Shown: in pieces, positions 1 through 64,000 of the stretch
Position numbering within the stretch: position 1 is the first letter of the stretch
Layout: each line of letters begins with the position of its first letter
Sequence record: NC_024142.2
Length of the DNA: 64,000 nucleotides
Strand: one strand, 5' to 3'
Origin: Escherichia phage Bp4
Position numbers and translations under genes: made by a program
The notes under the pieces: model-generated
Database searches by the model: none
Told to the model about the DNA's origin: nothing
Seen by the model: the letters and a program-made list of their open reading frames with translations, nothing else

Positions 1-2
1 TC

Positions 3-2015
3 TATTTTTCTGTAGGTGTAGACTTGGGTGGATACAAAGTCATTTATGATAAGACTACTCAACGCGCTTACTCATTGCCCGTACTTCCAGTAGGAACCAC
101 TGCTGTAAGTCTTAGTGAACATGCAGTCTTGGTTCATTCGGCAGGTACAGTTGATTTGGGTGAACTGGCTGCTGCACGTAGAGAGTTTGTATGCTTATCT
201 GATTCATTTACTACGGGCTTAGTAGTAAATACTCGAAATGAGCTTTTGATGCATAATGGTATTGGTTATACCTACTTAGGTTCTCTACCCGTAACTATTG
301 TTGAAGGGGCCAACCCTGTTGGCAACACGGATTGGAAGTCCCAAACGGATCCTAATTTGCGTGCTCAGTTGGCATCTCAGGATGGTATGACTTTAATTGG
401 TAGTGTACCCGACGTAACTGCCCTGGCTTCTGTTGGAGCAACAGTAGGGTCTAGTATAATGCTAGATTCGTACTCAGGCTCTTCCGTTGGTGGGGGTATT
501 ATGATTGCGGTTCCTAATACTACTCCTGTAGATGAAGTTGTAACTTTCACCGGTGCAGGAGTGGTCTGGAAGCGTAAGTTCTTTGATGGCACTGCTACGG
601 TATACGATGCAGGTTATACTGGTACGGGGGATATTGCCCCATTCATTAACAAGGTAAACTCTGCCGGTTACGATTGTCTTGTACCTACATCAGGGACTAT
701 TAGTACACCTATCTTACTGGATGTAGCTAAGGGGGCTTTAGTAGGAGCCAATAAGTGTACCCTTACGGAAATGGAAGGTGTAACAGGAGAGTATTATTTA
801 ACCGTAATCAATTCTAATACAGATTACACAGCCCGTGATGCCATTAATGCTACTGCCCTATTAACAGGTATTTCCTTTGTAGGTAAAGGTACTCGAAAGA
901 TGTGCTTGGGCAGTAGTACTGGAGGGGAGATAGCAGAATTACGTATATCTAACTGCGGGTTTATATCTACCGCAGGTATTGAGTTTAAAGATAATGCATA
1001 CCGTATCCTGTTTGATAAGTGCACCATTTCTCGCAGTTTTACTAACTCTGTAATCTTTAATTCCCCGGTTAATGCTGGTGAGGTTATAAAATTCAACCAC
1101 TGCTGGATGGTTGATAATGGGGGTCCATTTACATTTGAGAATGGGCAGTTCATCTTTGATTCATGCTCATTACCAGCAGGTAAAAAGGCAGGCTACTTCG
1201 ATCCAGTAGTGGCATTAAGTGATAATGCTACCTTAGTATTTGCTAACGGTAATATTGAGTATCAACCCGGGCAGAGTTTTGTAGGCTTTACTGTGAGTGG
1301 AAGCTCACGCCTCAGTATTAAAGATTCTACTATTCTGCTTCCAGAAGGCTACAGTACAGTGCCTATTGTTAGTAATGGTGATGGGGTAGTTAGTTTAAAT
1401 AACTGCTCATTGCCCCTCTACGGTAACACAACGATTGCTACTGGATTTGCTACAAGACAGTTGATAGGCGGTGCAAGTAAAAAAGTAATGTCCAGAGGGT
1501 GCTTCCCTCGTGCAGGATTTATTACAACTAACTGGAATCTAGGGAGCATTGTAAGCCCATATATTAATAGTATTAGCAATGGCTCAGGACAGTTTGGAAA
1601 TACATCTAACTGGACACTCTCGCAAACTGGAACAGGTGCTGTCACTGCTACTACAGCAAATGATGTTCCTAACGATTTAATGTTTACAACTTCTTTTGTT
1701 TTATCTGTACCATCAGCAGATGCAGCAGCTAACTTCACTCAAACAATCATTGATTGTGAACCGGGTCGTTATTTTCAGTTTGGTTTTTGGGCTAAAAATA
1801 CAACAACCACCTTGGCGTCAATTAGATTCCTGGACCAGCAAGGAAATGCTGTTGCGGATTCCATAGGATATATCATTCCAGTAGTAAACACGTTCAACTT
1901 TTACGCTTTGGTGGATTGCGTTCCTCCAGGAGCTTACAAAGCTGAAATTAATTTTAATGTTTCTTCAGTTGTTGGAGGCGTCGTAATACACAATGCAGTT
2001 TATGGATTGATTTAA
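3..2015 (+). CDS. tail fiber/tailspike-like structural protein, 5' end cut by window edge
   Basis: Frame is open from nt 3 with no upstream stop (ORF track 24..2015). Gly/Thr/Asn/Ser-rich, beta-rich sequence. Lies just upstream of the lysis cassette and is followed by a hairpin terminator. Confidence 0.5.
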   Translation, partial: YFSVGVDLGGYKVIYDKTTQRAYSLPVLPVGTTAVSLSEHAVLVHSAGTVDLGELAAARREFVCLSDSFTTGLVVNTRNELLMHNGIGYTYLGSLPVTIVEGANPVGNTDWKSQTDPNLRAQLASQDGMTLIGSVPDVTALASVGATVGSSIMLDSYSGSSVGGGIMIAVPNTTPVDEVVTFTGAGVVWKRKFFDGTATVYDAGYTGTGDIAPFINKVNSAGYDCLVPTSGTISTPILLDVAKGALVGANKCTLTEMEGVTGEYYLTVINSNTDYTARDAINATALLTGISFVGKGTRKMCLGSSTGGEIAELRISNCGFISTAGIEFKDNAYRILFDKCTISRSFTNSVIFNSPVNAGEVIKFNHCWMVDNGGPFTFENGQFIFDSCSLPAGKKAGYFDPVVALSDNATLVFANGNIEYQPGQSFVGFTVSGSSRLSIKDSTILLPEGYSTVPIVSNGDGVVSLNNCSLPLYGNTTIATGFATRQLIGGASKKVMSRGCFPRAGFITTNWNLGSIVSPYINSISNGSGQFGNTSNWTLSQTGTGAVTATTANDVPNDLMFTTSFVLSVPSADAAANFTQTIIDCEPGRYFQFGFWAKNTTTTLASIRFLDQQGNAVADSIGYIIPVVNTFNFYALVDCVPPGAYKAEINFNVSSVVGGVVIHNAVYGLI

Positions 2016-2024
2016 TTAAAACTA

Positions 2025-2048
2025 AGGCCCAAACTGGGCCTTTTCTTA
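2025..2048. terminator. bidirectional intrinsic terminator between convergent genes
   Basis: Hairpin AGGCCC-AAACT-GGGCCT followed by TTTTCTT on plus strand; sits between the plus gene ending 2015 and the minus gene ending 2046. Confidence 0.55.
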
Positions 2049-2699
2049 TATAGAGTTTACTGTTTGCATTACCTCAACCGATACTGCTGTTAGGGTAATT
2101 ACTTGCCCGGATAAGTTAAACATACCCAACTGAATACCATCTACCATGAAAGGGTCAGATGAACCAAGTGTGTAAGTAGCTAGTACGTTATCCCTATTAG
2201 CTATGTCCGTACCCTGTACCTTAACACTAGTGTCTGAACCAACTACTGTAGTTCCATTGGTTCGTCTTGTTTGTGTTCTCCATTCTCTTGCTGTACCAGC
2301 ACCTCCTGTAATAGTTCCTGATATACGTACACTGAACATTACCTGGGTATTCCTGGTTCTAATAGGGAATTTAAGATTACCTCCTTCAATTGTTAATGCT
2401 GCTGTACCCCCAGGTGATTTAGTTATCCATGGTAATGAAAAGTAATTGAGCCAGGACTGGTCATTTACTACCTGGCTCCCGGTCCATGTATACAAGTCCA
2501 GAAGGAAAGTATCTTCTAACTCTGTTGGTGGGATGGGTAGTAGTTCAGGGGGAAGCTCTGAAACGTTATTAGCAGAAACTATTCGTTCCCCATAGCTTCC
2601 CACGACCAACAAACCACCCTTCATTTTGCACACAACATCCTTACCACTTTGGAAAATATCTTTAATAGACATAGATACCTCGTAGTTGATACCAGACAC
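2046..2699 (-). CDS. hypothetical protein, convergent to tail gene
   Basis: 217-aa ORF with non-repetitive, protein-like composition. Internal ATG at 2675 is preceded by GAGG at correct spacing, so the true start may be 2675. Confidence 0.4.
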   Translation of the reverse strand: MSGINYEVSMSIKDIFQSGKDVVCKMKGGLLVVGSYGERIVSANNVSELPPELLPIPPTELEDTFLLDLYTWTGSQVVNDQSWLNYFSLPWITKSPGGTAALTIEGGNLKFPIRTRNTQVMFSVRISGTITGGAGTAREWRTQTRRTNGTTVVGSDTSVKVQGTDIANRDNVLATYTLGSSDPFMVDGIQLGMFNLSGQVITLTAVSVEVMQTVNSI

Positions 2700-2796
2700 T
2701 ATGTCTGGATGTACTCCATCATACTAAGTATTATCTAAGAGTCATCTTATGATACGACCCTATTGGGGTTTCTAACTTTACAACTACGGTAATATT

Positions 2797-3126
2797 ATGA
2801 ATGAATCGGGTGAACTGCTCCTAGTCAGACTGGAGGAACGATTGAAGACTCTGTTTGAGAACCATACAAGGGAAAGGCAGGACCGTGAGAAACTGGAGGA
2901 AACTCTGGTGGAACTACGGGATTCAATCAATGACATAGGCAATAGACTGAAAAATGTGGAGGATAGCTTAGCTAAGAATGAACCTACTATTGAAGAGTTC
3001 ATCACCATTAAGCATAAAGTTGTTGGTGCTGGAATTTTTGGTAAGTGGGTGTGGGCTGGGGCAGGTGCAATTATTGGTGTATTGGCTGCTGCAAGACGGG
3101 AGATATTCGCATGGTTCGCAGGCTAA
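2797..3126 (+). CDS. small coiled-coil protein with C-terminal hydrophobic segment (lysis cassette, holin/antiholin-like)
   Basis: 109-aa ORF; charged helical N-terminus and C-terminal stretch GAGIFGKWVWAGAGAIIGVLAAA. Confidence 0.4.
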   Translation: MNESGELLLVRLEERLKTLFENHTRERQDREKLEETLVELRDSINDIGNRLKNVEDSLAKNEPTIEEFITIKHKVVGAGIFGKWVWAGAGAIIGVLAAARREIFAWFAG

Positions 3127-3371
3127 AAAGAAAGGTAGAGCTAGTACCTAACTGGAAAAGATGCTGGAAGTGGGCATCCATCCAGATTAGTACGCTCGGG
3201 TTAATTATGTTTTCTGCCATAGATATCATTCAACCAATGCTGACAGGATTACCTCGTCACATCCTGGAAGATATTCCCCATGGCTCCAATATTGTAATCG
3301 CACTGTTTGCCTTAAACATCATAGGCAGATTAATACGATTCCGACCAAAGGAAGATTCACATGAAAGCTAA
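3111..3371 (+). CDS. putative holin with two predicted TM helices
   Basis: ATG at 3111 inside ORF track 3045..3371; two hydrophobic segments (ISTLGLIMFSAIDII and IVIALFALNIIGRLI); directly upstream of endolysin. Confidence 0.45.
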   Translation: MVRRLKRKVELVPNWKRCWKWASIQISTLGLIMFSAIDIIQPMLTGLPRHILEDIPHGSNIVIALFALNIIGRLIRFRPKEDSHES

Positions 3372-3996
3372 ACAGAAACTTGCTGCGAAAGGTGGTGCAG
3401 TGGGAGGGGTTGTCGCTGCTATCCTGGGGGCAGTGTTTTATATGGAAGGGGGATATGTAAATAATCCTCGTGACCCAGGTGGTGAAACCAATCATGGTAT
3501 TACCCAAGCTGTAGCTAAATCTCACAAAGAAGTTCTGGCTACTGAATACGGCTGGGATGGTTCTATGAAGGGTTTATCTAAAGAGATGGCTGCTGAGATA
3601 TACATTGATGACTACGTACTTAAGCCTAACTTCGTAGCCTTCGCTGATATATCTCCTGCTGTAACACATAAGCTGGTAGATGCTGGTGTTAATACGGGTG
3701 TAACCCGTCCTGCTAAGTGGTTACAGTTGTCTCTTAATGAAATGTCACGTAATGGCAAAGACTACCCTAAAATACAGGTTGATGGTAAAGTTGGTACAAG
3801 TACTGTTAATGCATATAAAGCATTACAGAAAAAACGAGGCAAAGTTGCAGCATGTCAGGTAATGATTAAGTTACTCGATGCTAAACAACTGAACCACTAC
3901 ACCTCATTAAACATGCCAGACTTTACGTATGGTTGGGTAGCTAACCGAATAGGCAATGTGCCACTGGAGGCATGTAATGAAGATGCTAATCTCTAA
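3361..3996 (+). CDS. endolysin, GH108-type N-acetylmuramidase with peptidoglycan-binding domain
   Basis: Motif EGGYVNNPRDPGGETNHGIT is typical of glycoside hydrolase family 108. N-terminal hydrophobic Gly/Ala/Val stretch suggests a signal-anchor-release (SAR) type. Position matches N4 gp61. Confidence 0.8.
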   Translation: MKAKQKLAAKGGAVGGVVAAILGAVFYMEGGYVNNPRDPGGETNHGITQAVAKSHKEVLATEYGWDGSMKGLSKEMAAEIYIDDYVLKPNFVAFADISPAVTHKLVDAGVNTGVTRPAKWLQLSLNEMSRNGKDYPKIQVDGKVGTSTVNAYKALQKKRGKVAACQVMIKLLDAKQLNHYTSLNMPDFTYGWVANRIGNVPLEACNEDANL

Positions 3997-4483
3997 AGGT
4001 TGGCCTTATCTTCTGGTGGTGGTCCTAGGGGCCACCATTTACTTTTGGGGTAATTCCAATGGGCAGTCTACTGTTCAAAAGAAGTGGGATGATCAAAAGG
4101 TTGAAGATCAAAAGGCAATGCAAAAACTACAGGACAAATACAATGCTCTCCAAAGAAACCATAGTTATGAAGTCGGGTTACTCACTTCCCGGTTGCAGAC
4201 GGCTGAGAGTAATTACGCAAGCGAGCTTGCTCGCGTTAGCAGTGATTATGACAGCCGGATGCAACAGTCTGAAAGACGAGCATCGGTATATAAACGTCAA
4301 GCCGAAGCCGGAACCTTTGAGTGCAGAAGTCTTGCAAGCCATGCAGCCAGACTCGACAACAGTCTTGAAGAAGGCAGACGTTTGGTTGAAGAACTCCGGG
4401 CAACTGTTAGACTCCGTGACAGCCAACTAATTGAGTTGGGTAAACAGATTCAGGCTGATCGTAAACTTTTTGAACAGGAATAA
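3956..4483 (+). CDS. i-spanin (Rz-like)
   Basis: N-terminal TM helix ([16 protein letters not shown]) followed by a charged coiled-coil domain; lies immediately after endolysin. Likely start is ATG at 3977. Confidence 0.6.
4167..4430 (+). CDS. o-spanin (Rz1-like) lipoprotein embedded in +1 frame of Rz
   Basis: ORF fully inside the Rz gene in another frame; signal-like [12 protein letters not shown] with Cys, then proline-rich KPKPEP. Start chosen at internal ATG of ORF track 4059..4430. Confidence 0.45.
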   Translation: MKSGYSLPGCRRLRVITQASLLALAVIMTAGCNSLKDEHRYINVKPKPEPLSAEVLQAMQPDSTTVLKKADVWLKNSGQLLDSVTAN

Positions 4484-4485
4484 CT

Positions 4486-6756
4486 ATGGAACACCAAGAC
4501 ACTTTTAAGCCTTTACCAGACCCGGTTCAATCAGAGAAGTTAACGGACTGGAAGAAGGAACCAAGTATCCAATTACTGAAGGGTGATTTGGAATCTGCTA
4601 AACCTGCTCACGATGCAATCATGGCTCAGATTCGTGAGTGGAATGACTTGATGGAAGTCAAGGGTAAGGCTAAACCCCCAAAGGTTAAAGGTCGCTCACA
4701 AGTCCAACCTAGACTGGTTCGCCGTCAGGCAGAGTGGCGTTATGCACCATTATCTGAACCATTTCTCTCATCTAATAAACTCTTTAAGGTAACCCCTGTT
4801 ACTTTTGAGGATGAGTTAGCTGCACGACAGAATGAATTAGTTCTTAACTACCAATTCCGTACCCAGCTTAATAAAGTAAAACTGGTGGATGATTACGTAC
4901 ATAGTGTCGTAGATGATGGTACTGGTATTGCCCGTATTGGTTGGGAACGTAAGACCGTTAAGATTAAAACAGAAACACCAGTCTTCCAGTTGTATCCAAT
5001 TGAGAACCAGGAACAAGCAGATATTCTTCAGCAGGCTTTACAGCTTCAGGCAGAAAATCCCCGTGAGTATGACGAAACAATGCCGGAAGATATTAAGGAA
5101 GCTGTTAACTACTTCAATGAAACTGGAGAAGCTACTTATGCAATCCAGACTGGAGTTACTGAGATAGAGGTAGAGAAGGCACTGGTTAACAGACCTACTG
5201 TTGAAATGCTTAATCCTAATAACGTAGTTATTGACCCGAGTTGTAATGGTGATTTGGACAAGGCTCTGTATGCAGTTATCTCATTTGAGACGTGCAAAGC
5301 AGACCTCATGAAGAACAAAGACCGTTATCACAATTTGGATAAGATTGACTGGGAAAGTTCCAGTCCTATGACTGACCCAGACCATGAAAGTAAAACTCCT
5401 GGTGACTTCCAGTTTAAAGATGCACTACGTAAGAAAGTAGTCGCTTATGAATACTGGGGATTTTACGACATTAATGATGATGGTTCACTGGAACCGATTG
5501 TTGCTACCTGGATTGGTTCTACTCTTATTCGTATGGAGAAGAACCCATTCCCTGATGGTAAGTTACCTTTGGTAGTTGTTCCATACATGCCACGTAAACG
5601 TGAACTCTACGGTGAAGCAGATGCAGAATTGTTAGGAGATAACCAAGCAATTCTTGGTGCAACTATGCGTGGGATGATTGACCTGTTAGGTCGAAGTGCA
5701 AACGGGCAGCGTGGTTATCCTAAAGGGATGTTAGATACTCTGAACCGACGTCGATATGATGACGGACAAGACTATGAGTATAACCCAATGCAGGGCAACC
5801 CTAGTCAGGCCATTATGGAACATAAGTTCCCTGAGTTACCTCAGTCGGCAATAGTTATGACTCAGATGCAGAACCAGGAAGCAGAAGCACTAACTGGTGT
5901 TAAAGCATTCTCTGGAGGTGTAACTGGTGCAGCTTATGGAGATGTGGCTGCTGGTATTCGTGGTGCACTCGATGCAGCATCCAAACGTGAGATGGCAATC
6001 CTTCGTCGATTAGCTAAGGGTATGGCAGACATTGGTACTAAGATTTGTGCAATGAATGCCGTATTCTTATCTGAGAAGGAAGTAGTACGTATTACCAATG
6101 AACAGTACGTAGAAATTAACCGTGAAGACCTTAAAGGTAATTTCGATATTGAGGTTGATATTAATACTGCTGAAATTGATAACCAGAAATCTCAGGACTT
6201 GAGCTTCATGGTTCAAACGTTAGGTAATACAGTTGACCAGACTATTACATTATCTCTCGTAGCTAAAATTGCAGAACTTAAGCGTATGCCAGACCTTGCT
6301 CATGAATTACGTACCTGGCGACCACAACCAGACCCTATGGAAGAACAGCTTAAGCAATTGGCAATTCAAAAAGCACAGCTTGAGAATGAAGAGTTGAAAA
6401 GTAAGATTGCACTCAATAATGCTAAGGCTAAAGAAGCTATTTCTAGTGGTGACCTTAAAGACCTGGATTATCTGGAACAGGAATCTGGTACTAAACATGC
6501 TCGTGATATGGAAAAACAAAAAGCACAATCTCAAGGAAACCAGAACCTTCAAATAACTAAGGCGTTGACAACACCTACTAAAGAAGGTGAAACTACCCCC
6601 AACATATCTGCTGCTGTCGGATATAACGCTTTGACTAACGGGAACTCTTTACAGGAACGTGACTTAGCTGCACAGCAAGACCCGACTTATTCACTTAGTT
6701 CCCAACATTATGACCCTAGCCAAGACCCAGCATCGGCTCTTGGTATGAACTTATAA
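4486..6756 (+). CDS. portal protein
   Basis: 756 aa, same size class as the N4 gp59 portal, at the conserved position between lysis genes and capsid genes. Confidence 0.6.
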
Positions 6757-6769
6757 GGCAGACCTTCAC

Positions 6770-7114
6770 ATGAGTAAAGAATCAACAATCGCAGGACTGG
6801 AACATCGACTGGAAGCTGCTAAAGGTGCAGTTGCACACGCAGAGGATGTACGTAAACTTCTGGAGAATCCACTGTTCCGTAAAGTAATCCTTCGACAGTT
6901 CTGTGTAGAAGATTGTGCACGTTACGTGCAGGAGTCTGGTGACCCACTGCTTGAACCGAATAACCGTGCAGATGCACTTAACATGGCTCAAGCTGCTGGT
7001 CACTTACGTCGTTGGCTCGACCTCGCCATTCGTATGGGTGAAAATGAAGCTGACGTTATTCTTCAGGTAGAAGAAGAACTCGATGCAGTTCGTGCTGAAC
7101 CCGAAGACGAATAA
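6770..7114 (+). CDS. hypothetical protein (head module)
   Basis: 114-aa ORF tightly packed between portal and scaffold-like gene. Confidence 0.45.
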   Translation: MSKESTIAGLEHRLEAAKGAVAHAEDVRKLLENPLFRKVILRQFCVEDCARYVQESGDPLLEPNNRADALNMAQAAGHLRRWLDLAIRMGENEADVILQVEEELDAVRAEPEDE

Positions 7115-7133
7115 TTAACCGGAGATATTTCCT

Positions 7134-8354
7134 ATGACTACGGAAGCTGCAACCACAGCTTCCGACATTCTCGCAATGTCGGATGATGAGATTCTGAATA
7201 TGGAAGCCCCAGCTATTATTGCTGAGGAAGATACTTCCACTCAGAACAACCCAGAAACCAACGGCGTACAGACTCCTGATGAAGAAGTTGACACCCCTGC
7301 TGTTGAAGAACTACCAACCGAAGAAACCTCCCCCGAAACTGACGCAGATGAAGATGATTCAGCAAATTCTTTAACTTCTGATAAAGTTGATGATAAAGTT
7401 GTTGACACAGAAGTTGATAGTAACGGTAAGCCGATTACTGAAGCTGAACCTTCTACTGCTGAACCAGGCCAGGAACAGAAAGAAGAAGGCAAACAGTCTG
7501 AAGGTCTGCCTGCTGACTTCAACTATAAGGAAGGTTATGAGAAGTTGATGGCTCCTTTTAAAGCTAACGGCAAAATGATTACTCCCCGTTCTCCGGAGGA
7601 GGCCATTAGCCTGATGCAGATGGGTGCTAACTATACTCGTAAGATGCAAGAACTTCAGCCGTACCGTAAGGTAATGCTGATGCTACAGAACAACGGTTTA
7701 ATGGATGAGGAAAAACTTTCTTTCCTGATTGACCTGGATAAGAAGAATCCTGAAGCCATTAAAAAGTTGTTGAAAGACTCTGGTACAGATCCTCTGGACT
7801 TTAATCCAGAAGAGGAAATTAACTACCAGGGTGGCAAACACCGTGTTACAGACACCGAAGCAGATTTTGCAACCGAAATTGACGACTTAAAGTCTACTCA
7901 AGAAGGACAAGCTACATTAGGTGTTATTAGCTCGACATGGGATGCTGCCAGTAAAGATGCTCTTTATCAGAATCGTGGCTTACTCCACACCATTCACGAA
8001 CAGCGTGAGAATGGTATTTATGACACCATTGCTAATGAAGTGAATCGTCTTCAGGTGTTAGGTCAGATTCCGGTAGGTACTCCGTTTATTCAGGCTTATA
8101 ACTACGTTGGTAACCTTCTTGCACAACAAGGAGCATTTAACCAAGTAGCTAAGCCTGAACCAGTACAAGCAGTTAAACCAGCAGTTCAGCCGGTAGTGCG
8201 TGTAGCACAACCTAAGCAGACTCTGGCTAACAGTGAGCAAGCTAAAGCAGCTTCCCTTAATCGGGCTGCTACACGTAAAGCAACACCTATTGTAAACCCA
8301 CTCGCTATGAGTGATGAAGATTTCGCTAAACTCCCAGTACCGGGTAGTCTTTAA
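7134..8354 (+). CDS. scaffolding-like protein with highly acidic N-terminal region
   Basis: 406 aa; long Asp/Glu/Thr/Pro-rich N-terminus, helical C-terminus; immediately upstream of the major capsid gene. Confidence 0.45.
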   Translation: MTTEAATTASDILAMSDDEILNMEAPAIIAEEDTSTQNNPETNGVQTPDEEVDTPAVEELPTEETSPETDADEDDSANSLTSDKVDDKVVDTEVDSNGKPITEAEPSTAEPGQEQKEEGKQSEGLPADFNYKEGYEKLMAPFKANGKMITPRSPEEAISLMQMGANYTRKMQELQPYRKVMLMLQNNGLMDEEKLSFLIDLDKKNPEAIKKLLKDSGTDPLDFNPEEEINYQGGKHRVTDTEADFATEIDDLKSTQEGQATLGVISSTWDAASKDALYQNRGLLHTIHEQRENGIYDTIANEVNRLQVLGQIPVGTPFIQAYNYVGNLLAQQGAFNQVAKPEPVQAVKPAVQPVVRVAQPKQTLANSEQAKAASLNRAATRKATPIVNPLAMSDEDFAKLPVPGSL

Positions 8355-8370
8355 ACAGGAATGAGATGAT

Positions 8371-9573
8371 ATGTTAAACTATAACGCTCCAATTGACGGT
8401 CAGAAATCTAGCATTGATGGTGCTGGTTCCGACCAGATGAATACCTATTACTGGCTGAAGAAGGCTATTATTCAGTCTCGTAAAGACCAGTATTTTATGC
8501 CTCTGGCTAACACCGTTAACATGCCGAAGAACTACGGTAAGACTGTTAAGGTGTACGAGTATGTTCCTTTGCTCGACGATAAGAACATTAACGACCAGGG
8601 TATTGATGCTAATGGTGCTACCATCGTTAACGGTAACCTTTATGGCTCTTCCAAAGACGTTGGTAACATCACTTCTAAACTGCCTCTGCTGTCAGAGAAT
8701 GGTGGTCGTGTTAACCGTGTAGGCTTTACTCGTCTGGCTCGTGAAGGCTCTATTCATAAATTCGGCTTCTTCTACGAATTTACTCAAGAGTCCTTGGACT
8801 TTGATTCTGATGACCAACTGAAAGAACACCTGTCTCGTGAACTGATGAACGGTGCTGTACAGTTGACTGAAGCTGTTCTCCAGAAAGACCTGCTGGCTGC
8901 TGCTGGTACTGTACTGTATGCAGGTGCTGCCGTCTCTGATGCTACCATTACTGGTGAAGGTTCTACCCCGTCTGTAGTTTCTTATAAGAACCTGATGCGT
9001 CTTGACCAGATTCTTACTGAGAACCGTACCCCGACCCAGACTACTATCATCACTGGTTCTAAACTGACAGATACCAAAGTACTCGGTGGTACTCGTGTAA
9101 TGTACGTTGGTTCTGAACTGGTTCCAGAACTGAAAGCGATGAAAGACCTGTTTGGTAATAAAGCATTCATCGAAGTTCAGCACTATGCTGATGCTGGTAC
9201 TCTGATGAATGGTGAAATTGGTTGTATTGATAAGTTCCGTATCATCCAGGTTCCAGAGATGCTGCATTGGGCAGGTGCTGGTGCTCAGGTTACTACTAAC
9301 CCGGGTTACCGTACCTCTATGGTATCTGGTCAGGAACACTACGACGTATTCCCGATGCTGGTAGTTGGTGATGACTCCTTCTCTACCATTGGCTTCCAGA
9401 CTGATGGTAAGTCTGTTAAGTTCACCATCATGACTAAGATGCCGGGTAAAGAAACTGCTGACCGTAATGACCCGTATGGCGAAACTGGCTTCAGTTCTAT
9501 CAAGTGGTACTATGGTATCCTGGTTAAACGTCCAGAACGTCTGGCTCTGATTAAGACTGTTGCTCCTCTGTAA
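8371..9573 (+). CDS. major capsid protein
   Basis: 400 aa, matching N4 gp56 size and position; high-expression-like codon usage; strong hairpin terminator follows. Confidence 0.6.
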
Positions 9574-9591
9574 TAGTCCGAAATAAAACAA

Positions 9592-9614
9592 GGGGGACAT
9601 AAGTCCCCCTCTTA
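9592..9614 (+). terminator. intrinsic terminator after capsid gene
   Basis: Hairpin GGGGGAC-ATAA-GTCCCCC followed by a T-containing tract. Confidence 0.5.
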
Positions 9615-9640
9615 ATAAAACTAAATGAACCACAGGAAAT

Positions 9641-10282
9641 ATGAACATGAGCATTAACGATAAACCGACCACTGACGTAGAAGTGAACGTACAGGGCAAC
9701 GAAGATACCGTTAACGATATTGCAATGCCTAGCGAACTTGAAGTTCTTAAGCAACGTGCAACGTTGATGAATATTAAGTTCTCTAACAACATTTCCGTTG
9801 AAAAGCTTCGTGAGAAGATTGAAGCTGCACAAGTAAAAGATGAACCAGTAGTAGAAGAAGCTGCTGTTAACCCATTGGGTGCTAAGCAGGAAACTGGTGT
9901 TAAGAAGATGACCCTGGGTCAGAAGATTCGTGCAGAACAGACTCGACTGATTCGTGTACGTATCCAGAACCTTGACCCTAAGAAGAAAGACCTGCCGGGT
10001 GAAATTATCACCGTAGCTAACGAATATATGGGTACTGTACGTAAGTTTGTTCCGTTCGGTGAAGTAACCGACAATGGTTATCATATTCCGTACTGTATCT
10101 ACGAGTTCCTTAAAGAACGTAAGTTCATTAACATTACTACTCGTAAAGGTAAGAATGGCTTACCGGACATTCGTGCAACAGAAGCACGTGAGTTCTCCAT
10201 TGAAGTACTGCCTCCGTTGACTGAAGCTGAATTGGCTCAGCTGGCTCAAGCACAGATTGCTGCTGGTAGCCTTAACGATTAA
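9641..10282 (+). CDS. hypothetical virion-associated protein
   Basis: 213-aa ORF in late operon downstream of capsid gene. Confidence 0.45.
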   Translation: MNMSINDKPTTDVEVNVQGNEDTVNDIAMPSELEVLKQRATLMNIKFSNNISVEKLREKIEAAQVKDEPVVEEAAVNPLGAKQETGVKKMTLGQKIRAEQTRLIRVRIQNLDPKKKDLPGEIITVANEYMGTVRKFVPFGEVTDNGYHIPYCIYEFLKERKFINITTRKGKNGLPDIRATEAREFSIEVLPPLTEAELAQLAQAQIAAGSLND

Positions 10283-10352
10283 CGTATAAGCTACAGTTCA
10301 ACACGGCTCACTGGGGTAACTCCGTGGGCCGTTTCTTTTTGAACCAAGAGGA

Positions 10353-11195
10353 ATGATTATGTCTTGTTCTGCTGAGGTAGAAGCTAACCGACTCCTAGAA
10401 GAGTTAACTAAGGGTGATGACTTTACCCTTCCTGATATTGATATGTCTGGTCCTGAATGGGATATCCCTGGTGGAGATGATTCTCCAATCTTTGGGGCTA
10501 TTACTAAAATAACCAATGAATCTCTTACTACCCGTGAAGTAGGAGGCAGTGGTACGTTTGATGCATTAATGGAATCTGCTCACAATCACCTTAAAGCTGA
10601 GTTTAAAGCTAACCGTATTACTGGTGGTGAATATACCAAAGCATACATTGCTATGATGGAATCATGCATGAGTAATGCTGTTCAGTTCTTACTTGGACGT
10701 GACCAGGCATACTGGGCTGCTGCTATGGCACAGATTCAGGCAGTTACTGCTCGTGTTCAACTGGCTACTTCTAAGGCTCAGTTTGTACTGGCTAAGATTC
10801 AGGCATTGTCTGCTAAGAGTGAATACGCTCTTACTAAGATGAAGATTGCTACTGAGTCTGAGACGTATTGTGCTGCATTGTTTAATGCTAATCAGATGTT
10901 ACCTCAACAGCTTAAGCTGATTACTGAGCAGACCGAAGCACAGCGTGCACAGACACTAGATACCCGTAGTGATGGTGCTACTGTTACTGGTTCTGTGGGT
11001 AAACAGAAAGAGTTGTACTCTCAACAGATTACTTCTTACCAACGTGATGCAGAAGTTAAAGCATCTAAGTTGTTTACTGATGCATGGATTACACAGAAGA
11101 CTATTGATGAAGGCTTGAATCCTCCTAATGGTTTCACTAACGCAAGTATTGATACCATTTTGACCAAGCTGAAGACTAACAACGGGCTGAACTAA
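10353..11195 (+). CDS. hypothetical virion protein
   Basis: 280-aa ORF in late operon. Confidence 0.45.
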
Positions 11196-11196
11196 T

Positions 11197-12333
11197 ATGG
11201 GCTTATTCAGTGGGAAGACTAAAGTATACGTAGCATCCTCTGTCTATAACATGGCAGGGGATATACACAAACGTCCTAACTATATGAAGACTGTAGTCAT
11301 CGGTAACATTGTTTCCAATACAGGATTCACTATGGCAGACACTATCTCTGATAGTTATCTGAATGGACCTGGTATTCGTATGCGATTGTTCTCCAGCTGG
11401 AGTAAGAACCACTATGATTCAGAAGTTGGTATGGCTGGTTCTTCGTTGGGTGTATTGGCTAAGATTGACCCTACTGTTATAGAGGGTCAAATTACACCAC
11501 CTGCTGGAGAGTCTGTCTATGTTCAGGCAGCAGAAATTGGCTTTGCTGACTTTGAGCAATGGTGTGACCAATATCTTTATGAAAATGCTCCTAGTCGAAT
11601 CATGGAACGATTCGACATAGACATCAATGAAGATACTAATGAAATTACTATGACCTCCCTGGATGGTGGTTCTACTATTAAATTCACACCTACTAACTTT
11701 GAACCAGGTGCTTTGTATCTCTATGCTGATTACTCATTCTATAAGTCCCCGTCTATCAATCCACCGGTAGAGGGACCGACTACTGTCTATGATGATGAGG
11801 ATGACTTACCTTCTACTTTGTTATGGACTACTGTTTCAAGTGATACAACAGCTAATACAACTAATCTCACTAAGACTATACAGACTCATTCTGTTTATTC
11901 TGATGGTAGACCAGATGAAGACAGTACTGTCACCGAACCAAGTGTAGATAACTGGAACTCTTACATTAAGGTTTACCGTAGAGGATTCACTGAAAAACCT
12001 GATGACGTAACTGTAGTTGTATCTGACAGGGTAATGACTCATAAAAAGTTTGGTGAGATTCAATCCAGTACTTCTGTAACTACCAATGTAGTTGATATAG
12101 GTGGTGGTGTTACTCGTACCGATACAATCACTACAACCACAGAGACACTGGTTCGTAAGTATTCCTCCCAGACTACTCGTACAGATACAGAGATGACTGC
12201 TGTTGGTACACCTAAGCTGCTTATCTATAAGCAGAACTCTGGTAACGTTGCACTAGACTCACTGTTCGATACCGAAGCTACTGATAACCGATTCTACCAT
12301 TCATTCCAATCAGGAATGATAAGCAATGGGTAG
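11197..12333 (+). CDS. virion protein, N-terminal part (probably continuous with 12525..13850 via a frame change)
   Basis: 378-aa ORF. The frame of the next ORF is open and protein-like from 12288, overlapping this ORF's 3' end. Confidence 0.5.
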   Translation: MGLFSGKTKVYVASSVYNMAGDIHKRPNYMKTVVIGNIVSNTGFTMADTISDSYLNGPGIRMRLFSSWSKNHYDSEVGMAGSSLGVLAKIDPTVIEGQITPPAGESVYVQAAEIGFADFEQWCDQYLYENAPSRIMERFDIDINEDTNEITMTSLDGGSTIKFTPTNFEPGALYLYADYSFYKSPSINPPVEGPTTVYDDEDDLPSTLLWTTVSSDTTANTTNLTKTIQTHSVYSDGRPDEDSTVTEPSVDNWNSYIKVYRRGFTEKPDDVTVVVSDRVMTHKKFGEIQSSTSVTTNVVDIGGGVTRTDTITTTTETLVRKYSSQTTRTDTEMTAVGTPKLLIYKQNSGNVALDSLFDTEATDNRFYHSFQSGMISNG

Positions 12334-12524
12334 AGAATGACCCAATCTATCCATACTGTAAGAAAGCTCTTTATAAAGCTACCGGTGGAAAAATTGATAA
12401 GGTAGTAACAGAGCTTAAGAAGAATGATGATATAGGTGATATTCAGTACATTTATGGCACATTTGGCGTATCTCTTAATACTCCTGAAGATACTGCTAAG
12501 GAATACATCTACCGTTTCTTTCAG

Positions 12525-13850
12525 ATGGCTACTGAAGCATTCCCACCTGACCCAACCTATCCAACCTTGGAGGCAGTGATTGCAGGTTATCAGGCAGCTA
12601 ATGATGCAGTTGATGCATATGTAGAATGGTGGAATAGGACTGAAGGGCACACTATTGGAACTCCTCCACCACTGCCAGAATACCCAGTCATACCTAAGAG
12701 AGAATTTAGGGTACATAGTAATAAGCATTACAAGTATGACATGACCATTGGTTGGAATTACGTATCTGAAACTACCCACTCAGGGCAAGCATGGTCTGGT
12801 GCTAAGCAAGGACAACTTCGAGCCAGGTATGCAGGGGATATAACTCTTACTCGCAAGAACATACGAACTGCTAGTAACTCCGGTTCAGCTAAGAAGTTAG
12901 AGGTTACCACTACATTCTATTCTATGCAGGAGTATGAACTGCTTTGGCAGGATGGTAATAACACTTACCGTAAACTCAGAGTACTGGGTCTAAATCACAA
13001 TAACAGGGTATATAAGAATAAGTCAGTGCATATTGATGTTGCCGAAGCAATGGGTGATGCAGAGGAGAGTGGGTTCATTATTCCACTACATACTAACATC
13101 TATCGTTCAATGTCACTGATTCGAAGTACTCAGCTATCCACTGCCTGCTCCTACTTAGTGATGAACTCATATAAGAAGGTTAAGCAGAAGTGGTATCAAA
13201 CATCTGCCTTTAAGATTGTGGTTGTTGTGGTTGCTGTCGTTGTATCCGTATTCACTATGGGTACTGGTGGTGCAGGTATACTTGGGGCATATGGAGCAGT
13301 TGGGGCGTCACTCGGTTTTGTTGGATTAGCTGCTGTAATAGTAGGTGCTGTAGCAAACGCCATTGCTGCAATGATTCTGGTATCTATTATCACTAAAGTA
13401 TCCACTTCACTCTTTGGTGATAAGCTAGGTTTTATCATTGCTGCTGTTGCTTCAATGGTAGCTATGAATGTTGGTACTGCTCTATCTACTGGTTCATCCT
13501 TATCTACCTTAGCCAGTGAAATGATGAATGCTCAGAACATCATGCAGCTTACCAGTTCAGTAGGTAATGGTATTAGCCAGTATATTAATGCATCTACGGC
13601 TGCTACTATTCAGAAAGCAGAGAAAGTAATGCAGCAGTACAATACTGATATGATGGCAATCAATAAGCAGTATGAAGAGATGTTTGGTACTGCTGGGCAG
13701 GGTGTAATTGACCCTATGCAATTTGTGTCAATGGAGTCGATGGATTCTTTCCTCTCACGTACTCTCATGACTGGTTCGGATATAGCTGACATGTCTTTAA
13801 ACATGATTGGAAGCTACTCTGATATGACTCTTAATACTGACCTTGTTTAA
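12525..13850 (+). CDS. virion protein with Gly/Ala/Val-rich membrane-like segment (possible internal/ejection protein)
   Basis: 441 aa; hydrophobic block VVVVVAVVVSVFTMGTGGAGILGAYGAVGASLGFVGLAAVIVGAV; open frame extends upstream to 12288 without a start codon. Confidence 0.5.
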   Translation: MATEAFPPDPTYPTLEAVIAGYQAANDAVDAYVEWWNRTEGHTIGTPPPLPEYPVIPKREFRVHSNKHYKYDMTIGWNYVSETTHSGQAWSGAKQGQLRARYAGDITLTRKNIRTASNSGSAKKLEVTTTFYSMQEYELLWQDGNNTYRKLRVLGLNHNNRVYKNKSVHIDVAEAMGDAEESGFIIPLHTNIYRSMSLIRSTQLSTACSYLVMNSYKKVKQKWYQTSAFKIVVVVVAVVVSVFTMGTGGAGILGAYGAVGASLGFVGLAAVIVGAVANAIAAMILVSIITKVSTSLFGDKLGFIIAAVASMVAMNVGTALSTGSSLSTLASEMMNAQNIMQLTSSVGNGISQYINASTAATIQKAEKVMQQYNTDMMAINKQYEEMFGTAGQGVIDPMQFVSMESMDSFLSRTLMTGSDIADMSLNMIGSYSDMTLNTDLV

Positions 13851-14307
13851 CAGGAGAATCCCTATGGATTTGTCATTCTTAACAGGCAACCAAACCCCAC
13901 AGCCAGCTGCTATGTCTTGGATGTCTAATAACAATCAGAATTTTAATACCCCAGCTATGAACTACAATCCGGGTGCAGCTATTGGTATGAATGCAGGTAC
14001 AGGAGTAGCCTCCCCTACTTCCTTCTTGTCTGGTTCAGCTAATCAGTTGGGTATGAATGTACCCACCTTCCAACTAGGACTCGGTGCACTTGGTTCCTTA
14101 GCTGGTATCTATAGTGGTTTCCAGGCTAACAAGTTAGCCAAAGACCAGCTGAACTTTACTAAGAGTGTTACTAACACTAACCTGAATAACCAGATTAAGT
14201 CTTATAACACTGCACTGGAAGACCGTGCTCGTAGCCGTGCTACAGCAGAAAATCGTGACCAGTCTTCGGCTGATGCTTATATTGCAGCCAATAAACTAAC
14301 CCGTTAA
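13843..14307 (+). CDS. hypothetical virion protein
   Basis: 154-aa ORF, Asn/Gln/Gly-rich. Confidence 0.4.
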   Translation: MFNRRIPMDLSFLTGNQTPQPAAMSWMSNNNQNFNTPAMNYNPGAAIGMNAGTGVASPTSFLSGSANQLGMNVPTFQLGLGALGSLAGIYSGFQANKLAKDQLNFTKSVTNTNLNNQIKSYNTALEDRARSRATAENRDQSSADAYIAANKLTR

Positions 14308-14319
14308 TAGGAAACCACC

Positions 14320-15186
14320 ATGGCTCAGATAACGTGGAGAAATGTTGATGCACCTAACTTCTCTGGAGTTGGTGACAGCATTCGCACATTTGGTAGCATG
14401 ATTGGTAACGCCACCTCCGGCTTAAGTGATGCACTGGGTAATTTCCAGAACGCTGCCAAGCAGGAGGCTGGCAATGCCGTCATGATGAATGCTATGCAGT
14501 ACCAAGACCCGAATGAGTACCGTAATGCTTTGGCATCTGGTGCACTGTTTCAGGGGGTTGATCCTTCACTGGTAAATCAGCGTACCCTCCAAAACCTGGA
14601 TGAACGAGCAGGTACATTACTGACACAACAAGGACAGCAGGGAACCAATGACTACATTGCTTATCGCTTTGGTCGTTTACAGGATACTAACACTGCATTA
14701 GATAATGCTTCCCCGGCTATTCGTTTACTGTCTGAGGCTTATCAGTCCGGTGACCAGAACCGTATTAATGCTGCATTAAGTCAGACCCGTGATGCACTGT
14801 CTGCACTCCCTGCTGACCAACAACTGGAGATGATGGGTCGTCTACAAGGTCAGGGTGGTCAGGCTATTAATCAGGCACAGAATCGTTTTGATTTAGGTGT
14901 TGCTCAACGTAATGATGCTGACAGTCAGGCAGCTATGGGTGTAATGTCACAGATTACCCGTGGTGCTGAGAACCTAATGATGCCCGTCTGTTGGCAGAAG
15001 CATACAGTAAGAACTTGTCCCCAGTTGCACAGGCACGTTTACAGAGTTTACTGGCTAGTACTTACCGGTGTATACGGCAATGGCGTAGGTGCTGCGTCTG
15101 CTCCTGGTACTGCTGGTACTCGTCAGGGTTCCCCTTACGATGTTACTTACCAGTTTGCCGGTACATCTACCCTATTACTCAAATGA
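14320..15186 (+). CDS. hypothetical virion protein
   Basis: 288-aa ORF; its stop overlaps the next start in an ATGA arrangement. Confidence 0.45.
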   Translation: MAQITWRNVDAPNFSGVGDSIRTFGSMIGNATSGLSDALGNFQNAAKQEAGNAVMMNAMQYQDPNEYRNALASGALFQGVDPSLVNQRTLQNLDERAGTLLTQQGQQGTNDYIAYRFGRLQDTNTALDNASPAIRLLSEAYQSGDQNRINAALSQTRDALSALPADQQLEMMGRLQGQGGQAINQAQNRFDLGVAQRNDADSQAAMGVMSQITRGAENLMMPVCWQKHTVRTCPQLHRHVYRVYWLVLTGVYGNGVGAASAPGTAGTRQGSPYDVTYQFAGTSTLLLK

Positions 15187-15446
15187 GTATTGGTGATGTA
15201 ATTAAACACCAGGATGGTATGAAGTCGAATCAAGGTGCTTCACCTGTTGGTGCATTCCAGATTAACCAAGCTACTCTGAAAGACTTCGCTCCCAAAGTTC
15301 TTGGTTCAGATTGGCAAAGCCAGCCTCTTTCTCCTGAGAACCAGGATAAGATTGGTAAGGCTATCTTCGAGTCTCGTAAGAACGGTAACCTTAAAGATAC
15401 TTGGGCTGCTCTGCCTAACTCTACCCAGGTGCTTATAAGGATATGA
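15183..15446 (+). CDS. hypothetical protein
   Basis: ATG at 15183 overlapping the upstream stop (ATGA); 87 aa reading MSIGDVIKHQ...; ORF track gives 14991..15446. Confidence 0.4.
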   Translation: MSIGDVIKHQDGMKSNQGASPVGAFQINQATLKDFAPKVLGSDWQSQPLSPENQDKIGKAIFESRKNGNLKDTWAALPNSTQVLIRI

Positions 15447-16279
15447 CTTGGGAACAGATTAAACCTGTTATTGCTCAAGCTGAAGTAGGGGCTGACCCAC
15501 TTGCTATGGTTCAGAATAATCAAGGTAATCAGGCAGTATCTACTCTGGCTCAGGGTATGATTGGTACTCGTTCTATGCAGGATAACACTGGTAGTCTTAA
15601 CACAGACTTCCTTGGTACTGTCACTGATAATACCCCAGTAGGTGAGATTGCTAATCGTTTGCTGGAGGGTGATTTTAAAGGTGCTGACCGTAACTGGGTA
15701 CTGAATCGACTGAACGATATTTCTCAACGTGGGAATATGTCACCTGCTATGGCTGCTGCTGTTATGCAACGTGCACAGACTGGTGTACCAGAGGGTTATA
15801 TTAGTCGTGCTATTGATGCAGTTAATCCATTCATTACCAATGAAGCAGGTAATGGTATGCGTCTTAATGACCGTCAGGTAGAACAGTTAATCGAGGGTGT
15901 GAAACGGGGTGAACCACTGGAAGGTAGTGTTCGTAACCTTGGTCGTGCTCAAGCTATGCAGAATATTCAGGCGGCACAGACTGCATATGATGCTGCTGTA
16001 GCTGCACTGGCAAATACCCAGAATAAGATTAACACCGGACAAAGCGGTCTTACTGCTCTTTTACCTGCACGTCAGGAGGCTGTTACTAAAGCTGCTGCAA
16101 TGCTCCAAGCTGCACAGGCACAAGTACAGGCTGACCCAGCTAACCTGGCTCCAAGAGGTTTCCAGTCACAGGCTAGTGTGGATAGAGCACGAGCCAAGGA
16201 AGATGAAGAACGTGCTGCACGGTACTTACGTCAGGCACAAGGACTGCCTGAGTATATGCAACCCAGACAAAATCGGTAA
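15443..16279 (+). CDS. hypothetical virion protein
   Basis: 278-aa ORF; start overlaps upstream stop (ATGA); terminator follows. Confidence 0.45.
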   Translation: MTWEQIKPVIAQAEVGADPLAMVQNNQGNQAVSTLAQGMIGTRSMQDNTGSLNTDFLGTVTDNTPVGEIANRLLEGDFKGADRNWVLNRLNDISQRGNMSPAMAAAVMQRAQTGVPEGYISRAIDAVNPFITNEAGNGMRLNDRQVEQLIEGVKRGEPLEGSVRNLGRAQAMQNIQAAQTAYDAAVAALANTQNKINTGQSGLTALLPARQEAVTKAAAMLQAAQAQVQADPANLAPRGFQSQASVDRARAKEDEERAARYLRQAQGLPEYMQPRQNR

Positions 16280-16287
16280 TACTAATA

Positions 16288-16310
16288 AAAGCCCTACGGG
16301 GCTTTTTCTT
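16288..16310 (+). terminator. intrinsic terminator upstream of vRNAP gene
   Basis: Hairpin GCCC-TACG-GGGC followed by TTTTTCTTT. Confidence 0.5.
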
Positions 16311-16354
16311 TAACTGGCTTACTGTAGAGTAAGTTACCTATATACGATATAAGT

Positions 16355-19300
16355 TTGAACAGGAAACATGCTATGTCAACATTTGACCGTCTGGCAGGTT
16401 TCGCAGACAGCATCACTAATGCTAAGCAAGTCGATGTCTCTACTGCAACCTCTCAGAAGCAAGCTGCACAAGGGCAAAGCCCTTTCCAATTAACCCCAGA
16501 GAATGCTTACAATCTCCAGACTGGACGAGTAGGTAATCTTGGAATCGGTGCATTCGAACCAGGTTCACTTCAGGCAGATTTCACTCAAGCCTCCCCATTA
16601 GAAATCATTAATAAGTACGGTAATGAGCAAGGTTTACAAATTCTTAATAGCCGAGCTAATGCTGCTGATGTTGTACGTCAGGACTTATCTAAACAACGTA
16701 CTAACGCAGAAGCATTTGGCGATACTCTTTCTGGTGTTGGTCTTGGTGTTGCTAATACCCTTGGGGGCATTGCTGCTCTTGGTACAGGCTTGGTCAATGA
16801 TAATGCCGGGGCATCCATTGCTTCCGGTCTTGACTGGTTGAATAAAGGTGTACACAACCTACAGTCTGATGCACTGAATGCTCGTCGTAATGTAGTACAG
16901 AACCAGAACGTAATATCTGCTCAAGAGAATGAGAAACTCTATAAGCAAGATATTGCTAAAGGAGAAAGTGAACTCGTTGCTTCTCTGTCTCGTATTGGAC
17001 GAGATGCCTATGATTCTGTTGCTAACACCCTGTCTAATGACATGGCTGCTACAGATGGCCTGGCTGAAGGTGTTGGTTCATTCTTTACTGGCGGTCCACT
17101 TATCCGTGGTGTATCTGCACTTGGTAAAGTAATGGTAGGTGGTGATAAAGCTGTTAAGGGTATTACCTTAGCTGCTGAATTAGGTTATCGTCCTGCACGT
17201 ATTGCACAGACTGCTGGTCGTGTTGCTGCACCTGCTATAGCAATTGGTGGTATGGAAGCTGGTGGTGCATACCAACAGACTGCTAATGAAATTATGGAAA
17301 TGCCATTCAGTGAACTGGCTGCTAAATCTCCTGTATACCAACAGCATATTAAAGACGGTCTGTCTCCTGAAGAAGCACGTCGCCAGACTGCATCTGAAAC
17401 AGGTATCACTGCTGCTGGCTTAACTGCTCCAGTTGCTGCTCTTACTGCTCCACTGGTATCCAAGTTTGAACTTAACCCACTTAAGGTAGGTTCACTGGCT
17501 GGTGCTGGTTCTAACATGCTGCGTGAGACTGTAGAAGAAGGTATCCAGTCTGGTACAAGTCAGTTTGCACAAAACAAGGCAATTCAGGGCAATGTAGATG
17601 CTGAGCGTGATTTGCTTAAAGGTGTGGGTGAACAAACTGGTCTGGGTGCATTGTATGGCTTCGGTTCTGCTGGAGTTGCTCAAGCTCCTGGTGCAACTGT
17701 TAAGGCTGCTGGTGCTGCCGTTGGTCCTGCTGTACGTACTACCCTGGCTGGTGCTTCTTTGGCTGGTAAGGCACTAGCAAAAGTAGCTTCACCTATTACT
17801 AACATCCTGGTTCAACGTGGGGAAGAAGTTGCTAAGCGTAATGAACAAGCATCCCCCGTATCTGATGCTACGGTTAACGCTGCTGCACAAGAAGCTACTG
17901 CTCAGGCAGAACAAGCTCAAGCAACTGTTCAGGAAGCAGTGGATGCAATGGATATTTCTCCAGAAGAGAAAGCTGCTGCTACCCAGTATGCTGCTGACTT
18001 AACTCAGGCAATGAAGTTTGACCCGGTAGAATTGGAACAAACTAACCCAGCAATCCGTGAAGCTGTTTCTGGTTCCACTAACCGTGTAGAAGCTATTCAG
18101 AAGATGGCTGACTTGGTTAATACTGCCGAAGACCCTAACGTTCAAATGGAAGCTGCAATCCAGATGTATGACAATATCATGTCTATGGATAGCTTCATTA
18201 ACCGTGACCCGGGTGCTTTGGCTAATCTGGAACAAGGTTCCCCTGCTGCTGCAATCGTAGACCAATTCTCCGGCCTGATGGCTAACGTACAGAATACCCC
18301 TAAAGTACTCCGTGCATTTCGTGCCATCCATTCCATGATTCAGGAACAGGCTGAAGCGGGTAAGCTGAAAGCTACTGAAGAAGCTAATCAAGCCCAAGCA
18401 AACAACATTGCTATGGCTGCTGATGTATCTCCAGAAGTGCTGGATGCAGATTCAGTGAACATGGTTCTGAAACATGCAAGTGAAGGTAAGATTACACTGG
18501 GGAATCGTCAACGTGCTGCCCTGCAATCTGCTGCTGCCTTATTACAGGGTGCACGAGAGTTCGACGCTAAAGCAGAAGAACTAGGCTTACGTCCTCAAGA
18601 TATTGTTAGTAAACAGATTAAAACCGATGAGTCTCGTTCTAATGAAGGACAGTACTCTGCGTTGCAACATGCGAAACGCATTCGTTCTGCGTATAACTCT
18701 GGTAACTTCGATTTGGCCTCCGCTTATCTGAGCGATTTTATGAAGTTCGCCCAGCACATGCAGAATAAGGTCGGAGCGTTGAATGAGCATCTGATTTCGG
18801 GGAATGCGGATAAGAATAAGTCTGTTCATTATCAGGCTCTCTCGCCTTCCCGTGAATGGGTACGTAGTCGTACTGGCCTCGGTGTCAATCCTTACGATAC
18901 CAAGTCTGTTAAGTTTGCCCAGCAAGTAGCACTGGAAGCTAAGACCGTAGCTGACATTGCTAACGCACTTGCTACGGCTTACCCGGAGCTTAATGTTTCT
19001 CATGTGAAAGTTACCTCGTTGGATTCACGTCTGAACAAGCCAGCTGCCCAGGTAGTTAAAGAGTTCCGTCAAGGTGGTCTTGATGCCACTCAGTCTCAAC
19101 AGACTAATGAACCAGTGAATCAGGTTGATGAAACTCCTGCACTAGTGCAAGAGGACACCACTACTGTACAGCCTAAAGATAAACTAGTGGTAGAAAATAA
19201 GACTGCTCCTACTAAAGAGACTAGTCCAAAAGCAGAAGAAGTCTCTACTACTGAATCTGAAAGAGATGCTTATGTGAAAGAAAATACTATTTCACAGGAA

Positions 19301-22300
19301 ATTCTTAATAAGAATGGTGACCGTAGAGAAAGCCCTTGGTTGTTTGCTGATGGTACTGTGGTTGGTTCTAATGGCGACCATATCAGCCTGTCCGACGTAT
19401 TTGGGCATGATGGTTATCGTGATATGTCTCTGGATACTGGTGCTATTCGCTCTACCTTCTATAAAGGTAGTGAGCAACCATTTGTATCTCTGCAACTGTT
19501 TGATAATCAGAAACTGACTGCTGAACAATTCAATACTGTTCAATCTTTCGTTGAAGCAAACAATGCACTGATTCAGGTTGGTGTAGATACGTCTGGGCGT
19601 AATACCAATAATGTTGAGAAGGAAGAAGTATCACTAGCTCAACTGAAAGCAGACTATACCGTCGGTGGTAAACCTCTATCGGAAATGGAAACAGTGTTCC
19701 CTGTTTATAACAATGACAAGACACCGAACCAGTTCATTAAATCATTCTCTCTTCCAGAAGAACCTAAGTCTCGTACCATTGGTTCCGAATCTCCTTTGAC
19801 TGATGTTAAGAAAGCACTGTCTTCTGCTGCTCGCTTTGAAGCATTTACTCAAAAAGAAAATAACGCTCTCACAAGTGATGTGATTAAGCGTTACCAGGAC
19901 TTATTTGAGTTTGGTGAAACTCTGAAGACTACTCTGTCTGACCGTCTGGCTAAGTTCCTTGCTAACAAGAACGTTGGTAAACGTTTTGCGGAAGGTACTG
20001 AGGCTAACCGTTGGGTAGGTGGTAAGTTACTTAACATCGTAGAGAAAGATGGTGACACCTTTAAGTTCAATGACCAGCTATTAGAAACTGCTGTACTTGC
20101 TGGTCTGCAATGGCGATTGACTGCTACACAGAATGCTGCTGTTAAAGACATGAAAGACGTAGCTGCTATTACTGGTGTGGAAGCATCTCTGCTACCAGAA
20201 GGTATTCTGGCTGACTTCGAGAATGCTCAGACCCTGGTTGAAGCTACTAACTCACTAGCTCAAAAGATTGAATCCTATTGGGGTTTGAATCGTAATCCTA
20301 ATGCACCTTTGGGGTATACCAAGGGTATCCCAATGGCAATGGCTACAGAGATTCTGTCTTCCCTTATTGAGATGGGTGAAGTTAAAGAGTCCATGTTAGA
20401 TGTGTCTGAGATTGACCCAGAATCTAATAAGACTGTTGGTCTGTATACCATTGAGAAGCTGGATGATAACGATGCCATTAATAAATTCCCTACTGCTATT
20501 GAGGAAACTGTCCTTTTAGAACCAGTAGAGAAATTGTATCTGGGTGATGACATTCCTTCCGTGGCTCAAACTCAGTTACGTAACCCGGCTGTTAAGAATA
20601 CCCCGGAACAGAAAGCTGCTCTCAAAGCAGAACAAGCTACTGAGTTTCGTGTACATATGCCGATGGTTAATTTCTATGAAGCATTGGGTCGTGACAACAT
20701 TCTGGAGTTAATGGGTGCTGGTGCTCTTAATCCAGAATTGCTGAATGTGAATACTGCTAAGTCTCTGGAAGGTAAAAACCTGTCCGTGTCCATGGCGTAT
20801 GATTCCTTGTTTGGTGTAATCAATCAAATTAAGGAACAGGAGAATGGACTGGATACACCTATTCACTATGGCTACAACATGACCCGTGTAGGTCGTATGC
20901 AGATGCTTGGTAAGAACAACCCACAGTCCAGCAAACTGGTACGTGAAGCAATCTTACCAACCTTCTCTACCATCGACTTGAGTAATGAAAACAGTCAAAC
21001 GTTCTCTGACTTCCAGTTAGGTCTGGCTCAGGCATTGGGCATCAAAGTTCATAAAATGTCCCGTGAAGTTATGTCGGATGAGCTGACTAAAGCTCTGGAA
21101 GGTAAATTGAAACCTGCCGTTGATATGATGGTCGAGTTTGATAAGTCTGGTCACTTACCTGCTGATGCAGTGGATATTCTGAAGACTTCCTTGGGGAATG
21201 ATAAATCATTCGTAGCTCTTATGGCCCTGATGGAATATGCCCGTTACCTGAATAGTGATGATCGTGCCAACTTTAATACCCCACTGTACGTTGAAGCCGA
21301 TGGTGTAACCAATGGACCAATTAACGCAATGGTATTAATGACTGGTGGTAAGTTTACTTCAGACTGGATTAAGAATACTGCTAAGGGTGGTTTGTTCTTT
21401 GGTAAAGCTGGCAAGACTATGAACGAACACCATTCGCACGAGGATAGTGTTGACCTGTATGAAGCATCCACTAATAGTCTGCAACAGGCACTGAATGAAT
21501 TACGTAATAATTACCGTAACAACGTTCCTGTTACGAATCAGATGAAGCATCTTCAGAAGTTAATGGACCTGTTCATTAAAGACTTCAATCTTAATGAAGA
21601 TGGTACTCTGGACCTGAAACGTGGTATCGCTAAAAACCCACTGACCATTACCATCTATGGTTCTGGTGCTCGTGGTATTGCTGGCAAAATGGTAAGTGCA
21701 ATTACTGATACCATCTACGAACGCTTCAGTGACGTTCTACAAGCCCGTGCTGCTGACCCTAGCATTTCCCCAGCTATGGCTATGTTTGGTAAGGAGGCTG
21801 CGTCTGAGGCTGATGCTCAGGCTATGCTGGATACTTTCCTTACTTCTATGGAAGCACTAACTGGTAATGTTCCGGTTATGCGTAAAGGTGAGTTGTCTAT
21901 TCAGCAGGTAGATGGTGCTCTGACTGGTAAGTTAGACCCTCAGAAGTTTACTGTATCCGGTAATGCTCTGAAGAACTTACAAGAGAACATGCTTCATCTG
22001 TTCGTTGAACCAATGCGTACTGGTATCCGAAATACCGTGGGTGAAGGTCTGATGTACTCTACTGAGAACTTGCAGAAAGCTACCCAGATTCAATCTCTGG
22101 TTCTGCAAGACATGTTCCAGCAACGTGTTCAGGAGAAACTGGCAGAAAAAGAAAAAGACCCAACATGGAAGAAGGGTGATTTCTTAACACAGAAAGAACT
22201 GAATGAAATCCAGGCTTCATTATCTCCACTGGCTCCAATGATTGAGACTGGTTCACAGACTTTCTACATTGCTGGTAGTGAGAATACTGATGTTGCTAAC

Positions 22301-25300
22301 CAAGTATTGGCTACCAACTTAGATGACCGTATGCGTGTGCCAATGAGCATCTATGCTCCTTCACAGGCAGGTGTAGCAGGTATTCCATTTATGACCATCG
22401 GTACAGGTGATGGCATGATGATGCAGACCCTTTCTACTATGAAAGGTGCTCCGAAGAATACCCTGAAAATCTTTGATGGTATGAACATTGGTATTAATGA
22501 CATTACTGATGCAAGCCGTAAAGCTAATGAGGCTGTATATACTTCCTGGCAGGGTAACCCTATCAAGAATGTTTATGACTCCTTTGCTAAGTTCATGAAG
22601 AACGTAGACTTCAGCAAACTGTCTGATGAAACCAAACAAGCTATCGCTAAATCTGCACTGGAATACGACCAACGTGAGGGTGCTACTGATGACCTGTTAC
22701 GTGTTGGTGCTGAACAGATTGAACGTAATCTGCGTAACATTGCTCTGGGTGTGGATATTCGTCATAAGGTAATGGACCAGGTACAGGTCACTGTTGACCA
22801 GATGGCTGCTGTTGGTGCTCCTTATGTGAACAACGGTAAAATCTCTCTGGAAGGTCTGACTGTAGACCAGCAAGTAGCTAAGCTGAACGAACTGTTTGAT
22901 GCTGAATTAAACAAGCGTCGTGATGCAGTACGTGCTGCTAAAGCAGAACCAGTGAAAGAAGTGCCAGCAATGGAACAGGTCGGTCGTGTACTGAAGTCTG
23001 GTGTACGTCTGCTGTCTAATGCTGCCATTACTAAACTGGCTAAAGAGATGTCCCCTGAACAACAAGCAGTACTGAAAGAAATACAGAAATCTCTTGCTGC
23101 TAAAGACTATAAGGTTGTTTATGGTACGCCTTCTCAACTGGATGCCTATGCTATTGAGAAGAACATTACTCGTCCAGCACCGGAAGATATTGAAGCTGCT
23201 GAAGCAGGTAATGCATATGGCTGGACTAACTTTGAAGATAAAACCATCTACTTAGTTACCCCTTCCTTAGAGACTCTGGTTCATGAATTGGTACATGCCT
23301 CTACTTTTGAATCTGTACTAGCTCACTACGAGGGTACTCCTAACGAAGCAGTCCAGAATATTGAAGACCTGATGAACCAGTTCCGTGCTCTTGATGTTAA
23401 GAATGAATCTCCGGCAGTACGTGAAGCATATGCCGATGCACTCAATACCATTAATGGCCACTTGTCCAATGGCTTTATTGAACCAGCAATGGCTAAAGCT
23501 GCTGCACTGAATGAGTACATGGCTTGGGGTTTAACTAACCGTGAACTTATAAGTAAGCAGAAGAAAACCACTGCACTTAAAACTATGGTTCAGGCTGTAT
23601 ATGAAGCAATCAAACGTCTGGTATTCGGACGTAAGAAAGCTCCTGCTAATGCAGATGATATGTTCTCTGGCTTACTGTTTAACTCTGCTGTAGTAATGCG
23701 TGGGCAGGCTCCTACTGCTGCTGTAGCCAAAGATACTACCTTGTTCCATAACAAAGCATACGGTGACAATACTCGTCTGGAAGAGCTAGGGAAAACCTTC
23801 GATAAGCTGATTACTAACTACATTGGTTCAGAACCAGTACAGCAAGTAATTCGTAAAGGTAAGTTCTCTGATGCAGTAGTAAAAGCAACTAAAGTAACTC
23901 GTGATGTTCAGGCTCATGGCTTCACCATGAATATGCAGGAACAGCGTCTCTTCACTAACATTGTTGCTGCACTAGCTACTGAGGCTGCTATTAACCCTGC
24001 TGCTATGGCTCGTGCACAGGAATACTACACGCATGTTACTAAGAACCTGACTGTTGAAGCGTTCATGGCTGACCCGGATAGTACTAACCCTGCTGACCGT
24101 TACTATGCACAGCAGAAGTTCGATACCATCATGGGTGCTAATAACATTGAGTTTGATGCACAGGGTCGTTCTTCCTTACTACCTACCTTTGTTGGTCTGG
24201 TAATGGTAAGTGAAGAAGTACGTAAGGTGCTGGCTGATATTTCTGTTATGAAAGCAGATAAAAAATCTGGCAATACTGTTGATGCAATGCTGACTAACAT
24301 CGGTACTGCTGCAATGGCTAGTCTGAATGCTCGTGTAGCAGGTGATACTAAAGCCACTAACGTACAGGAAGGTATGGATGCACTGGCTCAGACAATCATG
24401 CAGACCAGTCTTAACGCAGAATCCTTCTATGATTCCGTTGCTACTCCTACCGGTAATGCTATCGACCGTGCTAACCAGTATTTGGTGGACTCTATTGATG
24501 CATTGTCTACCCGTGCTTTAGAAGGTGCTCGTGAAGTTGCAGCTAATACCAAGAATCCATTGGTCAAAGGTGCTGCTCATGCTGCACAACTGGTAGCTGC
24601 TATTGCTACAGAGAAGAATGGTGCAATCGTAGCCGAAGGTGTTATGGCTGCAATGAACCAGGGTAAAGTATGGCAACCTTTCCATGACCTGGTTAATGAC
24701 ATAATTGGACGTACTAAGAGCAATGCTTCTGTATATGATTTGATTAAAGCAGTACGAGCACAAGTGCAGGCTGACCGTCAACAGTTCCGTGAACACTTGC
24801 CTACCACTATCGCATCCAAGTTCAGCCGTAAACTGACTAATGATGAGTGGAAAGCAATGCATACCGGTATGGGTAAAACTGACTTAGCTGTTCTGCGTGA
24901 CACTATGTCTTTGGATGAAATCCGTGACCTGCTGACTGACCAGAAGAATGTTGACCGTGAGGTTAATAAACTGGAAGCAGATTTGCAGAAACAAGCAGGA
25001 CGTAACTGGCCCCTGATTAACCGTAAATCTAAGCAACTGGCTCAGTATATGATTAACGGTACAGTCGGTAATAACCTGCTGCGTAATGCTACTGCAATTT
25101 CTCGTTTACTGGGTGAACGTAAGACTACACGTTCTGTTGTAGATGTAGCTCAGCTGGATAAACTGATTACCCTGTATGCACTGGAAGCAATGAGTAAGAC
25201 TGACCGTGAGGTGTTATCTTCACTGGCTCAGACAGAAGTTGAAGGCATGGACTTTGCTACTTCTTACCTGGTTGGTCAGCGTAAAGACGAAATGGCTAAA

Positions 25301-27085
25301 GCCAAGTCTGATAGCCGTGCAACCTTGAACCAGTACAAAGGATACATCCCAACTGAGAACAAACAGGGTGTTAACCTGATTGTTGCTGAAGATAATCAGT
25401 TTGCTGATTTGATTGAGAAATCCTATGTACGTCTTGGTACTTATCAGGGTAGCTCTGCTAACCGGGGTCCAGCACGTAGTTACTACTTTGCACCGGTACA
25501 GGCACAGGCTCCGTTCTCACAAGGTATCCTACAGAACGTTCGAAATACTGCTGGTGGTGTAGACCTTGGTACAGGCTTTACGATGGGAACCATGGTAGCT
25601 GGTCGTATTACTGACAAGCCTTCCGTAGACCGTATCACTAAAGCACTGGCTCGTGGTGAACGTGGCAATGAACCACTGCTGCCTGTATATGATGCTAATG
25701 GTAATGTAGTTGCTTATGAGCAATCTATTGACCCTAACATGCTGAAGCACATTGAGGGTGAGAATCATCTTGCTCGTGCAATCGGTGTATGGCGTGGTCG
25801 TCAGGTGGAAGAAGCTAAGGCTCAGCGTTTCAACGATATGCTAATTGAGAACCTGCATAGCATGTATGAGAACGACATTAAGATGTCTGCTTCTAATAAG
25901 TCCCAGTACGTTAACCTTCTTGGTTCTAAACTGGACCCAGTAACTGCCGATGCCCTTAAGCTGATGAACAGTGAAACTCGTCAGAAAGCAGAAAGTCTCT
26001 TTGGTCCAGGTGAATTGTGGGTGCGTCGTGACATGCTTAATGATGCTCTGGGTTATCGTGCAGCTTCTGTAGGAGATGCCTGGTCTGGTAATTCTCGTTG
26101 GTCACCAGAAACACTGGATACCTTCAAGAAAGCTATGTTGGGTGTATTCGGCAACCGTGCCTATAAGTATGTAATGGGTGGTGAGAACCTGGTTCAGAAC
26201 TTAGTTAAAGAAGCTAAGACCCTGATTGTAGTTAAGTCAGTAGTTGTACCTGCTGTTAACTTCCTGGCTAACCTTTACCAGATGGTTGCTCGTGGTGTAC
26301 CTGTTAAGAACATTGCTAAGAGCATCCCACAAAAAACTGCTGAGATTAACCAGTATCTGAAATCTCGTCTGCGTCAGGTAGATGCAGAAGCAGAATTACG
26401 TGCAGCTACTAACCCGAACCAGATTCGTAAACTCAAGGCTGAGATTCAGTCCATCTCTGATAGCCATAAACGTTTGAGTATCTGGCCTCTGTTGGAAGCT
26501 GGTGAGTTCTCTTCAATTGCAGATGCTGGTATTGGCCGTGATGACATCCTGATTACTGAAGGTAAACTCCACGAATACATGGAAAAGCTGGCTGATAAGC
26601 TGCCTAAGTCTGTTCGTAACGCAGGTCGCTATGCACTTATCACTAAGGATACTGCTCTCTTCCAGGGTATTCAGAAGACGGTTGAGTACTCTGACTTTAT
26701 TGCTAAAGCAATCATCTATGATGAACTGACTCAGCGTAAAGGTAAGACTCGTGAAGAAGCACTGGGGCGTGTAACGGAAGAGTTCATTAACTATGACCGT
26801 CTGCCTGGTCGATTCCGTGGGTATATGGAAAGTGTTGGTTTGATGTGGTTCTACAACTTTAAGATTCGTTCTGCAAAAGTTGCAGTGTCCATGATTCGTA
26901 ATAACCCAGTACATGCTGCTATGGCTATGTTGGCTCCAACCCCTACCATGTTTGGTAACGTTGGTCTTCCTATTCAGGACAACATCTTTAGTATTGCTGC
27001 ACAAGGCAATCTTGGTTACTCCTTTGGTTTCGGTCAAGGCTTACGTGCCCACAACCTGAACCCTTGGCTCAACCTTACTAACTAA
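16355..27085 (+). CDS. giant virion-encapsidated RNA polymerase (N4 gp50-like vRNAP)
   Basis: Single uninterrupted 3576-aa ORF (10.7 kb). This size is a hallmark of N4-like phages. Last gene of the late operon, followed by a strong terminator. Confidence 0.85.
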   Translation: MNRKHAMSTFDRLAGFADSITNAKQVDVSTATSQKQAAQGQSPFQLTPENAYNLQTGRVGNLGIGAFEPGSLQADFTQASPLEIINKYGNEQGLQILNSRANAADVVRQDLSKQRTNAEAFGDTLSGVGLGVANTLGGIAALGTGLVNDNAGASIASGLDWLNKGVHNLQSDALNARRNVVQNQNVISAQENEKLYKQDIAKGESELVASLSRIGRDAYDSVANTLSNDMAATDGLAEGVGSFFTGGPLIRGVSALGKVMVGGDKAVKGITLAAELGYRPARIAQTAGRVAAPAIAIGGMEAGGAYQQTANEIMEMPFSELAAKSPVYQQHIKDGLSPEEARRQTASETGITAAGLTAPVAALTAPLVSKFELNPLKVGSLAGAGSNMLRETVEEGIQSGTSQFAQNKAIQGNVDAERDLLKGVGEQTGLGALYGFGSAGVAQAPGATVKAAGAAVGPAVRTTLAGASLAGKALAKVASPITNILVQRGEEVAKRNEQASPVSDATVNAAAQEATAQAEQAQATVQEAVDAMDISPEEKAAATQYAADLTQAMKFDPVELEQTNPAIREAVSGSTNRVEAIQKMADLVNTAEDPNVQMEAAIQMYDNIMSMDSFINRDPGALANLEQGSPAAAIVDQFSGLMANVQNTPKVLRAFRAIHSMIQEQAEAGKLKATEEANQAQANNIAMAADVSPEVLDADSVNMVLKHASEGKITLGNRQRAALQSAAALLQGAREFDAKAEELGLRPQDIVSKQIKTDESRSNEGQYSALQHAKRIRSAYNSGNFDLASAYLSDFMKFAQHMQNKVGALNEHLISGNADKNKSVHYQALSPSREWVRSRTGLGVNPYDTKSVKFAQQVALEAKTVADIANALATAYPELNVSHVKVTSLDSRLNKPAAQVVKEFRQGGLDATQSQQTNEPVNQVDETPALVQEDTTTVQPKDKLVVENKTAPTKETSPKAEEVSTTESERDAYVKENTISQEILNKNGDRRESPWLFADGTVVGSNGDHISLSDVFGHDGYRDMSLDTGAIRSTFYKGSEQPFVSLQLFDNQKLTAEQFNTVQSFVEANNALIQVGVDTSGRNTNNVEKEEVSLAQLKADYTVGGKPLSEMETVFPVYNNDKTPNQFIKSFSLPEEPKSRTIGSESPLTDVKKALSSAARFEAFTQKENNALTSDVIKRYQDLFEFGETLKTTLSDRLAKFLANKNVGKRFAEGTEANRWVGGKLLNIVEKDGDTFKFNDQLLETAVLAGLQWRLTATQNAAVKDMKDVAAITGVEASLLPEGILADFENAQTLVEATNSLAQKIESYWGLNRNPNAPLGYTKGIPMAMATEILSSLIEMGEVKESMLDVSEIDPESNKTVGLYTIEKLDDNDAINKFPTAIEETVLLEPVEKLYLGDDIPSVAQTQLRNPAVKNTPEQKAALKAEQATEFRVHMPMVNFYEALGRDNILELMGAGALNPELLNVNTAKSLEGKNLSVSMAYDSLFGVINQIKEQENGLDTPIHYGYNMTRVGRMQMLGKNNPQSSKLVREAILPTFSTIDLSNENSQTFSDFQLGLAQALGIKVHKMSREVMSDELTKALEGKLKPAVDMMVEFDKSGHLPADAVDILKTSLGNDKSFVALMALMEYARYLNSDDRANFNTPLYVEADGVTNGPINAMVLMTGGKFTSDWIKNTAKGGLFFGKAGKTMNEHHSHEDSVDLYEASTNSLQQALNELRNNYRNNVPVTNQMKHLQKLMDLFIKDFNLNEDGTLDLKRGIAKNPLTITIYGSGARGIAGKMVSAITDTIYERFSDVLQARAADPSISPAMAMFGKEAASEADAQAMLDTFLTSMEALTGNVPVMRKGELSIQQVDGALTGKLDPQKFTVSGNALKNLQENMLHLFVEPMRTGIRNTVGEGLMYSTENLQKATQIQSLVLQDMFQQRVQEKLAEKEKDPTWKKGDFLTQKELNEIQASLSPLAPMIETGSQTFYIAGSENTDVANQVLATNLDDRMRVPMSIYAPSQAGVAGIPFMTIGTGDGMMMQTLSTMKGAPKNTLKIFDGMNIGINDITDASRKANEAVYTSWQGNPIKNVYDSFAKFMKNVDFSKLSDETKQAIAKSALEYDQREGATDDLLRVGAEQIERNLRNIALGVDIRHKVMDQVQVTVDQMAAVGAPYVNNGKISLEGLTVDQQVAKLNELFDAELNKRRDAVRAAKAEPVKEVPAMEQVGRVLKSGVRLLSNAAITKLAKEMSPEQQAVLKEIQKSLAAKDYKVVYGTPSQLDAYAIEKNITRPAPEDIEAAEAGNAYGWTNFEDKTIYLVTPSLETLVHELVHASTFESVLAHYEGTPNEAVQNIEDLMNQFRALDVKNESPAVREAYADALNTINGHLSNGFIEPAMAKAAALNEYMAWGLTNRELISKQKKTTALKTMVQAVYEAIKRLVFGRKKAPANADDMFSGLLFNSAVVMRGQAPTAAVAKDTTLFHNKAYGDNTRLEELGKTFDKLITNYIGSEPVQQVIRKGKFSDAVVKATKVTRDVQAHGFTMNMQEQRLFTNIVAALATEAAINPAAMARAQEYYTHVTKNLTVEAFMADPDSTNPADRYYAQQKFDTIMGANNIEFDAQGRSSLLPTFVGLVMVSEEVRKVLADISVMKADKKSGNTVDAMLTNIGTAAMASLNARVAGDTKATNVQEGMDALAQTIMQTSLNAESFYDSVATPTGNAIDRANQYLVDSIDALSTRALEGAREVAANTKNPLVKGAAHAAQLVAAIATEKNGAIVAEGVMAAMNQGKVWQPFHDLVNDIIGRTKSNASVYDLIKAVRAQVQADRQQFREHLPTTIASKFSRKLTNDEWKAMHTGMGKTDLAVLRDTMSLDEIRDLLTDQKNVDREVNKLEADLQKQAGRNWPLINRKSKQLAQYMINGTVGNNLLRNATAISRLLGERKTTRSVVDVAQLDKLITLYALEAMSKTDREVLSSLAQTEVEGMDFATSYLVGQRKDEMAKAKSDSRATLNQYKGYIPTENKQGVNLIVAEDNQFADLIEKSYVRLGTYQGSSANRGPARSYYFAPVQAQAPFSQGILQNVRNTAGGVDLGTGFTMGTMVAGRITDKPSVDRITKALARGERGNEPLLPVYDANGNVVAYEQSIDPNMLKHIEGENHLARAIGVWRGRQVEEAKAQRFNDMLIENLHSMYENDIKMSASNKSQYVNLLGSKLDPVTADALKLMNSETRQKAESLFGPGELWVRRDMLNDALGYRAASVGDAWSGNSRWSPETLDTFKKAMLGVFGNRAYKYVMGGENLVQNLVKEAKTLIVVKSVVVPAVNFLANLYQMVARGVPVKNIAKSIPQKTAEINQYLKSRLRQVDAEAELRAATNPNQIRKLKAEIQSISDSHKRLSIWPLLEAGEFSSIADAGIGRDDILITEGKLHEYMEKLADKLPKSVRNAGRYALITKDTALFQGIQKTVEYSDFIAKAIIYDELTQRKGKTREEALGRVTEEFINYDRLPGRFRGYMESVGLMWFYNFKIRSAKVAVSMIRNNPVHAAMAMLAPTPTMFGNVGLPIQDNIFSIAAQGNLGYSFGFGQGLRAHNLNPWLNLTN

Positions 27086-27092
27086 ATGAAAA

Positions 27093-27120
27093 AGCCCCTC
27101 TAATGAGGGGCTTTTATTTT
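27093..27120. terminator. bidirectional intrinsic terminator after vRNAP
   Basis: Hairpin AGCCCCTC-TAAT-GAGGGGCT followed by TTTTATTTT; lies between convergent genes. Confidence 0.6.
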
Positions 27121-27638
27121 TACTGAGCTAACACCCAATCTTCTGCTAATACATCTGATTGAGATGGAACCCATGGCATAAACTGGTTATCAACGGTTTT
27201 AATACCCAGCCAATCCCGTTTCTCACAAACGGTATTTTCATGTTTATCCATGGCCCAATTTTCACCAGATACTAAGGTGATATACATTCCTTTTCCGTTC
27301 CAACCTTTACGGGTCATTCTAAAGCCTGATTTGAGAATCTCTACTGCATGACCAAAGGTACAACCTTTTTCTACGTCACGGTATGCAGCTTCGAATGTAG
27401 CTTTAGGTGACCAGCTAATATAGCCACGGAATTGGGGATGGTTGGACTTAGAGTCTGGATACTCGACTAAGTAGCCTTCTTCTAGCGGGTCTTCATCTGC
27501 TGGTACATCCCAACCACGAAGTTTGCAGTATGTTTCTTTGCTCATCGGGAAACCATTTACACACTTGGTTCCAATGTAGTTGGTGAAATGGACTTTAATT
27601 TCTTCTGACATAACTACCTCAAATGAGAAAGCCCTCAC
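27120..27638 (-). CDS. hypothetical protein with DUF2829-like motifs (candidate Tad2-like anti-defence protein)
   Basis: 172-aa ORF. Motifs RKGWNGKGMYITL and C-terminal WVPSQSDVLAEDWVL resemble DUF2829 as recalled; unverified. Confidence 0.45.
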   Translation of the reverse strand: MRAFSFEVVMSEEIKVHFTNYIGTKCVNGFPMSKETYCKLRGWDVPADEDPLEEGYLVEYPDSKSNHPQFRGYISWSPKATFEAAYRDVEKGCTFGHAVEILKSGFRMTRKGWNGKGMYITLVSGENWAMDKHENTVCEKRDWLGIKTVDNQFMPWVPSQSDVLAEDWVLAQ

Positions 27639-27660
27639 TAGGAGGGCTTGTTTTGTTTTG
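27630..27660. terminator. hairpin terminator between minus-strand genes
   Basis: GCCCTC-ACTAG-GAGGGC followed by TTGTTTTGTTTT on plus strand. Confidence 0.45.
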
Positions 27661-27729
27661 GCTTCATGAGCTTACTACTTTGTCGGGTAGTTCAGTACCT
27701 TTCGGTAAAAACTACCATACACCTTTGAA

Positions 27730-28122
27730 TCAAATTGTACAACCACCACCATCACAGGTATTGTTTTCTGCAAAGGAAGCCAAAGCTTTAGCAGTCTCTT
27801 CCTTCTCATGCAGTGCCTGACGTAGTAGGTAGCCCTCTAATTCCCAAATCTTATTGAATGCATTTTCATATGCATACTGGCGACCTAACTGCTCATCATA
27901 GATAGTTGGGTCTACGCAAGCAGATACACCTTCAACTTTAAAATTGTTTTCCAGAATGATAACACAATAGGTTACCAGACCCAGGTTAGCCAAATCATCT
28001 GCCGGGAGTGCAGAAGGATCAACGAATGCAGATTTCACTGCATCAGCACCATTAAAATAGTAAACGCTCTTAATCTTAGCTTCGATTGCTTCTTTACTTA
28101 CTGTTGCCATTATTAGCCTCAT
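27730..28122 (-). CDS. hypothetical protein
   Basis: 130-aa ORF; likely start ATG at 28110 preceded by GAGG. Confidence 0.45.
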   Translation of the reverse strand: MRLIMATVSKEAIEAKIKSVYYFNGADAVKSAFVDPSALPADDLANLGLVTYCVIILENNFKVEGVSACVDPTIYDEQLGRQYAYENAFNKIWELEGYLLRQALHEKEETAKALASFAENNTCDGGGCTI

Positions 28123-28170
28123 AGAGTGGTTTGAATTTGTACTTAAGCATGATTGCGTTCATCAATACTC

Positions 28171-28198
28171 AAATAAAAAAGTCCCTCCGAAGAGGGAC
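28171..28198 (-). terminator. intrinsic terminator downstream of tRNA region (minus-strand sense)
   Basis: Hairpin GTCCCTC-CGAA-GAGGGAC followed on the minus strand by TTTTTTATTT. Confidence 0.55.
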
Positions 28199-28426
28199 TT
28201 AGTAGCTTTAACGCAGCTAACGAGGCTAGGCCAGTTAACTATTACCACCGGTGCTTGTACCAGCAAACAGGATTGATAGTCCGATAATAGTTAACTGTAA
28301 TTGAGCATTATAGTCTGCTCATACTCACACCGTTAGGTATGTTTTCAATAATTAGAGTGCCGGACTGTCTCACCGGCATTGTCTTTAGAGTGCAATGCAA
28401 TCAGGACTATGTTCTCTATTAATAAG

Positions 28427-28500
28427 TACCCACTACTGGATTTGAACCAGTGACCTTCCGATTATTAGTCGGTTGCTTTCCCCGTCTAAGCTAAGTGGGC
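28427..28500 (-). tRNA. tRNA with apparent anticodon AAU (Ile-like), 74 nt, CCA not encoded
   Basis: Hand-folded cloverleaf on minus strand: acceptor GCCCACU/AGUGGGU, D-stem GCUU/AAGC, anticodon stem ACCGA/UCGGA with loop CUAAUAA, T-stem ACUGG/CCAGU with loop UUCAAAU. Confidence 0.55.
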
Positions 28501-28945
28501 ATAAATGAGTGAGTCATGCCAGACTTTAACTGGCTCCTTCTTCGCAATCCTTACATACCCCTACATAATTATTGCGTTAAGCTTATATTGTTTAAGTTTA
28601 AGTGAAGGCGTTCTTGCTGACTCATAATAGGGTGGGCGTTTGACGAATGACTAGTTCGTTACTACCCGTTTGCCATAAGTACCTGGCGACTTTGGTTTGA
28701 GGCGGGAGTCCGAGTCCTGTACAGCCTTACCGTTCACACATTGGCAGCGTATCTAGAATAGCACTTCCGGCAACTGGATTTAACTGTTACACCCCAAATC
28801 TGGTAGGGGCGTCCAGAAGTCTCATCTGGTACTTACGCCGTCGTATGGTTACGACTTACCCCCATAATCTTTCTAATTCAAAGTAGCACTGCTCCATGTT
28901 TGGCCTTTGAACTCCGGGATGGATTAGTGCAATGCTACTTTGAAT

Positions 28946-29137
28946 TGGTTACCAGTGAGGGATTCGAACCCCCGGTTGGAGTCTATAGCTTACCGCAGCA
29001 GCTCTCCAATCTAGCGGTGTCACACTTAGTCCAAACTTGAACATATCAAGCTATCTCGTGCAACTGATAATTGGTTCCGGCGTCTGGACTCGAACCAGAA
29101 CACTTATGCCGTGCACGACACTAGTACCTACACCGGA
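28946..29137 (-). other. tandem tRNA-like elements that do not fold into a canonical cloverleaf by hand
   Basis: Minus-strand T-arms GGGGG-UUCGAAU-CCCUC and UCUGG-UUCGAGU-CCAGA, each followed by acceptor 3' strand, discriminator A and encoded CCA; matching 5' acceptor strands lie at non-canonical distances (about 124 and 66 nt). Confidence 0.3.
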
Positions 29138-29204
29138 ATTAATTGCCAGGGATTCCACCTGGTCCATCTGTTTTTATAGTCACTCAGATATCGTCTGGAC
29201 TGTA

Positions 29205-29282
29205 GGCATGGGTGGGAATCGAACCCACAAACCATTCAGCACTGTAGCCTCACGCTCTACCTATTTGAGCTATCACACACCA
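29205..29282 (-). other. tRNA-like element (good T-arm and D-arm, imperfect acceptor and anticodon stems)
   Basis: Minus strand: D-arm GCUC-AAAUAGGUA-GAGC and T-arm GUGGG-UUCGAUU-CCCAC; acceptor pairs 6 of 7; anticodon stem pairs poorly. Confidence 0.3.
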
Positions 29283-29572
29283 TTGATTAACTCCCCGTTT
29301 CTAATACACGGACGAGGACACTCCATGGTCGTTTGATAATCAGGACGACTCACTCCCGACTGACGCTTGGCTTATTAGGCTGCCATCAGAACAACATCAT
29401 CGTTTGCATTTATGTTATTGGTTCGTTTCTAAAAAACCGCATAATCGCTTACGAAAACTATCAAAGAGTACACTAAGCACAGGTAGCTACCCTGCCGTCT
29501 TCTCCACCTACACCGGCTACAGTGTAAACCTCCGCACGTTAGCTTAATGTACTCATTGATAGGATGTCAGTA

Positions 29573-29642
29573 GGTCGGGGGCTGGATTCGAACCAGCGAG
29601 AGAAGTAGCGACCATCTGCACATGCCTACGTGCTACCTCGAC
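29573..29642 (-). other. tRNA-like element (about 70 nt, short anticodon region)
   Basis: Minus strand: acceptor GUCGAGG/CCCCGAC (6 of 7), D-arm GCAC-GUAGGCAU-GUGC, T-arm GCUGG-UUCGAAU-CCAGC; anticodon/variable region 2-3 nt shorter than canonical. Confidence 0.3.
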
Positions 29643-30027
29643 CATTATAATAGGAGGGAGGGGACGAGTCCTCCCTTTATACCCTATATTGCATGTAAGA
29701 CCTAACAATTCGATGCTGTAGGTAGCTATGCTATCCGACATTTAACCCAGCCATATAGGGCTTATGTGATTAAAATGCTCAACATTGAGCGGTTAGTTTG
29801 ATAAGGGATCTGAAGCCTTATCCCAAAGATACTAACCTTTGGGATATAGCCTATCATTCAGAAATGGCCCCTATAGGGAGAGGCCATTGATTAACCCGAA
29901 TGTTGCTTTACATTTTCTGTGATAACCCATTCTTAAAATAGTTTACCTGACGGATGGGGGCCACCCCTAGCGTCAGTGCCATACGGCAAAGATTAAGTTA
30001 AGAAAGGTTATGATAGGAGTTCCTATC

Positions 30028-30228
30028 TCAAAGGATTCTAACAGAACCCTTCACGATATTAACTACTCTTTTTAATGCTTCTACTTCACCCTCTCTATAC
30101 CAAGCATATGGTACTAAGATTTTGCAGCCTTCTGATTCAATGTGAAATGCTTTCTTTCCTTCAACGGGTTCTCCACCCATGAAAGAACTAACCTTTCCAT
30201 TGAGCCAGTGAATAGTAAATTTGTTCAT
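30028..30228 (-). CDS. hypothetical small protein
   Basis: 66-aa ORF at the 5' side of the minus-strand replication block. Confidence 0.35.
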   Translation of the reverse strand: MNKFTIHWLNGKVSSFMGGEPVEGKKAFHIESEGCKILVPYAWYREGEVEALKRVVNIVKGSVRIL

Positions 30229-30462
30229 ATTAGTCTCAGTTGAACCAATGGACTTCGGAGAGTATTAAAGTCCACTGGTTCGGTTGTTGTTGTTACTCTG
30301 GCGGCTTGTCACCACCGTGTTTACCACTGCATTTCCACAGGATAATGACAGTGATGATAAAAGCTATGTATGGAGCCGACACGTCTATAATCCTGACCAG
30401 TAGTAGCATTAGGACTATAAACACTACCACACCTAGCAGCAGCTTCTGAGCCACCTACCAGA

Positions 30463-30903
30463 TTAACTACGTTTAAGGCCAGCGAACAGTGAAGGCTTAG
30501 TAGCAGGTTTCTCTGCTGGTTCTTCAGCCTTAGCCTCTTCCTGCACAACTTCTTCTTGTGCTTCTGGTTCAGATACTGCTTCTTCTTCAGGTTCCGGCGT
30601 AGAACTCTCGTTCTGACCACCAGTAGAGGTCTGGGTTTCTTCTACCTTTACCTCTTCAACTACTTCTTCCGGCTCTGGTTCTACCGGACGATGTTTAGCT
30701 TCCTGTGGGTTCTTACGAGAACGACGAGTTTTCTTCTCTACTCCCACGGGTGGAGTATCTTCATGAACCTCTTCGTTGATACCAACGGAAGCTGTACCGT
30801 CTGCATTGATGACAATATTGATGTCACCAGCAAGATTGATTTGATCATCGACATAAGCCTGTACAGCAGCTTCTACTTCGGACTGGTTCAAAATGATTTG
30901 CAT
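30463..30903 (-). CDS. hypothetical protein with acidic Pro/Glu-rich C-terminal half
   Basis: 146-aa ORF; structured N-terminus then PEPEEVVEEVKVEE-type low-complexity region. Confidence 0.45.
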   Translation of the reverse strand: MQIILNQSEVEAAVQAYVDDQINLAGDINIVINADGTASVGINEEVHEDTPPVGVEKKTRRSRKNPQEAKHRPVEPEPEEVVEEVKVEETQTSTGGQNESSTPEPEEEAVSEPEAQEEVVQEEAKAEEPAEKPATKPSLFAGLKRS

Positions 30904-30904
30904 G

Positions 30905-31459
30905 TTACGCCTTTATTAAATTAAGGAGGTTTTGGAAAGCTGGGAGATTTACACCAGCATGGATTGCACCGATTGCATCAGCTAAGTGCTCATTCTTATT
31001 CAGAAGTTTGCCCTTCTTATCTGTGAGCCAGTTGGCTTCAGGATAGATGGCATGAGCAGCACGAATCATCGTGTCCTTAGATGCAGTTTTATCACCGACC
31101 AGTGCAAGTTTGTTTTCAATTGGGGATACTTCAAAGATTGGACAACCCAATGCACGAAATGCACCTATTAATCCTACGCATACGCCATAGGATTTCATAC
31201 CGTTAGCAGACTGAGAGCCTACTGGTACTTCTACGAATACTGCTTTAGCAGACCGTAACCATTCCTCACAACCAAGAAACAAATCGTGAGCGGCTTGTAT
31301 ATCTTTGGAGTTGGTTCGAACTTGTTTGTTGTGGTCAACTTCAGTTTGAACCAGTTTAAGTTCGACCTGCTCGAAGACGCCGGACTCAATGTCCAGCATC
31401 CCACGAGCTAAACCCCAATTGCGGAGACTAATGTCTGCACCGACAATTGGGATTTTCAT
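30905..31459 (-). CDS. RuvC-like Holliday junction resolvase (putative)
   Basis: N-terminal IVGADISLRNWGLA and C-terminal HLADAIGAIHAG resemble the RuvC catalytic motifs (IDPG...G and DAADALAIA). Confidence 0.5.
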   Translation of the reverse strand: MKIPIVGADISLRNWGLARGMLDIESGVFEQVELKLVQTEVDHNKQVRTNSKDIQAAHDLFLGCEEWLRSAKAVFVEVPVGSQSANGMKSYGVCVGLIGAFRALGCPIFEVSPIENKLALVGDKTASKDTMIRAAHAIYPEANWLTDKKGKLLNKNEHLADAIGAIHAGVNLPAFQNLLNLIKA

Positions 31460-32262
31460 TAACGTTTACCGAACAGTGATTTACCACTAGCAGGAGTAGT
31501 ACCAGTGCCAGCACCTGCACCTGGTTTAGGAGGCAAGCCACCTTTACCATTACCACCAGCAGAACTCTTAGTCTTGTCACGAGTTTTGCCTTTGTTCTTT
31601 TCCAGCCATGCTGCATAGAATACAGCCAGTTCTGGGGTTAGTTCTTTTTCAGCCTTCTCTGCTTCCTGAGCCTCGACGACTGTGACCAGCAGTTCCGGGT
31701 GAAACACTTTCTGAATCTCGTTTACTTCACGAGTTTCGTCAGAGTCTACATAACCGTTGTCGCCTTTAACCTGCTTGTTTTCCAGAACTTTTTCCAGAGC
31801 GAAGGTAACAGTCTGGCCTACCAGGTCAACTGGAACCATGACAGATTTATTAACTTCTGCTTTAGCGTCGTAGTCGTAGACTTTAACAATCTTCTCTTCG
31901 AAGTCTGCTTCAGGCAGTTCAGTACCAGTAGCCATCAGCATCATGTCGTTAATGACAGTGTAGCCAGGCAGGAAGTACTCTTTACCATTTTTCTCGTAAG
32001 TCGGCTTGTTGCCTTTAGCATTACCAGAAGTGAAGTACACCTGAGCACGGAACTCGCCAGCAGGCACGCCATCAGAGTTTTTCAGGTCTTCAATAATTAA
32101 CTGCATCCAGTCTGCACCAGAATCAGCTTTGCCTACGTAAGCTACTTTTACAGTACCAGTGTAGATATCGGTTTCTTTTGCACCGAAGCCACCACCACCC
32201 AGAGAGTCTTTAGCAGCTTCAACGTTTTTGGTTTTTTCTTTCAGATTACTGAACAATGACAT
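31459..32262 (-). CDS. putative single-stranded DNA-binding protein (N4 gp45-like by size and position)
   Basis: 267 aa with Gly-rich tail; assigned by synteny only, no classic OB-fold motif recognised by eye. Confidence 0.35.
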   Translation of the reverse strand: MSLFSNLKEKTKNVEAAKDSLGGGGFGAKETDIYTGTVKVAYVGKADSGADWMQLIIEDLKNSDGVPAGEFRAQVYFTSGNAKGNKPTYEKNGKEYFLPGYTVINDMMLMATGTELPEADFEEKIVKVYDYDAKAEVNKSVMVPVDLVGQTVTFALEKVLENKQVKGDNGYVDSDETREVNEIQKVFHPELLVTVVEAQEAEKAEKELTPELAVFYAAWLEKNKGKTRDKTKSSAGGNGKGGLPPKPGAGAGTGTTPASGKSLFGKR

Positions 32263-32301
32263 ATGATTTTCCTAATAAGTGATTAACAACCAGACAAACG
32301 C

Positions 32302-33054
32302 TTAAGCGTAGTATTCAGCCAGGTGGTCTAAGAGTTTCTGGGCATCGTTATCAATGTAAGTCTCGGACTTATCGAACATACCCATAGGAGAACGAAGTCG
32401 TTTACCAACAGACTTCTTGGTTGGACGGGTCTGGAATACATGTTTATAGCCTAAATCACGTTCTTCCTCCGTAATTTCAAGCATCTTGTTTCCATACTTC
32501 TCCAGTTCTTTAATGTCTACACGTTCTGCGTAAACCACTGTAGAGAAGTAGGCTTCAAGCCCGTTATTCTTCAGAGAGCCTTTCACTGGGATGAACGTTT
32601 TCATCACACCAGCAGCTTCATCCAGTTCGTCTTTAGCATGAGCAGTAATGATTACTGGCTTACCAAACTTAACGACTTTTTGTTGCAGCAGTATCTTAAA
32701 GAACTGTGCAAAATCCCCCCATGCCTTTTGCGTGTTTGCAGAAGGCAGAACATACTGGGATTCCAGCATATCCATCATAAAAGTTGCTGAGTCAATGATG
32801 ATACCATCAACATCATCTGCCATTTCTCCACCAGGAGATGCAACATCAAATGCTTCCCAGATTTGGTATGGGTCTTCGATGTTGTAGGTATTGAACTTGT
32901 TACGGAAAGGTAGACGTTTACCTGCCTCAGTGTTCAGATAGAGCCAGCGTTCCTGGTTCCTGATGTTACGCAGTGATGCTGATTTACCACTCGCTGAGAA
33001 TCCTGCAATCAGGATTAGCTGAGTGTTCATATCATTGGGAATTACTTCGGACAT
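32302..33054 (-). CDS. P-loop NTPase
   Basis: Walker A motif GFSASGKSAS near N-terminus; 250 aa. Confidence 0.5.
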   Translation of the reverse strand: MSEVIPNDMNTQLILIAGFSASGKSASLRNIRNQERWLYLNTEAGKRLPFRNKFNTYNIEDPYQIWEAFDVASPGGEMADDVDGIIIDSATFMMDMLESQYVLPSANTQKAWGDFAQFFKILLQQKVVKFGKPVIITAHAKDELDEAAGVMKTFIPVKGSLKNNGLEAYFSTVVYAERVDIKELEKYGNKMLEITEEERDLGYKHVFQTRPTKKSVGKRLRSPMGMFDKSETYIDNDAQKLLDHLAEYYA

Positions 33055-33110
33055 TATTTTTCCTCATTTAATTTAGGAGTCCTTCAAACCAAAGAAAGAC
33101 TCCTGTTTGC

Positions 33111-35003
33111 TTATTTGCCAGCGAAGCGTTTAGCCACGGTGACCATTACGGTTGCATTCAATTCATCATCTGGTAATGGATTAGCCAGTTTCTTATTGAA
33201 TGAGTGGACGGCTTGCTGTACTTGGGCAAAATCCCAACCACTGTCAACCAATGCCAGTGCGTACTTAATCATTTGATTATTACGATTACCGGTAGCAATA
33301 CGACTAGCGAACCAACGCTCCAGATTATCCAACGACTGTACTTCCTTCATCTGGTTCTGGAACTGCTCGTTCTTACTAGTACGAGGAATAAAGTCACGCA
33401 CGTCCAACAGATTTGCTTCAAGATTGTAATGATAGGAACCAGTCTCACAGGACATCCATTTCTTGGCTCGCTGGTTAGCAGATTCATCCGTTTCGAACGG
33501 TAGCCAAGACATAACGTTATTCATAAACTCTTTGTATTCCTCAGTGTCGAGGTGTAACTCATAGTTCATTGGAATAATCAGTCGGAAGCGGTTCTCTTCA
33601 TCAGAATGACGTTTAGTGGTATAGGTCATGAACTTATATTCCTTCATCAGTTCATGGCACGTATGCAGTGGTACTCCACCATCACAGTCAATAACAATCA
33701 TGTTAAATCCTGGAATAACGTTCTCTTCAGAACGATGTCCATTCTTCATGTGATGGTTTACCCAGTGCATACCGGGAGCTTGGGTTAATACATGCAACTG
33801 GTCGAACGGTACACGTTCACCAATGTAGTCATAAGCAAAGCTATCACTATATGCCACTATCATCTCATTGATGTCAGTTTCTTTCAGAGTCTCACCACGG
33901 AAGAACTCAATACCTTCATTAAAAGTCTTCTTAATGATGATGTGCTGTTTGTAGCCCCATGCTGTAGCAAGAGTCATCATCTCATTACGAGCTGCATTGC
34001 CACTCTTATAGAATGGCAATGACTCCACCAAGTCAGCATGAGTTACTTCTTTACCTACAGAAGCAATGTATTTAGCCAGCTTCACATAAGCCTTCTCACG
34101 ATTGAGGATTGTCTGGAATGCTGCTCCAGATTCTTCTACAAGCAGAATTGCTTGTTTAAGGTGAGTCATCTCAATGAATGAACTCTGGTCAACAAACGCC
34201 AGTGCTCCTGCCAGTTTAAGTGCTTTGAAATAACGGTGGGAAATTTCAGCTTTACGAATTTCTTCGTGGTCAGCCATAGCTTCTGCTTGTTTCTCACAAT
34301 CAATTTTGTAAGCAATCAGAGCAATACCCACTGCATCTTCCACAACCATCTTAAAACCAAACAGGTTTGGATCAGCCAGACTATGGAAATGGTTAGCCCA
34401 CTTACCAAGAGTCTGTACGTTATCTTGTTTAATCAAGTTACGGTAGATTTCTTCCGGGGTTAGTGTTGCATGTGCTCTTTTGTCTAAGTGACCAGTGGCA
34501 AACAGACAGCGACGTGCATACCCTATATCAAGAAAGCCATAGAACTGGTCTTCAGTCTGACCACCATCCAGTAGCTTACTTGGTGTACCAAACAGCAGCA
34601 GGTTAGTTGGAGTTTTGCCATCCAATTCTTCACCACGAACGCTTTCAGCAGTATTCTTGGTTAGCTTCTGTTTTACTTTTCCCTGGTCATATAACTCCAG
34701 GAACAGGGTTAGTACATCCATGTTAGCCAACAGGTTCGAACCAATTTCATCAATCTGAAGATTGATTGAACCACATCCAGCCATTAATAGTTTATGGCGT
34801 AGTTGTTTAACTGCTGGTGGAGTACCTGAGTCAAACGTAAACGGATATGCCCCTGCACGTTTATACTCTGCCTCAACTTTATCAAACTCTTCCTGCTGGT
34901 CAGTACCCTGCCGTGCAGAGCGTTCGTTAGCAATCTTCCATAGACGATCATTTGCAATGACGGGCATGGTGTCTTCCATAAAGCGTTTACGGAAGCCAGT
35001 CAT
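33111..35003 (-). CDS. putative DNA primase / primase-polymerase-like protein
   Basis: 630 aa; acidic motif VIDCDGG; position between ATPase and nuclease genes resembles the N4 primase locus. Confidence 0.4.
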   Translation of the reverse strand: MTGFRKRFMEDTMPVIANDRLWKIANERSARQGTDQQEEFDKVEAEYKRAGAYPFTFDSGTPPAVKQLRHKLLMAGCGSINLQIDEIGSNLLANMDVLTLFLELYDQGKVKQKLTKNTAESVRGEELDGKTPTNLLLFGTPSKLLDGGQTEDQFYGFLDIGYARRCLFATGHLDKRAHATLTPEEIYRNLIKQDNVQTLGKWANHFHSLADPNLFGFKMVVEDAVGIALIAYKIDCEKQAEAMADHEEIRKAEISHRYFKALKLAGALAFVDQSSFIEMTHLKQAILLVEESGAAFQTILNREKAYVKLAKYIASVGKEVTHADLVESLPFYKSGNAARNEMMTLATAWGYKQHIIIKKTFNEGIEFFRGETLKETDINEMIVAYSDSFAYDYIGERVPFDQLHVLTQAPGMHWVNHHMKNGHRSEENVIPGFNMIVIDCDGGVPLHTCHELMKEYKFMTYTTKRHSDEENRFRLIIPMNYELHLDTEEYKEFMNNVMSWLPFETDESANQRAKKWMSCETGSYHYNLEANLLDVRDFIPRTSKNEQFQNQMKEVQSLDNLERWFASRIATGNRNNQMIKYALALVDSGWDFAQVQQAVHSFNKKLANPLPDDELNATVMVTVAKRFAGK

Positions 35004-35320
35004 GAACCCGTCTTCAATGATATTACTGAGTGACCTTTACCGAAACCAGATGTAGCCAACGCTATAGCGTAGATGTTTACCGGCAGGTCACCACGATCTT
35101 TAGTTACGATGGTTGCACCCATGCAGGATGCCATTTTAGCCAAGAAGTAGGCTACTTCGACACGGAAAAATCCCCGGTCATTATTCTGGGTTTTATTGCA
35201 GAGCACATCTACGATTTCTTCAATCGCCGGATGATGCACTACTCCGGTAAGGTCAATACTCATGATGGAAAATATCTCTCTCTTTGTTTGCAAATGGACG
35301 CGACAGGGCAGTATAGACAA
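35000..35320 (-). CDS. hypothetical protein
   Basis: 106-aa ORF; stop overlaps downstream start (ATGA). Confidence 0.4.
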   Translation of the reverse strand: MSILPCRVHLQTKREIFSIMSIDLTGVVHHPAIEEIVDVLCNKTQNNDRGFFRVEVAYFLAKMASCMGATIVTKDRGDLPVNIYAIALATSGFGKGHSVISLKTGS

Positions 35321-36240
35321 CGCTTAACCTGCCCCTCCACGACCTTGATAGCACCCTTGCCACCTTTTTCAGCCATGAAGATACGAGCAGATGCCATATC
35401 GTCAAATTTTTTGGTACTTCTGGCTCCAGGTACATCTACCTTAGAAGCATCAGAGAAGTATTTGAACTGTGGCTCTGTTCGCCACAACTCCTCATCAGTA
35501 CATTCAGGAATTTCCTCTTCTGGTGCATTCCAGTACTTCTCAATGAGGTGAATCTTCTCTTCTACCCAACGTTCAGTCTTCTCAACAGATAGCAACGGAA
35601 TATCCTTATGCATAATACGATTAGCAGGATAGTTTGGATTGCTATTAGCCATATGCTTCATGAAGTCAGTGAAGATGTAGTTAATACGGATTACATCCTC
35701 GGTAATGATGTCGTTGTGAATCCAACGGTACAAGCTGCCTTGCATCTTGTGTTCATCATCACGGGAACCAGCAACCCAGGAATAGGTTGAGGTAGACTTA
35801 AAGTCCTGCAACAGACCTTCTGTTACGATGTCGAACTTACCACCGATAGTCCAACCCTTAACTACCCTGGTTCCACGCTGTTCAATGTAGATTGGGATAA
35901 GGTCAGGGTTAGCATCAAAGTCTGCTTTGGTTGGGTTAATAACTACTGCATCAATTACTCGTTGAGGATAACCCAACTTCTTCAATGCAGTCTTATGACC
36001 CAGCTTCCAGGCTTTCTCGATAGAATCATGTAAACCAGTACCCATTGATGTGGAGACGAAATCCATAACATCAATTGACTGATCACTTAAATCTACACGA
36101 TGCTTCATGACGATTTGCTTAATGGGCTTAAGCAATGTGGTAACAGACAGATACTTAGGGTTATCTACATAGTCATAATCATCCGTTACAAGCCATACAG
36201 CTAGTGCAAGACTAACGTCGTGTTTGTTGGTAAGTTTCAT
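35260..36240 (-). CDS. PD-(D/E)xK-type nuclease with C-terminal Cys cluster (Cas4/RecB-like exonuclease, putative)
   Basis: Motif GGKFDIVTEGLLQDFKSTS (D...D/E-x-K) and C-terminal RCLYCPVASICKQ. Confidence 0.45.
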   Translation of the reverse strand: MKLTNKHDVSLALAVWLVTDDYDYVDNPKYLSVTTLLKPIKQIVMKHRVDLSDQSIDVMDFVSTSMGTGLHDSIEKAWKLGHKTALKKLGYPQRVIDAVVINPTKADFDANPDLIPIYIEQRGTRVVKGWTIGGKFDIVTEGLLQDFKSTSTYSWVAGSRDDEHKMQGSLYRWIHNDIITEDVIRINYIFTDFMKHMANSNPNYPANRIMHKDIPLLSVEKTERWVEEKIHLIEKYWNAPEEEIPECTDEELWRTEPQFKYFSDASKVDVPGARSTKKFDDMASARIFMAEKGGKGAIKVVEGQVKRCLYCPVASICKQRERYFPS

Positions 36241-36734
36241 AACAGTCCCAATTGCTTATTAGTTTTAGCAAACTCACCATAATGAGTTATAGCAGCTTCA
36301 TCATAGAGAACAGCAGCTTCTCTTGGGTCATCTGTAAAACCTAATGTAATTGGTTTACTGTTAACCCAAATAGTTGCTCTGTATTTACCTAAATTCTTTG
36401 AAAAGGATACCCCCTTAAATCCAGATGTGTTTGTTTTAGATAAAACAGCACTCTGGTTATTCTGCTTGTGGGTCGCTTCTCTGAGGTTATCTATCCAGTT
36501 GTGATGGCGAATATTGTCCTTATGGTCAATCCTATCCGTAGGCCATACACCGTGCACATAGAACCATGCAAGGATATGCCCATAGTACAACACACTATCT
36601 ACACGGAGTTGAACGTAACCACTCTTCATTAGGTAACCAGATACCTTTCCGGTATTCCTACGAGTAAAAATCCCGGAAATAGGGTCATAACTAACAAGCT
36701 GTAAAAGCCTGTCATGGGCAATCCTCTGTTTCAT
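36237..36734 (-). CDS. HNH homing endonuclease with AP2 DNA-binding domain
   Basis: HNH motif DHKDNIRHHNWIDNLREATHKQN plus AP2-like GVSFSKNLGKYRATIWVNSKPITLGFTDDPREAAVLYDEAA. Confidence 0.8.
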   Translation of the reverse strand: MKQRIAHDRLLQLVSYDPISGIFTRRNTGKVSGYLMKSGYVQLRVDSVLYYGHILAWFYVHGVWPTDRIDHKDNIRHHNWIDNLREATHKQNNQSAVLSKTNTSGFKGVSFSKNLGKYRATIWVNSKPITLGFTDDPREAAVLYDEAAITHYGEFAKTNKQLGLL

Positions 36735-36805
36735 AATTAGTTACTCGTCATGCAATAGCCATACAGCCAGGGCCAGTGATACATCATGGTTGTTGGTTAT
36801 CTTCA

Positions 36806-37282
36806 TTAGTAAGTAATCCTGTATCTGTGAACCCAGTTCCACTTAATTTCACTTAGCTGATTGAAGTTATACGAGTAAATTTCATCTCGTTCATCTTTAT
36901 AAACAATCTCAATGAATGAAAATTCTTTAGTGAAGTGAGGTTTACCATTGTTTGTATGGTGCCAATAACTACCAACGGTATTTACATTCGTAGCAGGATC
37001 CGGAAATAACTCACTAGCTAACTTCTCCTTAGCAAGAATACGATTAGCATAATGAACCAGCTTCTCTGCATCGTAAACAGCAGTGTTTCCAGGTTTACCA
37101 TTACCCATACGGGCAGCAGCATTTCGCCATAGAGCTTTAAAGGCACAACCTTCATCGAAGGTCATGCCCAGTGCTTGGATAATATCCTCACACTCTGCTT
37201 GGTATGGCTCTTGCTCTTTCCGTTGAGGGTGCTTAACTGGTACTACATACCAGTTATTCAATCCACCGGAGAGCTTAGCCAT
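36806..37282 (-). CDS. hypothetical protein
   Basis: 158-aa ORF. Confidence 0.4.
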   Translation of the reverse strand: MAKLSGGLNNWYVVPVKHPQRKEQEPYQAECEDIIQALGMTFDEGCAFKALWRNAAARMGNGKPGNTAVYDAEKLVHYANRILAKEKLASELFPDPATNVNTVGSYWHHTNNGKPHFTKEFSFIEIVYKDERDEIYSYNFNQLSEIKWNWVHRYRITY

Positions 37283-37587
37283 TATTTCTCCTTGGGAATC
37301 ATGTTTGCCTGGAACTCTGGTTCAGACATCAGACCCAGGTTGCTAAGAGACAGATAAACGATGTCTTTCAAGTCAACTGAAGTGTCGAAACGCTGGTCCA
37401 GACTGATTTTCAGAGAGTGATTGGCACGAGCCAAATCTTTATAGGTCACGTAAGGTTCATCTGTGAGCAACATTGTGTTCATGGTAAGCAGGGAACCATC
37501 ATCCACTTTAGGGAGTTGGAAGACTACCTGTGCTGCTACCATCCAATGATATTTTCTGACTACAGTTTCTTTAGTACTTTTGGTCAT
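37282..37587 (-). CDS. hypothetical protein
   Basis: 101-aa ORF. Confidence 0.4.
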   Translation of the reverse strand: MTKSTKETVVRKYHWMVAAQVVFQLPKVDDGSLLTMNTMLLTDEPYVTYKDLARANHSLKISLDQRFDTSVDLKDIVYLSLSNLGLMSEPEFQANMIPKEK

Positions 37588-38078
37588 GCGAATGCCTTTT
37601 GAATTATTTGATGAACTTCTTCTGGGGTAGCGTGATTTGGAATTTCAATCTCGTTAGCCCACGTTGGGTAAAACAAGGATAGTTCCCCACCCAAACCAAC
37701 TTCTGGGTGAGCAATATCAGGATGGTCTTGCCAGTTAACGGCTTCAACCAAGTGCTTGTTCGTGAATTGCAAAGTATCCATGTTGTCACGAATCATGAAG
37801 TACTGAGCATCATGAATATGAATACTAGGACGAATATCTAACCTGAACTCACTGGCTCTGACTTTACGCATAAACTCTGAACCAGCACGGTTATTTAGTA
37901 GACACCAGCTTTGCCCTAAAGCATTACCAGCAGTTCTGCCTTCTGCTTCTGCTTCATACGGAGTCTTACATGTCCCACGTAATACTTGAGCCAGTAAAGG
38001 AGTACGCACTCTCAAACCGAATGCGGCAGTAACATAACCAGTTTTGGCAGCTTCGTCTAGCTTAGCCTGAACCCACAT
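37584..38078 (-). CDS. family A DNA polymerase, C-terminal fragment (palm, motif C region)
   Basis: Contains GYVTAAFGLR and IHIHDAQYF (motif C-like HD). Frame is protein-like upstream to about 38150, where it meets the middle fragment. Confidence 0.75.
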   Translation of the reverse strand: MWVQAKLDEAAKTGYVTAAFGLRVRTPLLAQVLRGTCKTPYEAEAEGRTAGNALGQSWCLLNNRAGSEFMRKVRASEFRLDIRPSIHIHDAQYFMIRDNMDTLQFTNKHLVEAVNWQDHPDIAHPEVGLGGELSLFYPTWANEIEIPNHATPEEVHQIIQKAFA

Positions 38079-38086
38079 GTCGCTAA

Positions 38087-38560
38087 CTACATAGAGGTCG
38101 TGATAACGTTTCTCTGTAGTCTTAGCCTTCTCTTCTGAGAAGCCACAGTTTTCATTAAGCCCATATATGTACCACCATAGGTAAGCAGGAAGGTTGGAGC
38201 CTTCGAGTCACTACGCAATGATTTGTACTTATGCTGAATGGAGTTAATGGATTCTACCGTGTCTTCTATGTCCGGCATCTGCTCACCAAAGTAAGCATAT
38301 GCACGAAGACTGTGACCATCATAACCATCGGTATATACCTTGAGCTTCTGCGGATCTTTAGTAGTTAAAGCTGAGATACGGTCTTCAAGGCTTGCAAAGT
38401 CCAGTCCACAAAAGATCCAACCCGGTGGTGCTTCGAAGCATTTCTTAATCTTCTTGGCGTATTTGGAACCAGATGGAATGGTTTGCAGGTTTGGCTCAGA
38501 GGCAGATAATCTACCAGAAACCGTTCCCCCAAATTGAGGTTGCCGAATAGGTAGTGCCAT
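38087..38560 (-). CDS. family A DNA polymerase, middle fragment (motifs A and B)
   Basis: TVSGRLSASEPNLQTIP and GLDFASLEDR (motif A), KAPTFLLTYGGTYMGL (motif B-like); separated from flanking fragments by -1 frame changes. Confidence 0.8.
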   Translation of the reverse strand: MALPIRQPQFGGTVSGRLSASEPNLQTIPSGSKYAKKIKKCFEAPPGWIFCGLDFASLEDRISALTTKDPQKLKVYTDGYDGHSLRAYAYFGEQMPDIEDTVESINSIQHKYKSLRSDSKAPTFLLTYGGTYMGLMKTVASQKRRLRLQRNVITTSM

Positions 38561-40050
38561 CCATCCGGACCAGGTTGGGCATTTCTAAAGGCCGGGATGA
38601 AGCTAGTGATAATCTTATCCACAAGCTTATAGTCGATAAGCGCATTGAGCAGTTCCTTAACATCTTCGCTCTGCGTATGTGTACGCAGTGCTTTAATGGT
38701 GTCACCATCAGTAGCAGGTTGCTTACTCTTAGTAAGACCAAGAACCGGTAAGCCAATATAGTCAAATAACAGCTTCTGTAATTGTGGACCGGAGTTAGGA
38801 TTAAACTCGATGTCACAATCAGCAAGCGTTACCTGTTTCTTCTTGAGCTTAGCATTCTTATCATCTACCCATTCCTGACGAAGCATCAGGGTGAAGTTCT
38901 TCATGAGCTTAGACTCACGAATAGTTTTCAGAGCCTGGTTCCTGTCAGTTTCCATCTCCTTAGCTACTTGGTTAACGGTATCCATATTCATGGGCATACC
39001 GGTTAACTGCATCTGGATTATGTCTTCACATGCTGGTTTAAAGATGTTGTTGTAAACATCTAATTGGTCATCAGCAATGAGAGTATCCCAGTGCTTCTCA
39101 TAGGTGTACCAGGTACACAAACCGTCAATGAGGTTGTAGCGTAACAGTTGCTCATTAGGAATAAGACGAATGTCTTTAATGTCATCCTGAGCATAGTTAC
39201 CAGCATACTCCTGAGCCTGGTCTTTTAGACTAAGGTGATTACCAGCACAACTGTTAGTAGCCAGGTAGGTGATTAACTTAGTACAGTCCCAGTTGCGTAG
39301 CATGATTTCCATACCATGCAGTAAGCCTTCTGTATCAATCAGGTTATCCATGAATAACTGATAGATAAGCACATACACGTCGTAGCTAATGTTGTGATAC
39401 ATCTGCCGTTGAGTGTACTTAATGAAGAACTCACGAAGAAGATTTCGAACAACATCATTTCTGTTGATACGCCCGTATGGTGCTTCAGTAGCTCCAGGAA
39501 TCGGCTCGTAGTCCACATTAAAGGCTATGCCTTGTGTCTTACTCCAACAGAACGTAATTGTTCCTATACCTGCGTTATAGTGCTTTAAACCGAATGCCTC
39601 GATGTCTATAGCCAGTGGCTTATTCATCTCAAGCAGTTGGTCTAGCCAGGCTTTAATCTTCTCTGGGGTATCTGGATAAGCCTCAAACTCAATGATTCCC
39701 TGACCTGGTTCTGCATACTGCCCACGTATGTGGTTAAGTAATGCATCCATACCCTGAGCAATCTTAGATTTCACTACAGGAGGGTCATAAAAGACCTGTC
39801 TGTAGCTAGGTGCATAGATAACCTTCTGCTTACCCCATACTGAATCACAAACGTAGCCGAGGTTAGCCTCTGCTTTTGCTTCTTTAGTCAGTATTTTGAA
39901 GTAGTCAGAATCGGTACAGATAATGTATTGAGTCTCTGCATCGTCCAGTACTTGTTGCAACTCCTGCTGTATGAACTCCTTAATCTCCCTTGCAGGAGTC
40001 TTCTTCTTGCCGGGGGCAGAATGAAGTTCGATGAAGATGAAATCTTCCAT
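38365..40050 (-). CDS. family A DNA polymerase, N-terminal fragment (3'-5' exonuclease domain and fingers)
   Basis: Exo I motif LAIDIEAFGL; sequence PDGWHYLFGNLNLG just before the frame break resembles the conserved region preceding TGRLSS in Pol A enzymes. Confidence 0.8.
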   Translation of the reverse strand: MEDFIFIELHSAPGKKKTPAREIKEFIQQELQQVLDDAETQYIICTDSDYFKILTKEAKAEANLGYVCDSVWGKQKVIYAPSYRQVFYDPPVVKSKIAQGMDALLNHIRGQYAEPGQGIIEFEAYPDTPEKIKAWLDQLLEMNKPLAIDIEAFGLKHYNAGIGTITFCWSKTQGIAFNVDYEPIPGATEAPYGRINRNDVVRNLLREFFIKYTQRQMYHNISYDVYVLIYQLFMDNLIDTEGLLHGMEIMLRNWDCTKLITYLATNSCAGNHLSLKDQAQEYAGNYAQDDIKDIRLIPNEQLLRYNLIDGLCTWYTYEKHWDTLIADDQLDVYNNIFKPACEDIIQMQLTGMPMNMDTVNQVAKEMETDRNQALKTIRESKLMKNFTLMLRQEWVDDKNAKLKKKQVTLADCDIEFNPNSGPQLQKLLFDYIGLPVLGLTKSKQPATDGDTIKALRTHTQSEDVKELLNALIDYKLVDKIITSFIPAFRNAQPGPDGWHYLFGNLNLGERFLVDYLPLSQTCKPFHLVPNTPRRLRNASKHHRVGSFVDWTLQALKTVSQL

Positions 40051-40169
40051 GCTTAGGTCATTAGGCAGCAGGTAGGTTTAATCATCTCCTCCCTTCGGAT
40101 TTGATGACCGAGGATAGCAATAGGATACTTACCCGTATCCTGAGAGGTGATGTAACGCATAGCCTTACC

Positions 40170-40700
40170 TTAGAAAATCAGATGGGAAGCTGCATAGTAC
40201 TCAATAGAGGGAAGAATCTTCTCATACTGTTTTATTGCCATAGGATCACCAGCAAGTGTCCAGGCTGCTTCACGAGTACGTGGCAGTTCCTTGTACTTAC
40301 CAGTCTGGTCCTGGGCTACCAGGCATTCAGGTAAAGCATCACGTACATCCTGATAGGACATACAACCACGAACCAGGCGATATACAGTCTGGTTCACAAG
40401 GTGTACTTCCATAATCAGGCGACTGGAGGCTTTCAGATACTTGTCCATTGCAGGCCAAAGTTCTGGATTAAGTGTTAATCGTTCACCGTAGGTTGGAGGT
40501 CTGGCAGCATTAGAACGCTGATAGAACTCCCCTTGATAAAGAAATCCAGCCGATATATCAATACCATTGATACGGTCGTTCTTATCAATGATACCGTTTA
40601 ACACACTATCAAGACGAACCAGTTCTGCTAAGAACAGGTGTTTGACTATCTCACTGCTATTGGCAACCTGACCAATAGTCGCTGAACCAATCTGAGGCAT
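40170..40700 (-). CDS. hypothetical protein
   Basis: 176-aa ORF upstream of DNA polymerase. Confidence 0.45.
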   Translation of the reverse strand: MPQIGSATIGQVANSSEIVKHLFLAELVRLDSVLNGIIDKNDRINGIDISAGFLYQGEFYQRSNAARPPTYGERLTLNPELWPAMDKYLKASSRLIMEVHLVNQTVYRLVRGCMSYQDVRDALPECLVAQDQTGKYKELPRTREAAWTLAGDPMAIKQYEKILPSIEYYAASHLIF

Positions 40701-40710
40701 ATATCCTCCC

Positions 40711-42021
40711 TTAGAAAGTTAGACCACCATACTTACTGGCAAGATTGCCATAAAACACTACTCGCTTACGGGCACGAGACACAGCGACGTAAAGCAGACG
40801 AGCAACCATATCCGGTTGGCGACAGCTTGAGAGGTCATCTGCATCAATGAAGATTGTGTCGTAAGTAGAGCCTTGTGATTTATGGACAGTACATGCATGA
40901 GTAGCACGTAGGTCTGGAATGGTTTCTTTAAGACGGAAGTAAGGTTCCCAGTTCTTCTCCTTACCTAGCCACTTAACCAAACGGTTGAAGTATTCTGGGT
41001 CGGTAGGTACTGGGACTTCACTTACAATACCACCATAGCCAAGGTCCAGAGTACTATCACGGACTTCCAGTTCCAGGTCACCTGTAACCTGAATCATGCG
41101 AGTACTGCTATCCTGGTCGATGAGTTTTACGTCTTGCTCGATAGACAGACGGTCTTCCACACCTAAGCGAACAGCAGAGTTAGAAACTAACTGTTCACCG
41201 ATGGAGTACTCACCCACGTAACCATTGGCTTCACGAATGTAGTTATTGTAATTAATAACCTGGTCATTTGTGTAAGCAACAATACGGCTGTTGGTGGGTT
41301 GAGTGAAGTGACTGAGAACCAGTTTCTCCATCTCTTCTCCCTGTACCCAGTCAATAATGCCTGGAATACACTTAATAGGCAGGAAACCTGTCTTACCTTC
41401 CACCGTATCACGTAATTGTTGGTTCAATGCTTTGAGTTCAGGTACATCGGTACGCATCTGTTCAGTCAGATAGTGTGTTGGGATATTACCTGCATATACC
41501 GGAGACTTATTCTCTTTAACAGGCAGAAGCTGAGAAGCATCACCTACGAATACCAGCTTACACTGGTGAGTACCTTCACGAGCATACTTAAGTAACTGAC
41601 GGTCAATCATGGATGCTTCGTCTACGAAGATGATTTTGTTCTTCTTAATATTGAATGATTTGGACGGTACGACATTAGCCTCACCAGTCTTAAAGTCATT
41701 CTTAACAATCAATCCCTGGAAGGAATGATAGGTAGATGTTGGACGCCCAGTAGCTTGAGCCAGAACTTCAGCAGCCTTGTTCGTGGTCGCAGTCATAACG
41801 ACTTCGTTATACAGGGGCTTGGTTCCCATAAGGGAGCAAGTTTCCATATATGCAGGCATAGTGTCATCAATGAGGTGCGACATCAGGAATGTCTTGCCAG
41901 TTCCCCCTGGGCCACTAATATTGAATTCGGTAGCATTAGGGTCGAGCAGGAAGTCGAAGAACTTCTTCGCAACCGCTTCTTGCCCCTTGTTCAGTGGGGC
42001 TTTGGTAGGTTTGGAAAACAT
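40711..42021 (-). CDS. DNA helicase (P-loop, Dda/RecD-like)
   Basis: Walker A GPGGTGKTF near N-terminus, 436 aa, helicase-like downstream motifs; adjacent to DNA polymerase. Confidence 0.65.
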   Translation of the reverse strand: MFSKPTKAPLNKGQEAVAKKFFDFLLDPNATEFNISGPGGTGKTFLMSHLIDDTMPAYMETCSLMGTKPLYNEVVMTATTNKAAEVLAQATGRPTSTYHSFQGLIVKNDFKTGEANVVPSKSFNIKKNKIIFVDEASMIDRQLLKYAREGTHQCKLVFVGDASQLLPVKENKSPVYAGNIPTHYLTEQMRTDVPELKALNQQLRDTVEGKTGFLPIKCIPGIIDWVQGEEMEKLVLSHFTQPTNSRIVAYTNDQVINYNNYIREANGYVGEYSIGEQLVSNSAVRLGVEDRLSIEQDVKLIDQDSSTRMIQVTGDLELEVRDSTLDLGYGGIVSEVPVPTDPEYFNRLVKWLGKEKNWEPYFRLKETIPDLRATHACTVHKSQGSTYDTIFIDADDLSSCRQPDMVARLLYVAVSRARKRVVFYGNLASKYGGLTF

Positions 42022-42054
42022 TAAAATCTCCAGTAAAAAACCCTCCGTAGAGGG

Positions 42055-42522
42055 TTAGATGTAAGGGGTTAAATCCGGGGGAGTGTAGTCTTTCCCTTTC
42101 ATAACTTTCTTATTCTCATTGAAGACAGGTTCACCATCTTCAAACTTAGAATAGTTTGAGCGATTGACTTCAGCCAATGCTCCAGGGACATTCATCCCAA
42201 GGAAAGTACCGACGCCAGTTGCTGTAACAATCTGGTCTGCCAGTGAATCCAGCAAAGCCAAGCGATTGCTATTTGCTGGGAAGATAGCCATGTGGTCTGC
42301 TTTCATCAGCAGAGATAATTTACCCAAAGCAGCCTGTGCATCGGCTAACACTTGCATACTATCCTCGCAGGATGGGGTCAACTCATCTAACATTTCACAT
42401 ACTTCTTCCAGATGACAACCAATCTGGGTACTAATGTTCTTACTTGTTGGATTTGCTACTGCTTTCCGGAACCAGGCTTCCGTATTTGCCAGCGTACAAA
42501 CGGATGAACTTGTCATGCTCAC
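42055..42522 (-). CDS. hypothetical protein (possible MazG-like NTP pyrophosphohydrolase)
   Basis: 155-aa ORF; EEVCEMLDEL resembles the MazG/HisE EExxEL motif; weak. Confidence 0.35.
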   Translation of the reverse strand: MSMTSSSVCTLANTEAWFRKAVANPTSKNISTQIGCHLEEVCEMLDELTPSCEDSMQVLADAQAALGKLSLLMKADHMAIFPANSNRLALLDSLADQIVTATGVGTFLGMNVPGALAEVNRSNYSKFEDGEPVFNENKKVMKGKDYTPPDLTPYI

Positions 42523-42835
42523 TCTCTTGGTTAAGGTGGCGATTATTATATGCCTCCAGAATCAAGTCTCTTACATATGAGCGAATCTCATAAGCAGGAC
42601 CAACTTGTTCTGACAGCCAATCAGCCACATGGGTTGGTAAAGGTCGTAATACGTTTTCCATGAACGTCCGACGTGTGTCGGCTGGTTCAATGTTTAGAGA
42701 ACGCAATCGCAAAGTGACTGTGGTTGGGTGAACCCCCAACGTCTTAGCGATAGTTGCGAGGGACAGACCAACAGCATTCATACGAATGATGTCTTCATCA
42801 GTTGCTTTGCGATTACTTCTGAATACTTTAGACAT
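42440..42835 (-). CDS. helix-turn-helix DNA-binding protein
   Basis: HTH-like segment GLSLATIAKTLGVHPTTVTLRL; 131 aa. Confidence 0.5.
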   Translation of the reverse strand: MSKVFRSNRKATDEDIIRMNAVGLSLATIAKTLGVHPTTVTLRLRSLNIEPADTRRTFMENVLRPLPTHVADWLSEQVGPAYEIRSYVRDLILEAYNNRHLNQESEHDKFIRLYAGKYGSLVPESSSKSNK

Positions 42836-42897
42836 AGCTTATTTCCTCTTCAAAGATAGCCTCACTTTATTATAAGTGAGGCTATTTGAACAGGCTA

Positions 42898-44946
42898 TTA
42901 CTTAAGGTGGTGCTTCAGCTTATCAATGGCTTTGCACTCTTCTTCAGTAAGACCCATAGCAGCATAAGACTTCTTAGCTGCATGTTTCAGGTCATGAATG
43001 GAGTGGGCTTTCTGATAATCAGACATACCACTATCTGCTAGATAACCTCTGATGATGTTGGCATTAGTACTATTAATAGCAGGCTTAGATTTAGTAGGTT
43101 TAACTGTCTTATCCTGCTTAACAGCTTTAGGTTTACCAATAGGCTTAGCTGTATAGGTAGCACGTACATCAGCAATCTTAGCTACTACATCATTACCCAC
43201 ATCGAATGCAGCCCAAGGCTTACGAGCTTTACCACGCAGTTCTACCAGAAGGTCAGCAGCAGCTAACTTATCTTCTGGGGTTGTTGCAGTAAGGAACTCT
43301 TTGACCAGTTCCTGGATTTGTTCTTTCACAGTAGGAGCCTTCTTAATAACAGGTTTAAGGTCAGTAGCCTTCACTGGTTCAGCAGCTACAGCTTCATTCA
43401 GTGACTCTTCCATGTTCAGTGCTTCTTTGCTAGCAACTGTACGGAATTGTTCTACAGAACCAGATGTGAGATTAGTGTATTTGAGGTTAGTACCATAATG
43501 ACCCCCAACCATAATAAGTGTGGTAGGTGAGCTATGGTTCCCAACGATGGCATCATTAAGCAATTTCTTACCTACTTCTGTCTTAGACAGGTAGATACCA
43601 TTATTAACATTATTACGTTCCTCTTCCGGTAGTTCAGCAATAATATGATATGCAGATACACGCATTTTATTGGTGCTGTACTGAGGAACAGCAAATACAT
43701 CTTCCGGTGCTACTTTACCAAGGATGGTCACATTACCACCGAAGCCACGTAGATAGCTCATGGATGCTACGTGCAGACCGTTAGAGCAATCCTGACGACG
43801 GTCAGGGTCTACCAGGTCTTCACGTACCTGCACTTTACAGCCTACCCATTGACGAATGTTACCCGAGTGACAGTCAACGAATACACGTTTACCGTTTTCT
43901 ATACCACTAGACTTAAGGCGTTTGAGGAACAGGATTGAACCATCATCGGCAATAGGCAGTTCAGCAGTTTCCATGAACTTCATCAGGTCTTCTACTGAGT
44001 GCAGACGGTCTTTAATAACCGGAGCCAGACGTTCAAGGAACTTAGTAAAGCCCTTGTAGTCTTTCAGCTTGGCAGACTGACGTAAGTGACGTTGCAGGTT
44101 CTCAACTCCGGGGATAACCCCATTGTTGGTAACAGCAACAACCACTTCATCTTCCTTCACATCGGTGTGGAAGTTAGCGTTATCAGTACTAATAGCACCC
44201 AATGCAGCTAGTTTCTCCGAGGCAGCAGCCAGCTTATCCTGGTTCGTAACTTTAGTTACTTCAATGTAAGGTGGTGGGGTATGTTTACGACTGGTGAATA
44301 CAACATGAACCCCTTTGATGTGTTCGGCTTGTTTAGCAAACTCACCCATTTCATCATCAGATACTGCACGAACTGCAACAGGCCATTCTTGTTTGAGCAT
44401 GGTGTTAGTATGTTCATACCCACAACCCATTACGTCGTTAATAAAACGAACCAGTGCAGGATGGTTATGGTCTTTGTCCCAGCCAGTAACCCACATCAGG
44501 TTGTCACGTTTGTCGTAATAACCATCTGTTACAGTTACTTCTGGTTCATTAGCCTGTACAGCCAGGAAGGTATCCATAGCTTTAGACACTAATGTTTTGG
44601 TTGGATTGCCTAGCTTAATATCAGAAATGATACGGTCAGGTTGAGTACCTGTACCATCCTGGAAGAACTCTTTCAGTTTAGCTTTAGCTACCTTGAAGAA
44701 ACGGACGAATCCGTTAGTGTTCTTCTCTGCTTCCAGATATTCAGTACGCAGGTTTACTTCTGGTGCAATGTTTACTTCTATCTGGTCTTTGGTAGTTCCC
44801 AGACCTTTGGTTTGTGCTTCAGATACAATACGAGCAACCCGTGGGTCGCTCTGAGGATATACAATCGTGGAGCCATCAGGCTTCCACAGTGTAAGGTTAC
44901 GACTGTCAACTGCCAGTGCGATGATAGAAATCAGTTCGATTTTCAT
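42898..44946 (-). CDS. large hypothetical protein (possibly rIIB-like by position)
   Basis: 682-aa ORF immediately downstream of the rIIA-like gene; no motif recognised. Confidence 0.4.
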   Translation of the reverse strand: MKIELISIIALAVDSRNLTLWKPDGSTIVYPQSDPRVARIVSEAQTKGLGTTKDQIEVNIAPEVNLRTEYLEAEKNTNGFVRFFKVAKAKLKEFFQDGTGTQPDRIISDIKLGNPTKTLVSKAMDTFLAVQANEPEVTVTDGYYDKRDNLMWVTGWDKDHNHPALVRFINDVMGCGYEHTNTMLKQEWPVAVRAVSDDEMGEFAKQAEHIKGVHVVFTSRKHTPPPYIEVTKVTNQDKLAAASEKLAALGAISTDNANFHTDVKEDEVVVAVTNNGVIPGVENLQRHLRQSAKLKDYKGFTKFLERLAPVIKDRLHSVEDLMKFMETAELPIADDGSILFLKRLKSSGIENGKRVFVDCHSGNIRQWVGCKVQVREDLVDPDRRQDCSNGLHVASMSYLRGFGGNVTILGKVAPEDVFAVPQYSTNKMRVSAYHIIAELPEEERNNVNNGIYLSKTEVGKKLLNDAIVGNHSSPTTLIMVGGHYGTNLKYTNLTSGSVEQFRTVASKEALNMEESLNEAVAAEPVKATDLKPVIKKAPTVKEQIQELVKEFLTATTPEDKLAAADLLVELRGKARKPWAAFDVGNDVVAKIADVRATYTAKPIGKPKAVKQDKTVKPTKSKPAINSTNANIIRGYLADSGMSDYQKAHSIHDLKHAAKKSYAAMGLTEEECKAIDKLKHHLK

Positions 44947-44950
44947 CAGA

Positions 44951-45196
44951 TTAGTTACCTTTCAGTTTATTTAGACGATTACGGTAGAGGGACTTAAACC
45001 CAGGAATATCCTCTGGATTCTTCTTAAGGTGTTTGACCAAACTACCTAAGTCCAGCGTCTGTAGGATGTCATTTTTATTCCAGCTATAACTGAATAATTC
45101 TTTGTAATCATTAAGTATTTTAAAGTACTTATGATTACGCGGATTAGTCATTATTGCATATGGCTCTAAGTCATCCACTGACTTAATACAACCCAT
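44951..45196 (-). CDS. hypothetical protein
   Basis: 81-aa ORF. Confidence 0.35.
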   Translation of the reverse strand: MGCIKSVDDLEPYAIMTNPRNHKYFKILNDYKELFSYSWNKNDILQTLDLGSLVKHLKKNPEDIPGFKSLYRNRLNKLKGN

Positions 45197-45297
45197 TTCA
45201 ACAAGTTTTTCTTTGTTGTCGTGTGGTCGATTCCGTAGAAAGTCATATGCCCATTCATATTCTGGTTTAAAAATCAGATTCTGTAATGGTTTGAAGG

Positions 45298-46680
45298 TTA
45301 GACCAGTATGTCTAGGATTTCCCAGTATTCCCTGTCATCCAGTCCTACGTATTCCAGAATACCAATACGGTGTTCAGTAACATATTTCTTGAAGCCTTTA
45401 CTGGTAATAACTGGCATCAGCTCCATAAAGCGAACATCATCAATGTGGATAGCACCTCTCCGTTTGGCCTTGTTAGCTTCGATTTGATTACGGCAGACAA
45501 CAGTCTCTGCTCTCATCTCATCAGATAACTCATACCATTTCCACATGGTTCCAATTCGAGCAGTTACTGGGCTACCTGAACCAACCTGATTGGCTAGTAC
45601 GTAGTACTTAGGTTGCTCTACTTCAACGAAACCAGACTTATCATGGCGACTTGGGTCTGCAAATTCCTTCTGAATATAAGGCTTTGGTTCCCAATCCCCA
45701 TTTTTATTCCGTATTTGGGTAGCACCAAGAACTGCATTCAATGAAATCAGAGAATTAGTTTTACCTCCTGCCTTGGTTTTATTGGCAGCGATTGTCTTAG
45801 ACCGTTTCTCAGCAGCTATCTTAGCTTTCTCTCTACGGAAGTTAGTTGGTTTGTCCCACTCATTATATTGAGTAAGGTCGATTACCCGATAACCCATAGC
45901 AGTGAACTTAGCCACAGCTTCTTCTGCTGCACCCTTCTTAGGTCCAACGACGTGAACAAAAGCTGTACGCTCCAGGTCACCTCGATCGTACTCAGGGAAG
46001 TACGAGAAAGAGTCTGCACAGTCAGACAAACGTCGGGTAACTACAACGTTTTTGGTAGTGAATATGCCAATACTTTGGTGGGAGTTATTGTATATCCTAA
46101 AGTAGTCAGTAAGTTTACCTTTTACCAAGTCAACACGGTTACCTTGATTCATTATGTAACCAGACCACTTAATACCAGAGGTTTTCAAAGCAGCCAGCTG
46201 AGGTAAGTGCAGATGGCGATATACTAATTCCGAGAATGGGGAGTATGTACTTTCTTCACGAGTATCCTTAAGAGCACGCATAGCCTTACCATACAGTTTC
46301 TTAAGACCTGCGTATTCAGGACGAGCTAATAATGCCTTATTGGATAAATTACGCCAGTGCTTGATGTAATGCTTACGTTGCTTAGCCCACAAACTAGAGG
46401 ACATATAGCGTTGAACAGTTCTGTCTGTAACAGCACCCAGGAATGATGGATACTCCCAGAAGCGAGTAGAGGATTTAGAAGCATATTCTTCAACCTGCTT
46501 AATGGCTTCAGGAATCTTAGCCTTAATCTCTTTCTCCATACGGTCTACTAAATCTACACATAGAGTAGTAATACCATCGTCGGTTAACTTCTGGTTAGAC
46601 AGCGTTTCTCGACTAGGAGCAATAGCTAAAGTGTCTGGTGCAGCCTGAACTACTAGATTAGAAGCACCAATAATATTCAT
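45298..46680 (-). CDS. rIIA-like protein, C-terminal part
   Basis: 460-aa ORF; its frame is open and protein-like for about 40 codons upstream of its ATG, overlapping the end of the GHKL-domain ORF. Confidence 0.5.
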   Translation of the reverse strand: MNIIGASNLVVQAAPDTLAIAPSRETLSNQKLTDDGITTLCVDLVDRMEKEIKAKIPEAIKQVEEYASKSSTRFWEYPSFLGAVTDRTVQRYMSSSLWAKQRKHYIKHWRNLSNKALLARPEYAGLKKLYGKAMRALKDTREESTYSPFSELVYRHLHLPQLAALKTSGIKWSGYIMNQGNRVDLVKGKLTDYFRIYNNSHQSIGIFTTKNVVVTRRLSDCADSFSYFPEYDRGDLERTAFVHVVGPKKGAAEEAVAKFTAMGYRVIDLTQYNEWDKPTNFRREKAKIAAEKRSKTIAANKTKAGGKTNSLISLNAVLGATQIRNKNGDWEPKPYIQKEFADPSRHDKSGFVEVEQPKYYVLANQVGSGSPVTARIGTMWKWYELSDEMRAETVVCRNQIEANKAKRRGAIHIDDVRFMELMPVITSKGFKKYVTEHRIGILEYVGLDDREYWEILDILV

Positions 46681-46697
46681 GAAGTTGAGGATAAGGC

Positions 46698-47516
46698 CTA
46701 CAGCTTCTTCACTAGCTGGGCTGGATACAATTGGTACATTACATTACCGTAGCGAACGTATATGTTACTGCTACCCATATAGCCTTGATACCATCTATCA
46801 GACATATCATATGAACCAGGTTCAAATGGCATGCCTAGTGTATCCAGTAGAGTGTAGTCGCCTTGTTGAATACTATTACTCTCGTCTGTTCTAATGAGTT
46901 TGGGAGTACTTAGCTCAGCTTTAATTTCACCGTTAAACACAATTGATTTGATGTAATGAATAAAGGTATTTAAATCATGTTTGCCTAACTGGAATTTAAC
47001 TTCCAGACCAGATTCCTCAGTAGGAATACCAGTAATAATAGGAACAATACCAGGCTTACCATCATTCTCAATTGCAGCCTTAGCTACGTTATATACCGAC
47101 ATCTTCCCCTGGTTCCATGAAGTAACCTGGAAGCTATCTGTATAAGCGAATGGAGATTTACATCCCAGACCAAAGCCACCAGTAGCACTACTGTTGGCTT
47201 TCTTAGTAGATGCACCATAGACACCATAAATGGAACCAATGAGTTCATCTGGAATACCACTACCGTAATCACGGAAGGTAATAAAGTTGTCTGTATCAAT
47301 GGTGATACGAATAGGGGTATCAGTTTTACCTGCCTCAATATGAGCATCCCAGCTGTTACATATAGTCTCACGAACTACTGCCAGAGTAGGATTGTTATAC
47401 AGGGAAGTACTTAATACATGGAAGAATGCCGGGTCATCAGAGATGCCAAAGGCAATTGTTTCTTTGCCACCCAGTGTCGCTGAGGTAGCTATTTCGTTGG
47501 TATCTGCAACTAACAT
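46698..47516 (-). CDS. rIIA-like protein, N-terminal GHKL ATPase-like domain
   Basis: GHKL boxes: ETICNSWDAH (N-box), FRDYGSGIPDE (G1), GGFGLGCKS (G2). Confidence 0.6.
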   Translation of the reverse strand: MLVADTNEIATSATLGGKETIAFGISDDPAFFHVLSTSLYNNPTLAVVRETICNSWDAHIEAGKTDTPIRITIDTDNFITFRDYGSGIPDELIGSIYGVYGASTKKANSSATGGFGLGCKSPFAYTDSFQVTSWNQGKMSVYNVAKAAIENDGKPGIVPIITGIPTEESGLEVKFQLGKHDLNTFIHYIKSIVFNGEIKAELSTPKLIRTDESNSIQQGDYTLLDTLGMPFEPGSYDMSDRWYQGYMGSSNIYVRYGNVMYQLYPAQLVKKL

Positions 47517-47543
47517 TTATTTACTCTCCAGATTAAATGTTGC

Positions 47544-47792
47544 TTACATTAGAACTTGTTTACACTTATCAAAAATAGCTTTACGAAGTTCAGCTTCTTC
47601 CCGTGGTTCATCATTAGGATGGTGACCTACAGGACTATTTTGAAAAGCATTCATTAGGAATAAGACCTGATACTCGGTTAAACCATTAATCTGAATGCTA
47701 TACGTTTTCTCTGAGGCGATATTTACATTAGCCATTGCGTTTACCTGCCATTGCTTGTAATACAAACACAGCCATATCTGATGCCATGTCAT
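47544..47792 (-). CDS. hypothetical protein
   Basis: 82-aa ORF. Confidence 0.35.
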   Translation of the reverse strand: MTWHQIWLCLYYKQWQVNAMANVNIASEKTYSIQINGLTEYQVLFLMNAFQNSPVGHHPNDEPREEAELRKAIFDKCKQVLM

Positions 47793-48102
47793 CTGTTATA
47801 TCGTTGACCGTTCCATATGGTAGTGGGCCGTTCTCTTCCCAGTTATCTAACGTGTTTTGTACTTCAGCTAAACCAGCCTGAATCATTTCCTTGCTTGGTT
47901 CCAGCCATAACTTACGTTCCTCTGCTAGTGCAGCGATGCATATGCATAGAGAGGCAATGTTAGCTGGACAAGCAGCAATATCACCAGTTACTGCAATCTC
48001 ACTGAGTGGGACAGCCTTACCGGTTTTACTATGAATTACTTCAGGGTTAATCATGAATTTGCTCCAGGTTATGGGCAGGAATAGGGAAGCATGGATAGTC
48101 AC
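47728..48102 (-). CDS. hypothetical protein
   Basis: 124-aa ORF. Confidence 0.35.
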   Translation of the reverse strand: MTIHASLFLPITWSKFMINPEVIHSKTGKAVPLSEIAVTGDIAACPANIASLCICIAALAEERKLWLEPSKEMIQAGLAEVQNTLDNWEENGPLPYGTVNDITDDMASDMAVFVLQAMAGKRNG

Positions 48103-48259
48103 CGGTAGGGTCCAGTGTTACTGACACATGCAGTGTATTTGTCATTTGGGTTAGCATCTGAGCAGCATTGAAATCATCCTGGATACAGGCATATACAATG
48201 TCGCCCTTCTCACCCTCACACATTACGGGTGTGTCTTTGATACGGTATTTAGCAGGCAT
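48047..48259 (-). CDS. hypothetical protein
   Basis: 70-aa ORF. Confidence 0.3.
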   Translation of the reverse strand: MPAKYRIKDTPVMCEGEKGDIVYACIQDDFNAAQMLTQMTNTLHVSVTLDPTGDYPCFPIPAHNLEQIHD

Positions 48260-48285
48260 ATGCCCTCCTGAAAGAGTTAATTGAA

Positions 48286-48313
48286 ACCAAAAAAGACCTC
48301 CCGGAGGAGGTCT
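48286..48313 (-). terminator. intrinsic terminator (minus-strand sense)
   Basis: 8-bp stem AGACCTCC/GGAGGTCT with loop CGGA, followed on the minus strand by TTTTTT. Confidence 0.55.
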
Positions 48314-48318
48314 TAGGT

Positions 48319-48573
48319 TTACTTACGATTTTGTTCTACAAATCGTATCATTTGTTTTTTCACTTCTTCTTGCTCACGAATTGCTTCGTAGTCACGAGCA
48401 AAGTAGTAAACACACCATAAACCAATCTCGCTTACAAAGAACAGAATACTAGCTCGAATGAACTGCATATCTGTTTCTACGACAAAGGCAACTTTGTATG
48501 CGTAGGTCAGTGTTAGTAGGGTACTAATTAGCATTGCGTATAGAGCTAGTTTTTCATTCAGTAATAGTCTCAC
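48319..48573 (-). CDS. small membrane protein
   Basis: 84 aa with two hydrophobic helices. Confidence 0.4.
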   Translation of the reverse strand: MRLLLNEKLALYAMLISTLLTLTYAYKVAFVVETDMQFIRASILFFVSEIGLWCVYYFARDYEAIREQEEVKKQMIRFVEQNRK

Positions 48574-49498
48574 CAGGAATTAATTTACGGAATTGGATAA
48601 AGTGGAGCAGGTTACCTGAGTACAGATTCCCTTCTTTATCCATGGATGTAACACCTTGTTCCCAGGTAACTGGGTTCATGTTATTCACATACTTCTCACC
48701 AAGGTTCATAGGCGTAGCTTGATGTTCCGTTGGGGAAGCATGAATAGGTTGGTTTTCCACTAACTTAGCAAATAAGCCAAGGTCTTCCTCAATAGTAGAG
48801 GGACGTCCCTCAAAGTTGTTATAGGAAGCACGAGCACAGCGTGCAGCACTTACCTTGAGAAGTAGTCCATGCACTTCTGCATCACTTGGTTCATCGCGTG
48901 TAATTCGATTACGTTTGCAGAAATTGTAAGCCCCAACACGGTCAATATGAGCAATATATGGCAAATGCCATTGCCCATACGGTAATGCTCTTGGTGTGCT
49001 TTCTTCGTGTGCCTTACGCATTGCTTGAGCCAGTTCACGAATCTCCGGTTGTGCATCTTTGTGGTCACGCAGTCCATAGAAATTAGCCCAGCTAGTTGAA
49101 GTTACCACTACACGGATATGTGTGAATGGTTCCAGAATACGGTTAACAATTTGCTTATGTACTTGCCCACGACGAAGGATTTCAGCATAGATAGCTGCAC
49201 TTGTGGCAGCTTGTTGCCATGCAAATGTAGCGTCTACAATCTCCAAAGGGGTGAGTTCTTCCTCTGCTTGCATACCTTTCTGGTTCTTACCCCAGTGACT
49301 TGGCATCACTGGTTCATTACGAACCTGTTCGATGAACTTAGCGGTAGGGATAGCACGACTACTTGAAGCATTGCGGTTGAATACACGGTGAGTCATAAAC
49401 TCACTGTGAATGAATCGGGGATAAACCAATTCAAAAGTTGTGATACGAGTTCCTGTTTCTGGATGAACGGAATCTGCAATTACTGATGCCTTAATCAT
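48554..49498 (-). CDS. thyX: flavin-dependent thymidylate synthase (ThyX)
   Basis: ThyX signature RHR-x7-S: FMTHRVFNRNASSSRAIP; 314 aa. Confidence 0.75.
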   Translation of the reverse strand: MIKASVIADSVHPETGTRITTFELVYPRFIHSEFMTHRVFNRNASSSRAIPTAKFIEQVRNEPVMPSHWGKNQKGMQAEEELTPLEIVDATFAWQQAATSAAIYAEILRRGQVHKQIVNRILEPFTHIRVVVTSTSWANFYGLRDHKDAQPEIRELAQAMRKAHEESTPRALPYGQWHLPYIAHIDRVGAYNFCKRNRITRDEPSDAEVHGLLLKVSAARCARASYNNFEGRPSTIEEDLGLFAKLVENQPIHASPTEHQATPMNLGEKYVNNMNPVTWEQGVTSMDKEGNLYSGNLLHFIQFRKLIPGETITE

Positions 49499-49941
49499 TA
49501 GAATGACCTTAGATAGTTGGTGATACCACTTCTCGTCTCTGTGATTCTCTTAACCTGAACATATACCAGCTTAAACTCACTACGAGGTAGTTCTTGTAAT
49601 ACTGCTACACCTTCAGTAAGAGCCACAGAACACGCTACAGCGGTTTCTTCTTTAAAGGAGTACAAGTCTTCATACATGAGGGCTTCATACTCTTTACGGA
49701 GCATACAGAGAGCATTTCTTGCTTTATCACTTACTTCTTGTGAACCAGCAGACATAGCTAAGCTGTATATGATAAAGACTTGTTCAAAAACAAAGTCCAG
49801 TAATCTATCAGGGTTGTTAGCCCCCATAAATAATTTTGTTGTGTAGGAACGAGCTTTACGGTTGAGTTCATACTCATCCTCTATGCCTTTATTATACAGA
49901 ACAGGATTTCGTTTCCTTTTTCTTAGGAATGGGATACGCAT
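49498..49941 (-). CDS. hypothetical protein
   Basis: 147-aa ORF; start overlaps upstream stop. Confidence 0.4.
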   Translation of the reverse strand: MRIPFLRKRKRNPVLYNKGIEDEYELNRKARSYTTKLFMGANNPDRLLDFVFEQVFIIYSLAMSAGSQEVSDKARNALCMLRKEYEALMYEDLYSFKEETAVACSVALTEGVAVLQELPRSEFKLVYVQVKRITETRSGITNYLRSF

Positions 49942-50321
49942 TAGTATTTACTACCTCTTCTATACCAGGGGTAGTGATGAGTAGTGCTCTTACCTTTGAA
50001 CACATCCTTGGTATAAGGATTCTTTTGTATTTGAGCCAAGTAAAGATGCATTTCGTCATAACACGGGCTAAGCCAGAACTTATCTATGATTCGGTCTACC
50101 TTAGATTTCAGATGGGGTTCTGGAGGAATGTATGAATGAAAAGGTCTGCTAGTAACCCATCCTTTCTGAACAAGAGCCTGCATTGTTGTGTAAAGATCTA
50201 ATTCAATTTCATTATCTACTTGATCATGTACAGCTTTACCTAAGGTGAGCATTGCAGTTTGTTCCAGCTTACCGAAGTCCAGTCCTTGTAGGATAGACTT
50301 ACCATTTCGTCTGTTTGACAT
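49941..50321 (-). CDS. hypothetical protein
   Basis: 126-aa ORF. Confidence 0.4.
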   Translation of the reverse strand: MSNRRNGKSILQGLDFGKLEQTAMLTLGKAVHDQVDNEIELDLYTTMQALVQKGWVTSRPFHSYIPPEPHLKSKVDRIIDKFWLSPCYDEMHLYLAQIQKNPYTKDVFKGKSTTHHYPWYRRGSKY

Positions 50322-50476
50322 AAGAGTACCTATAATTAAAAAAGCCCACGGGTTAGGTGGGCTTGGGTTAGGAGATGGATAAGCAATGAGCTGGAAGCAA
50401 CTTCCACAAGCATCACTATGTAATGATGCTTAGGTTAGTTACTCTGCTTTACTACCACCGTTGGTTTGTACAACAG

Positions 50477-50716
50477 TTACATTTGTAACCTGGTTCTGCC
50501 TTTGTTGGACAGTGACCAAATCAGTGCTACTACCCAGAATACCAGTGACCAGCCTAATACTATATTAAGCACGCCAATGCCCCACTTAGAGGCATGGCCT
50601 CGTGCAAAAGCAATGATAGTAGGGATAAGGTATACAGCTAATATAAACAACATAACAAGGATTGCTGCTAAAGATTCCATGATGGTTCCTATGTGGGGTT
50701 GAGTTAGTTTCTTCAC
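50477..50716 (-). CDS. small membrane protein
   Basis: 79 aa, two hydrophobic segments. Confidence 0.4.
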   Translation of the reverse strand: MKKLTQPHIGTIMESLAAILVMLFILAVYLIPTIIAFARGHASKWGIGVLNIVLGWSLVFWVVALIWSLSNKGRTRLQM

Positions 50717-50753
50717 AAATAGCCCAACAATGCTGGGCTATTTAGGCAGCTAC

Positions 50754-50963
50754 TTACTCAGCGTCTTTGCTTGCAGGAGCAAGAGCTTTCTTCAGGTAAT
50801 TACGTACTGAACGATAGGTTTCTTTGGTATCCATAGTACTATCATTTACGAATGTGATACGTGCACAATCAGACAGTGGAATTTGTTCCACTCCTACTAC
50901 ATTTGCAGCATTAATGGTTACACGTACATCTGAGGTTGCATGAGTTACTTGAAATACTGACAT
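50754..50963 (-). CDS. hypothetical protein
   Basis: 69-aa ORF. Confidence 0.35.
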   Translation of the reverse strand: MSVFQVTHATSDVRVTINAANVVGVEQIPLSDCARITFVNDSTMDTKETYRSVRNYLKKALAPASKDAE

Positions 50964-50972
50964 GTTGTTTCC

Positions 50973-51479
50973 TTATTTACTGCTTCTTGCAGCTACTGGT
51001 TTGTTTTCCTGGTTCTGATACTTGCCATTGTAATTAGCAGGTTCCTGAACCAGATGAAATAATACTTGAGCTATCCCAGAACCAGCCGGGATATGCAGTT
51101 TCTTACGACCGTGATAGACAAGTTCGAGGGTAAGATACCCTTTCCATCCTGGTTCTATTACGGTATTGAACACAGATAATGCACGTCTTGCCCAGGTAGA
51201 CTTATCGTGAACGATGGCTACACAGGAAGGAGACATGTTGAACTTCTCAATTGCTGAAGCCAATGTGAACTTACCGAGATGGCGTGATACTTGATTTCCA
51301 TCAACGACTTTCACCATTGGAATCAACCCAAATAAGCGATAGAAGGTAATATCTTGTTTGATACGAATATCATAACCAGCTTCACCCAATCCATAGCTTA
51401 CACCATGCTCGGATACCTTACGGTCTGGGACATCCAGCAACTGAGATGAACGATAAAGAGAATTACCATTAACAACCAT
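50973..51479 (-). CDS. dCTP deaminase / dUTPase-family protein
   Basis: Motifs VSYGLGEAGYDIRI and PAGSGIAQV resemble the dCTP deaminase/dUTPase fold; 168 aa. Confidence 0.5.
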   Translation of the reverse strand: MVVNGNSLYRSSQLLDVPDRKVSEHGVSYGLGEAGYDIRIKQDITFYRLFGLIPMVKVVDGNQVSRHLGKFTLASAIEKFNMSPSCVAIVHDKSTWARRALSVFNTVIEPGWKGYLTLELVYHGRKKLHIPAGSGIAQVLFHLVQEPANYNGKYQNQENKPVAARSSK

Positions 51480-51997
51480 TATTTCATTCCTTTAGGGATA
51501 TGAACTACCTCCCCAAAAGGTACGGTAGCATTAGGATTATTCAGAACACACCAGATGATAGGAATATCAAATGGTAATTCTTTCATTGGGCGAACATACA
51601 TATCGGAGAATATGATTGCAGCGGTTGGCTTATTCTTAATAATCCAATCACGTACTGGTTCAAGGCTTGTACCACCACGACCAGTAATCTTAATCTCTTC
51701 AAAAGTATCTTCTTCAGTGATGTCTATTTCTTCCTGGATAATATCGTCGAAGGTAATTAGTGACATCTTCTTAGGATTGAACTGACTTTTAACGTAGGCG
51801 ACTTCTGAGTTAAAACGCAGAGAGTCAGCACTACTAATAGAACCAGATACATCCTCAAAGTAGGCTAAGTGACGTAGACGTCCTTCATCATCTTCTAAGG
51901 AAGGTAGATAGATGTCAGTGTAACGACGGTTGGGTCTGGCCCACGTATAATGTGTGTCATCAATGTCGGTAAAAAGTTCATCAGAACTTCCTGCCAT
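51479..51997 (-). CDS. von Willebrand factor A (vWA) domain protein
   Basis: MIDAS-like DVSGSIS and GRGGTSL motifs. Confidence 0.55.
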   Translation of the reverse strand: MAGSSDELFTDIDDTHYTWARPNRRYTDIYLPSLEDDEGRLRHLAYFEDVSGSISSADSLRFNSEVAYVKSQFNPKKMSLITFDDIIQEEIDITEEDTFEEIKITGRGGTSLEPVRDWIIKNKPTAAIIFSDMYVRPMKELPFDIPIIWCVLNNPNATVPFGEVVHIPKGMK

Positions 51998-52051
51998 GGA
52001 ACCACTGGTTTAAGGAATTGGGTAATAACCTCTTCCATACGACCAGCACCT

Positions 52052-52651
52052 TTACCAGGCATCTGTCCACCAGCCATTTTCTGGCTCTGCATTGCACGTA
52101 CTACGTTGTTGACAACAGCACCCTGGGACTGCCCGAAGTGGGGATTTCATGTCGCCAGCAAGACCTGCTCCAGCACCCCCTGACGGCTTCTGCCTTTTCT
52201 GAGGGTTCTTCATCAGGTCATCGTAGATGTCTTCTTCGACCCATCCTTTATATTGAGGGTCTTTGCAAATGCCTTCATCAATGCCAGTGAACTTGTAACC
52301 ATCTTCTTCTAACTGAAGGTTAATGAAGTGGTCACAAGCCTGGTTCCAGACTTCTGGGTCACGGCTTCCACGTCGGATGTCGTGTAGATATGCCACATGC
52401 CATAATTCATGCATAAGCACTGTTTCTCTTACATCTGGACACATCCAGATAAAGAAATCTGGGTTGAAATGGAGTTCTATCCCATCAGTACATGCAGTGG
52501 GACAATCCTCACGTTTCCATGAGAATTTAAGACTACACAGTAATGAACCAAAGAAGGCTGCGCTGCGACCTAAAAAAGCCTGCGCTTGGATTCTATCGTA
52601 CTCCCTCATTAGCTGCTCATCTGTGAGACTATGCGTAGGTATACTGTTCAT
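52052..52651 (-). CDS. putative zinc metallopeptidase-like protein (HExxH)
   Basis: HELWHVAYLH motif; partners with the vWA gene; C-terminal 30 aa look non-protein-like. Confidence 0.5.
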   Translation of the reverse strand: MNSIPTHSLTDEQLMREYDRIQAQAFLGRSAAFFGSLLCSLKFSWKREDCPTACTDGIELHFNPDFFIWMCPDVRETVLMHELWHVAYLHDIRRGSRDPEVWNQACDHFINLQLEEDGYKFTGIDEGICKDPQYKGWVEEDIYDDLMKNPQKRQKPSGGAGAGLAGDMKSPLRAVPGCCCQQRSTCNAEPENGWWTDAW

Positions 52652-52983
52652 TAGGGTGCTCCATGATTGGGGTGATAGCCATACAGTTTTTCAGCCGCTT
52701 TTCTGGCGTCTATGGCATCTTGCTTGTCTGCAAAAGTGCCCAAACTTACCAGACGTGTTCCATCAGATATAGCTGCATACCAGATGGAATCACGCTTGTG
52801 CCAGTACACACCAGTAACACCACTGGAATTAGTTACCCGTTTCTTTTGGTTTCTGGTGTTAGTTCTGCTGTCTACTAATCTAAAGTTACTTAGAAGGTTA
52901 TTAACCCTATTGTGGTCTAGGTGATCAATCTGCATACCTTTCGGGATAGGTCCATTGTGCATTTCCCATATGACACGGTGCAC
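52651..52983 (-). CDS. HNH homing endonuclease with AP2-like domain
   Basis: HNH box QIDHLDHNRVNN and AP2-like GVYWHKRDSIWYAAISDGTRLVSLGTFADKQDAIDARKAAEKLYG. Confidence 0.75.
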   Translation of the reverse strand: MHRVIWEMHNGPIPKGMQIDHLDHNRVNNLLSNFRLVDSRTNTRNQKKRVTNSSGVTGVYWHKRDSIWYAAISDGTRLVSLGTFADKQDAIDARKAAEKLYGYHPNHGAP

Positions 52984-53136
52984 TTTGTAACTTTTGCCCT
53001 TATAGTTGAAGCATAAATAACCATCGCTATTTAGATTACCTACCTTTTTCCAGCAATGCCTCTGGAGGCTACTGTAACTTTCCAGAATAGCTCCCCATTT
53101 ATGTAAACGAGTATGTCATTCCAGTTCATGTTGTGA

Positions 53137-53637
53137 TTACCCGTGAATGTAGCGAGAGATATTAGCAGCAGCCTTACGCCATTCAGGGGTAGCCTGAAGA
53201 TCTGGTAATGCATTGCCTACTGTACGGAAGTACAGAATCTTATGGGTGAACGTTTTAAAGCGTTCAATATACTGAAGAACATCAGCAAAGTTTTCTTCAG
53301 TAGTTTTGTTAGCCAGATGGTTAACGGTAGCCCAACACAGGTTGTTATCTTCTGGTAGTGCACAACCCATAGGGTCTTTGACTACTTTTTCAATCGTAAT
53401 GATACGATTGTATACCTGAGTGAACTGAACAAACTCTGTAGCCTTACCAGCAGTAACGTGACCTGAATAGTAGATAGAATCTTCATCAGGAAGAGCACCT
53501 TCTGGTAAGTTCTTGAGGTCTTTATTAACAAAGTCCCAAGTACGAGGGCAACAGAACGTTTTGTTCTTATGTGCTGGGTCGAAGTCATGCAGATAACCAG
53601 GGTTAGCATGTAAGAATGCAACCAGACGTTCATCCAT
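53137..53637 (-). CDS. AAA+ ATPase, C-terminal part (after frame change)
   Basis: 166-aa ORF whose frame is open from about 53645; continues the ATPase in the -1 frame. Confidence 0.5.
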   Translation of the reverse strand: MDERLVAFLHANPGYLHDFDPAHKNKTFCCPRTWDFVNKDLKNLPEGALPDEDSIYYSGHVTAGKATEFVQFTQVYNRIITIEKVVKDPMGCALPEDNNLCWATVNHLANKTTEENFADVLQYIERFKTFTHKILYFRTVGNALPDLQATPEWRKAAANISRYIHG

Positions 53638-54188
53638 TGCTGAGGAATCATTACATCTTCAACAAAGATGTCGAAGTTAAGTTCCATTTCAAAGTGAACC
53701 ACACGAGACTGCATTGCAGTACCCAGTGGGTTAACAATGGCACGGTCAGTAGCTTTGTTACCAGCACAGACAATCATCACATTAGGATGAAGTTTTTTCT
53801 GACCAGTCATACGGTCTAGAATCAGTTTATATGCAGCAGCTACTACTTCTTTCTTAGCTGAGTTGAACTCATCAAGGAATAAGAGCCAGCCATTATACCC
53901 TTCTGGTAATTCATCTCCCTCAATTGGGAATAAGTCAGCGAATGGAATAAACTCTGCACGGTCACCATTACGGAATGGTAAGCCAGAAAGGTCTTCCGGG
54001 GCAGAAGTTGACAGACGATGGTCTATCAACTTCATACCAAATTCTTCTGCAATAGAACGAATGATTGCAGATTTACCCATGCCAGGTGATGAAGTCAGGA
54101 ACGGTACGTTACCTGCTTTCAAAGCACGGATAATAAAGTTACGAGCTTGACGTGAATTACATACGGTCAAGGAGTCAATGCTTGCCAT
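53382..54188 (-). CDS. AAA+ ATPase, N-terminal part (real coding probably ends near 53640)
   Basis: Walker A SSPGMGKSAI and Walker B LLFLDEFN; after VHFEMELNFDIFVEDV the ORF becomes low-complexity (likely out of frame). Confidence 0.6.
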   Translation of the reverse strand: MASIDSLTVCNSRQARNFIIRALKAGNVPFLTSSPGMGKSAIIRSIAEEFGMKLIDHRLSTSAPEDLSGLPFRNGDRAEFIPFADLFPIEGDELPEGYNGWLLFLDEFNSAKKEVVAAAYKLILDRMTGQKKLHPNVMIVCAGNKATDRAIVNPLGTAMQSRVVHFEMELNFDIFVEDVMIPQQWMNVWLHSYMLTLVICMTSTQHIRTKRSVALVLGTLLIKTSRTYQKVLFLMKILSTIQVTLLLVRLQSLFSSLRYTIVSLRLKK

Positions 54189-54222
54189 TTACTTACTCTC
54201 CTAAAGCTAATGGAATTACTGA

Positions 54223-54552
54223 TTAAGATTTAGTGCAGGGATAGGCCTTGTGTACTGAGTACACAACAATTTGAGATGTATTCTTCATCTTGAGGATTGC
54301 AGAGTCATAAATAACCACTTTGGCAATCTTAGGCAGAATGACCGAATATTTAATACCTTCTGGAACACAGTTATCTGTGCTCTCGATGTAAGAGATCATA
54401 CTGCCCATGAAGAAACCTTGTCCGAACGCATCACGAGTGTCATCCAGGTAAGCCTGAGCACCTTCCAGAATTGGTTCTGGTTCAATTGCTTGTGCACTTG
54501 GGGCTAAAGCTATCAGTGCAGCTACTGCAATACCTTTAAGTAAAGTTTTCAT
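54223..54552 (-). CDS. secreted/periplasmic small protein with signal peptide
   Basis: N-terminal MKTLLKGIAVAALIALAPSAQA signal-like sequence; 109 aa. Confidence 0.45.
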   Translation of the reverse strand: MKTLLKGIAVAALIALAPSAQAIEPEPILEGAQAYLDDTRDAFGQGFFMGSMISYIESTDNCVPEGIKYSVILPKIAKVVIYDSAILKMKNTSQIVVYSVHKAYPCTKS

Positions 54553-54738
54553 TTAGTTACCTTTCATTTCATTGAGTTTAAGTACACCGATAGGGGTTAA
54601 TGACCACCCAAGACCAGCATTGAACTGAACTAAGCCCAGCTTCTTAAGAGACTGTGCGGTTTTGTTATTACGGTTGCTGGTGGCAGAACCACCTTGAACC
54701 ATACGAAGGAAGATTGCTTGGGACTGAGTTAATTTCAA
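54553..54738 (-). CDS. hypothetical small protein
   Basis: 61-aa ORF, abuts neighbours. Confidence 0.35.
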   Translation of the reverse strand: MKLTQSQAIFLRMVQGGSATSNRNNKTAQSLKKLGLVQFNAGLGWSLTPIGVLKLNEMKGN

Positions 54739-54944
54739 AGGTAATATCCTTCCAGGTTTATTGGTGTTACAAATGTATTTGCTGATAGATAGAATGATTT
54801 ACCAGTTTCTACAGCAACAGCAGCAGGTTTGCCTTCAGGTAGGTGAATCTTTAAACACACTGTCTGGTTATAAATAAAACCATTAGCAGGCTCTACATCA
54901 CCGAAAGTTACTTCATTGTTCTCAGAACGATTTGTTACTTTCAC
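54735..54944 (-). CDS. hypothetical small protein
   Basis: 69-aa ORF, overlapping start/stop with neighbours. Confidence 0.35.
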   Translation of the reverse strand: MKVTNRSENNEVTFGDVEPANGFIYNQTVCLKIHLPEGKPAAVAVETGKSFYLSANTFVTPINLEGYYL

Positions 54945-55201
54945 TCATCTTCTCCTTCATCCGGTAGCGGTGATAAATCTACACCTAAATGCTTCAGGCG
55001 TTTCTCTAAGTCATCTACCTTATTTTGATAAAATGACAGTAGCTCAGGTAGTATTCTTGTACGAGCTTGCGGTCCTAAATCCTTATCGTAAAAGGATACT
55101 TTCACCATATGTGGAGCTTTCTTCAAACTAGCTAATTGCTGTCGGTTGTCGTTGTATTCTTCATACAATTTCTCAACCAAATGTAGATTGTGGATATTCA
55201 T
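54941..55201 (-). CDS. hypothetical protein
   Basis: 86-aa ORF. Confidence 0.35.
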   Translation of the reverse strand: MNIHNLHLVEKLYEEYNDNRQQLASLKKAPHMVKVSFYDKDLGPQARTRILPELLSFYQNKVDDLEKRLKHLGVDLSPLPDEGEDE

Positions 55202-55386
55202 TTCTTCTCCGGTACGAACTGCATTACACAGCTTTGATTACGAGGGATATTAAGTTCACATTCATGCTTGAGGGTTTGTGTTACAGAGTTTGGAGTAGAA
55301 CCAAAATAGGTATTGGAGATAGCTACGAATCCTGCACCTATTAAACCACCTAGTAAGAATGAGAAGAATGCAATCTCTTTATACAT
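55198..55386 (-). CDS. small membrane protein
   Basis: 62 aa with one hydrophobic helix. Confidence 0.35.
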   Translation of the reverse strand: MYKEIAFFSFLLGGLIGAGFVAISNTYFGSTPNSVTQTLKHECELNIPRNQSCVMQFVPEKK

Positions 55387-55446
55387 TTCCTGGCTCCAGA
55401 TGTAGAAAACCCAGTCAATGCTGGGGTTTATCTATCAGTTTATACT

Positions 55447-55707
55447 TTATAGACCATGTGGTCGGCATAGACTACCCGAACCAAACGAACGGTGTCCAAG
55501 TCGGCCCAGGATTAGATTGCTTACTTCAGCAGCAGCACGACTGAATGCTTTAAAGTCAAAAACTACGATACCAAAGAGTGGGGCTGCAATAGCAGCTACC
55601 ATGATTGGAGTCAGGTCAACCAGTGACATACCCAAGATTAAGTGAGCAGCGTAGGCAATAATACCCATTCCAACACCACAACCATATCCAATAGCAATTT
55701 TACGCAT
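55447..55707 (-). CDS. small membrane protein
   Basis: 86 aa, Gly/Ala/Ile-rich hydrophobic segments. Confidence 0.4.
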   Translation of the reverse strand: MRKIAIGYGCGVGMGIIAYAAHLILGMSLVDLTPIMVAAIAAPLFGIVVFDFKAFSRAAAEVSNLILGRLGHRSFGSGSLCRPHGL

Positions 55708-55777
55708 AGTTACCTTCTTAGTTAGTAAGTTGATTTACATATTCATATAACAGACAAACAATAGTCAAAAAAGACTC

Positions 55778-55802
55778 CCTTCAATAGGGAGGTCAAGCTT
55801 GA
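55778..55802 (-). terminator. intrinsic terminator (minus-strand sense)
   Basis: Hairpin GACCTCCC-TATTGAA-GGGAGTC followed on the minus strand by TTTTTT. Confidence 0.5.
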
Positions 55803-55844
55803 GGGTTTTATTTCAGGGTTTATAACCCCAAACAAAGGATACTC

Positions 55845-56723
55845 TTATTCTGCAACAGTAACAGGGATAGTTACATCGACCGTACCATTGGTAACTACTA
55901 CAGAAGTAGCTTCACCAGCAGCCACTGGTTTAACTGTCAGTACGTTACCAGCAATGGTAGCCGTAGCACGAGCAGAATCTGGAGCAGTCTTGATAGACAA
56001 AGTACCAGCAGATGAACCAACGGGCATAGCAACAATTGTTACGGTCTTACCAGCAGCAAGATCATCAGCAACAGACAGAGCCAGTGAAGCAGGAGTAGCT
56101 ACCAGTGAACTTGCTTCGTAATAGCCTACAGCTAATAGTGATTCATCCTCTACCGTGGTTCCATTAGCATCAGTAACAATCACTTTGTAAGTACCAGCAG
56201 AAGTAGCTGTTACGTCATTAAGAGTCAGTGTTGCAGTAGCAGCGGATTCGTTCTCACCTGAATCAATATCAGCGAATGCTGCTCCAGCAGTATCAGCTTT
56301 GAATTGCCATTTATAAGTAAATGGTGCTTTCCCACCTGCTACATCAACGTGCCAGTTGATGTCTTCACCTTCGATAGTAGAGACTACACGAGGCAGTTTG
56401 GTAGCAATAGTCAGTCGTGGGGTAGCTTTCATATCAATAGAGATAGACTGCATATCCACAATGTTGTTAGGCCAGAAGCCTGCTTTACTTGGGTCTTTAG
56501 CAGAACGTTTATACAGCAGGTCACGAACACCATGATAGATAACTAAGCTATCTGGGTAAGTGGCATCTGGGTGTTCAAAAGTTCCTACTTCTATGGAACC
56601 ACCTGGGATAGAACCACTGGCATCCAGTACAGTTGCAACATTAGTGGTTTTGTTAAAACCTACTTTCAAAGTTGGCATATCAATTTCCTCATAAGTAAAT
56701 AGCAGAGTTAGTATACATGACAT
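55845..56723 (-). CDS. Ig-like domain protein (capsid decoration protein candidate, N4 gp17-like by position)
   Basis: Thr/Ala/Val-rich beta-strand repeats (TYKVIVTDANGTTVE, TVTIVAMPVGSSAGT); located right after the RNAP II genes. Confidence 0.45.
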   Translation of the reverse strand: MSCILTLLFTYEEIDMPTLKVGFNKTTNVATVLDASGSIPGGSIEVGTFEHPDATYPDSLVIYHGVRDLLYKRSAKDPSKAGFWPNNIVDMQSISIDMKATPRLTIATKLPRVVSTIEGEDINWHVDVAGGKAPFTYKWQFKADTAGAAFADIDSGENESAATATLTLNDVTATSAGTYKVIVTDANGTTVEDESLLAVGYYEASSLVATPASLALSVADDLAAGKTVTIVAMPVGSSAGTLSIKTAPDSARATATIAGNVLTVKPVAAGEATSVVVTNGTVDVTIPVTVAE

Positions 56724-56727
56724 GTAA

Positions 56728-56756
56728 AAAATAAACCCTCCGTTAGGAGGGTTAGT
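56728..56756 (-). terminator. intrinsic terminator (minus-strand sense)
   Basis: Hairpin AACCCTCC-GTTA-GGAGGGTT followed on the minus strand by TATTTTTT. Confidence 0.5.
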
Positions 56757-56967
56757 TGTTTACACAGTAGATAGCAAAAGCTATCCATCCTGCCATTACA
56801 AAGCAGCCTAGTGAGTATGCTCCATAGTAGTAATAAGCAAACTTAGATTTGTGGGCATGAACTATTGTAGACAGAACCAGTACAGATAAAACTATCAGTA
56901 TTAACTGAGAGATTACTTCAAAAGGGATTAGCATAGTTGTTACCTCCAAGCAAAAAATATGCCTCAC
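56752..56967 (-). CDS. small membrane protein
   Basis: 71 aa, two hydrophobic helices. Confidence 0.4.
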   Translation of the reverse strand: MRHIFCLEVTTMLIPFEVISQLILIVLSVLVLSTIVHAHKSKFAYYYYGAYSLGCFVMAGWIAFAIYCVNN

Positions 56968-56991
56968 TCCCGAAGGAATGAGGCTAGTTTA

Positions 56992-58239
56992 TTAACTCAA
57001 CGCATAGTCTGTTTCAAGAATGTCCTGCCAGAGGCTGTCATCCAGCTTACCAGCAGAGAACTCTTGCCCCAGTACCTGAGACAGGATGAAGCCCAGTAGG
57101 TCACTCTTAGCAATATCAGACAGGATCTGATTGTACTGACGACGCAGGTCATTACCGTAGTTAGGATGGCAACGGAAGCAGTCATGTACAGTCATTACAG
57201 GGAATGGTTTCTTAGGCAGAGTGTCAATCATATCTGCTACTACCTGACGGTCTACATAAGCAATAGTACATGGGTCAAGATAGTCCAGGATGGATAAAGA
57301 TAAGAAGCCAGACTTCTCATAATGGCTCCATAGCTCTTGTACCTTCTCCAGATTACCTGCAATCTCCCCATATTCTGATGGACCTTCATCACAGAGTTCT
57401 CGCACAGCTTCCACTAAGTCACGGTCGAAGTTACAACGACGCAGCATCTCACGTACCACCATCCCATCAATAGAGTGGGTGATGTTAGCAGAGAGCATAC
57501 GAGTCTTCTCTTCAGTACCCTGAACCATACGAGTAATGTCGAACGGTTTGCCTAAGAAGTTAACAGTCTGTACTTCTGGAACCATGACCTTAATGACAGC
57601 GTGGAAGTTGTCAGGAAGTATCCATATGTAACGGTTGGCATCTGGATTACCACATTGCAGTAAGAACTTGTTCAATGCCCAAGGACCACTAGCAACAGTT
57701 TCCATTACATTCTCAAAAGTCTTGAGACGAATACCTTCACCGAATACTTCTTTAGGCTTGGCTTCTGAGCCGTAGAACGCAGTCATAACTGCCTGCTTAG
57801 TGTCACTACGTTTAATACGAGATGCTTCACCAAGGATGTCCAACATCTTGTGATAGATGACTGTATAAGCATCACGACGTAATGGCTTACCATTCTCACC
57901 CATGTAATTAACTACGTTACACAGTTCAGCAGCAGAGCGGTCACCCGTCAGACAAGCCAGTAATTGCAAGCCAGATGATGTAGCATCCAGAGCTACGGCA
58001 TAACCAATAGGCTTACCTGCTTTCATATCTTTCCATGCATTTACACCAGCATAGAACAGTGCAGAATCTTCAGCTTCATCTACCAGATTAAGCAGGTTAG
58101 CTTCGTTCTCATCGAACCAGGCAATACGCTCATCCCATGTCTTTTTATCCAGACCATAGTTATTGGCGATATCTACTTTCAGGTATTGTTTAGCGGTTAA
58201 CAGTTGCATTTTATGTTCCTTTTGCTTCTTGCTCCCCAC
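56992..58239 (-). CDS. phage RNA polymerase II large subunit (T7-like single-subunit RNAP catalytic half, N4 gp16-like)
   Basis: T7-like motifs: ALDATSSGLQLLA (motif A), RSDTKQAVMTAFYGS (motif B), TVHDCFRCH (motif C). Confidence 0.8.
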   Translation of the reverse strand: MGSKKQKEHKMQLLTAKQYLKVDIANNYGLDKKTWDERIAWFDENEANLLNLVDEAEDSALFYAGVNAWKDMKAGKPIGYAVALDATSSGLQLLACLTGDRSAAELCNVVNYMGENGKPLRRDAYTVIYHKMLDILGEASRIKRSDTKQAVMTAFYGSEAKPKEVFGEGIRLKTFENVMETVASGPWALNKFLLQCGNPDANRYIWILPDNFHAVIKVMVPEVQTVNFLGKPFDITRMVQGTEEKTRMLSANITHSIDGMVVREMLRRCNFDRDLVEAVRELCDEGPSEYGEIAGNLEKVQELWSHYEKSGFLSLSILDYLDPCTIAYVDRQVVADMIDTLPKKPFPVMTVHDCFRCHPNYGNDLRRQYNQILSDIAKSDLLGFILSQVLGQEFSAGKLDDSLWQDILETDYALS

Positions 58240-58415
58240 TATGGAGAGCCTGCTTATTGGATGGTTAGGCAGTTACTACGTCGGCAGATAGTTTATAAAT
58301 AATGGTTTTACTCTCAGGGTTTTGAAGCTTGTAAAGCTTCTCAAAGTATAAGCACTTCACATATGTACCTGAGTAGACACACTCTTCATTAACCCATAAT
58401 TCATAGGAGCCAATG

Positions 58416-59234
58416 TTAGTCTTCATTTACTAACTCCTTATCAGCGAACTCCAGTACAGCTTTGTTGTAGCTGGTTCCCTGATAGTTGATGTGGTAGCCA
58501 CAGGCATATGTACGCCCACGTTTGTCATATTTGTGAGCCAGTGAGAAGTTATTACCTTCCTTGGTCACTAACTCCATTACCTCTTTAGCTGTACGGCTGT
58601 ACTTTTCAAAGGCTTTAACACGTTTCTCATAGTCCTGACGGGTTTCACCTTCTTTGGGTTTATCCATGTTAGGACGAGAGTCTTTTACATAGTTAGCAAC
58701 GTCCCAGTTAATACAGAGACGTTGGTTATTCATACGGTTAATGTGGTCAAGACAGACATCCATTTCATGATGGTTCTTCTTGAGAATGATGCTACCCCTG
58801 CTTTCGTAGTAACCAGTATCACGGTTACATAGAACAGGCTTAGGAGCACTTACGATAGGCAATGGATACTGGAATGCTTCCAGTTCCATCTGTACATCTT
58901 CACTAATCTCATAAATAACACCGAACTTGTCGATGGTAGGGTCATAGTTGAAGCAGTCATTCTCTGCCATCTTATACAGACAGTCAGCGATGTACTGAGC
59001 ATCATCTGAGTGACTCATGAGAGAGCCAATCATAGTTTGGATGTCAGCACGTTTATGTAGGGCAATCTGCACCATTGCATCAATGAGCAGCTTATAATCA
59101 ATTTCTAAATAGGCAGCGAATGCCTTAAAGTCAATTTCTTCGGAGTCCTCGAATTCCTTCCTCATGCGAGGGAGTAATTGATTCTTGTTGAAAAGGATTT
59201 CAAGTTGCTTCTGATGTTCAATAGATGAGTACAT
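58416..59234 (-). CDS. phage RNA polymerase II small subunit (N-terminal half of split T7-like RNAP, N4 gp15-like)
   Basis: 272 aa directly upstream of the catalytic subunit; the split arrangement is characteristic of N4 RNAP II. Confidence 0.65.
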   Translation of the reverse strand: MYSSIEHQKQLEILFNKNQLLPRMRKEFEDSEEIDFKAFAAYLEIDYKLLIDAMVQIALHKRADIQTMIGSLMSHSDDAQYIADCLYKMAENDCFNYDPTIDKFGVIYEISEDVQMELEAFQYPLPIVSAPKPVLCNRDTGYYESRGSIILKKNHHEMDVCLDHINRMNNQRLCINWDVANYVKDSRPNMDKPKEGETRQDYEKRVKAFEKYSRTAKEVMELVTKEGNNFSLAHKYDKRGRTYACGYHINYQGTSYNKAVLEFADKELVNED

Positions 59235-59267
59235 CGCTTATTCTCCTAAATGTGATTAATAACCAAA

Positions 59268-59282
59268 AGCTGCGGAGCAGCT
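59268..59282 (-). promoter_or_regulatory. hairpin promoter candidate (N4 vRNAP-type), template-strand hairpin AGCTGC-GGA-GCAGCT
   Basis: 6-bp stem, 3-nt GGA loop on the plus (template) strand, about 35 nt upstream of the RNAP II small subunit start; shares the GCGGAGC core with two other hairpins. Confidence 0.45.
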
Positions 59283-59287
59283 ATTAC

Positions 59288-59548
59288 CTAACGCTTAGTC
59301 CAAAAGGCAATACGAATACTGTTCTCTTGACCAAGATAGTTAATACGTACATATAATCCATTACCATTAAATTCTTTTCTTTTTTCTTGATAAGGCCATA
59401 CCAGACTACGCATAGGTATATTAACAAAACCTGATATGTGACCTAACTTAGTACGACCTTTTAGTTCGTTTTGTAATGCACAATAGATATCATGTCGTGT
59501 AAGTGCTCTGGCTCTGACTTGAGCAGACCACAGTTCTTCATATGTCAT
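59288..59548 (-). CDS. hypothetical early protein
   Basis: 86-aa ORF. Confidence 0.4.
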   Translation of the reverse strand: MTYEELWSAQVRARALTRHDIYCALQNELKGRTKLGHISGFVNIPMRSLVWPYQEKRKEFNGNGLYVRINYLGQENSIRIAFWTKR

Positions 59549-59934
59549 GAGAAGGTTCCCCAGTAGATATAGTCATCTCCCAGAATAGGCTTCCAGGCTT
59601 CGTCAAACATGACATTGCCTGTAGCATTGGCAAACATAGGAGCAATATCTTCATCCTTATAACCAGCTAATCCACAACCAATACGTGTTACTTTAAAGTC
59701 CCACTCTGGGTGGGCTGCTGCGTATAGAATGAAGGATGCTACGAATGTCTTAATGTCCTTTAACGGCATAGTCTTGATTGACTGGTCTTTGGTTGGGATT
59801 GCATAGCTGCAACCATAATGGCCTACGCCCATACCCCAACGAGCACCATGCTTCTTATATGCAACTTTCGCTGCACCAGCGCCGTGACGTCCTGCTAAAT
59901 TACTTCCGAATACGAAGATTTCTTTCATTTGCAC
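59545..59934 (-). CDS. hypothetical protein with Gly-rich nucleotide-binding-like motif
   Basis: FVFGSNLAGRHGAGAAKVA and GCSYAIPTKD motifs; 129 aa. Confidence 0.4.
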   Translation of the reverse strand: MQMKEIFVFGSNLAGRHGAGAAKVAYKKHGARWGMGVGHYGCSYAIPTKDQSIKTMPLKDIKTFVASFILYAAAHPEWDFKVTRIGCGLAGYKDEDIAPMFANATGNVMFDEAWKPILGDDYIYWGTFS

Positions 59935-60105
59935 AATTTCCTGTTGTAGTTGTAAGCCTCTTGTTGAGTCATACTTGTATTAGCATGAGTTAGCTCCAAA
60001 TACGTCAGAGCATATTCATGTCACGCTGTTCCTTCTTGGTTCGGCAATGACCACATTTACCATCCCATTGGGATACATGGCCTTTACCACATTTGCATTG
60101 TTTGT

Positions 60106-60369
60106 TCATTTAAAAGTACTCCATGGTATGGACTCCAAGTAATTAATTTTGTAAATAATCTTACTTCTTATTTCTCCACCAACATCTTGTACATGGATTA
60201 GGTTTAACCTTTGTGCTTGGGTTATAGTAGCTGCAAGAGTTCTCCCCATAATATTTGATATTTCTATAAAAGATTTATTGGATTCTACTAGTATCTTTAA
60301 ATTAGTATTATCTAAGTTACTCCACTCTTTAGAATGATTTGCTGGCTTATCCATTAGGATTCTCCACAA
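60106..60369 (-). CDS. hypothetical early protein
   Basis: 87-aa ORF. Confidence 0.4.
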   Translation of the reverse strand: MWRILMDKPANHSKEWSNLDNTNLKILVESNKSFIEISNIMGRTLAATITQAQRLNLIHVQDVGGEIRSKIIYKINYLESIPWSTFK

Positions 60370-60727
60370 AATAGTTATACATAGCTTTTACTAGTTTCTC
60401 TTTAATAACCTCACCATGACAAGGTTTCGGATAACAGAAGCACTGTAAGGCTAACCCTTTTTCGTCAATGGCTTTATTACCCAGACGATTAAGTTCATCC
60501 AGTACAACTGGATTCTTTCTCATTATTTGCTCATTAAGCCATACTCGATACTTGGCTATAACCTGTTCTCTTGAACCGTCTTTACCAATAACGAATGGAT
60601 TGCCTAATGGTGAGCCACGTCCAATATACTCACCGGATTTACCGTGATGTTTATTAACAATGTTAATTGGACGGGCAGATACACCTAGTAAAGCATTGGT
60701 GTCATCACCTAAAGAGATAATCTTCAT
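60347..60727 (-). CDS. hypothetical protein (DUF4326-like motif pattern)
   Basis: GRGSPLGNPF and CFCYPKPCHGE motifs; 126 aa. Confidence 0.4.
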   Translation of the reverse strand: MKIISLGDDTNALLGVSARPINIVNKHHGKSGEYIGRGSPLGNPFVIGKDGSREQVIAKYRVWLNEQIMRKNPVVLDELNRLGNKAIDEKGLALQCFCYPKPCHGEVIKEKLVKAMYNYFVENPNG

Positions 60728-61038
60728 GGTTTAAGTACCTGGAATGGGAATACAGGACGTTTACTACGCCACTGGTTCATAGCTAATTCACTAGTTTCAG
60801 AACCATCATGTAAGTCATAGATAAATGAGATTACATAGTCTGGTTCTTCCGGGAAGTTCTCTATAGAGAACGGTAGACCTGATTCTTTAAGGATGGTAAC
60901 CAGTGGTGATTCAGCATTACAGTAAAGGGTAAACTCTTCATTGAATGCTTGGCTTGTCTGAGATACATAATCAATATTACGCATCATCTTATCTACATCA
61001 GTAAACGTAGAATCATGGATTACTAGAATAGTTTTCAT
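60724..61038 (-). CDS. hypothetical early protein
   Basis: 104-aa ORF; overlapping start/stop with neighbours. Confidence 0.4.
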   Translation of the reverse strand: MKTILVIHDSTFTDVDKMMRNIDYVSQTSQAFNEEFTLYCNAESPLVTILKESGLPFSIENFPEEPDYVISFIYDLHDGSETSELAMNQWRSKRPVFPFQVLKP

Positions 61039-61226
61039 ACTGGCTCCCTGCCTGTAAATGCTACTACTTTTCCTGACATATTCCGTAGGGTTACCTGTGC
61101 TGAGTTAACATCAGCAAATTGCTCTGCAACCCAGTTAAGCATCTCAGGGTCATTATTTAATTGTTTGTTAATCACAGTTTTACTGTCTGCTGTTACTAAA
61201 GTGATTTCATAATTTTCAATATTCAT
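61035..61226 (-). CDS. hypothetical small protein
   Basis: 63-aa ORF. Confidence 0.35.
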   Translation of the reverse strand: MNIENYEITLVTADSKTVINKQLNNDPEMLNWVAEQFADVNSAQVTLRNMSGKVVAFTGREPV

Positions 61227-61480
61227 GCTACTTTCTCCAGCGTTAGGTAAACGTTATTATTGACAATACTCAAATCACAAAAACCAATCTCTTCTTGTCT
61301 CCCAGAGGATACCCAGATATTGTTTTCTGTTAGCTTAGGTTTTTTAGAGAATCCTATTAGTGAGGTATTAGCACTCTTATATTGACGAGGTAGTAATGCT
61401 ATATACTTAACCCAGTGAGGCACTTGAATAGTATGCTTCATATATTCCACAGTCTTGCCTGTAGGATATGCAATAATCAT
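61223..61480 (-). CDS. hypothetical early protein
   Basis: 85-aa ORF. Confidence 0.4.
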   Translation of the reverse strand: MIIAYPTGKTVEYMKHTIQVPHWVKYIALLPRQYKSANTSLIGFSKKPKLTENNIWVSSGRQEEIGFCDLSIVNNNVYLTLEKVA

Positions 61481-61698
61481 TTCTGATACCCCTGTATATA
61501 GTTAATACGGCGAATACGTTGAGTAGATGCTTTAACAGCCATCTGTTGATTCTCTTCTTTATGCTGATTATTCAGCACCTTATCCCATTCTTTCTGATTC
61601 CGTTGTTTCTGTAATATACGACTACACTTCTTATGATTAGCAACTCCTCTTCCTTTATTGCAAATTGGGCAAATACCATAATTAGTGCTGAACAACAT
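61477..61698 (-). CDS. small zinc-ribbon-like protein
   Basis: CPICNKGRGVANHKKC Cys pattern; 73 aa. Confidence 0.4.
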   Translation of the reverse strand: MLFSTNYGICPICNKGRGVANHKKCSRILQKQRNQKEWDKVLNNQHKEENQQMAVKASTQRIRRINYIQGYQK

Positions 61699-61703
61699 TT
61701 TGT

Positions 61704-61934
61704 TTATTCCTTAGTAATGTGATTGGCAGTATAGAAGTCATTAATCTCTGATTGGGTAGTATCAGCATAACCGGATACACCGGTTTCTTTATTAACCCAT
61801 TTATCGAAGCACTCACTGTGTCCATGTGTACTAACTTTTACCCATGTACTGGTTCCAAAGAATGTTTTTTTCTCTACTTCTGCACCAATACCACGTTCAT
61901 TATCTGCAAAGCGTATTACCTTATATTTAGCCAT
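61704..61934 (-). CDS. hypothetical early protein
   Basis: 76-aa ORF. Confidence 0.4.
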   Translation of the reverse strand: MAKYKVIRFADNERGIGAEVEKKTFFGTSTWVKVSTHGHSECFDKWVNKETGVSGYADTTQSEINDFYTANHITKE

Positions 61935-62235
61935 TTAATGCCTCCATTAATATTTTACGAATAACGTTAACATCAGACTCTGTACCAATTAAGCCAACAG
62001 GCTTGCCTGTACTATCTGTTACAAAGGATGCAATCCTTTCCATCTCTGCTGTAATTAGTTTGTCCCCACTAATAAGACGATTACGGAGGTAAGCTTCATA
62101 AGCTACCTCTACATCTTCTACTGTGGTTCTTTCATTACGAGTGAATGGATTACTTAATTGAAAGGGTAAGTGGATACGGATATTCCTGTCAGCTATCTTA
62201 GCTGATTGAGGAAGTATACAAACAATTTCATTCAA
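61927..62235 (-). CDS. hypothetical early protein
   Basis: 102-aa ORF. Confidence 0.4.
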   Translation of the reverse strand: MNEIVCILPQSAKIADRNIRIHLPFQLSNPFTRNERTTVEDVEVAYEAYLRNRLISGDKLITAEMERIASFVTDSTGKPVGLIGTESDVNVIRKILMEALNG

Positions 62236-62426
62236 GGTTATTTCTCCTATTTAAATACATATCTAACTATTCAGGAATAAAAAATAGAAGCCCTCCTAAT
62301 GGAGGACTCCTAGTTACTTGATACATGAATGGTTGAAGGTAACAATCTTACGTACTGGTTCAGACGTCTGTTTCTTAGCAACCAGACGTTCTTTCATCTT
62401 TTGCACGTCTTCTCTGGTTCCCATGA

Positions 62427-62609
62427 TTAATGATTTACGCATGATTTAGTACTCCACATAAAGTTAAAAGGTTTATTCTTACGTACAATTCTTACAACCA
62501 TTTGATAGCCATTGAGTTGTACAACACCATAGTGTCGTTTCTGTACACCAGTGTGATACCTACGAAAGATACATTCTTCAATGGCATCATCTATGTTAGT
62601 GAATATCAC
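62427..62609 (-). CDS. hypothetical small protein
   Basis: 60-aa ORF. Confidence 0.3.
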   Translation of the reverse strand: MIFTNIDDAIEECIFRRYHTGVQKRHYGVVQLNGYQMVVRIVRKNKPFNFMWSTKSCVNH

Positions 62610-62794
62610 TGGTTCCTCTTTGCAAACTCTTCTGCTTGTTGCTTGTAGTACTGAGTCATTGCTTTCTTGTGTTTAATACTAGCAATGAGACACTCGATAG
62701 TAACGAATGGCAGTTTAGCAATAAGCAACCATTTATGACGTAACTTCCAACCCAGAAAGTAGAAGATTACACAGAAAGCGATGAAGTCTAACAT
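62606..62794 (-). CDS. small membrane protein
   Basis: 62 aa with hydrophobic helix. Confidence 0.35.
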   Translation of the reverse strand: MLDFIAFCVIFYFLGWKLRHKWLLIAKLPFVTIECLIASIKHKKAMTQYYKQQAEEFAKRNQ

Positions 62795-62896
62795 GGTTAA
62801 TTCCTCTTCTAATATAAATCTATATCTATCTGGTTACTGTTTCAGTACCCTTCGTCTAAAGATACTCAAAAAGTAGAAATAGCTTATCGTCTAGTT

Positions 62897-62926
62897 AAAA
62901 ATAAAAGACTCCCCGAAGGGAGTCTA
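62897..62926 (-). terminator. intrinsic terminator (minus-strand sense)
   Basis: Hairpin AGACTCCC-CGAA-GGGAGTCT followed on the minus strand by TTTTATTTTT. Confidence 0.55.
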
Positions 62927-62934
62927 TTGGTTGA

Positions 62935-63408
62935 TTAGAAAGTCAGTTTACGAGCATATTTATTCTCGTCTGCTGGGATGTCAGCAGCCTCTGCTTTCAC
63001 ACGACGAAGTTGAACTTGCAGGTTTATGATACCTTCTTCACCTGGTTCCAGGTTCTGAGCATACTCAATTAACTGTTCCAGCAAGTCGTTCTGTGCACAA
63101 CGCATAGCACGGAAGTCAGCATTGCTGCTGTTAGTAGGCAGCGGTTCCTGAGTATCCAGTGGAATACCAGTAGGCAGAGAGATGAATTTCTCATCATCAG
63201 AGCCTTCATTAGCTACATAACCAATGTTCAACCAGAACTGAGCTTTTGGTTTATCAGTTTTAGCAGTGGTAGCAGCAGCGTTAGATTGACCGAAAGTGAA
63301 TTTTTGAATAGCCATTTTGTACTCTCCAGATTTATGTGATTTACGGGTGAACTCGTCGGTGAGAACACCCAAACAAAGGGATAAAAGTTCAATGATTAGT
63401 GGATGCAT
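62935..63408 (-). CDS. hypothetical early protein
   Basis: 157-aa ORF starting about 15 nt downstream of a hairpin promoter candidate. Confidence 0.45.
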
Positions 63409-63421
63409 TTACATCATCCAT

Positions 63422-63438
63422 AAGACGCGGAGCGTCTT
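63422..63438 (-). promoter_or_regulatory. hairpin promoter candidate (N4 vRNAP-type), AAGACGC-GGA-GCGTCTT
   Basis: 7-bp stem with 3-nt GGA loop on the template (plus) strand, immediately upstream of the gene starting at 63408. Confidence 0.5.
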
Positions 63439-63533
63439 GGTTTTTAGAAGTAGAAGTAAAGTAGATAGTTATCTACTTTTGACTATCTATCTAATGTTCA
63501 AAACAGGAGACTCCGAAGAGCCTCCCAGGTGAC

Positions 63534-63857
63534 TTAGTCTTTAGTCAGGATGTCGATTACTTTGGAATATTCTGCGTTATAGATACGAGCGTTCTCTGAA
63601 TCCTTGCAGAATTCCTCGATACTTTTCTTACGCAGAGTCTCAGTCATAGCTGTTTCCTCTGCCAGTTTATTAACAAAGGTATGCATTTCTAATTTAGTAC
63701 GAATGGCTTGTTTCTCTGCCATAGTACTTACATATGAATTAAGCATACCTACTGCTTTAGTTGCTGTACCGAAGGTATCTGCAACAGTAGTAGCAGCTGA
63801 GTTAACAGTACCAAGTAAAGTTCCTGCGGTCATACGTACAGTAGCTTGAGTAGTCAT
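63534..63857 (-). CDS. hypothetical early protein
   Basis: 107-aa ORF, Ala/Thr-rich helical protein. Confidence 0.4.
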   Translation of the reverse strand: MTTQATVRMTAGTLLGTVNSAATTVADTFGTATKAVGMLNSYVSTMAEKQAIRTKLEMHTFVNKLAEETAMTETLRKKSIEEFCKDSENARIYNAEYSKVIDILTKD

Positions 63858-63899
63858 GATGATAGCTCCAATAGTTGATGATAGGACGACATGTCCATA

Positions 63900-63914
63900 A
63901 CATGCGGAGCATGT
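63900..63914 (-). promoter_or_regulatory. hairpin promoter candidate (N4 vRNAP-type), ACATGC-GGA-GCATGT
   Basis: 6-bp stem, GGA loop, same GCGGAGC core; about 45 nt upstream of the gene starting at 63857. Confidence 0.45.
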
Positions 63915-64000
63915 GTAACGTGTAAGGTGGGGTAGGGTAGTGGCTACACCGTCAACATACCGGGGGGGATGGTTGAGTGTAAGGGTGTAGCCCCAGCCAC

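Follow-up and report, generated by a model that had tools for sequence, protein, structure and literature searches.

The window analysed here, a 64,000-nt stretch of Escherichia phage Bp4 (NC_024142.2), contains an intact 165-codon open reading frame (ORF) in the replication region, and its surroundings raise the question of what the encoded protein is and which gene it acts on. The first-pass annotation, made from the sequence alone, had read the ORF as a free-standing HNH-AP2 homing endonuclease gene of an N4-like phage, lying next to polymerase and nuclease genes, and had proposed the DNA polymerase locus as its target. Domain profiles, a structural model and alignment of the locus with its relatives allow each of these readings to be weighed.

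A free-standing HNH-AP2 endonuclease gene

Both domains of the protein can be recognised by profile and by fold. Pfam HNH_3 (PF13392) matches residues 50-94 over the full length of the model (1-46), with E=2.8e-9 and 36.9 bits against a cut-off of 24.8, and a profile built from 60 homologues finds I-HmuI (1u3e) at E=3.6e-6. As a single sequence, the ORF scores 19.2 bits against Pfam AP2 (residues 104-151, E=0.0015), under the cut-off of 33.3. A precomputed PF00847 match is present in many of its homologues, and the 60-homologue profile reaches the solved AP2 domains of WRI1 (E=2e-13), TEM1 (1e-8), ERF096 (4e-6) and AtERF1 (4e-5). The AlphaFold model (pLDDT 95.8) places two strands (68-71 and 84-87) and a helix (89-94) in the HNH part, and three strands (109-112, 117-124 and 127-134) and a helix (137-155) in the AP2 part. 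Foldseek superposes this model on I-HmuI over 86 columns (rmsd 2.7, probability 1.00) and on the AP2 domain of AtERF1 with a TM of 0.73, an rmsd of 1.7 and 32% identity; identity to TEM1 is 34%. Among the 60 homologues, D70 and H71 are invariant, while N79, N83, N92 and N95 are kept in at least 90%. The protein accordingly combines an HNH_3/I-HmuI-like family match with a predicted beta-beta-alpha-metal fold, in which the putative catalytic His and metal-binding Asn residues are in place, and profile homology and modelled fold (a three-stranded sheet on one helix) identify its C-terminal domain as a predicted AP2 domain. The HNH_3 score, the profile and the model thereby bear out the initial view of a 165-aa free-standing HNH-AP2 endonuclease.

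The gene is the orthologue of G7C gp41.1 (YP_004782171). GenBank records label its orthologues as HNH or homing endonuclease in G7C, PD38, ECBP1, EC1-UPM, Uz-1, PW8, 24-32N and Mimir124, all at the same position and with 96-100% amino-acid identity; the PD38 and EC1-UPM annotations use a shorter start, giving 130 aa. Because this level of identity is kept in 8 other phages and the family extends over 2869 phage records, the gene is, as judged by sequence, far beyond a chance ORF. Sequence comparison likewise confirms it as a genuine HNH-AP2 homing endonuclease gene of a G7C-like (N4-like, Gamaleyavirus) coliphage. The window as a whole is 99.96% identical to phage PD38, relative to which its split DNA polymerase and primase ORFs reflect single-base homopolymer deletions; endonuclease-linked splitting was rejected as their cause.

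An Rfam search for group I or II introns returned no match at E<=1 between positions 35000 and 40200, the ORF has its own start and stop, and the adjoining nuclease gene, gp42, restarts at its own ATG. The endonuclease is therefore free-standing rather than intron- or intein-encoded.

Anatomy of the insertion in gp42

The edges of the insertion were fixed by alignment with 12 endonuclease-free relatives (St11Ph5, PhAPEC7, PhAPEC5, ZQ2 and eight more). The endonuclease gene lies in a cassette between gp42 codons 21 and 22 (Table 1); the site is uninterrupted in all 12 relatives, and the junctions are identical in nine carrier genomes. Between G7C and St11Ph5 the length of the locus differs by 569 nt, 3 nt of which fall in gp41. 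The complete gp42 gene occupies 35260..36240 on the minus strand, downstream of the endonuclease ORF.

Table 1. Features of the endonuclease cassette and its flanks, in window coordinates
Feature	Position	Strand	Remarks
Whole cassette	36178..36743	-	566 nt: 9-nt leader TAACTAATT, endonuclease ORF, replacement gp42 codons 1-21
Endonuclease gene (G7C gp41.1 orthologue)	36237..36734	-	165 aa; HNH_3 at about residues 1-100, AP2 at about 104-158
Replacement gp42 5' end, codons 1-21, MKLTNKHDVSLALAVWLVTDD	36178..36240	-	43/63 nt identical to native
Relic of native gp42 5' end, codons 1-21, MKITNNHDVSLALAVWLLHDE	36744..36806	-	mini-ORF upstream of endonuclease
Remainder of gp42, codons 22-326, PD-(D/E)XK-type exonuclease	35260..36177	-	homology resumes exactly at TATGAYTAYGTAGA
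gp41, upstream neighbour, left homology arm	36806..37282	-	highly mosaic, at least 4 allele types

The cassette thus brings its own beginning of gp42 and leaves the old one behind. Set against the initial 63 nt of gp42 in relatives lacking the endonuclease, the relic shows differences at only a few positions, and its polymorphisms follow the local endonuclease-free backgrounds (the G7C relic equals the native sequence of SP5M). The replacement segment is 68% identical to the native sequence, with 20 of 63 positions changed, including a serine codon switch from TCA to AGT. The right junction is precise and homologous (TATGAYTAYGT), and the left one is abrupt (GAG/TAAC). Upstream, one of the gp41 allele types among relatives is an unrelated 285-nt gene.

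The operon order is gp41, a TAATG join between its stop and the relic ORF, the TAA contributed by the 9-nt leader, which closes the relic 6 nt before the endonuclease ATG, the endonuclease ORF, and an ATGA (36237-36240) that leads into gp42. An overlap between the endonuclease start and an upstream nuclease gene, as first described, is wrong: the genes run on the minus strand, and it is the endonuclease stop that overlaps the start of the downstream, replacement gp42. gp42 is reconstituted as an intact 326-codon hybrid, its start coupled to the endonuclease stop. One possibility is that the 21-codon relic ORF has been retained to set endonuclease expression, acting as a leader for translational coupling or re-initiation. 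Annotators should note that the 72 nt separating gp41 from the endonuclease gene are the relic of a gene and do not constitute a regulatory spacer.

Simple scans of the coding strand found neither a sigma-70 promoter nor an intrinsic terminator, the promoter scan being blind to the phage RNA polymerase used by N4-like middle genes. RNA structure hiding the endonuclease start, as in T4 endonuclease genes, was also sought, and the fold was no better than that of shuffled sequences (z=0). Since no promoter, terminator or intron of the cassette's own was detected, it is presumably transcribed by read-through from the replication operon.

The comparison with relatives that the first-pass annotation had called for was positive. 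Of 79 related records, 11 contain the endonuclease gene at 90% identity or more, representing 8 distinct phages; it is missing from the other 68, and the 12 aligned relatives are cleanly without it. In a wider sample of N4-like gp42 loci, the slot upstream of gp42 holds no endonuclease in 78 of 80. Across the aligned sequences this appears as a presence/absence polymorphism at one fixed site, the pattern associated with homing genes. The gene itself is already known and annotated; carrier records annotate the ORF only, and in all of them the relic, the replaced gp42 start and the insertion point are unannotated. The literature search returned generic mentions only, and no description of these three features was found in the papers searched.

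The expressed copy of the gp42 start is 68% identical to the native sequence while the relic is close to native, and endonuclease-gp42 pairs exist in distant phages; from this combination we infer that the functional 5' end is of foreign origin. The distant pairs come from two divergent N4-like metagenomic phages, whose endonuclease orthologues (55-57% identity) immediately precede gp42 and overlap it by the same ATGA, a relic being absent. Both keep the gp42 adjacency, and the genes upstream of them differ. The endonuclease gene and the adjoining gp42 start would have been imported from another N4-like lineage, in which an endonuclease of the same family would have occupied an ordinary intergenic site just before gp42. 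The import may have proceeded by one-sided repair, illegitimate on the left and homologous on the right, for which Parker et al. 1999, as summarised in PMC2988022, offers a precedent. A degenerate pattern for the replacement 63 nt, run against IMG/VR, recovered ECBP1 and G7C only, and the endonuclease protein had no IMG/VR match between 47% and 97% identity. No donor was found among 80 IMG/VR gp42 5' ends and the two metagenomic carriers, the best agreeing at 45 of 63 positions.

Target, movement and competing explanations

The insertion lies within the 5' end of gp42, with a replacement start supplied and a relic left behind, and the likely target is therefore the exonuclease gene and not the DNA polymerase gene. 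The protein is probably a functional free-standing homing endonuclease, with I-HmuI-like HNH and AP2 domains, whose 566-bp cassette sits in gp42 and whose target is the native 5' region of that gene. During mixed infection, the AP2 domain would recognise the uninterrupted gp42 5' region of endonuclease-free Gamaleyaviruses, and the enzyme would nick or cut at a predicted target around ...GCTGTATGGCTATTACATGACGAG/TATGATTAC... Recombinational repair templated by the carrier genome would then copy the cassette in, with the relic and gp41 serving as left arm and gp42 from codon 22 onward as right arm. The carrier itself would be protected, as the insertion splits the site and the functional copy differs at 20 of its 63 nt. 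The protection has one awkward case, phage Uz-1, in which gp42 is native at nt 51-63 and downstream.

An enzyme that targets the neighbouring polymerase gene and cuts away from its own insertion site, like some T4 Seg/Mob enzymes, is highly improbable. It is true that the cut made by a free-standing phage endonuclease may lie hundreds of bp away from its gene (PMC2988022), that HNH-AP2-type genes are often found near polymerase genes (29% of neighbourhoods; PMC10448857), and that the blocks shared identically with ECBP1 and Uz-1 reach leftwards toward gp40 and gp39. The geometry, however, is unfavourable: the endonuclease gene does adjoin the nuclease gene gp42, as first noted, but the polymerase gene ends at 37584, about 850 nt away and past gp40 and gp41. 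Divergence between carriers looked ordinary in the polymerase 3' end (in bins extending to window position 37600 only), and the gene is invaded in relatives by a different HNH gene of its own, encoded in an intron. The two distant orthologues, moreover, have retained gp42 and not their upstream genes as common neighbour. The sole consistently carrier-specific block is the first 63 nt of gp42, with Uz-1 as the one exception, and the breakpoints of shared blocks fall at the gp42 edge. The proposal of a polymerase target consequently gives way to gp42.

These blocks also bear on movement. Against ECBP1, the window has 2 differences over about 1.3 kb, from gp40 to the cassette end, and differences resume 6 nt past the cassette. 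Against Uz-1 there are 0 differences over about 810 nt, in a block that ends 13 nt inside the replacement segment and has flanks 6-15% divergent. The right block boundaries thus fall at -13 nt (Uz-1) and within +6 nt (ECBP1) of the insertion point. Near-identity of the element and adjoining DNA in divergent genomes, with breakpoints at the element, suggests horizontal movement. Gamaleyaviruses are highly recombinogenic (bioRxiv 10.1101/542787), and mosaic boundaries are therefore no proof of endonuclease-initiated exchange. Downstream of the insertion, no fixed differences between carrier and empty alleles, as a co-conversion tract would leave, were found; polymorphisms there are mosaic.

Uz-1 carries an endonuclease gene identical to that of the window, in an assembly of uncertain reliability that shares the window's odd homopolymer deletions. 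Since its gp42 is native from nt 51 onward, a site centred on the insertion point is largely restored in this carrier genome. Three explanations offer themselves: recognition that depends on nt 1-50, a cut at another position, or an unreliable assembly.

Other alleles are consistent with a gp42 target. The HDE consensus at codons 19-21 is broken in 4 of 4 endonuclease-linked gp42 alleles and kept in 33 of 55 unique endonuclease-free alleles, an association that represents only three independent lineages. Three Logan assemblies contain endonuclease-free hybrid gp42 alleles that begin like the native gene and end like the cassette (MKITNN...LVTDD), formed at two different crossover points, and these may be read as loss products of the cassette; among cultured phages no such allele was found, the best match being 91.6%. 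As an analogous case, a sister endonuclease occupies the slot between gp42 and gp43 in PhAPEC5 and ZQ2, where the gene downstream of it has an altered sequence over its first ~30 nt.

The endonuclease ORF is intact in 9 of 9 carriers and is under purifying selection, with dN/dS of 0.04-0.11, up to 35 synonymous changes and values similar to those of gp42 (0.02-0.07). Its dS among carriers reaches 0.44, equal to or above that for gp42, which makes the element an old resident of the genus and not the product of a recent sweep. Strong constraint on par with essential neighbours, combined with such long residence, would also fit a domesticated nuclease, that is, an HNH-AP2 protein co-opted for a phage function with homing lost. 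It might then act as a partner of gp42 during replication or recombination, degrade DNA of the host or of competitors, or bring about marker exclusion. Conservation of position and ATGA coupling to gp42 at 55-57% endonuclease identity points the same way, as does the lack of detected expression signals of the gene's own, and HK97 shows that domestication can befall HNH genes built like those of homing endonucleases (PMC10448857). Domestication is nevertheless unlikely: the gene is dispensable, being missing from most related records and nearly all sampled slots, its insertion is sharply bounded, near-identical blocks occur in divergent backgrounds and natural loss products exist. An actively homing gene is equally expected to show purifying selection.

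At the other extreme, the gene could be an inactive selfish remnant, formerly homing and now a passenger whose loss needs recombination between two short, 68%-identical repeats. The age of the element, its restriction to a minority of genomes and the tolerance by Uz-1 of a largely native target beside an identical endonuclease gene are compatible with this, yet such a remnant is very unlikely given that every copy is intact, with D70-H71 invariant and the Asn residues conserved. The dN/dS values are incompatible with neutral decay, and the near-identical blocks in divergent backgrounds point to recent movement.

With homing into gp42 as the preferred reading, the practical value of the locus lies in its insertion anatomy, HNH-AP2 endonuclease genes being commonplace in phage replication modules. 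The anatomy gives a concrete target prediction, the first ~70 nt of gp42, and natural substrates are at hand in the form of sensitive, occupied, hybrid-empty and hybrid-occupied alleles. It also accords with the idea that genetic exchange among G7C-like phages, a highly mosaic group employed in phage-therapy work, has its boundaries marked by nuclease genes.

Comparison with known systems

The cassette makes a neat example, though an ordinary one, of a kind already known. The architecture of its endonuclease, with an HNH_3/I-HmuI-like beta-beta-alpha-metal domain at the N-terminus and an AP2 domain at the C-terminus, is that of the HNH-AP2 homing endonucleases (Magnani et al. 2004, cited through PMC10448857), with which it also shares a free-standing location near replication genes and presence/absence polymorphism. 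I-HmuI itself (PDB 1U3E) differs in being intron-encoded and in having NUMOD and helix-turn-helix modules where the window protein has AP2.

Two further systems resemble parts of the insertion. In Parker et al. 1999, according to PMC2988022, one-sided homology is enough for acquisition, with the non-homologous junction formed at microhomology, which agrees with the precise right and abrupt left junctions seen here; that work concerns an experimental intron system, whereas the present case is a historical inference. Aeh1 nrdA/mobE (Friedrich et al. 2007, in the account given by PMC2988022) also has a free-standing HNH gene inside a conserved phage coding sequence, with no intron or intein. There the split host gene yields two polypeptides, which reassemble, whereas gp42 is whole by virtue of a cassette-supplied start, and its native fragment is discarded.

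The closest architectural analogue is provided by the mobile-ORF hybrid genes of mitochondria, described for Allomyces macrogynus atp6 (Paquin, Laforest and Lang 1994) and for Glomus atp6, atp9, cox2 and nad3 (PMC3630166). As defined in PMC3630166, the Allomyces atp6 type comprises an endonuclease ORF with a divergent duplicate of the gene terminus and a native relic, and the sequence of the gp42 locus presents the same elements. In both settings the endonuclease ORF entered together with a divergent and apparently foreign version of one end of the host gene; the original end persists as a duplicate close to the sequence of relatives, and the gene remains intact. The degrees of identity are also comparable: 64-81% for the inserted and 91-98% for the native copy in Glomus, 68% and roughly at least 95% in the window. 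The mitochondrial cases differ in that the C-terminus is replaced, other endonuclease families are involved and the genomes are those of organelles, whereas here it is the N-terminus of a phage gene; their endonucleases are fused in frame, while that of the window is a separate, translationally coupled ORF.

On this basis the cassette may tentatively be viewed as the phage equivalent of a mobile-ORF hybrid gene of mitochondria, invading without intron or intein through a cleavage-resistant replacement of the first 21 codons. If this is true, Gamaleyavirus populations contain three states of a homing cycle, namely empty and sensitive (LLHDE), occupied, and empty with a cassette-type end (MKITNN...LVTDD), and these states, combined with Uz-1 as the reciprocal recombinant, would narrow the immunity determinants down to a few dozen nucleotides. 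Lytic phages, too, would then use the "bring your own gene end" strategy of fungal mitochondria.

The endonuclease gene and its neighbours

The window belongs to a G7C-like N4-like coliphage (Schitoviridae, Gamaleyavirus). Its region 35000-38200 shares 99.9% identity with Escherichia phage PD38 and 93-97% with ECBP1, Uz-1, PW8, EC1-UPM, and G7C, and 79 records match the surrounding 3.2 kb. The whole gp39-gp43 block is transcribed in one orientation and contains, as the first-pass annotation proposed, a 165-aa ORF between gp41 and gp42. Since related records already label its orthologues HNH or homing endonuclease, the gene itself is not new. The interpretation as a homing endonuclease gene with a polymorphic distribution holds, while its proposed geometry and likely target, the DNA polymerase locus, do not. 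The ORF start was said to overlap an upstream nuclease gene; the nuclease gene in fact lies downstream, and the ORF stop overlaps its start (ATGA, 36237-36240). The supposedly adjacent DNA polymerase gene is separated from the ORF by two genes, a distance of about 850 nt.

Coordinates of features in the window and in related loci used for comparison (L handles)
Feature	Location	Strand	Remark
DNA polymerase gp39	37584-40050	minus	
gp40	37282-37587	minus	
gp41	36806-37282	minus	
Relic, native gp42 codons 1-21	36806-36744		
Insert	36743-36178		566 nt
HNH-AP2 ORF	36237-36734	minus	165 aa; orthologue of G7C gp41.1
Replacement gp42 codons 1-21	36240-36178		
PD-(D/E)XK exonuclease gp42	35260-36240	minus	
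Primase gp43		minus	next after gp42 in block order
Second HNH-AP2 member	52651-53115	minus	
Single-base homopolymer deletions	35022, 38148, 38525, 40076		relative to PD38
Different HNH-AP2 member at gp42/gp43 junction	L004 3255-3743; L005 3262-3834; L006 3261-3776		window junction (~35260) empty
Polymerase gene of relatives (introns, HNH ORFs)	L005 6447-7116; L007 5998-6528; L066 3107-3231; L067 550-1227		no window counterpart

The HNH-AP2 label is correct. On the single sequence, Pfam HNH_3 clearly exceeds its cut-off (36.9 versus 24.8 bits) and AP2 falls below threshold (19.2 versus 33.3 bits). A profile built from 60 aligned homologues matches the solved AP2 domains of WRI1 (2e-13), TEM1 (1e-8), ERF096 (4e-6), and AtERF1 (4e-5), as well as I-HmuI (3.6e-6). 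The AlphaFold model (mean pLDDT 95.8) places a nuclease core of beta-beta-alpha type (strands 68-71 and 84-87, helix 89-94) ahead of a three-stranded AP2 fold with one helix (residues 109-155), and its best Foldseek matches are the TEM1 and AtERF1 AP2 domains and I-HmuI. The catalytic residues are intact: D70 and H71 are invariant among the 60 homologues, and N79, N83, N92, and N95 are kept in at least 90%. The first 35 residues are conserved throughout the family, which makes the longer, 165-aa reading correct; the PD38 and EC1-UPM records annotate a shorter 130-aa version. HNH-AP2 proteins have been recognised as a homing-endonuclease family since 2004 (as cited in PMC10448857).

Between 32000 and 41200, no substitution separates the window from PD38, but the window lacks a single base in each of four homopolymer runs; two further deletions probably lie in 52300-53800. 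The first four split the primase gene in two (ORFs of 630 and 106 aa) and the polymerase gene in three (561, 157, and 164 aa). They have the appearance of systematic errors in sequencing or assembly, though the same three gp43/gp39 deletions, with split primase and polymerase annotated, recur in Uz-1, whose identity to the window is only 94%.

The gp41 slot is itself replaced wholesale among close relatives (L002, L003, L006, L057, L063), with at least four allele types. Alleles of 477, 471-474, and 468 nt occur beside an unrelated gene of 285 nt, annotated 3'-phosphatase/5'-polynucleotide kinase. Beyond variable gp41, identity resumes about 20 nt ahead of the gp42 start. A 261-nt query from the gp41-gp42 junction is matched in two parts, over about 470 nt, by Klebsiella phage K57alpha1.2 (OY979416.1 64733-65204) and by Gamaleyavirus NAN33P5 (OZ035750.1 41374-41845), so each of these phages carries an extra segment of roughly 210 nt there.

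Anatomy of the insertion in gp42

Aligned with endonuclease-free relatives (St11Ph5, PhAPEC7, PhAPEC5, ZQ2, then eight more), the endonuclease gene is not simply intergenic. In these empty genomes, the gp41 stop and gp42 start overlap (TAATG or TGATG), and gp42 opens ATGAAGATAACC...CATGACGAG TATGATTACGTAGAC (protein MKITNNHDVSLALAVWLLHDE YDYVD). The same native 63 nt still directly follow gp41 in the window, where they end in GAG and lead into TAACTAATT and then the endonuclease ORF. A second, different version of these 63 nt, MKLTNKHDVSLALAVWLVTDD, follows the ORF; it is identical to the native version at 43 of 63 nt and shows a serine codon switch from TCA to AGT. Homology to the empty genomes restarts exactly at TATGAYTAYGTAGA. 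The insert therefore lies between gp42 codons 21 and 22. The divergent copy, not the native one, is what gp42 now uses.

These junctions are common to 9/9 carriers (window, PD38, ECBP1, Uz-1, PW8, EC1-UPM, G7C, 24-32N, and Mimir124). The stranded native copy, or relic, differs from the allele of empty phages at only a few positions; in EC1-UPM and 24-32N, it has a 3-nt in-frame deletion with TAA unchanged. Relic polymorphisms track the local background: the G7C relic and adjoining gp41 end are identical to native SP5M, and the window relic matches native PE007 except at 2 of 63 positions. Such tracking would be expected if the relic served as the left homology arm at each cassette move. Downstream of the insertion, there are no fixed differences between carriers and empty genomes.

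Selection, movement, and recombinant alleles

The presence/absence comparison suggested at first pass reveals a polymorphic gene. By tblastn, only 11 phage records (8 distinct phages) encode the protein at 90% identity or more, and all other matches, among 2869 records, fall below 60%. The gene is under purifying selection, with pairwise dN/dS among carriers of 0.04-0.11 (up to 12 non-synonymous versus 35 synonymous changes), similar to gp42 (0.02-0.07). Its dS reaches 0.44, at least that of gp42, so the element is an old one within the genus. Three sub-lineages are present: window/PD38/ECBP1/Uz-1/PW8, G7C/Mimir124, and EC1-UPM/24-32N.

Near-identical blocks are shared between carriers. From about 37000 to 36190 (gp41 end, relic, endonuclease gene, and replacement nt 1-50), the window and Uz-1 show no difference, versus 6-15 differences per 100 nt in the flanks; by simple calculation, 810 nt without a difference at 6% divergence has a probability of about 1e-22. 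The window and ECBP1 differ at only 2 positions between 37500 and the end of the cassette, with differences appearing again 6 nt past it. Both right-hand boundaries lie within 13 nt of the insertion point, positions that fit an exchange started by a break there and agree with the general location of nuclease genes at phage recombination boundaries described in PMC10448857.

In a mixed infection, the enzyme would recognise the native gp42 5' region of an empty phage and either nick it, in the manner of I-HmuI, or cut both strands, and break repair would copy the cassette out of the carrier genome, which would itself be immune with its site split and recoded. First acquisition may have involved one-sided repair, with homology used within gp42 and an illegitimate junction on the left, bringing the endonuclease gene and neighbouring gp42 start from another N4-like lineage. 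Experiments with T4 have demonstrated an event of this type (Parker et al. 1999, summarised in PMC2988022). Expression presumably relies on read-through and translational coupling; no promoter, terminator, intron, or significant RNA structure was detected in the cassette.

Natural recombinants occur. The gp42 cluster representative P0121 (MKITNNHDVSLALAVWLVTDD) is encoded on three Logan assemblies, all lacking the endonuclease gene upstream; two different crossover points, near nt 26 and near nt 33, are seen among them. Such alleles are what would be expected from cassette loss by recombination between relic and replacement repeat, or from conversion without the endonuclease gene; none occurred among cultured phages of the collection searched. 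The reciprocal allele is the functional gp42 start of the carrier Uz-1, cassette-type over nt 1-50 and native over nt 51-63 (LLHDE). Uz-1 poses the main difficulty: its endonuclease gene is identical, yet its gp42 is native from nt 51 on. The critical contacts may be confined to nt 1-50, the cut may fall elsewhere, or the assembly may be unreliable.

Related endonucleases and known systems

The next-closest homologues (proteins P0002 and P0004, 54-57% identity) occupy the same slot in two divergent N4-like metagenomic phages. Their genes likewise overlap gp42 by ATGA, and the proteins end in the conserved ...EFAKTNKxLGLL; their placement is ordinary and intergenic, with no relic. Among 80 IMG/VR N4-like gp42 loci, the slot upstream of gp42 is filled only in ECBP1 and G7C, and six have family members in the downstream gp42/gp43 slot. 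In PhAPEC5 and ZQ2, this downstream insertion is clean, ATGA to ATGA, and the first ~30 nt of gp43 are altered alongside; lying upstream of a gene with carrier-specific 5' coding sequence thus seems to be a family habit. The 3' end of gp42 (last ~40 nt) is altered too in EC1-UPM. At codons 19-21, none of the four endonuclease-linked gp42 alleles has the consensus HDE (TDD, RDT, or DDS instead), which 33 of 55 unique empty alleles keep; the association is only suggestive because just three independent lineages contribute.

The window holds a second family member (E=3e-27 against the family profile) in a variable slot between ATPase and VWA-like genes, where relatives annotate one or two HNH genes. 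The N-terminal ~44 codons of its open frame lack a start codon, possibly through another homopolymer deletion, as PD38 is 2 nt longer over 52300-53800. Elsewhere, the polymerase gene of PhAPEC5 and PhAPEC7 has an annotated intron whose HNH endonuclease gene is of a different, NUMOD type, one Logan contig and SP5M have an HNH ORF within or beside their polymerase gene, and PhAPEC7 gp44 has a putative intron. The window has neither the polymerase-gene HNH insertions nor the gp44 intron.

The literature searched yielded no description of this cassette arrangement in N4-like phages, and a preprint on recombination in the G7C set only notes that swapped modules are often homing-endonuclease related (bioRxiv 10.1101/542787). 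The insertion anatomy is the main new point, and a tidy, testable one. It mirrors the hybrid genes created by mitochondrial mobile ORFs, Allomyces atp6 and Glomus atp6, atp9, cox2, and nad3, in which, as described in PMC3630166, the endonuclease ORF comes with a foreign C-terminus while its native counterpart remains behind, nearly unchanged. In the phage, however, it is the N-terminus that is replaced. The arrangement also differs from genes-in-pieces such as Aeh1 nrdA, in which insertion splits the host gene.

Follow-up and report, generated by a model that had tools for sequence, protein, structure and literature searches.

The DNA polymerase gene of Escherichia phage Bp4 is broken only on paper: its apparent breakage is a sequence-record artefact and not a biological feature, and the gene encodes an ordinary family A DNA polymerase of the N4 gp39 type. 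As judged from sequence comparisons, the artefact almost certainly arose through under-calling of homopolymer runs, and neither recoding nor a split gene is involved. The Bp4 record carries systematic under-calls, with one base missing from many homopolymer runs. Three of these missing bases fall in the gp39-type gene, each producing a -1 change of frame, such that an 859-codon gene is seen as four open reading frames (ORFs). The real phage would, by inference, make a normal single-chain polymerase.

The window analysed comprised the final 64,000 bases of the Bp4 record (72,583 bp). Bp4 is an N4-like phage of the genus Gamaleyavirus, and is cited as NC_024142.2, a version number that implies a revised record. 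A search of a phage collection identified PD38 as a 99.9% match, with Bp4 itself absent from the hits. PD38 is classified in the species Gamaleyavirus Bp4 (family Schitoviridae, N4-like), and a 64-kb alignment showed that its positions 1-64033, when reverse-complemented, correspond to the window. The polymerase region (window 37400-40200) was aligned with PD38, EC1-UPM and St11Ph5, and the three breaks were compared in seven independently assembled relatives (i.e. PD38, EC1-UPM, St11Ph5, PhAPEC7, PD205, ST4 and ZQ2).

The first-pass annotation had described a family A polymerase spanning 37584-40050 and divided by two -1 changes into three ORFs with Pol A motifs. These ORFs were recovered on the minus strand at the expected positions, with lengths of 561, 157 and 164 aa, and the motifs occurred in the order LAIDIEAFGL (561-aa ORF), SGRLSASEPNLQ and GLDFASLEDR (157-aa ORF) and IHIHDAQ (164-aa ORF). 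Alignment to N4-like relatives located the breaks in three short runs (Table 1). Both of the breaks already described were confirmed, the one attributed to a C5 run by the alignment to PD38 and the one bracketed at about 38135..38152 by a T4 run lying within that bracket. The count of two breaks and three ORFs was too low, as a third deficit is present further upstream in the gene and there are four pieces. The extent of the gene was also misjudged, its start having been set 110 nt downstream of the actual one. The correct start codon, the ATG at 40160-40158, precedes the ATG at 40050 by 37 codons; this position is based on the annotations of PD38, EC1-UPM and St11Ph5, in which the CDS starts ~110 nt upstream of 40050. 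Frame analysis showed that each junction is a -1 step and that the original frame is regained after all three. As recorded, the gene has 2577 nt as compared to 2580 nt in relatives (i.e. 3 bases short), and an intact polymerase ORF is absent from the Bp4 record as deposited. Two of the pieces are deposited as Bp4 'DNA polymerase' and were matched exactly, namely piece 2 (AJB43748.1/YP_009113225.1) and piece 4 (AJB43747.1/YP_009113224.1).

Table 1. Features of the polymerase gene in the Bp4 window (positions are those of the window)
Feature	Position	Strand	Basis
Whole DNA polymerase gene, N4 gp39-type, family A	37584..40160	-	Alignment with PD38 CDS 23857-26436
Piece 1, true start and first 35 codons, premature TAA at end	40053..40160	-	Sequence read, frame analysis
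Break 1, T3 run on + strand (A3 on coding strand)	40077..40079	.	T4 in all independent relatives
Piece 2, 561-aa ORF: putative 3'-5' exonuclease region (Exo I-like DIE), start of polymerase domain	38365..40050	-	
Break 2, C5 run on + strand (G5 on coding strand)	38526..38530	.	Alignments to relatives
Piece 3, 157-aa ORF: SGRLS/PNLQ, motif A (DFASLEDR), motif B (KAPTFLLTYGG)	38087..38560	-	
Break 3, T4 run on + strand (A4 on coding strand)	38149..38152	.	T5 in all independent relatives
Piece 4, 164-aa ORF: candidate motif C region (IHIHDA) and C-terminus	37584..38078	-	

Addition of one base to each of the three runs generated an open frame of 859 codons, whose product was 100% identical to the PD38 protein AXY81328.1 and read EEMIKTYLLPN, NLNLGGTVSGR and GLMKNCGFSEEK over breaks 1, 2 and 3, respectively. 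The repaired protein gave a single match to PF00476 (DNA_pol_A) with a score of 132.6 bits against a cut-off of 34.3. This match extended over residues 432-751, crossing both break 2 (~residue 544) and break 3 (~residue 670). The separate fragments covered consecutive positions of the PF00476 profile (i.e. 11-95 for piece 2 and 115-232 for piece 3), and a profile search with piece 4 alone returned no Pfam match. The best solved relatives of the repaired protein were Pol I enzymes (7r0k at 1.4e-29, Taq and Klenow). Motif A (D..S.E.R) was present as GLDFASLEDRI, aligned with ADYASMELVV of 7r0k, and motif B (K...F...YG) as RSDSKAPTFLLTYGG, aligned with RQKAKVVNFALIYGG of the same structure. A candidate for motif C (HDE-type, in the palm), IHIHDAQ, lies in piece 4, past the point (profile position 302 of 381) at which both the Pfam and the PDB alignment end. 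An Exo I-like (DxE) sequence, LAIDIEAFG, was also present, and no Pfam match to an exonuclease domain was obtained at E ≤ 0.01. Orthology to N4 gp39 was evident from the annotations of relatives, the gene being named gp39 in St11Ph5 and 'similar to DNAP gp39 from N4' in PhAPEC7. The gene neighbourhood is shared with PD38 and consists of a helicase, a 176-aa protein, the polymerase and then two small proteins.

All seven independent relatives carried the extra base at all three polymerase sites. The run at break 2 was C6 in PD38, EC1-UPM and ZQ2, and the other independent relatives had one additional base in a different run context. In relatives lacking inserts, the polymerase match spanned 2804 bases as compared to 2801 in the window. 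No substitutions separated PD38 from the window across the 2.8 kb polymerase region, the only differences being the three single-base deletions in the window. For the wider set of deletions described below, the more distant ZQ2 (~93% identical) had the PD38 allele at 23 of 25 alignable sites. The remaining two sites form one A8 run, which was A7 in ZQ2 and A6 in the window.

Over the entire 64 kb, the window and PD38 differed by three substitutions and 34 single-base gaps. All 34 gaps were deletions in the window with no insertions (sign test, p = 1e-10), and 33 were inside runs of at least two identical bases. The fraction of PD38 runs affected was 0.0004 for 2-mers, 0.005 for 3-mers, 0.016 for 4-mers and 0.024 for 5-mers, reaching 0.28 for 6-mers, two of four 7-mers and the sole 8-mer. 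Thirty-one of the deletions lay outside the polymerase gene. In terms of placement, 21 were in 12-13 annotated genes and 13 were intergenic. At least 12 genes were broken, including a primase-like gene (630 aa plus a fragment in the window), rIIA and two large structural genes; an 884-aa structural gene was present as 378 + 441 aa, and a 654-aa structural gene as 288 + 151 + 278 aa. Intergenic deletions caused no tRNA damage, the same three tRNAs being predicted in the window and in PD38.

A phenomenon specific to the polymerase was considered and rejected, as this gene was not enriched for deletions (3 observed versus 1.1-1.4 expected, P = 0.10-0.16). The distribution across the window was nonetheless uneven. 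There were no deletions in the 10.7 kb vRNAP gene versus 3.8 expected (P = 0.02) and none in the late structural block versus 4.9 expected (P = 0.007), whilst a single 2-kb gene contained five versus 0.65 expected (P = 0.0006). This patchy spread is unexplained by a purely uniform error and may reflect uneven coverage or partial manual correction.

One further genome, Uz-1 (OP312987.1), contained the same three breaks at 92% identity across the polymerase, which is annotated as two CDSs with lengths equal to those of the window. Taken by itself, this would count as independent confirmation. The Uz-1 record is 72,583 bp, exactly the length of Bp4, and differs in length from PD38 at 41 positions. 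Alignment of the window with Uz-1 positions 8584-72583 ran through 64,000 columns without a gap and with 3,811 mismatches, whereas the alignment of ZQ2, which is at a comparable distance, fell apart into more than 20 blocks and opened ~100 gaps, whether PD38 or the window was the partner. The deletions also conflict with the tree of substitutions: PD38, with three substitutions, lacks all 34 deletions, but Uz-1, with 3,811, shares every one. In Genome Detective, a RefSeq reference guides the joining of contigs. The deposited Uz-1 consensus appears, on the basis of these alignments, to have been laid out in Bp4 coordinates with the indels of Bp4 kept. The genome announcement for Uz-1 reports MiSeq (Illumina) reads (SRR21162442), assembly with SPAdes and use of Genome Detective, and names Bp4 among the closest relatives. 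Because of the identical record length, the gap-free 64-kb alignment, the contrast with ZQ2 and the conflict with the substitution tree, the breaks in Uz-1 are not independent evidence and this genome was rejected as a confirmation of the Bp4 sequence.

The first-pass annotation had offered two readings of the breaks, single-base deletion errors or a defective genome copy. The former was upheld by the extra bases in PD38 and the 31 further deletions, and the latter was not needed. A defective or degenerating genome copy, in which the deletions are real mutations and the polymerase is dead, would accord with the lack of an intact polymerase ORF in the deposited record. This reading is very improbable given that a ratio of 34 deletions to no insertions to three substitutions, combined with a steep dependence on run length, is the signature of a measurement and not of a selected mutational spectrum. 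Furthermore, simultaneous frameshifts in the polymerase, a primase-like gene, two large virion genes and others would have prevented the propagation of a plaque-purified lytic phage, and PD38 is intact but otherwise identical.

An accurate sequence would instead require that three programmed -1 ribosomal frameshifts, or transcriptional slippage, restore the frame at each run. All three shifts are indeed -1 with a return to the original frame, and the coding strand has AAU UUG GGG GAA at break 2, within which U UUG GGG is a formal match to X XXY YYZ; a -1 slip at this site would yield NLGGTVSGRLS, as in the intact gene. The presence of the same breaks in Uz-1 would also fit, but Uz-1 is a non-independent record. 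No slippery sequence was found at break 1 (AUU AAA CCU) or break 3 (AUG AAA ACU), where the P-site codons following a -1 shift would be UAA and GAA, respectively. The 75 nt downstream of the three breaks folded no better than shuffled sequences (z = -1.57, -0.66 and -1.74; 13-44 of 200 shuffles were as good). Moreover, every independent relative encodes the polymerase in a single frame, and PD38, one of these, has no substitution in the gene; deletions of the same type occur in 11 other genes and at 13 intergenic positions. Transcriptional slippage was rejected since the runs comprise only 3-5 bases, far shorter than those reported to give such slippage. Recoding at all three runs is exceedingly unlikely. 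The narrower proposal that the Bp4 sequence is correct for at least one run, most plausibly U UUG GGG at 38526-38532, and that the replicase needs -1 slippage there, merits equally little credence. If a reading based on -1 slippage were true, Uz-1 would represent a second natural example.

Natural division of the polymerase into separate genes in the Bp4 lineage would be in keeping with the two polymerase CDSs annotated in PhAPEC5/7, PD205 and ST4 and with a protein cluster whose members are mostly 859 aa but include shorter ones of 654, 605, 323 and 276 aa; it is scarcely credible and was rejected after checking PhAPEC7, PD205 and ST4, as the splits in relatives are due to insertions of 668-843 bp whose window positions (38324/38333, 38417 and 38489) all differ from those of the frame breaks, whilst the window is collinear with PD38 without an insertion and the Bp4 fragments match successive stretches of a single Pfam domain. 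The PhAPEC7 insertion is annotated as an intron with an HNH endonuclease. Homologues split at the same points had been named as a potential indication of separate genes; no relative was frameshifted at these points except for the non-independent Uz-1, and the natural splits are intron/HNH insertions located elsewhere.

The practical importance of homopolymer under-calling in Bp4 concerns data quality and is without biological import. Truncated fragments of the Bp4 polymerase are present in NCBI and UniRef as 'DNA polymerase', and Uz-1, a second GenBank genome, appears to have taken over the Bp4 indels base for base. Scans for recoding, split genes or pseudogenes will be misled by both of these records.

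Comparisons with known systems place Bp4 among error-prone records with homopolymer under-calling, in that its deletions are free of accompanying insertions, linked to runs, dependent on run length, found in both coding and non-coding DNA and absent from a near-identical genome. The Bp4 deletions differ in being patchy, as vRNAP and the late structural block contain none. Programmed -1 frameshifting, as in E. coli dnaX or the G/GT tail chaperones of phages, shares with Bp4 the direction of the shift and one site that fits X XXY YYZ, but differs in that two of the three Bp4 sites are non-slippery, significant downstream structure is lacking and the shift is not conserved, the independent relatives being in frame. 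The intron/HNH-interrupted polymerases of PhAPEC5/7, PD205 and ST4 resemble Bp4 in having the same gene annotated in two parts, but are split by 0.7-0.8 kb of inserted DNA within the motif A region, whilst Bp4 has no insertion. The closest counterparts are the gp39 DNA polymerases of Gamaleyavirus/N4-like phages and the PD38 DNA polymerase I (AXY81328.1), whose gene is identical in nucleotide sequence to that of Bp4 save for the three single-base deficits in Bp4.

Single-base homopolymer deletions of the type found in the polymerase gene, defined as bases absent relative to the near-identical phage genome PD38, introduced frameshifts into at least 11 further genes of the window. The distribution of these deletions was patchy. 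The virion RNA polymerase gene (10.7 kb; 16373-27085) and the late structural block (1-11195) were free of deletions, as compared to 3.8 and 4.9, respectively, expected from run content, while five were present in a 2-kb gene at 14320-16279. Uneven coverage or partial hand correction is perhaps the source of these patchy errors. Four deletions (29162, 29752, 29757 and 29960) were located close to, but never inside, three predicted tRNA genes (anticodons aat for Ile, aca for Cys and cgc for Ala), for which the PD38 predictions were identical; the deletion at 29162 was the sole example outside a run.

Features of the window associated with frameshifts, tRNAs and a homing endonuclease
Feature	Position	Strand	Observation
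Further frameshifted genes	33111-35263, 11197-13850, 14320-16279, 44951-47516, 51479-52414 and others		
Primase-like gene			Frameshifted, single-base homopolymer deletion
Large structural genes (n=2)			Frameshifted, single-base homopolymer deletion
rIIA			Frameshifted, 2 deletions
Thymidylate synthase stop/next-gene start			Affected, single-base homopolymer deletion
Hypothetical genes (several)			Frameshifted, single-base homopolymer deletion
Predicted tRNA genes (n=3)	28426-28500, 29202-29280, 29572-29643	minus	CDS-free stretch
165-aa ORF	36237-36734	minus	Three genes downstream of polymerase

All of the Bp4 homopolymer deletions were also present in the related phage Uz-1, in which the same genes are split. 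Alignment of the window with positions 8584-72583 of the Uz-1 record (OP312987.1) produced 3,811 mismatches and no gaps, and the Bp4 and Uz-1 records are of exactly equal length (72,583 bp). The Uz-1 sequence thus looks like a consensus set out in Bp4 coordinates, by which errors of the reference would have been carried into a second GenBank record. The end of the window (63590-64000) exhibited similarity both to Uz-1 positions 1-411 and to the Uz-1 end. This double match is consistent with the reported Uz-1 terminal direct repeat of roughly 0.4-0.5 kb. It also agrees with the window reaching the end of the Bp4 record.

The 165-aa ORF located three genes downstream of the polymerase has a counterpart in Uz-1 annotated as an 'HNH homing endonuclease' (498 nt), and a shorter 'homing endonuclease' is annotated at this position in PD38. 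The HNH genes of the independent relative ZQ2 are located elsewhere in the module, indicating that homing endonuclease content is variable among these phages. Within the polymerase gene itself, insertions of 668-843 bp were observed in the motif A region of the relatives PD205, ST4 and PhAPEC7, at three different points within ~170 bp (equivalent to window positions 38324/38333, 38417 and 38489). The PhAPEC7 insertion is an annotated intron encoding an HNH endonuclease. The motif A region gives the impression of being an insertion hotspot for mobile elements in this gene.

Follow-up and report, generated by a model that had tools for sequence, protein, structure and literature searches.

The gp24-gp25 region of phage Bp4

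Escherichia phage Bp4 is an N4-like Gamaleyavirus. We analyzed a stretch of 64,000 nucleotides of its genome (NC_024142.2; hereafter, the window) around positions 51479-54188. On its minus strand, this region holds the Bp4 homologues of phage N4 gp24 and gp25, a core gene pair of the Schitoviridae. A predicted homing endonuclease gene, gp24.1, lies between them (Table 1).

The Bp4 gp25 was 61% identical to phage N4 gp25 over 98% of its length in a tblastn search, and the G7C orthologues are annotated as "similar to gp24/gp25 from N4". The region was 99.9% identical to that of phage PD38 and 91-96% identical to those of other Gamaleyavirus genomes. The window aligns collinearly with PD38, a genome that encodes vRNAP, RNAP1, RNAP2, a gp17-like protein, dCTP deaminase and ThyX in the order seen in N4; RNAP2, ThyX and dCTP deaminase were found among the ORFs of the window. 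The gene order was as in G7C, namely gp17.x, gp24, (gp24.1), gp25 and gp26 (dCTP deaminase). No terminator-like site was detected on the coding strand from 55410 to 50783, where the pair is packed with dCTP deaminase and ThyX. The neighbors of the pair are the HNH endonuclease gene, dCTP deaminase and small ORFs, and gp17, a gene for virion decoration, is found a few genes upstream in the same orientation.

In N4-like phages, gp24 and gp25 appear in core-gene lists (PMC4193335, PMC7650795) and are middle transcripts (PMC4193335, PMC2784036, PMC7650795), as reported for N4 itself (PMC4193335). The pair in N4-like phages is therefore already known, and a pair of this kind has also been described in jumbo phages (PMC7824862), so that the novelty implied by the original prediction does not hold.

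Table 1. Features of the gp24-gp25 region (positions in the window).
Feature	Position	Strand	Basis
gp24 homologue, MoxR/AAA_5-type AAA+ ATPase, 350 aa when repaired	53137..54188	-	ORFs, PHROG, PDB profile
gp24 Walker A (P-loop), SPGMGKS	54069..54089	-	translation
gp24 Walker B, WLLFLDE	53868..53888	-	translation
gp24 break, one base lost from a GGG run (CCC on the plus strand)	53635..53636
gp24.1, predicted free-standing HNH_3 and AP2-like homing endonuclease, 159 aa when repaired	52651..53129	-	Pfam, PHROG
gp24.1 break, one base lost from an A6 run (T6 on the plus strand)	53049..53050
gp25 homologue, single 391-aa protein, N-terminal zincin-like (DUF2201_N) and C-terminal vWA-like (DUF2201)	51479..52651	-
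gp25 HELWH zinc-binding/catalytic motif (predicted)	52397..52411	-	translation
gp25, two breaks 5 bases apart in the window (52139 and 52134), one base lost from a C5 run and one from a G4 run	52134..52140
gp25 third break, one base lost from a T6 run (PD38 reading)	51975..51976
gp25 vWA MIDAS motif DVSGS, completed by T329 and D351	51839..51853	-

Frame breaks in the deposited record

All three genes are broken in the window. One missing base divides gp24 into ORFs of 268 and 166 aa, and gp25 is spread over three frames as ORFs of 199, 65 and 172 aa. The truncated ORFs of the region exactly match Bp4 proteins in the databases. Alignment to PD38, St11Ph5 and G7C located five single-base deletions (one in gp24, one in gp24.1 and three in gp25), instead of the one frame break originally described. 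When the five bases were added back, three intact ORFs were obtained, the products of which were identical to those of PD38; the gp24 ORF is intact at 350 aa in PD38, St11Ph5 and G7C. Nor is frame breakage a feature of this module, because the whole 64 kb window differs from PD38 by 34 single-base deletions, nearly all in homopolymers, and 3 substitutions. Outside the region, the deletions affect DNA polymerase I (three times), primase, rIIA (twice) and structural genes.

Judged by the relatives' sequences, the breaks are homopolymer under-calls, that is, sequencing or assembly errors in the deposited record and not biology, because such deletions also strike DNA polymerase, primase and structural genes. 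Besides the relatives' sequences, this verdict draws on the consideration that a phage whose DNA polymerase is frameshifted three times could hardly be viable. If the breaks were real, gp24, gp24.1 and gp25 would form a decaying, pseudogenised module that is dispensable in the Bp4 lineage. The region does contain 5 of the 34 deletions within 2.7 kb, compared with 1.4 expected (Poisson P = 0.016), and identical breaks occur in two database records, Bp4 and Uz-1. However, further deletion clusters are present at 14974-15426 and 29162-30073, and the changes are deletions in 34 of 34 cases, nearly all in homopolymers, which is a signature of sequencing chemistry. Further, all ORFs are intact in PD38, although it is only 3 substitutions away in 64 kb, and frameshifts in DNA polymerase I, primase, rIIA and structural genes are incompatible with a plaque-forming phage. 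The Uz-1 record looks like a reference-guided consensus and is not independent evidence, because it is collinear with Bp4 base for base, without a net indel despite 3807 substitutions, is equal in length and carries a gp24.1 gene that is 100% identical. Decay of the module is thus highly improbable.

Alternatively, programmed ribosomal frameshifting or transcriptional slippage would decode the breaks, so that full-length gp24 and gp25 would be made in regulated amounts. Homopolymer runs, in which the breaks lie, could in principle permit slippage. However, three separate events would be needed for gp25 alone, each run has only 2-5 bases in the window and lacks an X XXY YYZ context, relatives encode the same proteins in a single frame, and such deletions are scattered genome-wide, including outside the larger annotated genes. 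We consider recoding to be vanishingly improbable.

The main value of this analysis is accordingly a correction of the record. The Bp4 reference, which is also the RefSeq entry, contains about 34 homopolymer errors, which break up genes including gp24, gp25 and those for DNA polymerase and primase into spurious ORFs. Protein databases now list these fragments as proteins in their own right, and one later record at least, Uz-1, has apparently inherited the errors.

gp24 is a MoxR-type AAA+ ATPase

The predicted AAA+ ATPase with Walker A and B motifs was confirmed in the minus-strand ORF that starts at 54188. In an alignment of 12 phage and bacterial sequences, the invariant residues were G38, K39 and S40 of Walker A, F104 and D106 of Walker B (followed by E107), sensor-1 N144, R162 and sensor-2 R216. 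Thus, Walker A, Walker B, sensor 1, an arginine finger and sensor 2 are all present, as in AAA+ proteins. The repaired protein matched PHROG 1297, "ATPase" (E = 1.3e-133), and Pfam AAA (E = 5.7e-6).

The MoxR relationship, which the original prediction had proposed to check by profile search, was borne out. The gp24 family profile matched the AAA domains of Midasin (3e-29), NorQ (1.6e-5), MoxR 2r44 (1.6e-3), CbbQ (2.5e-3) and RavA (9e-3) in the PDB. The phage gp24 alone scored below the Pfam AAA_5 threshold (16.9 versus 22 bits), whereas its bacterial homologues exceeded it (25-29 bits). gp24 is an ATPase of the MoxR/midasin clade, with a firm placement only through its bacterial relatives and the family profile. 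A PADLOC search with gp24 returned only chance-level matches (DolB, E = 0.006; IetA, 0.065).

gp25 combines a zincin-like domain and a vWA domain

The original prediction had placed an HExxH protein and a vWA protein next to the ATPase. Both motifs are present (Table 1), but neither belongs to a protein of its own; they lie in the N- and C-terminal domains, respectively, of the 391-aa gp25. The DUF2201-type assignment suggested earlier was upheld in Pfam searches with repaired gp25, which gave DUF2201_N at 1.8e-56 (192.2 bits; gathering cut-off 23.2) and DUF2201 at 1.2e-33 (116.3 bits; gathering cut-off 26.4). Among the best 120 database relatives of gp25, PF13203 and PF09967 occurred in one chain of 368-396 aa in 120 of 120. 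A single protein thus carries both the HExxH and the vWA domain, and the supposed three-protein module comprises two genes. gp25 matched PHROG 1314 (E = 2e-143). These two Pfam families were its only Pfam matches; NCBIfam gave nothing and a PADLOC search gave no defence-system match. gp25 and its relatives are widely mislabelled as "HNH endonuclease" in PHROG 1314 and RefSeq.

In the AlphaFold model of gp25 (pLDDT 80), a zincin fold is predicted for the N-terminal domain, for which every top structural match was a zincin. Wss1, Spartan and ArdC were among the structural neighbors, although BlaR1, M48 and minigluzincins scored higher. H81, E82, H85 and D107, the last of which is a candidate third metal ligand on the next long helix after HExxH (H99-116), were conserved in 80 of 80 viral and 68 of 80 bacterial homologues. 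In 10 of the remaining bacterial proteins only the catalytic Glu was lost and the rest was kept, suggesting that proteolysis is not indispensable for every member of the family. The C-terminal domain has a Rossmann-like vWA fold, and its MIDAS residues D268, S270, S272, T329 and D351 were conserved in 80 of 80 viral and about 76 of 80 bacterial homologues.

gp24.1 is a predicted homing endonuclease gene

The homing endonuclease of the original prediction was found as an HNH_3/AP2 ORF between the ATPase and HExxH ORFs. It is, however, intergenic and interrupts neither gene: gp24.1 starts 7 nt past the gp24 stop codon, and its own stop codon overlaps the gp25 ATG (TAATG). Pfam detected HNH_3 (1.4e-17, 63.5 bits; cut-off 24.8) and AP2 (7.8e-5, under the gathering score); matches to PHROG 99 (4.5e-56) and to the PADLOC model "HEase" (8.7e-10) were also obtained. 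The G7C gp24.1 is annotated as similar to EndZ of phage TLS.

The gene is present between gp24 and gp25 in Bp4, G7C and PD38 but not in N4 or St11Ph5; in the latter, gp24 and gp25 are 7 nt apart. It is absent from most Gamaleyavirus records, most of the 57 records covering 84-86% of the query, which corresponds to the query minus the HNH gene. In addition to PD38 and G7C, UE-S5/UE-M phages, Mimir124 and Moonfish possess gp24.1, with alleles that are only 65-80% identical; G7C and UE-S5 carry a 65%-identical allele at the same site. These comparisons identify gp24.1 as a putative free-standing HNH homing endonuclease gene with a fixed site and presence/absence polymorphism. It resembles free-standing HNH-AP2 homing endonucleases of phages in its HNH_3 and AP2-like DNA-binding domains, its intergenic position, its presence/absence polymorphism and its divergent alleles at one site, and homing is predicted.

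Conservation of the pair in phages and bacteria

The original prediction was staked on co-conservation of the genes in relatives, and this was strongly borne out. Of 74 viral contigs, 73 had a gp24 homologue next to the gp25 homologue, as did 61 of the 64 bacterial loci. Using tblastn, gp25 homologues were detected in the jumbo phages K64-1, CMSTMSU, PA5oct and Hallingskeid; in K64-1, the gp24 and gp25 homologues are adjacent and annotated as "gp24-like" and "gp25-like". Members of the family occur on 93 plasmids and in many integrated elements as well as in N4-like and jumbo phages.

The bacterial copies are found in mobile-element contexts; they are common on plasmids and in integrated elements that carry genes for conjugation or partition but none for virions. 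Their neighbors encode PRTRC_E, ThiF, ParB_N, TraM, RadC and integrase, and further RadC/JAB, ThiF/PRTRC, an Sbno-like helicase, DNA polymerase III beta and RNase H. The bacterial loci usually form a triad of a MoxR-like ATPase, a DUF3150-like protein and a DUF2201_N-DUF2201 protein, with the same order, strand and motifs as the phage pair (E = 1e-14 to 1e-43 for the ATPase and 1e-35 to 1e-59 for the DUF2201 protein). The DUF3150-like gene (~290 aa), whose product matched Pfam DUF3150 only at E = 0.003, accompanied the pair in 57 of 80 bacterial loci, usually between both genes. In contrast to the bacterial triad, the phage lacks it (hmmsearch, best E about 0.6). The single bacterial clade without the DUF3150-like gene is also without the catalytic glutamate.

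Possible functions of gp24-gp25

By analogy with CbbQ-CbbO, NorQ-NorD, RavA-ViaA and Midasin, gp24-gp25 most likely acts as an ATP-driven remodeller/protease in which a MoxR-type ring works with a zincin-vWA adaptor. At the expense of ATP, the gp24 ring would exert a pull on a target or remodel it. Its adaptor, gp25, would hold on to an acidic residue in either the target or the ring through the MIDAS metal site, and would cut the captured protein with the zincin domain. The two would thus make up an ATP-dependent remodeller/protease of two components, produced together with the middle genes for replication and nucleotide metabolism. We infer both complex formation between gp24 and gp25 and proteolysis by gp25. 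Taken together, the locus is very probably a copy of the N4 gp24-gp25 pair with an intergenic HNH gene, artefactual breaks and a product that presumably works as a remodeller/protease.

One genuine if tentative possibility is that the pair aids the establishment of incoming mobile DNA by using ATP to remove or cleave a protein of the host or one bound to DNA, such as a defence, nucleoid or replisome-associated protein, in a role common to phages, plasmids and ICEs. The spread of the family over these elements, bacterial neighbors typical of leading/establishment regions (ParB_N, RadC/JAB, ThiF/PRTRC, the Sbno-like helicase, DNA polymerase III beta and RNase H), the middle-gene position in N4-like phages and the presence among structural neighbors of zincins acting on proteins bound to DNA (Wss1, Spartan, ArdC) are consistent with this. 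However, those structural neighbors are unspecific, given the higher-scoring matches, no PADLOC or anti-defence family matched, and guilt by association is weak evidence. As an extension, gp24-gp25 and the bacterial DUF3150-like triad might constitute one widespread ATP-driven protease system of mobile DNA, common to N4-like phages, jumbo phages, plasmids and integrative elements; this is unlikely, and establishment by that system could proceed via anti-defence or via replisome or nucleoid remodelling. In such a system, the DUF3150-like protein could be a regulator or substrate of the peptidase, because it and the catalytic glutamate are missing from the same bacterial clade.

A role as virion-assembly chaperone and maturation protease, which was proposed for the homologous jumbo-phage pair by analogy with the MoxR-vWA pair that Acidianus two-tailed virus requires to develop its tails (PMC7824862), is somewhat unlikely for Bp4. 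The pair is kept in every N4-like phage and in jumbo phages, and the position of gp17 would suit such a role. Against this, homologous pairs are common on plasmids and integrated elements devoid of virion genes, the N4 pair is transcribed with the middle genes (PMC4193335), and the Bp4 pair shares its terminator-free stretch with dCTP deaminase and ThyX.

The pair might also insert a metal or cofactor into a phage metalloenzyme in the manner of the chelatase-like machines CobS/CobT, BchI/BchD and NorQ/NorD. NorQ, CbbQ and BchD are among its sequence or fold relatives, and enzymes of nucleotide metabolism are among its neighbors. Nevertheless, this is very unlikely: Pfam and NCBIfam gave no match to the CobT, CobS, NorD or CbbO families, the N-terminal domain of gp25 is a predicted zincin with a conserved catalytic Glu where those adaptors have helical N-terminal domains, and the bacterial context is one of mobile elements and not of metabolic operons.

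gp24/gp25 is among the few universally conserved Schitoviridae gene pairs without a known function, a question that was already recognized. The link to the plasmid/ICE triad and the intact ATPase, zincin and MIDAS sites define clear point mutants, although they make testing no easier.

Comparison with known systems

The N4 genes gp24 and gp25 are direct orthologues of the Bp4 pair, and there is no biological difference between them; the Bp4 record adds frameshifts caused by errors and has the intergenic HNH gene, which N4 lacks. The MoxR AAA+/metallopeptidase-vWA pair described for group 2.2 jumbo phages (Iyer et al. 2021, PMC7824862) has the same two-gene architecture, but identity is only 24-31%. 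The role in virion assembly proposed for it fits poorly with the plasmid/ICE homologues and with the middle-gene position here.

The vWA-MoxR-VMAP ternary conflict systems (Kaur et al. 2020, PMC7159879) likewise place a MoxR-class ATPase beside a vWA protein in a conflict/mobile context. Membership of gp24-gp25 in this group was rejected, with a bpMoxR score of 14.2 bits (cut-off 27 bits) and no VMAP gene or effector array. Further, the vWA domain of gp25 is fused to a peptidase, unlike those of the ternary systems.

CbbQ-CbbO, NorQ-NorD, RavA-ViaA, CoxD-CoxE and Midasin, which carries its own MIDAS domain, have the ATPase clade in common with gp24. As in MoxR-vWA adaptor systems, the genes of gp24-gp25 are adjacent and co-directional, and the C-terminal vWA domain of the partner has a MIDAS site. 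No family-level match of gp25 to CbbO, NorD, ViaA or CobT was found in Pfam or NCBIfam. The N-terminus of gp25 is a predicted zincin peptidase domain, whereas the adaptors of the MoxR systems (CbbO, NorD and ViaA) have a large helical domain. Finally, CbbQ-CbbO-type systems serve a metabolic client enzyme, in contrast to gp24-gp25, the context of which is mobile elements.

Deposited reading frames and the repaired gene model

As deposited, the region is divided into a series of ORFs on the minus strand, which the original prediction read as three adjacent proteins, namely an AAA+ ATPase, an HExxH protein and a vWA protein. Exact look-up showed that the 268-aa and 199-aa products are the deposited Bp4 proteins YP_009032032.1 and YP_009113232.1. 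The DUF2201_N domain was split across two frames, and thus the HExxH and vWA "proteins" are parts of a single gene. The equivalent stretch of the related phages St11Ph5 and G7C carries gp24 (ATPase, 1053 bp) and gp25 (1176 bp). Both ORFs are intact in PD38, in whose record gp25 is annotated from a later start, and a 480-bp HNH gene (gp24.1) lies between them in G7C and PD38. When five bases were restored, the window yielded gp24 (350 aa), the HNH gene and gp25 (391 aa), each identical to that of PD38. The supposed trio is accordingly reduced to two genes, with the HExxH and vWA parts in one chain.

Features of the gp24-gp25 region (window positions)
Feature	Position	Strand	Basis or detail
gp24	53137-54188	-	Pfam AAA; PHROG 1297 'ATPase' 1e-133
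HNH_3/AP2-like gene (gp24.1)	52651-53129	-	starts 7 nt past gp24 stop
gp25	51479-52651	-	Pfam DUF2201_N (E 1.8e-56) and DUF2201 (E 1.2e-33), one chain
268-aa ORF, AAA+ P-loop	53382-54188	-	ORF list; Pfam AAA
166-aa ORF, overlaps 268-aa ORF in a different frame	53137-53637	-	ORF list
57-aa ORF	53040-53213	-	ORF list
110-aa ORF	52651-52983	-	ORF list; Pfam HNH_3 and AP2
199-aa ORF with HELWH	52052-52651	-	ORF list; Pfam DUF2201_N positions 3-155
65-aa ORF	51895-52092	-	ORF list; Pfam DUF2201_N positions 198-239
172-aa ORF with DVSGS	51479-51997	-	ORF list; Pfam DUF2201 (vWA-like)
gp24 break, GGG to GG	53635		alignment
HNH gene break, A6 to A5	53049		alignment
gp25 break, C5 to C4	52139		alignment
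gp25 break, G4 to G3	52134		alignment
gp25 break, T6 to T5	51975		alignment

Two small neighbouring ORFs on the same strand were also recorded. Directly upstream of gp24, a 109-aa ORF with a signal peptide (54223-54552; MKTLLKGIAVAALIALAPSAQA) is annotated in relatives as Rap1a/Tai4, a family of type VI secretion amidase immunity proteins. Downstream of the dCTP deaminase gene, a small membrane-protein ORF (50477-50716) is the counterpart of G7C gp27.1, by annotation an Imm-like protein for 'immunity to superinfection'.

Frame breaks in the Bp4 record

The gp24-gp25 region was 99.9% identical to that of PD38 and 91-96% identical to those of about 55 other Gamaleyavirus (G7C-like and N4-like) phages. 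In a multiple alignment, it differed from PD38 by no substitutions and by exactly five single-base deletions, all in homopolymers. Across 64 kb, there were 3 substitutions and 34 deleted bases, lost singly (for example at 12298, 14974-15426, 35024, 38152, 38530, 40079, 45304 and 46734); all 34 indels were losses in the window, and homopolymers accounted for nearly all of them. The deletions broke the genes for DNA polymerase I (3 sites), primase and rIIA (2 sites) and several structural genes. Because such a genome could not yield plaque-forming phage, and because an indel to substitution ratio of 34:3 is unlike genome divergence, we regard the frame breaks of the window as sequencing or assembly errors. 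Real pseudogenisation was rejected, since DNA polymerase I, primase, rIIA and structural genes are broken alike; programmed frameshifting at the breaks was also considered and rejected. Thus, the single frame break previously taken as a feature of the module is one of five in the region, which in turn belong to the 34 spread over 64 kb.

The 2.7-kb region contained 5 deletions against 1.4 expected (P=0.016). Similarly dense clusters occur at 14974-15426 and 29162-30073; the excess is therefore not specific to the module, and we attach no meaning to it. As a consequence of these deletions, the Bp4 reference record contains many spurious split ORFs.

The sole other record sharing these breaks was that of Escherichia phage vB_EcoS_Uz-1 (OP312987.1), the length of which equals that of Bp4 (72,583 bp). 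Its final 64,000 bases were collinear with the window with no net indel, yet contained 3807 substitutions, which were biased to third codon positions; over the HNH gene, identity was 100%. The Uz-1 record therefore gives no independent support for the breaks: its pattern looks like that of a reference-guided consensus for which the Bp4 record served as template, with the errors inherited.

The HNH endonuclease gene

The stop codon of the HNH gene overlaps the start of gp25 (TAATG). The gene thus fills the intergenic gap and leaves both gp24 and gp25 uninterrupted, contrary to the earlier view that an endonuclease interrupts the module. It was absent from St11Ph5 and most relatives, in which matches covered 84-86% of the query, corresponding to the query minus the HNH gene. 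PD38 carries a close allele and Moonfish an 80% allele; in G7C, the UE-S5/UE-M phages and Mimir124, the same site is occupied by an allele of ~65%. To judge from these sequences, the gene comes and goes, and varies in allele, as free-standing homing endonuclease genes usually do.

A different arrangement was observed in Shigella phage pSb-1 (L089 1958-3878) and Escherichia phage PW8 (L090 1960-3880), in which an insert of ~870 bp with a different HNH endonuclease ORF breaks gp24 after residue ~68. A full-length, sub-threshold Rfam match to Group I intron (PW8, L090 2872-3161; 25.6 bits, E=7e-4) suggests an intron-borne homing endonuclease in these two phages. No such insert is present in gp24 of the window.

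Domain content of gp24 and gp25

gp24 scored under threshold against both Pfam AAA_5 and bpMoxR. The best match of a gp24-family profile, built from a 12-sequence alignment including bacterial homologues, was to the AAA domains of Midasin (3e-29), followed by NorQ, MoxR protein 2r44, CbbQ and RavA, plus NtrC-type activators; these matches place gp24, at the level of profile comparison, in the MoxR/AAA_5/midasin clade. In the same alignment, Walker A (G38, K39 and S40), Walker B (D106, followed by E107), sensor 1 (N144), R162 and sensor 2 (R216) were invariant.

The suggested DUF2201-type assignment was borne out by Pfam, which assigned DUF2201_N and DUF2201 to gp25, and the two domains shared one chain in all of the 120 best relatives among 1228 hits. 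Neither the gp25 sequence nor its family profile found a solved relative in the PDB, where only marginal integrin I-domain matches across the MIDAS region were obtained. The full-length AlphaFold model, computed on the 96%-identical homologue P0001 with 47 sequences, had a pLDDT of 80, and a second model, restricted to the 199-aa N-terminal ORF of the window, reached 84, with residues 10-150 above 90. The top matches of the N-terminal model were exclusively zincin peptidases, namely BlaR1 (7.1), selecase (6.6), jannalysin, M48 enzymes, Wss1, Spartan and ArdC. H81, E82, H85 and D107, together with the MIDAS residues D268, S270, S272, T329 and D351, were kept in 80/80 viral homologues. Among 80 bacterial homologues, 66 kept the full set and 68 the zincin residues; in 10 (Desulfobacterota and Thiotrichaceae), the catalytic Glu was replaced and all else was kept. 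Thus, gp24 retains the full set of predicted catalytic motifs, and the predicted zincin and MIDAS sites of gp25 are intact.

PADLOC searches with gp24 and gp25 returned nothing meaningful, and NCBIfam gave 0 matches for gp24, gp25 and the HNH protein. The gp25 family is tagged 'HNH endonuclease' in PHROG 1314 and RefSeq (Bp4, St11Ph5, ZQ2, HK2, N4 and many others). DUF2201_N and DUF2201 are the sole Pfam domains of gp25, which has no HNH domain, and this label looks like a propagated mis-annotation.

Conservation of the pair and its bacterial neighbourhood

The predicted co-conservation of the ATPase and its partner held. A gp24 homologue adjoined the gp25 homologue in 73/74 viral loci with enough upstream sequence, nearly always immediately upstream on the same strand, and in 61/64 loci of bacterial and MAG genomes. 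Homologues of gp25 were found by tblastn in 696 phage records and 93 plasmids; among the phages were N4-like ones from many hosts as well as jumbo phages, for example K64-1, CMSTMSU, PA5oct and Hallingskeid, and in K64-1 'gp24-like' and 'gp25-like' genes are annotated side by side. Adjacency is thus near-obligate in phages, plasmids and integrated elements. One plasmid record, Acinetobacter baumannii pRBH2-3 (NZ_CP110465.1; 75 kb, filed as non-mobilizable), carries, in N4-like order, genes for a DNA-directed RNA polymerase, an AAA ATPase, an HNH endonuclease and a gp25 homologue, and may represent a phage-plasmid or the genome of an N4-like phage.

In 57/80 bacterial loci, a gene of ~290 aa accompanied the pair, usually between both genes (for example L019 5126-5980 and L040 5067-5981, of bacterial loci L012-L088), and matched Pfam DUF3150 weakly (E=0.003). 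A maximum-sensitivity HMM search of the window and the whole PD38 genome found no DUF3150-like gene (best E ~0.6). Loss of the catalytic Glu and absence of the DUF3150-like gene were associated (Fisher P=1e-5). Because loci without the Glu fall essentially into a single clade (Desulfobacterota/Thiotrichaceae), which lacks both, the linked loss may be a single evolutionary event. All-against-all clustering of 77 bacterial loci revealed no further universal component, only lineage-specific neighbours. The bacterial neighbours encoded PRTRC protein E, ThiF, RadC/JAB, ParB_N, conjugative-transposon TraM, integrase, Sbno-like helicase, RNase H and siphovirus Gp157, a set typical of mobile elements.

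In one group of environmental viral contigs (L150-L170), a different gene of ~220 aa lies between the gp24 and gp25 homologues (for example L163 4282-4983), with a paralogue downstream of gp25. Its identity as a diverged DUF3150-like protein was rejected (hhalign probability 0.1%).

Candidate roles of the pair

N4-like phages share 14 core genes, two of which are gp24 and gp25; in N4, both belong to the middle transcripts (PMC4193335; PMC2784036), and the pan-proteome table of the Schitoviridae also lists both (PMC7650795). Thus, the module is a gene pair that was already known, here viewed through a reference sequence laden with errors; the earlier observation is confirmed in part, and its interpretation is partly supported. 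What retains interest is a universally conserved phage pair and its link to the three-gene version carried by mobile elements. In the literature, we found no experimentally tested function for any member (N4 gp24/gp25, DUF2201 or DUF3150), and neither gp24 nor gp25 is treated in the CRISPRi-ART and HIDEN-SEQ papers.

We ranked three candidate roles. The foremost, which we hold tentatively, is a role in establishment or host takeover: homologous pairs occur on plasmids and ICE-like elements that carry no virion genes, the pair in the phage is surrounded by middle genes, with those for dCTP deaminase and ThyX next to it, and the coding strand from 55410 to 50783 has no terminator-like site. A role in virion assembly ranks second and is rather unlikely. 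Group 2.2 jumbo phages encode a MoxR ATPase and a vWA cochaperone with a fused N-terminal metallopeptidase, for which virion assembly and proteolytic processing have been proposed (Iyer et al., 2021, PMC7824862), with reference to a MoxR-vWA pair that Acidianus two-tailed virus requires for the development of its tails (cited in PMC7824862). Cofactor insertion, the third, is improbable.

Mechanistically, the zincin domain may contribute cleavage, giving a split, FtsH-like arrangement. By analogy with CbbQ-CbbO, NorQ-NorD, RavA-ViaA and Midasin, gp24 would form a ring, gp25 would serve as its adaptor through a MIDAS metal binding an acidic residue of the client, and the client would be remodelled through ATP hydrolysis.

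Follow-up and report, generated by a model that had tools for sequence, protein, structure and literature searches.

The junction between the gp24 and gp25 homologues of Escherichia phage Bp4 very probably holds a free-standing homing endonuclease gene of the HNH(HNN)-AP2 type, inserted exactly at the gp25 start codon just after gp24; that the gene homes is a point that we infer. Throughout, "the window" denotes the whole 64,000-nt stretch that was analyzed. The 110-codon open reading frame (ORF) to which attention was first drawn is the back two-thirds of a 159-codon gene whose frame is broken at a run of A residues, and the window copy as written can yield no full-length protein. Further, the site is occupied only sporadically among relatives and the gene and its flanks have decoupled histories, both of which support the initial description of the gene as mobile. 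The element is of a known kind, has already been annotated (Bp4 AHN83416.1 and G7C gp24.1) and behaves as expected; the details added here, namely the exact boundaries, a recoded tract, transfer events and an A-tract polymorphism, are incremental. The main value of this report lies in a correction, in that homopolymer indels account for both the short ORF and the "disrupted ATPase" beside it, and no biology links the two. More modestly, the locus lends itself to the study of intronless homing in N4-like phages as a clean natural data set: the insertion point is defined, there are two lineages of alleles and several recent transfers whose tract ends are mapped, and the candidate target spans 57 nt.

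Gene boundaries and the encoded protein

The window derives from a Bp4/PD38-type Gamaleyavirus (a G7C-like N4-like coliphage), and the locus is 99.8% identical to that of Escherichia phage PD38 (Gamaleyavirus, species Bp4). The sequence-only reading proposed that an ORF at 52651..52983 is an HNH-AP2 homing endonuclease gene. The ORF, which lies on the minus strand and is 110 aa long with a GTG start, is real and its domain assignment stands (see below), but its coordinates are partial, the start being the ATG at 53129 (Table 1). When the minus-strand frames were translated from 53141 down, the frame of this ORF was found to be open already from 53049, reading ..KKVGNLNSDGYLCFNYKGKSYKVHRVIWEMHNGP.., and the N-terminal codons lay in another frame. 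Joining the two frames at the A5 run produces a 159-aa protein and raises the score against Pfam HNH_3 from 60.6 to 63.5 bits. The gene measures 479 nt in the window and 480 nt (159 codons) in intact alleles. The PD38 version (AXY81310.1) is intact and differs from the window gene by one extra A only, and intact 159-aa copies are present at the same site on many contigs. In the window copy, the frame is lost after codon 28, at the A5 tract, and no uninterrupted ATG-to-stop frame is present. Thus, what had been called a shorter HNH-AP2 ORF is a frameshifted one, with one A missing from an A6 run, and not a shorter variant. Nor does its start abut an upstream stop, as had been stated: the GTG at 52983 is internal to the endonuclease gene, the real start lies 7 nt past the ATPase stop, and it is the stop end of the gene that overlaps a neighbor, through the sequence TAATG. 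A GGAG motif is found 8 nt upstream of the gp25 ATG, within the endonuclease coding sequence.

The reported position of the gene, between a DUF2201 metallopeptidase/VWA-like gene and an AAA ATPase gene, was confirmed. The gene is free-standing, in that gp24 (350 aa) and gp25 (391 aa) are complete on both sides of it in relatives. An Rfam search of 51000-55000 returned zero families, and an intron-borne endonuclease is ruled out for the window on that basis. A separate intron-like insert is present in gp24 of some relatives. We found no terminator-like site belonging to the endonuclease gene and no promoter of its own; the two sigma-70-like matches, fewer than expected by chance, both fall outside it.

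Table 1. Window coordinates of the features at the gp24|gp25 junction and of the other HNH-AP2 gene
Feature	Coordinates	Strand	Remarks
Other HNH-AP2 gene, 165 aa	36237..36734	(-)	Same PHROG 99; 28% identity to the 52651..53129 gene
gp25 homologue (DUF2201_N metallopeptidase-like + DUF2201 VWA-like)	51479..52651	(-)	Three ORFs here; deletions near 51975, 52134 and 52139
Proposed target/immunity tract, gp25 nt 7-63	52589..52645	(-)	12 differences fixed, filled vs empty genomes
Minimum cassette without substitutions	52630..53139	(-)	PD38/window and contigs L029, L030, L038, L039; backbones 4-6% diverged
TAATG overlap	52649..52653	(-)	Endonuclease stop and gp25 ATG share one base
Full gene of the putative homing endonuclease	52651..53129	(-)	Three-frame translation; ATG at 53129, TAA 52651-52653, frame broken at A-run
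Flagged ORF, C-terminal 110 codons	52651..52983	(-)	Begins at internal GTG
AP2-like DNA-binding domain, residues 103-151	52678..52824	(-)	Three strands and a helix; sub-threshold Pfam match, model, Foldseek
HNH_3 (HNN-type) nuclease domain, residues 48-93	52852..52989	(-)	Pfam, homologue conservation, I-HmuI match
Catalytic-motif codons	D69 52924-52926, H70 52921-52923, N82 52885-52887, N91 52858-52860	(-)	Read from the window sequence
N-terminal fragment	53040..53129	(-)	29 codons, MNWNDILVYINGELFWKVTVASRGIAGKR, then TAG (53040-53042); other frame
A5 tract (T5 on + strand), frameshift site	53045..53049	(-)	A6 in intact alleles, A7 in contig L030
gp24 stop and spacer	53130..53139	(-)	Stop TAA 53137-53139, then 7-nt TCACAAC, then endonuclease ATG
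gp24 homologue (AAA ATPase)	53137..54188	(-)	Split by one-base deletion, C3 to C2, at 53633-53635

The flagged ORF matches Pfam HNH_3 with E = 1e-16, its score being well above the 24.8-bit cut-off, and PHROG 99 ("HNH endonuclease") with E = 4.5e-56. Across 57 aligned homologues, H70 and N82 do not vary, and D69, N78, N91 and N94 are conserved at 90% or more. Among solved structures, I-HmuI (1u3e) is the closest in sequence (E = 7e-7). These matches place the protein among the HNH (HNH_3, HNN-type) nucleases. The match to Pfam AP2, at 23.3 bits, falls below that family's cut-off of 33.3 bits, and the assignment of the C-terminal domain is one made by fold. An AlphaFold model built from the 57-homologue alignment (mean pLDDT 92) has AP2 strands at residues 108-111, 116-122 and 127-133 and a helix at 136-150. 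Searching with this model, Foldseek ranked I-HmuI first for the N-terminal domain; for the C-terminal domain, it returned AP2 domains of plants and Plasmodium, namely AtERF1 (1gcc, probability 0.99), TEM1 (7et4/7et5, with an rmsd of 1.5 Å for 7et5), PfAP2 (3igm) and WRI1 (7wq5). Several homologues also carry a precomputed PF00847 match. The modeled fold thus points to membership in the HNH-AP2 family, a recognized family of endonucleases in phages (PMC10448857, PMC2248197), of which an HNN-AP2 type (D-H...N...N, with no Cys dyads) has been described in Xanthomonas phages (PMC2248197). That the frame is open by chance, or that the ORF is part of a neighboring gene, is scarcely conceivable. Its small size and GTG start would suggest as much, and nothing more does; against this stand the two profile matches, 116 homologues at E <= 1e-10 and the confident fold model. 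Relatives occur in ~2,665 phage records, nearly all at less than 60% identity.

Homopolymer deletions and the A-tract

Compared with PD38, the whole window differs by 3 substitutions and 34 indels. All 34 indels are one-base deletions in the window, every one of them within a homopolymer. Sixteen disrupt long ORFs for which PD38 has an uninterrupted frame; DNA polymerase is hit three times and rIIA twice, and primase is also among them. Because a phage with these lesions would not grow, we regard the homopolymer deletions as a class as record errors. Five of them lie at the endonuclease locus: three in gp25, one in gp24 and one in the endonuclease gene. The proximity of the insert to a "disrupted AAA ATPase" had been remarked upon, but this association does not hold. 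The ATPase gene is split by a separate one-base deletion in a C-run, 500 nt away and one of the 34, of the same kind that breaks DNA polymerase three times; the endonuclease is thereby ruled out as the cause. Record errors most likely account for both the disrupted ATPase gene and the split metallopeptidase-like gene, neither being related to the endonuclease. When the broken gp24 and gp25 fragments of the window were looked up as exact sequences, no record matched, a result that is uninformative. The annotated Bp4 "HNH endonuclease" (AHN83416.1/YP_009032030.1) is the 103-aa tail of the flagged ORF, at 100% identity.

The record of phage Uz-1 (OP312987), with 100% identity in the gene vs 95% in the flanks, was considered as evidence of homing and was dropped as non-independent. 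We set it aside because its alignment to the window is effectively gap-free across 64 kb (64,000 bases) despite 3,807 substitutions; because it shares the coordinate frame of the window, which corresponds to Uz-1 8584..72583; because it carries the window's homopolymer deletions at all five of the sites compared in a 2.9-kb region; and because its zero-mismatch blocks coincide with accessory genes, both HNH genes included. The Uz-1 record looks like a reference-guided consensus and not an independent genome. This public record, and probably that of Bp4 as well, should not be used uncritically in indel-sensitive analyses.

An important question is whether the frameshift in the endonuclease gene belongs with these errors. 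We lean toward the view that it does, i.e., that the short ORF reflects a sequencing or assembly error and that the phage carries an intact 159-codon gene. The preponderance of homopolymer deletions over substitutions relative to PD38 (34 vs only 3) argues for an error, as do the 16 ORF-breaking deletions, with which no phage could be viable. Moreover, A6 and an intact frame are found in most copies from other assemblies; a single 90% cluster of 11 members includes ten 159-aa sequence variants, of which several lie on contigs of ~70 kb. Two contigs argue the other way. L029, an ENA metagenome contig, has 18 flank substitutions relative to the window, none in the gene, and the same A5 allele. 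In L030, a 70.9-kb Logan contig, A7 is the sole indel in 3.4 kb relative to PD38; A7 also occurs in one similar place besides this contig. Because L029 carries A5 and L030 carries A7, we conclude that the length of the tract varies in nature: A5, A6 and A7 forms of an otherwise identical gene exist in independent assemblies. Exact-pattern scans for the A-run region gave 0 matches in IMG/VR and the JGI metagenomes.

The endonuclease frameshift itself may therefore be real, given these alleles. The window copy would then be recently inactivated, a slipped-strand null on a path from invasion through fixation and decay to loss, and we hold this to be quite possible without favoring it. The A5 and A7 alleles in otherwise identical copies are consistent with such a null. 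So are the 31-nt deletion in the copy of phage Moonfish, the degeneration series of HNH-AP2 genes in Xanthomonas phages (PMC2248197) and the frameshifted HNH/AP2 gene pair in ICP1 (PMC10448857). On the other hand, the 33 other homopolymer deletions in the same record cannot all be real, and the gene shows no change from the intact PD38 copy beyond the missing base, so that any decay is at most one step old.

Another possibility is that the A-tract, which spans codons 27-29, is a genuine length-variable switch and that frameshifted copies may still spread. They might do so through trans-homing by intact copies, low-level -1/+1 slippage that would bring back the frame, or rapid on/off toggling; the last of these, if true, would mean a phase-variable or self-attenuating homing endonuclease. 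At the A-run, the intact allele reads GGA AAA AAG, which is an in-frame A_AAA_AAG slippery heptamer. Sister alleles without the A-run have GGK, GGR, GDR or GNT at that point, and this lack of conservation counts against a switch, which we consider improbable. Because those alleles lack the run, a conserved programmed frameshift is also unlikely.

Occupancy of the junction and movement of the gene

We scored the occupancy of the gp24|gp25 junction over all 57 related phage records with a 1.3-kb query. The junction is filled in ten of them (PD38, Uz-1, Moonfish, two records of G7C, Mimir124 and UE-S5a/S5b/M3/M6) and empty, i.e., ~480 nt shorter, in the other 47; universal presence among N4-like relatives, the observation that would have spoken against an insertion, was thus not seen. 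Where the junction is empty, a short spacer separates the gp24 stop from the gp25 ATG (ATGAACCA..). This spacer is TCACAAC in several (e.g., pSb-1 and St11Ph5), and other short spacers are found elsewhere. In filled genomes, TCACAAC is followed by the endonuclease ATG (ATGAACTGG..) instead, and gp25 begins anew at TAATG. The boundaries are identical in every filled sequence inspected. The Bp4/PD38-type allele fills the junction in a few records and the 58%-identical G7C gp24.1 allele does so in others; the Moonfish copy, with its deletion, is degenerate. Numerous further filled sites come from metagenome and Logan contigs, on which both gp24 (350 aa) and gp25 (391 aa) are unbroken.

Evidence for movement comes from cassettes shared by diverged backbones. 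Relative to PD38, the independent contigs L038, L039, L030 and L029 each show 0/479 substitutions in the endonuclease gene. The corresponding counts are 52/1053, 49/1053, 56/1053 and 1/57 covered positions in gp24, and 20/437, 20/437, 17/437 and 19/311 covered positions in gp25 nt 64-500. These figures count substitutions; the lone mismatch of L029 in the endonuclease gene is the A-run gap, and the L029 and L030 genes depart from PD38 in A-run length only. At ~5% divergence, 479 matching bases would arise by chance with a probability of about 1e-11. In L030, L038 and L039, the stretch of identity begins 10-58 nt before the endonuclease ATG, and in all four contigs it ends within gp25, at nt 22-188; ends that vary in this way are as would be expected of separate conversion events. 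Other copies of the gene diverge more than their own flanks do (8-36% vs 5-10%). Thus, the genealogy of the gene is decoupled from that of its flanks, which is the pattern predicted for lateral transfer with co-conversion. As a counterpoint, ordinary recombination might in principle suffice, with no action of the nuclease, to carry an identical cassette from one backbone to another. For the allele lineage, we obtained dN/dS values of 0.05-0.09 (dS 0.4-0.8); the protein is maintained by selection, although the gene is dispensable to most relatives.

It had been suggested that a target site be sought in relatives that lack the insert, and a candidate tract was found at the 5' end of gp25. The comparison set comprised 19 filled and 10 empty sequences, with 9 distinct haplotypes in each group. 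Fixed differences fall at gp25 nt 7, 9, 17, 21, 29, 39, 42, 46, 48, 58, 60 and 63. None is present in gp25 nt 64-300 of the same 19 and 10 sequences, and none in the last 300 nt of gp24 in a smaller set of 5 filled vs 6 empty. Between-group divergence is 0.345 in gp25 nt 1-63 vs 0.089 in nt 64-388, and diversity among the empty alleles is 0.047 in nt 1-63 vs 0.085 downstream. The gp25 proteins of filled and empty genomes are identical from codon 11 on (DEQLMREYDRIQA), with synonymous recodings from that point such as CTC to TTA and CGT to AGG or AGA; by this comparison, the differences in nt 7-63 are largely synonymous. Immunity of the target in carriers would be expected to produce such a pattern, which is evidence by linkage. 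Whether the recoded tract is the target of the enzyme, and an immunity site in carriers, is in our estimation an even call. Alternatively, the first insertion could simply have brought it along as donor sequence.

The endonuclease gene takes over the spacer found before gp25 in empty-site phages and passes translation on to gp25 via the TAATG overlap; we propose that it would be expressed from the gp24-gp25 transcript. During a mixed infection, the enzyme would nick or cut the un-recoded 5' end of gp25 in an endonuclease-free Gamaleyavirus, and recombinational repair from an endonuclease-bearing genome would copy in the gene together with the adjacent recoded tract. The process would amount to intronless homing with short co-conversion, and the recoding would shield carriers from self-cleavage. 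The enzymatic activity, the position of the cut and its nature (nick vs double-strand break) are the parts of this mechanism that we infer. In the literature, we found no cleavage or homing assay for the window enzyme or for G7C gp24.1.

The protein might instead be a domesticated nuclease or DNA-binding protein that serves the phage in competitor exclusion, recombination or regulation, and that has spread by ordinary recombination and not by its own cleavage. Strong purifying selection would fit such a role, as would the placement of the gene inside a replication/nucleotide-metabolism operon beside conserved genes. Further, homing and domesticated HNH nucleases, the latter exemplified by the terminase-associated HNH protein of HK97, cannot be told apart by bioinformatics alone (PMC10448857). 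We nonetheless judge domestication to be unlikely. Absence from 47 of the 57 related records marks the gene as dispensable, it is not adjacent to terminase, and a sharp, site-specific, largely synonymous recoding within ~60 nt fits a site-specific nuclease and not a general function. Homing by a free-standing endonuclease remains the reading that we prefer.

The sequence-only reading regarded this gene as the second of two HNH-AP2 copies in the genome. Another such gene is indeed present, at 36237..36734 on the minus strand, but the sense of duplication conveyed by "two copies" fails at 28% identity. A tblastn search does not find that gene. A recent duplication is ruled out on both of these grounds, and the two genes are separate acquisitions of one widespread family.

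Comparison with known systems

The nuclease half of the window enzyme aligns with I-HmuI of phage SPO1 (1u3e) at the catalytic D-H and Asn residues. I-HmuI nicks one DNA strand and binds DNA via other modules. It is intron-encoded, unlike the free-standing gene of the window; its C-terminal half is not matched by the AP2 domain, and the sequence match spans query residues 33-100 only. Resembling it in genomic arrangement are the free-standing endonucleases of T4 (the HNH Mob and GIY-YIG Seg proteins), which are intergenic between conserved genes. They cleave in the adjacent gene of an endonuclease-free relative, with co-conversion of flanking markers. In Mob proteins, HNH_3 is combined with a zinc finger (PMC10448857), whereas the window enzyme has an AP2 domain.

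The HNH(HNN)-AP2 endonucleases of other phages (the group I enzymes of Xp10/OP1/Xop411, the "IPA-HNH" of ICP1 and PHROG 99) have the same N-terminal D-H...N...N motif without Cys dyads and a C-terminal AP2 domain. They, too, are free-standing and sporadic and include degenerate copies (PMC2248197, PMC10448857). Unlike ICP1 IPA-HNH, the window enzyme is recognized by the canonical HNH_3 profile, and the Xp10/OP1/Xop411 and ICP1 genes differ from the window endonuclease in host lineage and target gene.

Among the closest known elements is gp24.1 of G7C (YP_004782150.1), annotated as a "putative HNH homing endonuclease" with similarity to EndZ of phage TLS, which has the same gp24|gp25 insertion point and of which copies are also found in Mimir124 and UE-S5a/S5b/M3/M6. 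Module swapping at endonuclease loci in G7C-like phages has been described (bioRxiv 10.1101/542787). The Bp4 annotation, AHN83416.1, is shortened by the frameshift, and AXY81310.1 of PD38 is labeled only "hypothetical protein". The gp24.1 gene resembles the gene described herein in its MNW start, its TAATG hand-over to gp25, its length (158-159 aa) and its domain order, and the genomes that carry it share the recoded gp25 5' haplotype. It differs in being only ~58% identical in amino-acid and ~64% in nucleotide sequence, with flanks that are 92-93% identical. G7C gp24.1 represents, at this shared site, a separate lineage of alleles.

Nuclease genes in and around gp24-gp26

In pSb-1, U1G and PW8, as well as in some metagenome contigs, the AAA ATPase gene gp24 is interrupted by an insert of ~0.9 kb that encodes an HNH endonuclease; the window is without this insert. 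Pfam calls, which exist for two relatives' records (L018 and L031), give the encoded enzyme the domains NUMOD4 and HNH_3. Rfam matches to group I introns were found in the inserts of L018 (33.2 bits, E = 3e-5) and L006 (26.8 bits), both below the gathering score of 50. The insert is probably an intron-borne endonuclease. Additional nuclease genes lie near the filled site (the gp24|gp25 junction with the endonuclease present) in some contigs, namely L031 and L035. In the former, an Endonuclease_7 ORF holds the place of the dCTP deaminase of other contigs. The gp24-gp26 region appears to be a hot spot of selfish nucleases.

The window's other HNH-AP2 gene is flanked by a 326-aa ORF on one side and a 158-aa ORF on the other, and is 28% identical to the flagged gene.

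Coordinates of nuclease genes, inserts and deletion sites
Feature	Record	Position	Strand	Remark
Other HNH-AP2 gene	window	36237-36734	-	165 aa, PHROG 99
gp24 insert	L006	about 3436-4475		relatives only
gp24 insert	L007	3436-4376		relatives only
gp24 insert	L018	1275-2069		relatives only
gp24 insert	L031			relatives only
Position corresponding to gp24 insert	window	about 53811-53830
Endonuclease_7 ORF	L031	3155-3480		directly 3' of gp25
NUMOD4 + HNH_3 (+ weak AP2) ORF	L035	1-436		upstream
A-run region	window	53043-53051	-	PD38 equivalent likewise
Example deletion sites	window	12298, 14974-15426, 35024, 38152, 38530, 40079, 45304, 46734, 51975, 52134, 52139, 53049, 53635

The label of gp25

Many RefSeq records of relatives label gp25, the metallopeptidase / VWA-like gene, "HNH endonuclease" (for example NC_070873 (St11Ph5), NC_070871, NC_070870 and NC_070850), as do nithesis and Mimir124. 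No HNH domain is found in gp25 of the window, to which Pfam assigns DUF2201_N and DUF2201. The label is probably a propagated annotation error, and it could distort tallies of endonuclease genes.

Homopolymer deletions in the Bp4 record

Only 3 substitutions separate the whole window from phage PD38, alongside 34 one-base deletions in the window, every one of which falls within a homopolymer. Of the 34, 16 disrupt long ORFs whose PD38 counterparts are intact; the genes for DNA polymerase (hit three times), rIIA (hit twice), primase and structural proteins are among them. On this sequence comparison, the window record appears to suffer from systematic homopolymer under-calls.

The record of phage Uz-1 (OP312987; L010/L011) shares the window's homopolymer deletions at the five sites compared. 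It differs from window positions 1-64000 by 3,807 substitutions, yet has no real gaps over 64 kb, and the two share a common coordinate frame. Further, its blocks of zero mismatch lie over accessory genes, both HNH genes among them. Judged from these alignments, the Uz-1 record has the look of a reference-guided consensus and not of an independently assembled genome.

Reading frame at the A-run

In the window, the A-run of the flagged gene reads GGA AAA AGG TAG, with a stop directly after a rare Arg codon. The A-run is not conserved in the sister alleles. In the intact allele, the run reads GGA AAA AAG and so contains, in frame, a dnaX-type A_AAA_AAG heptamer.
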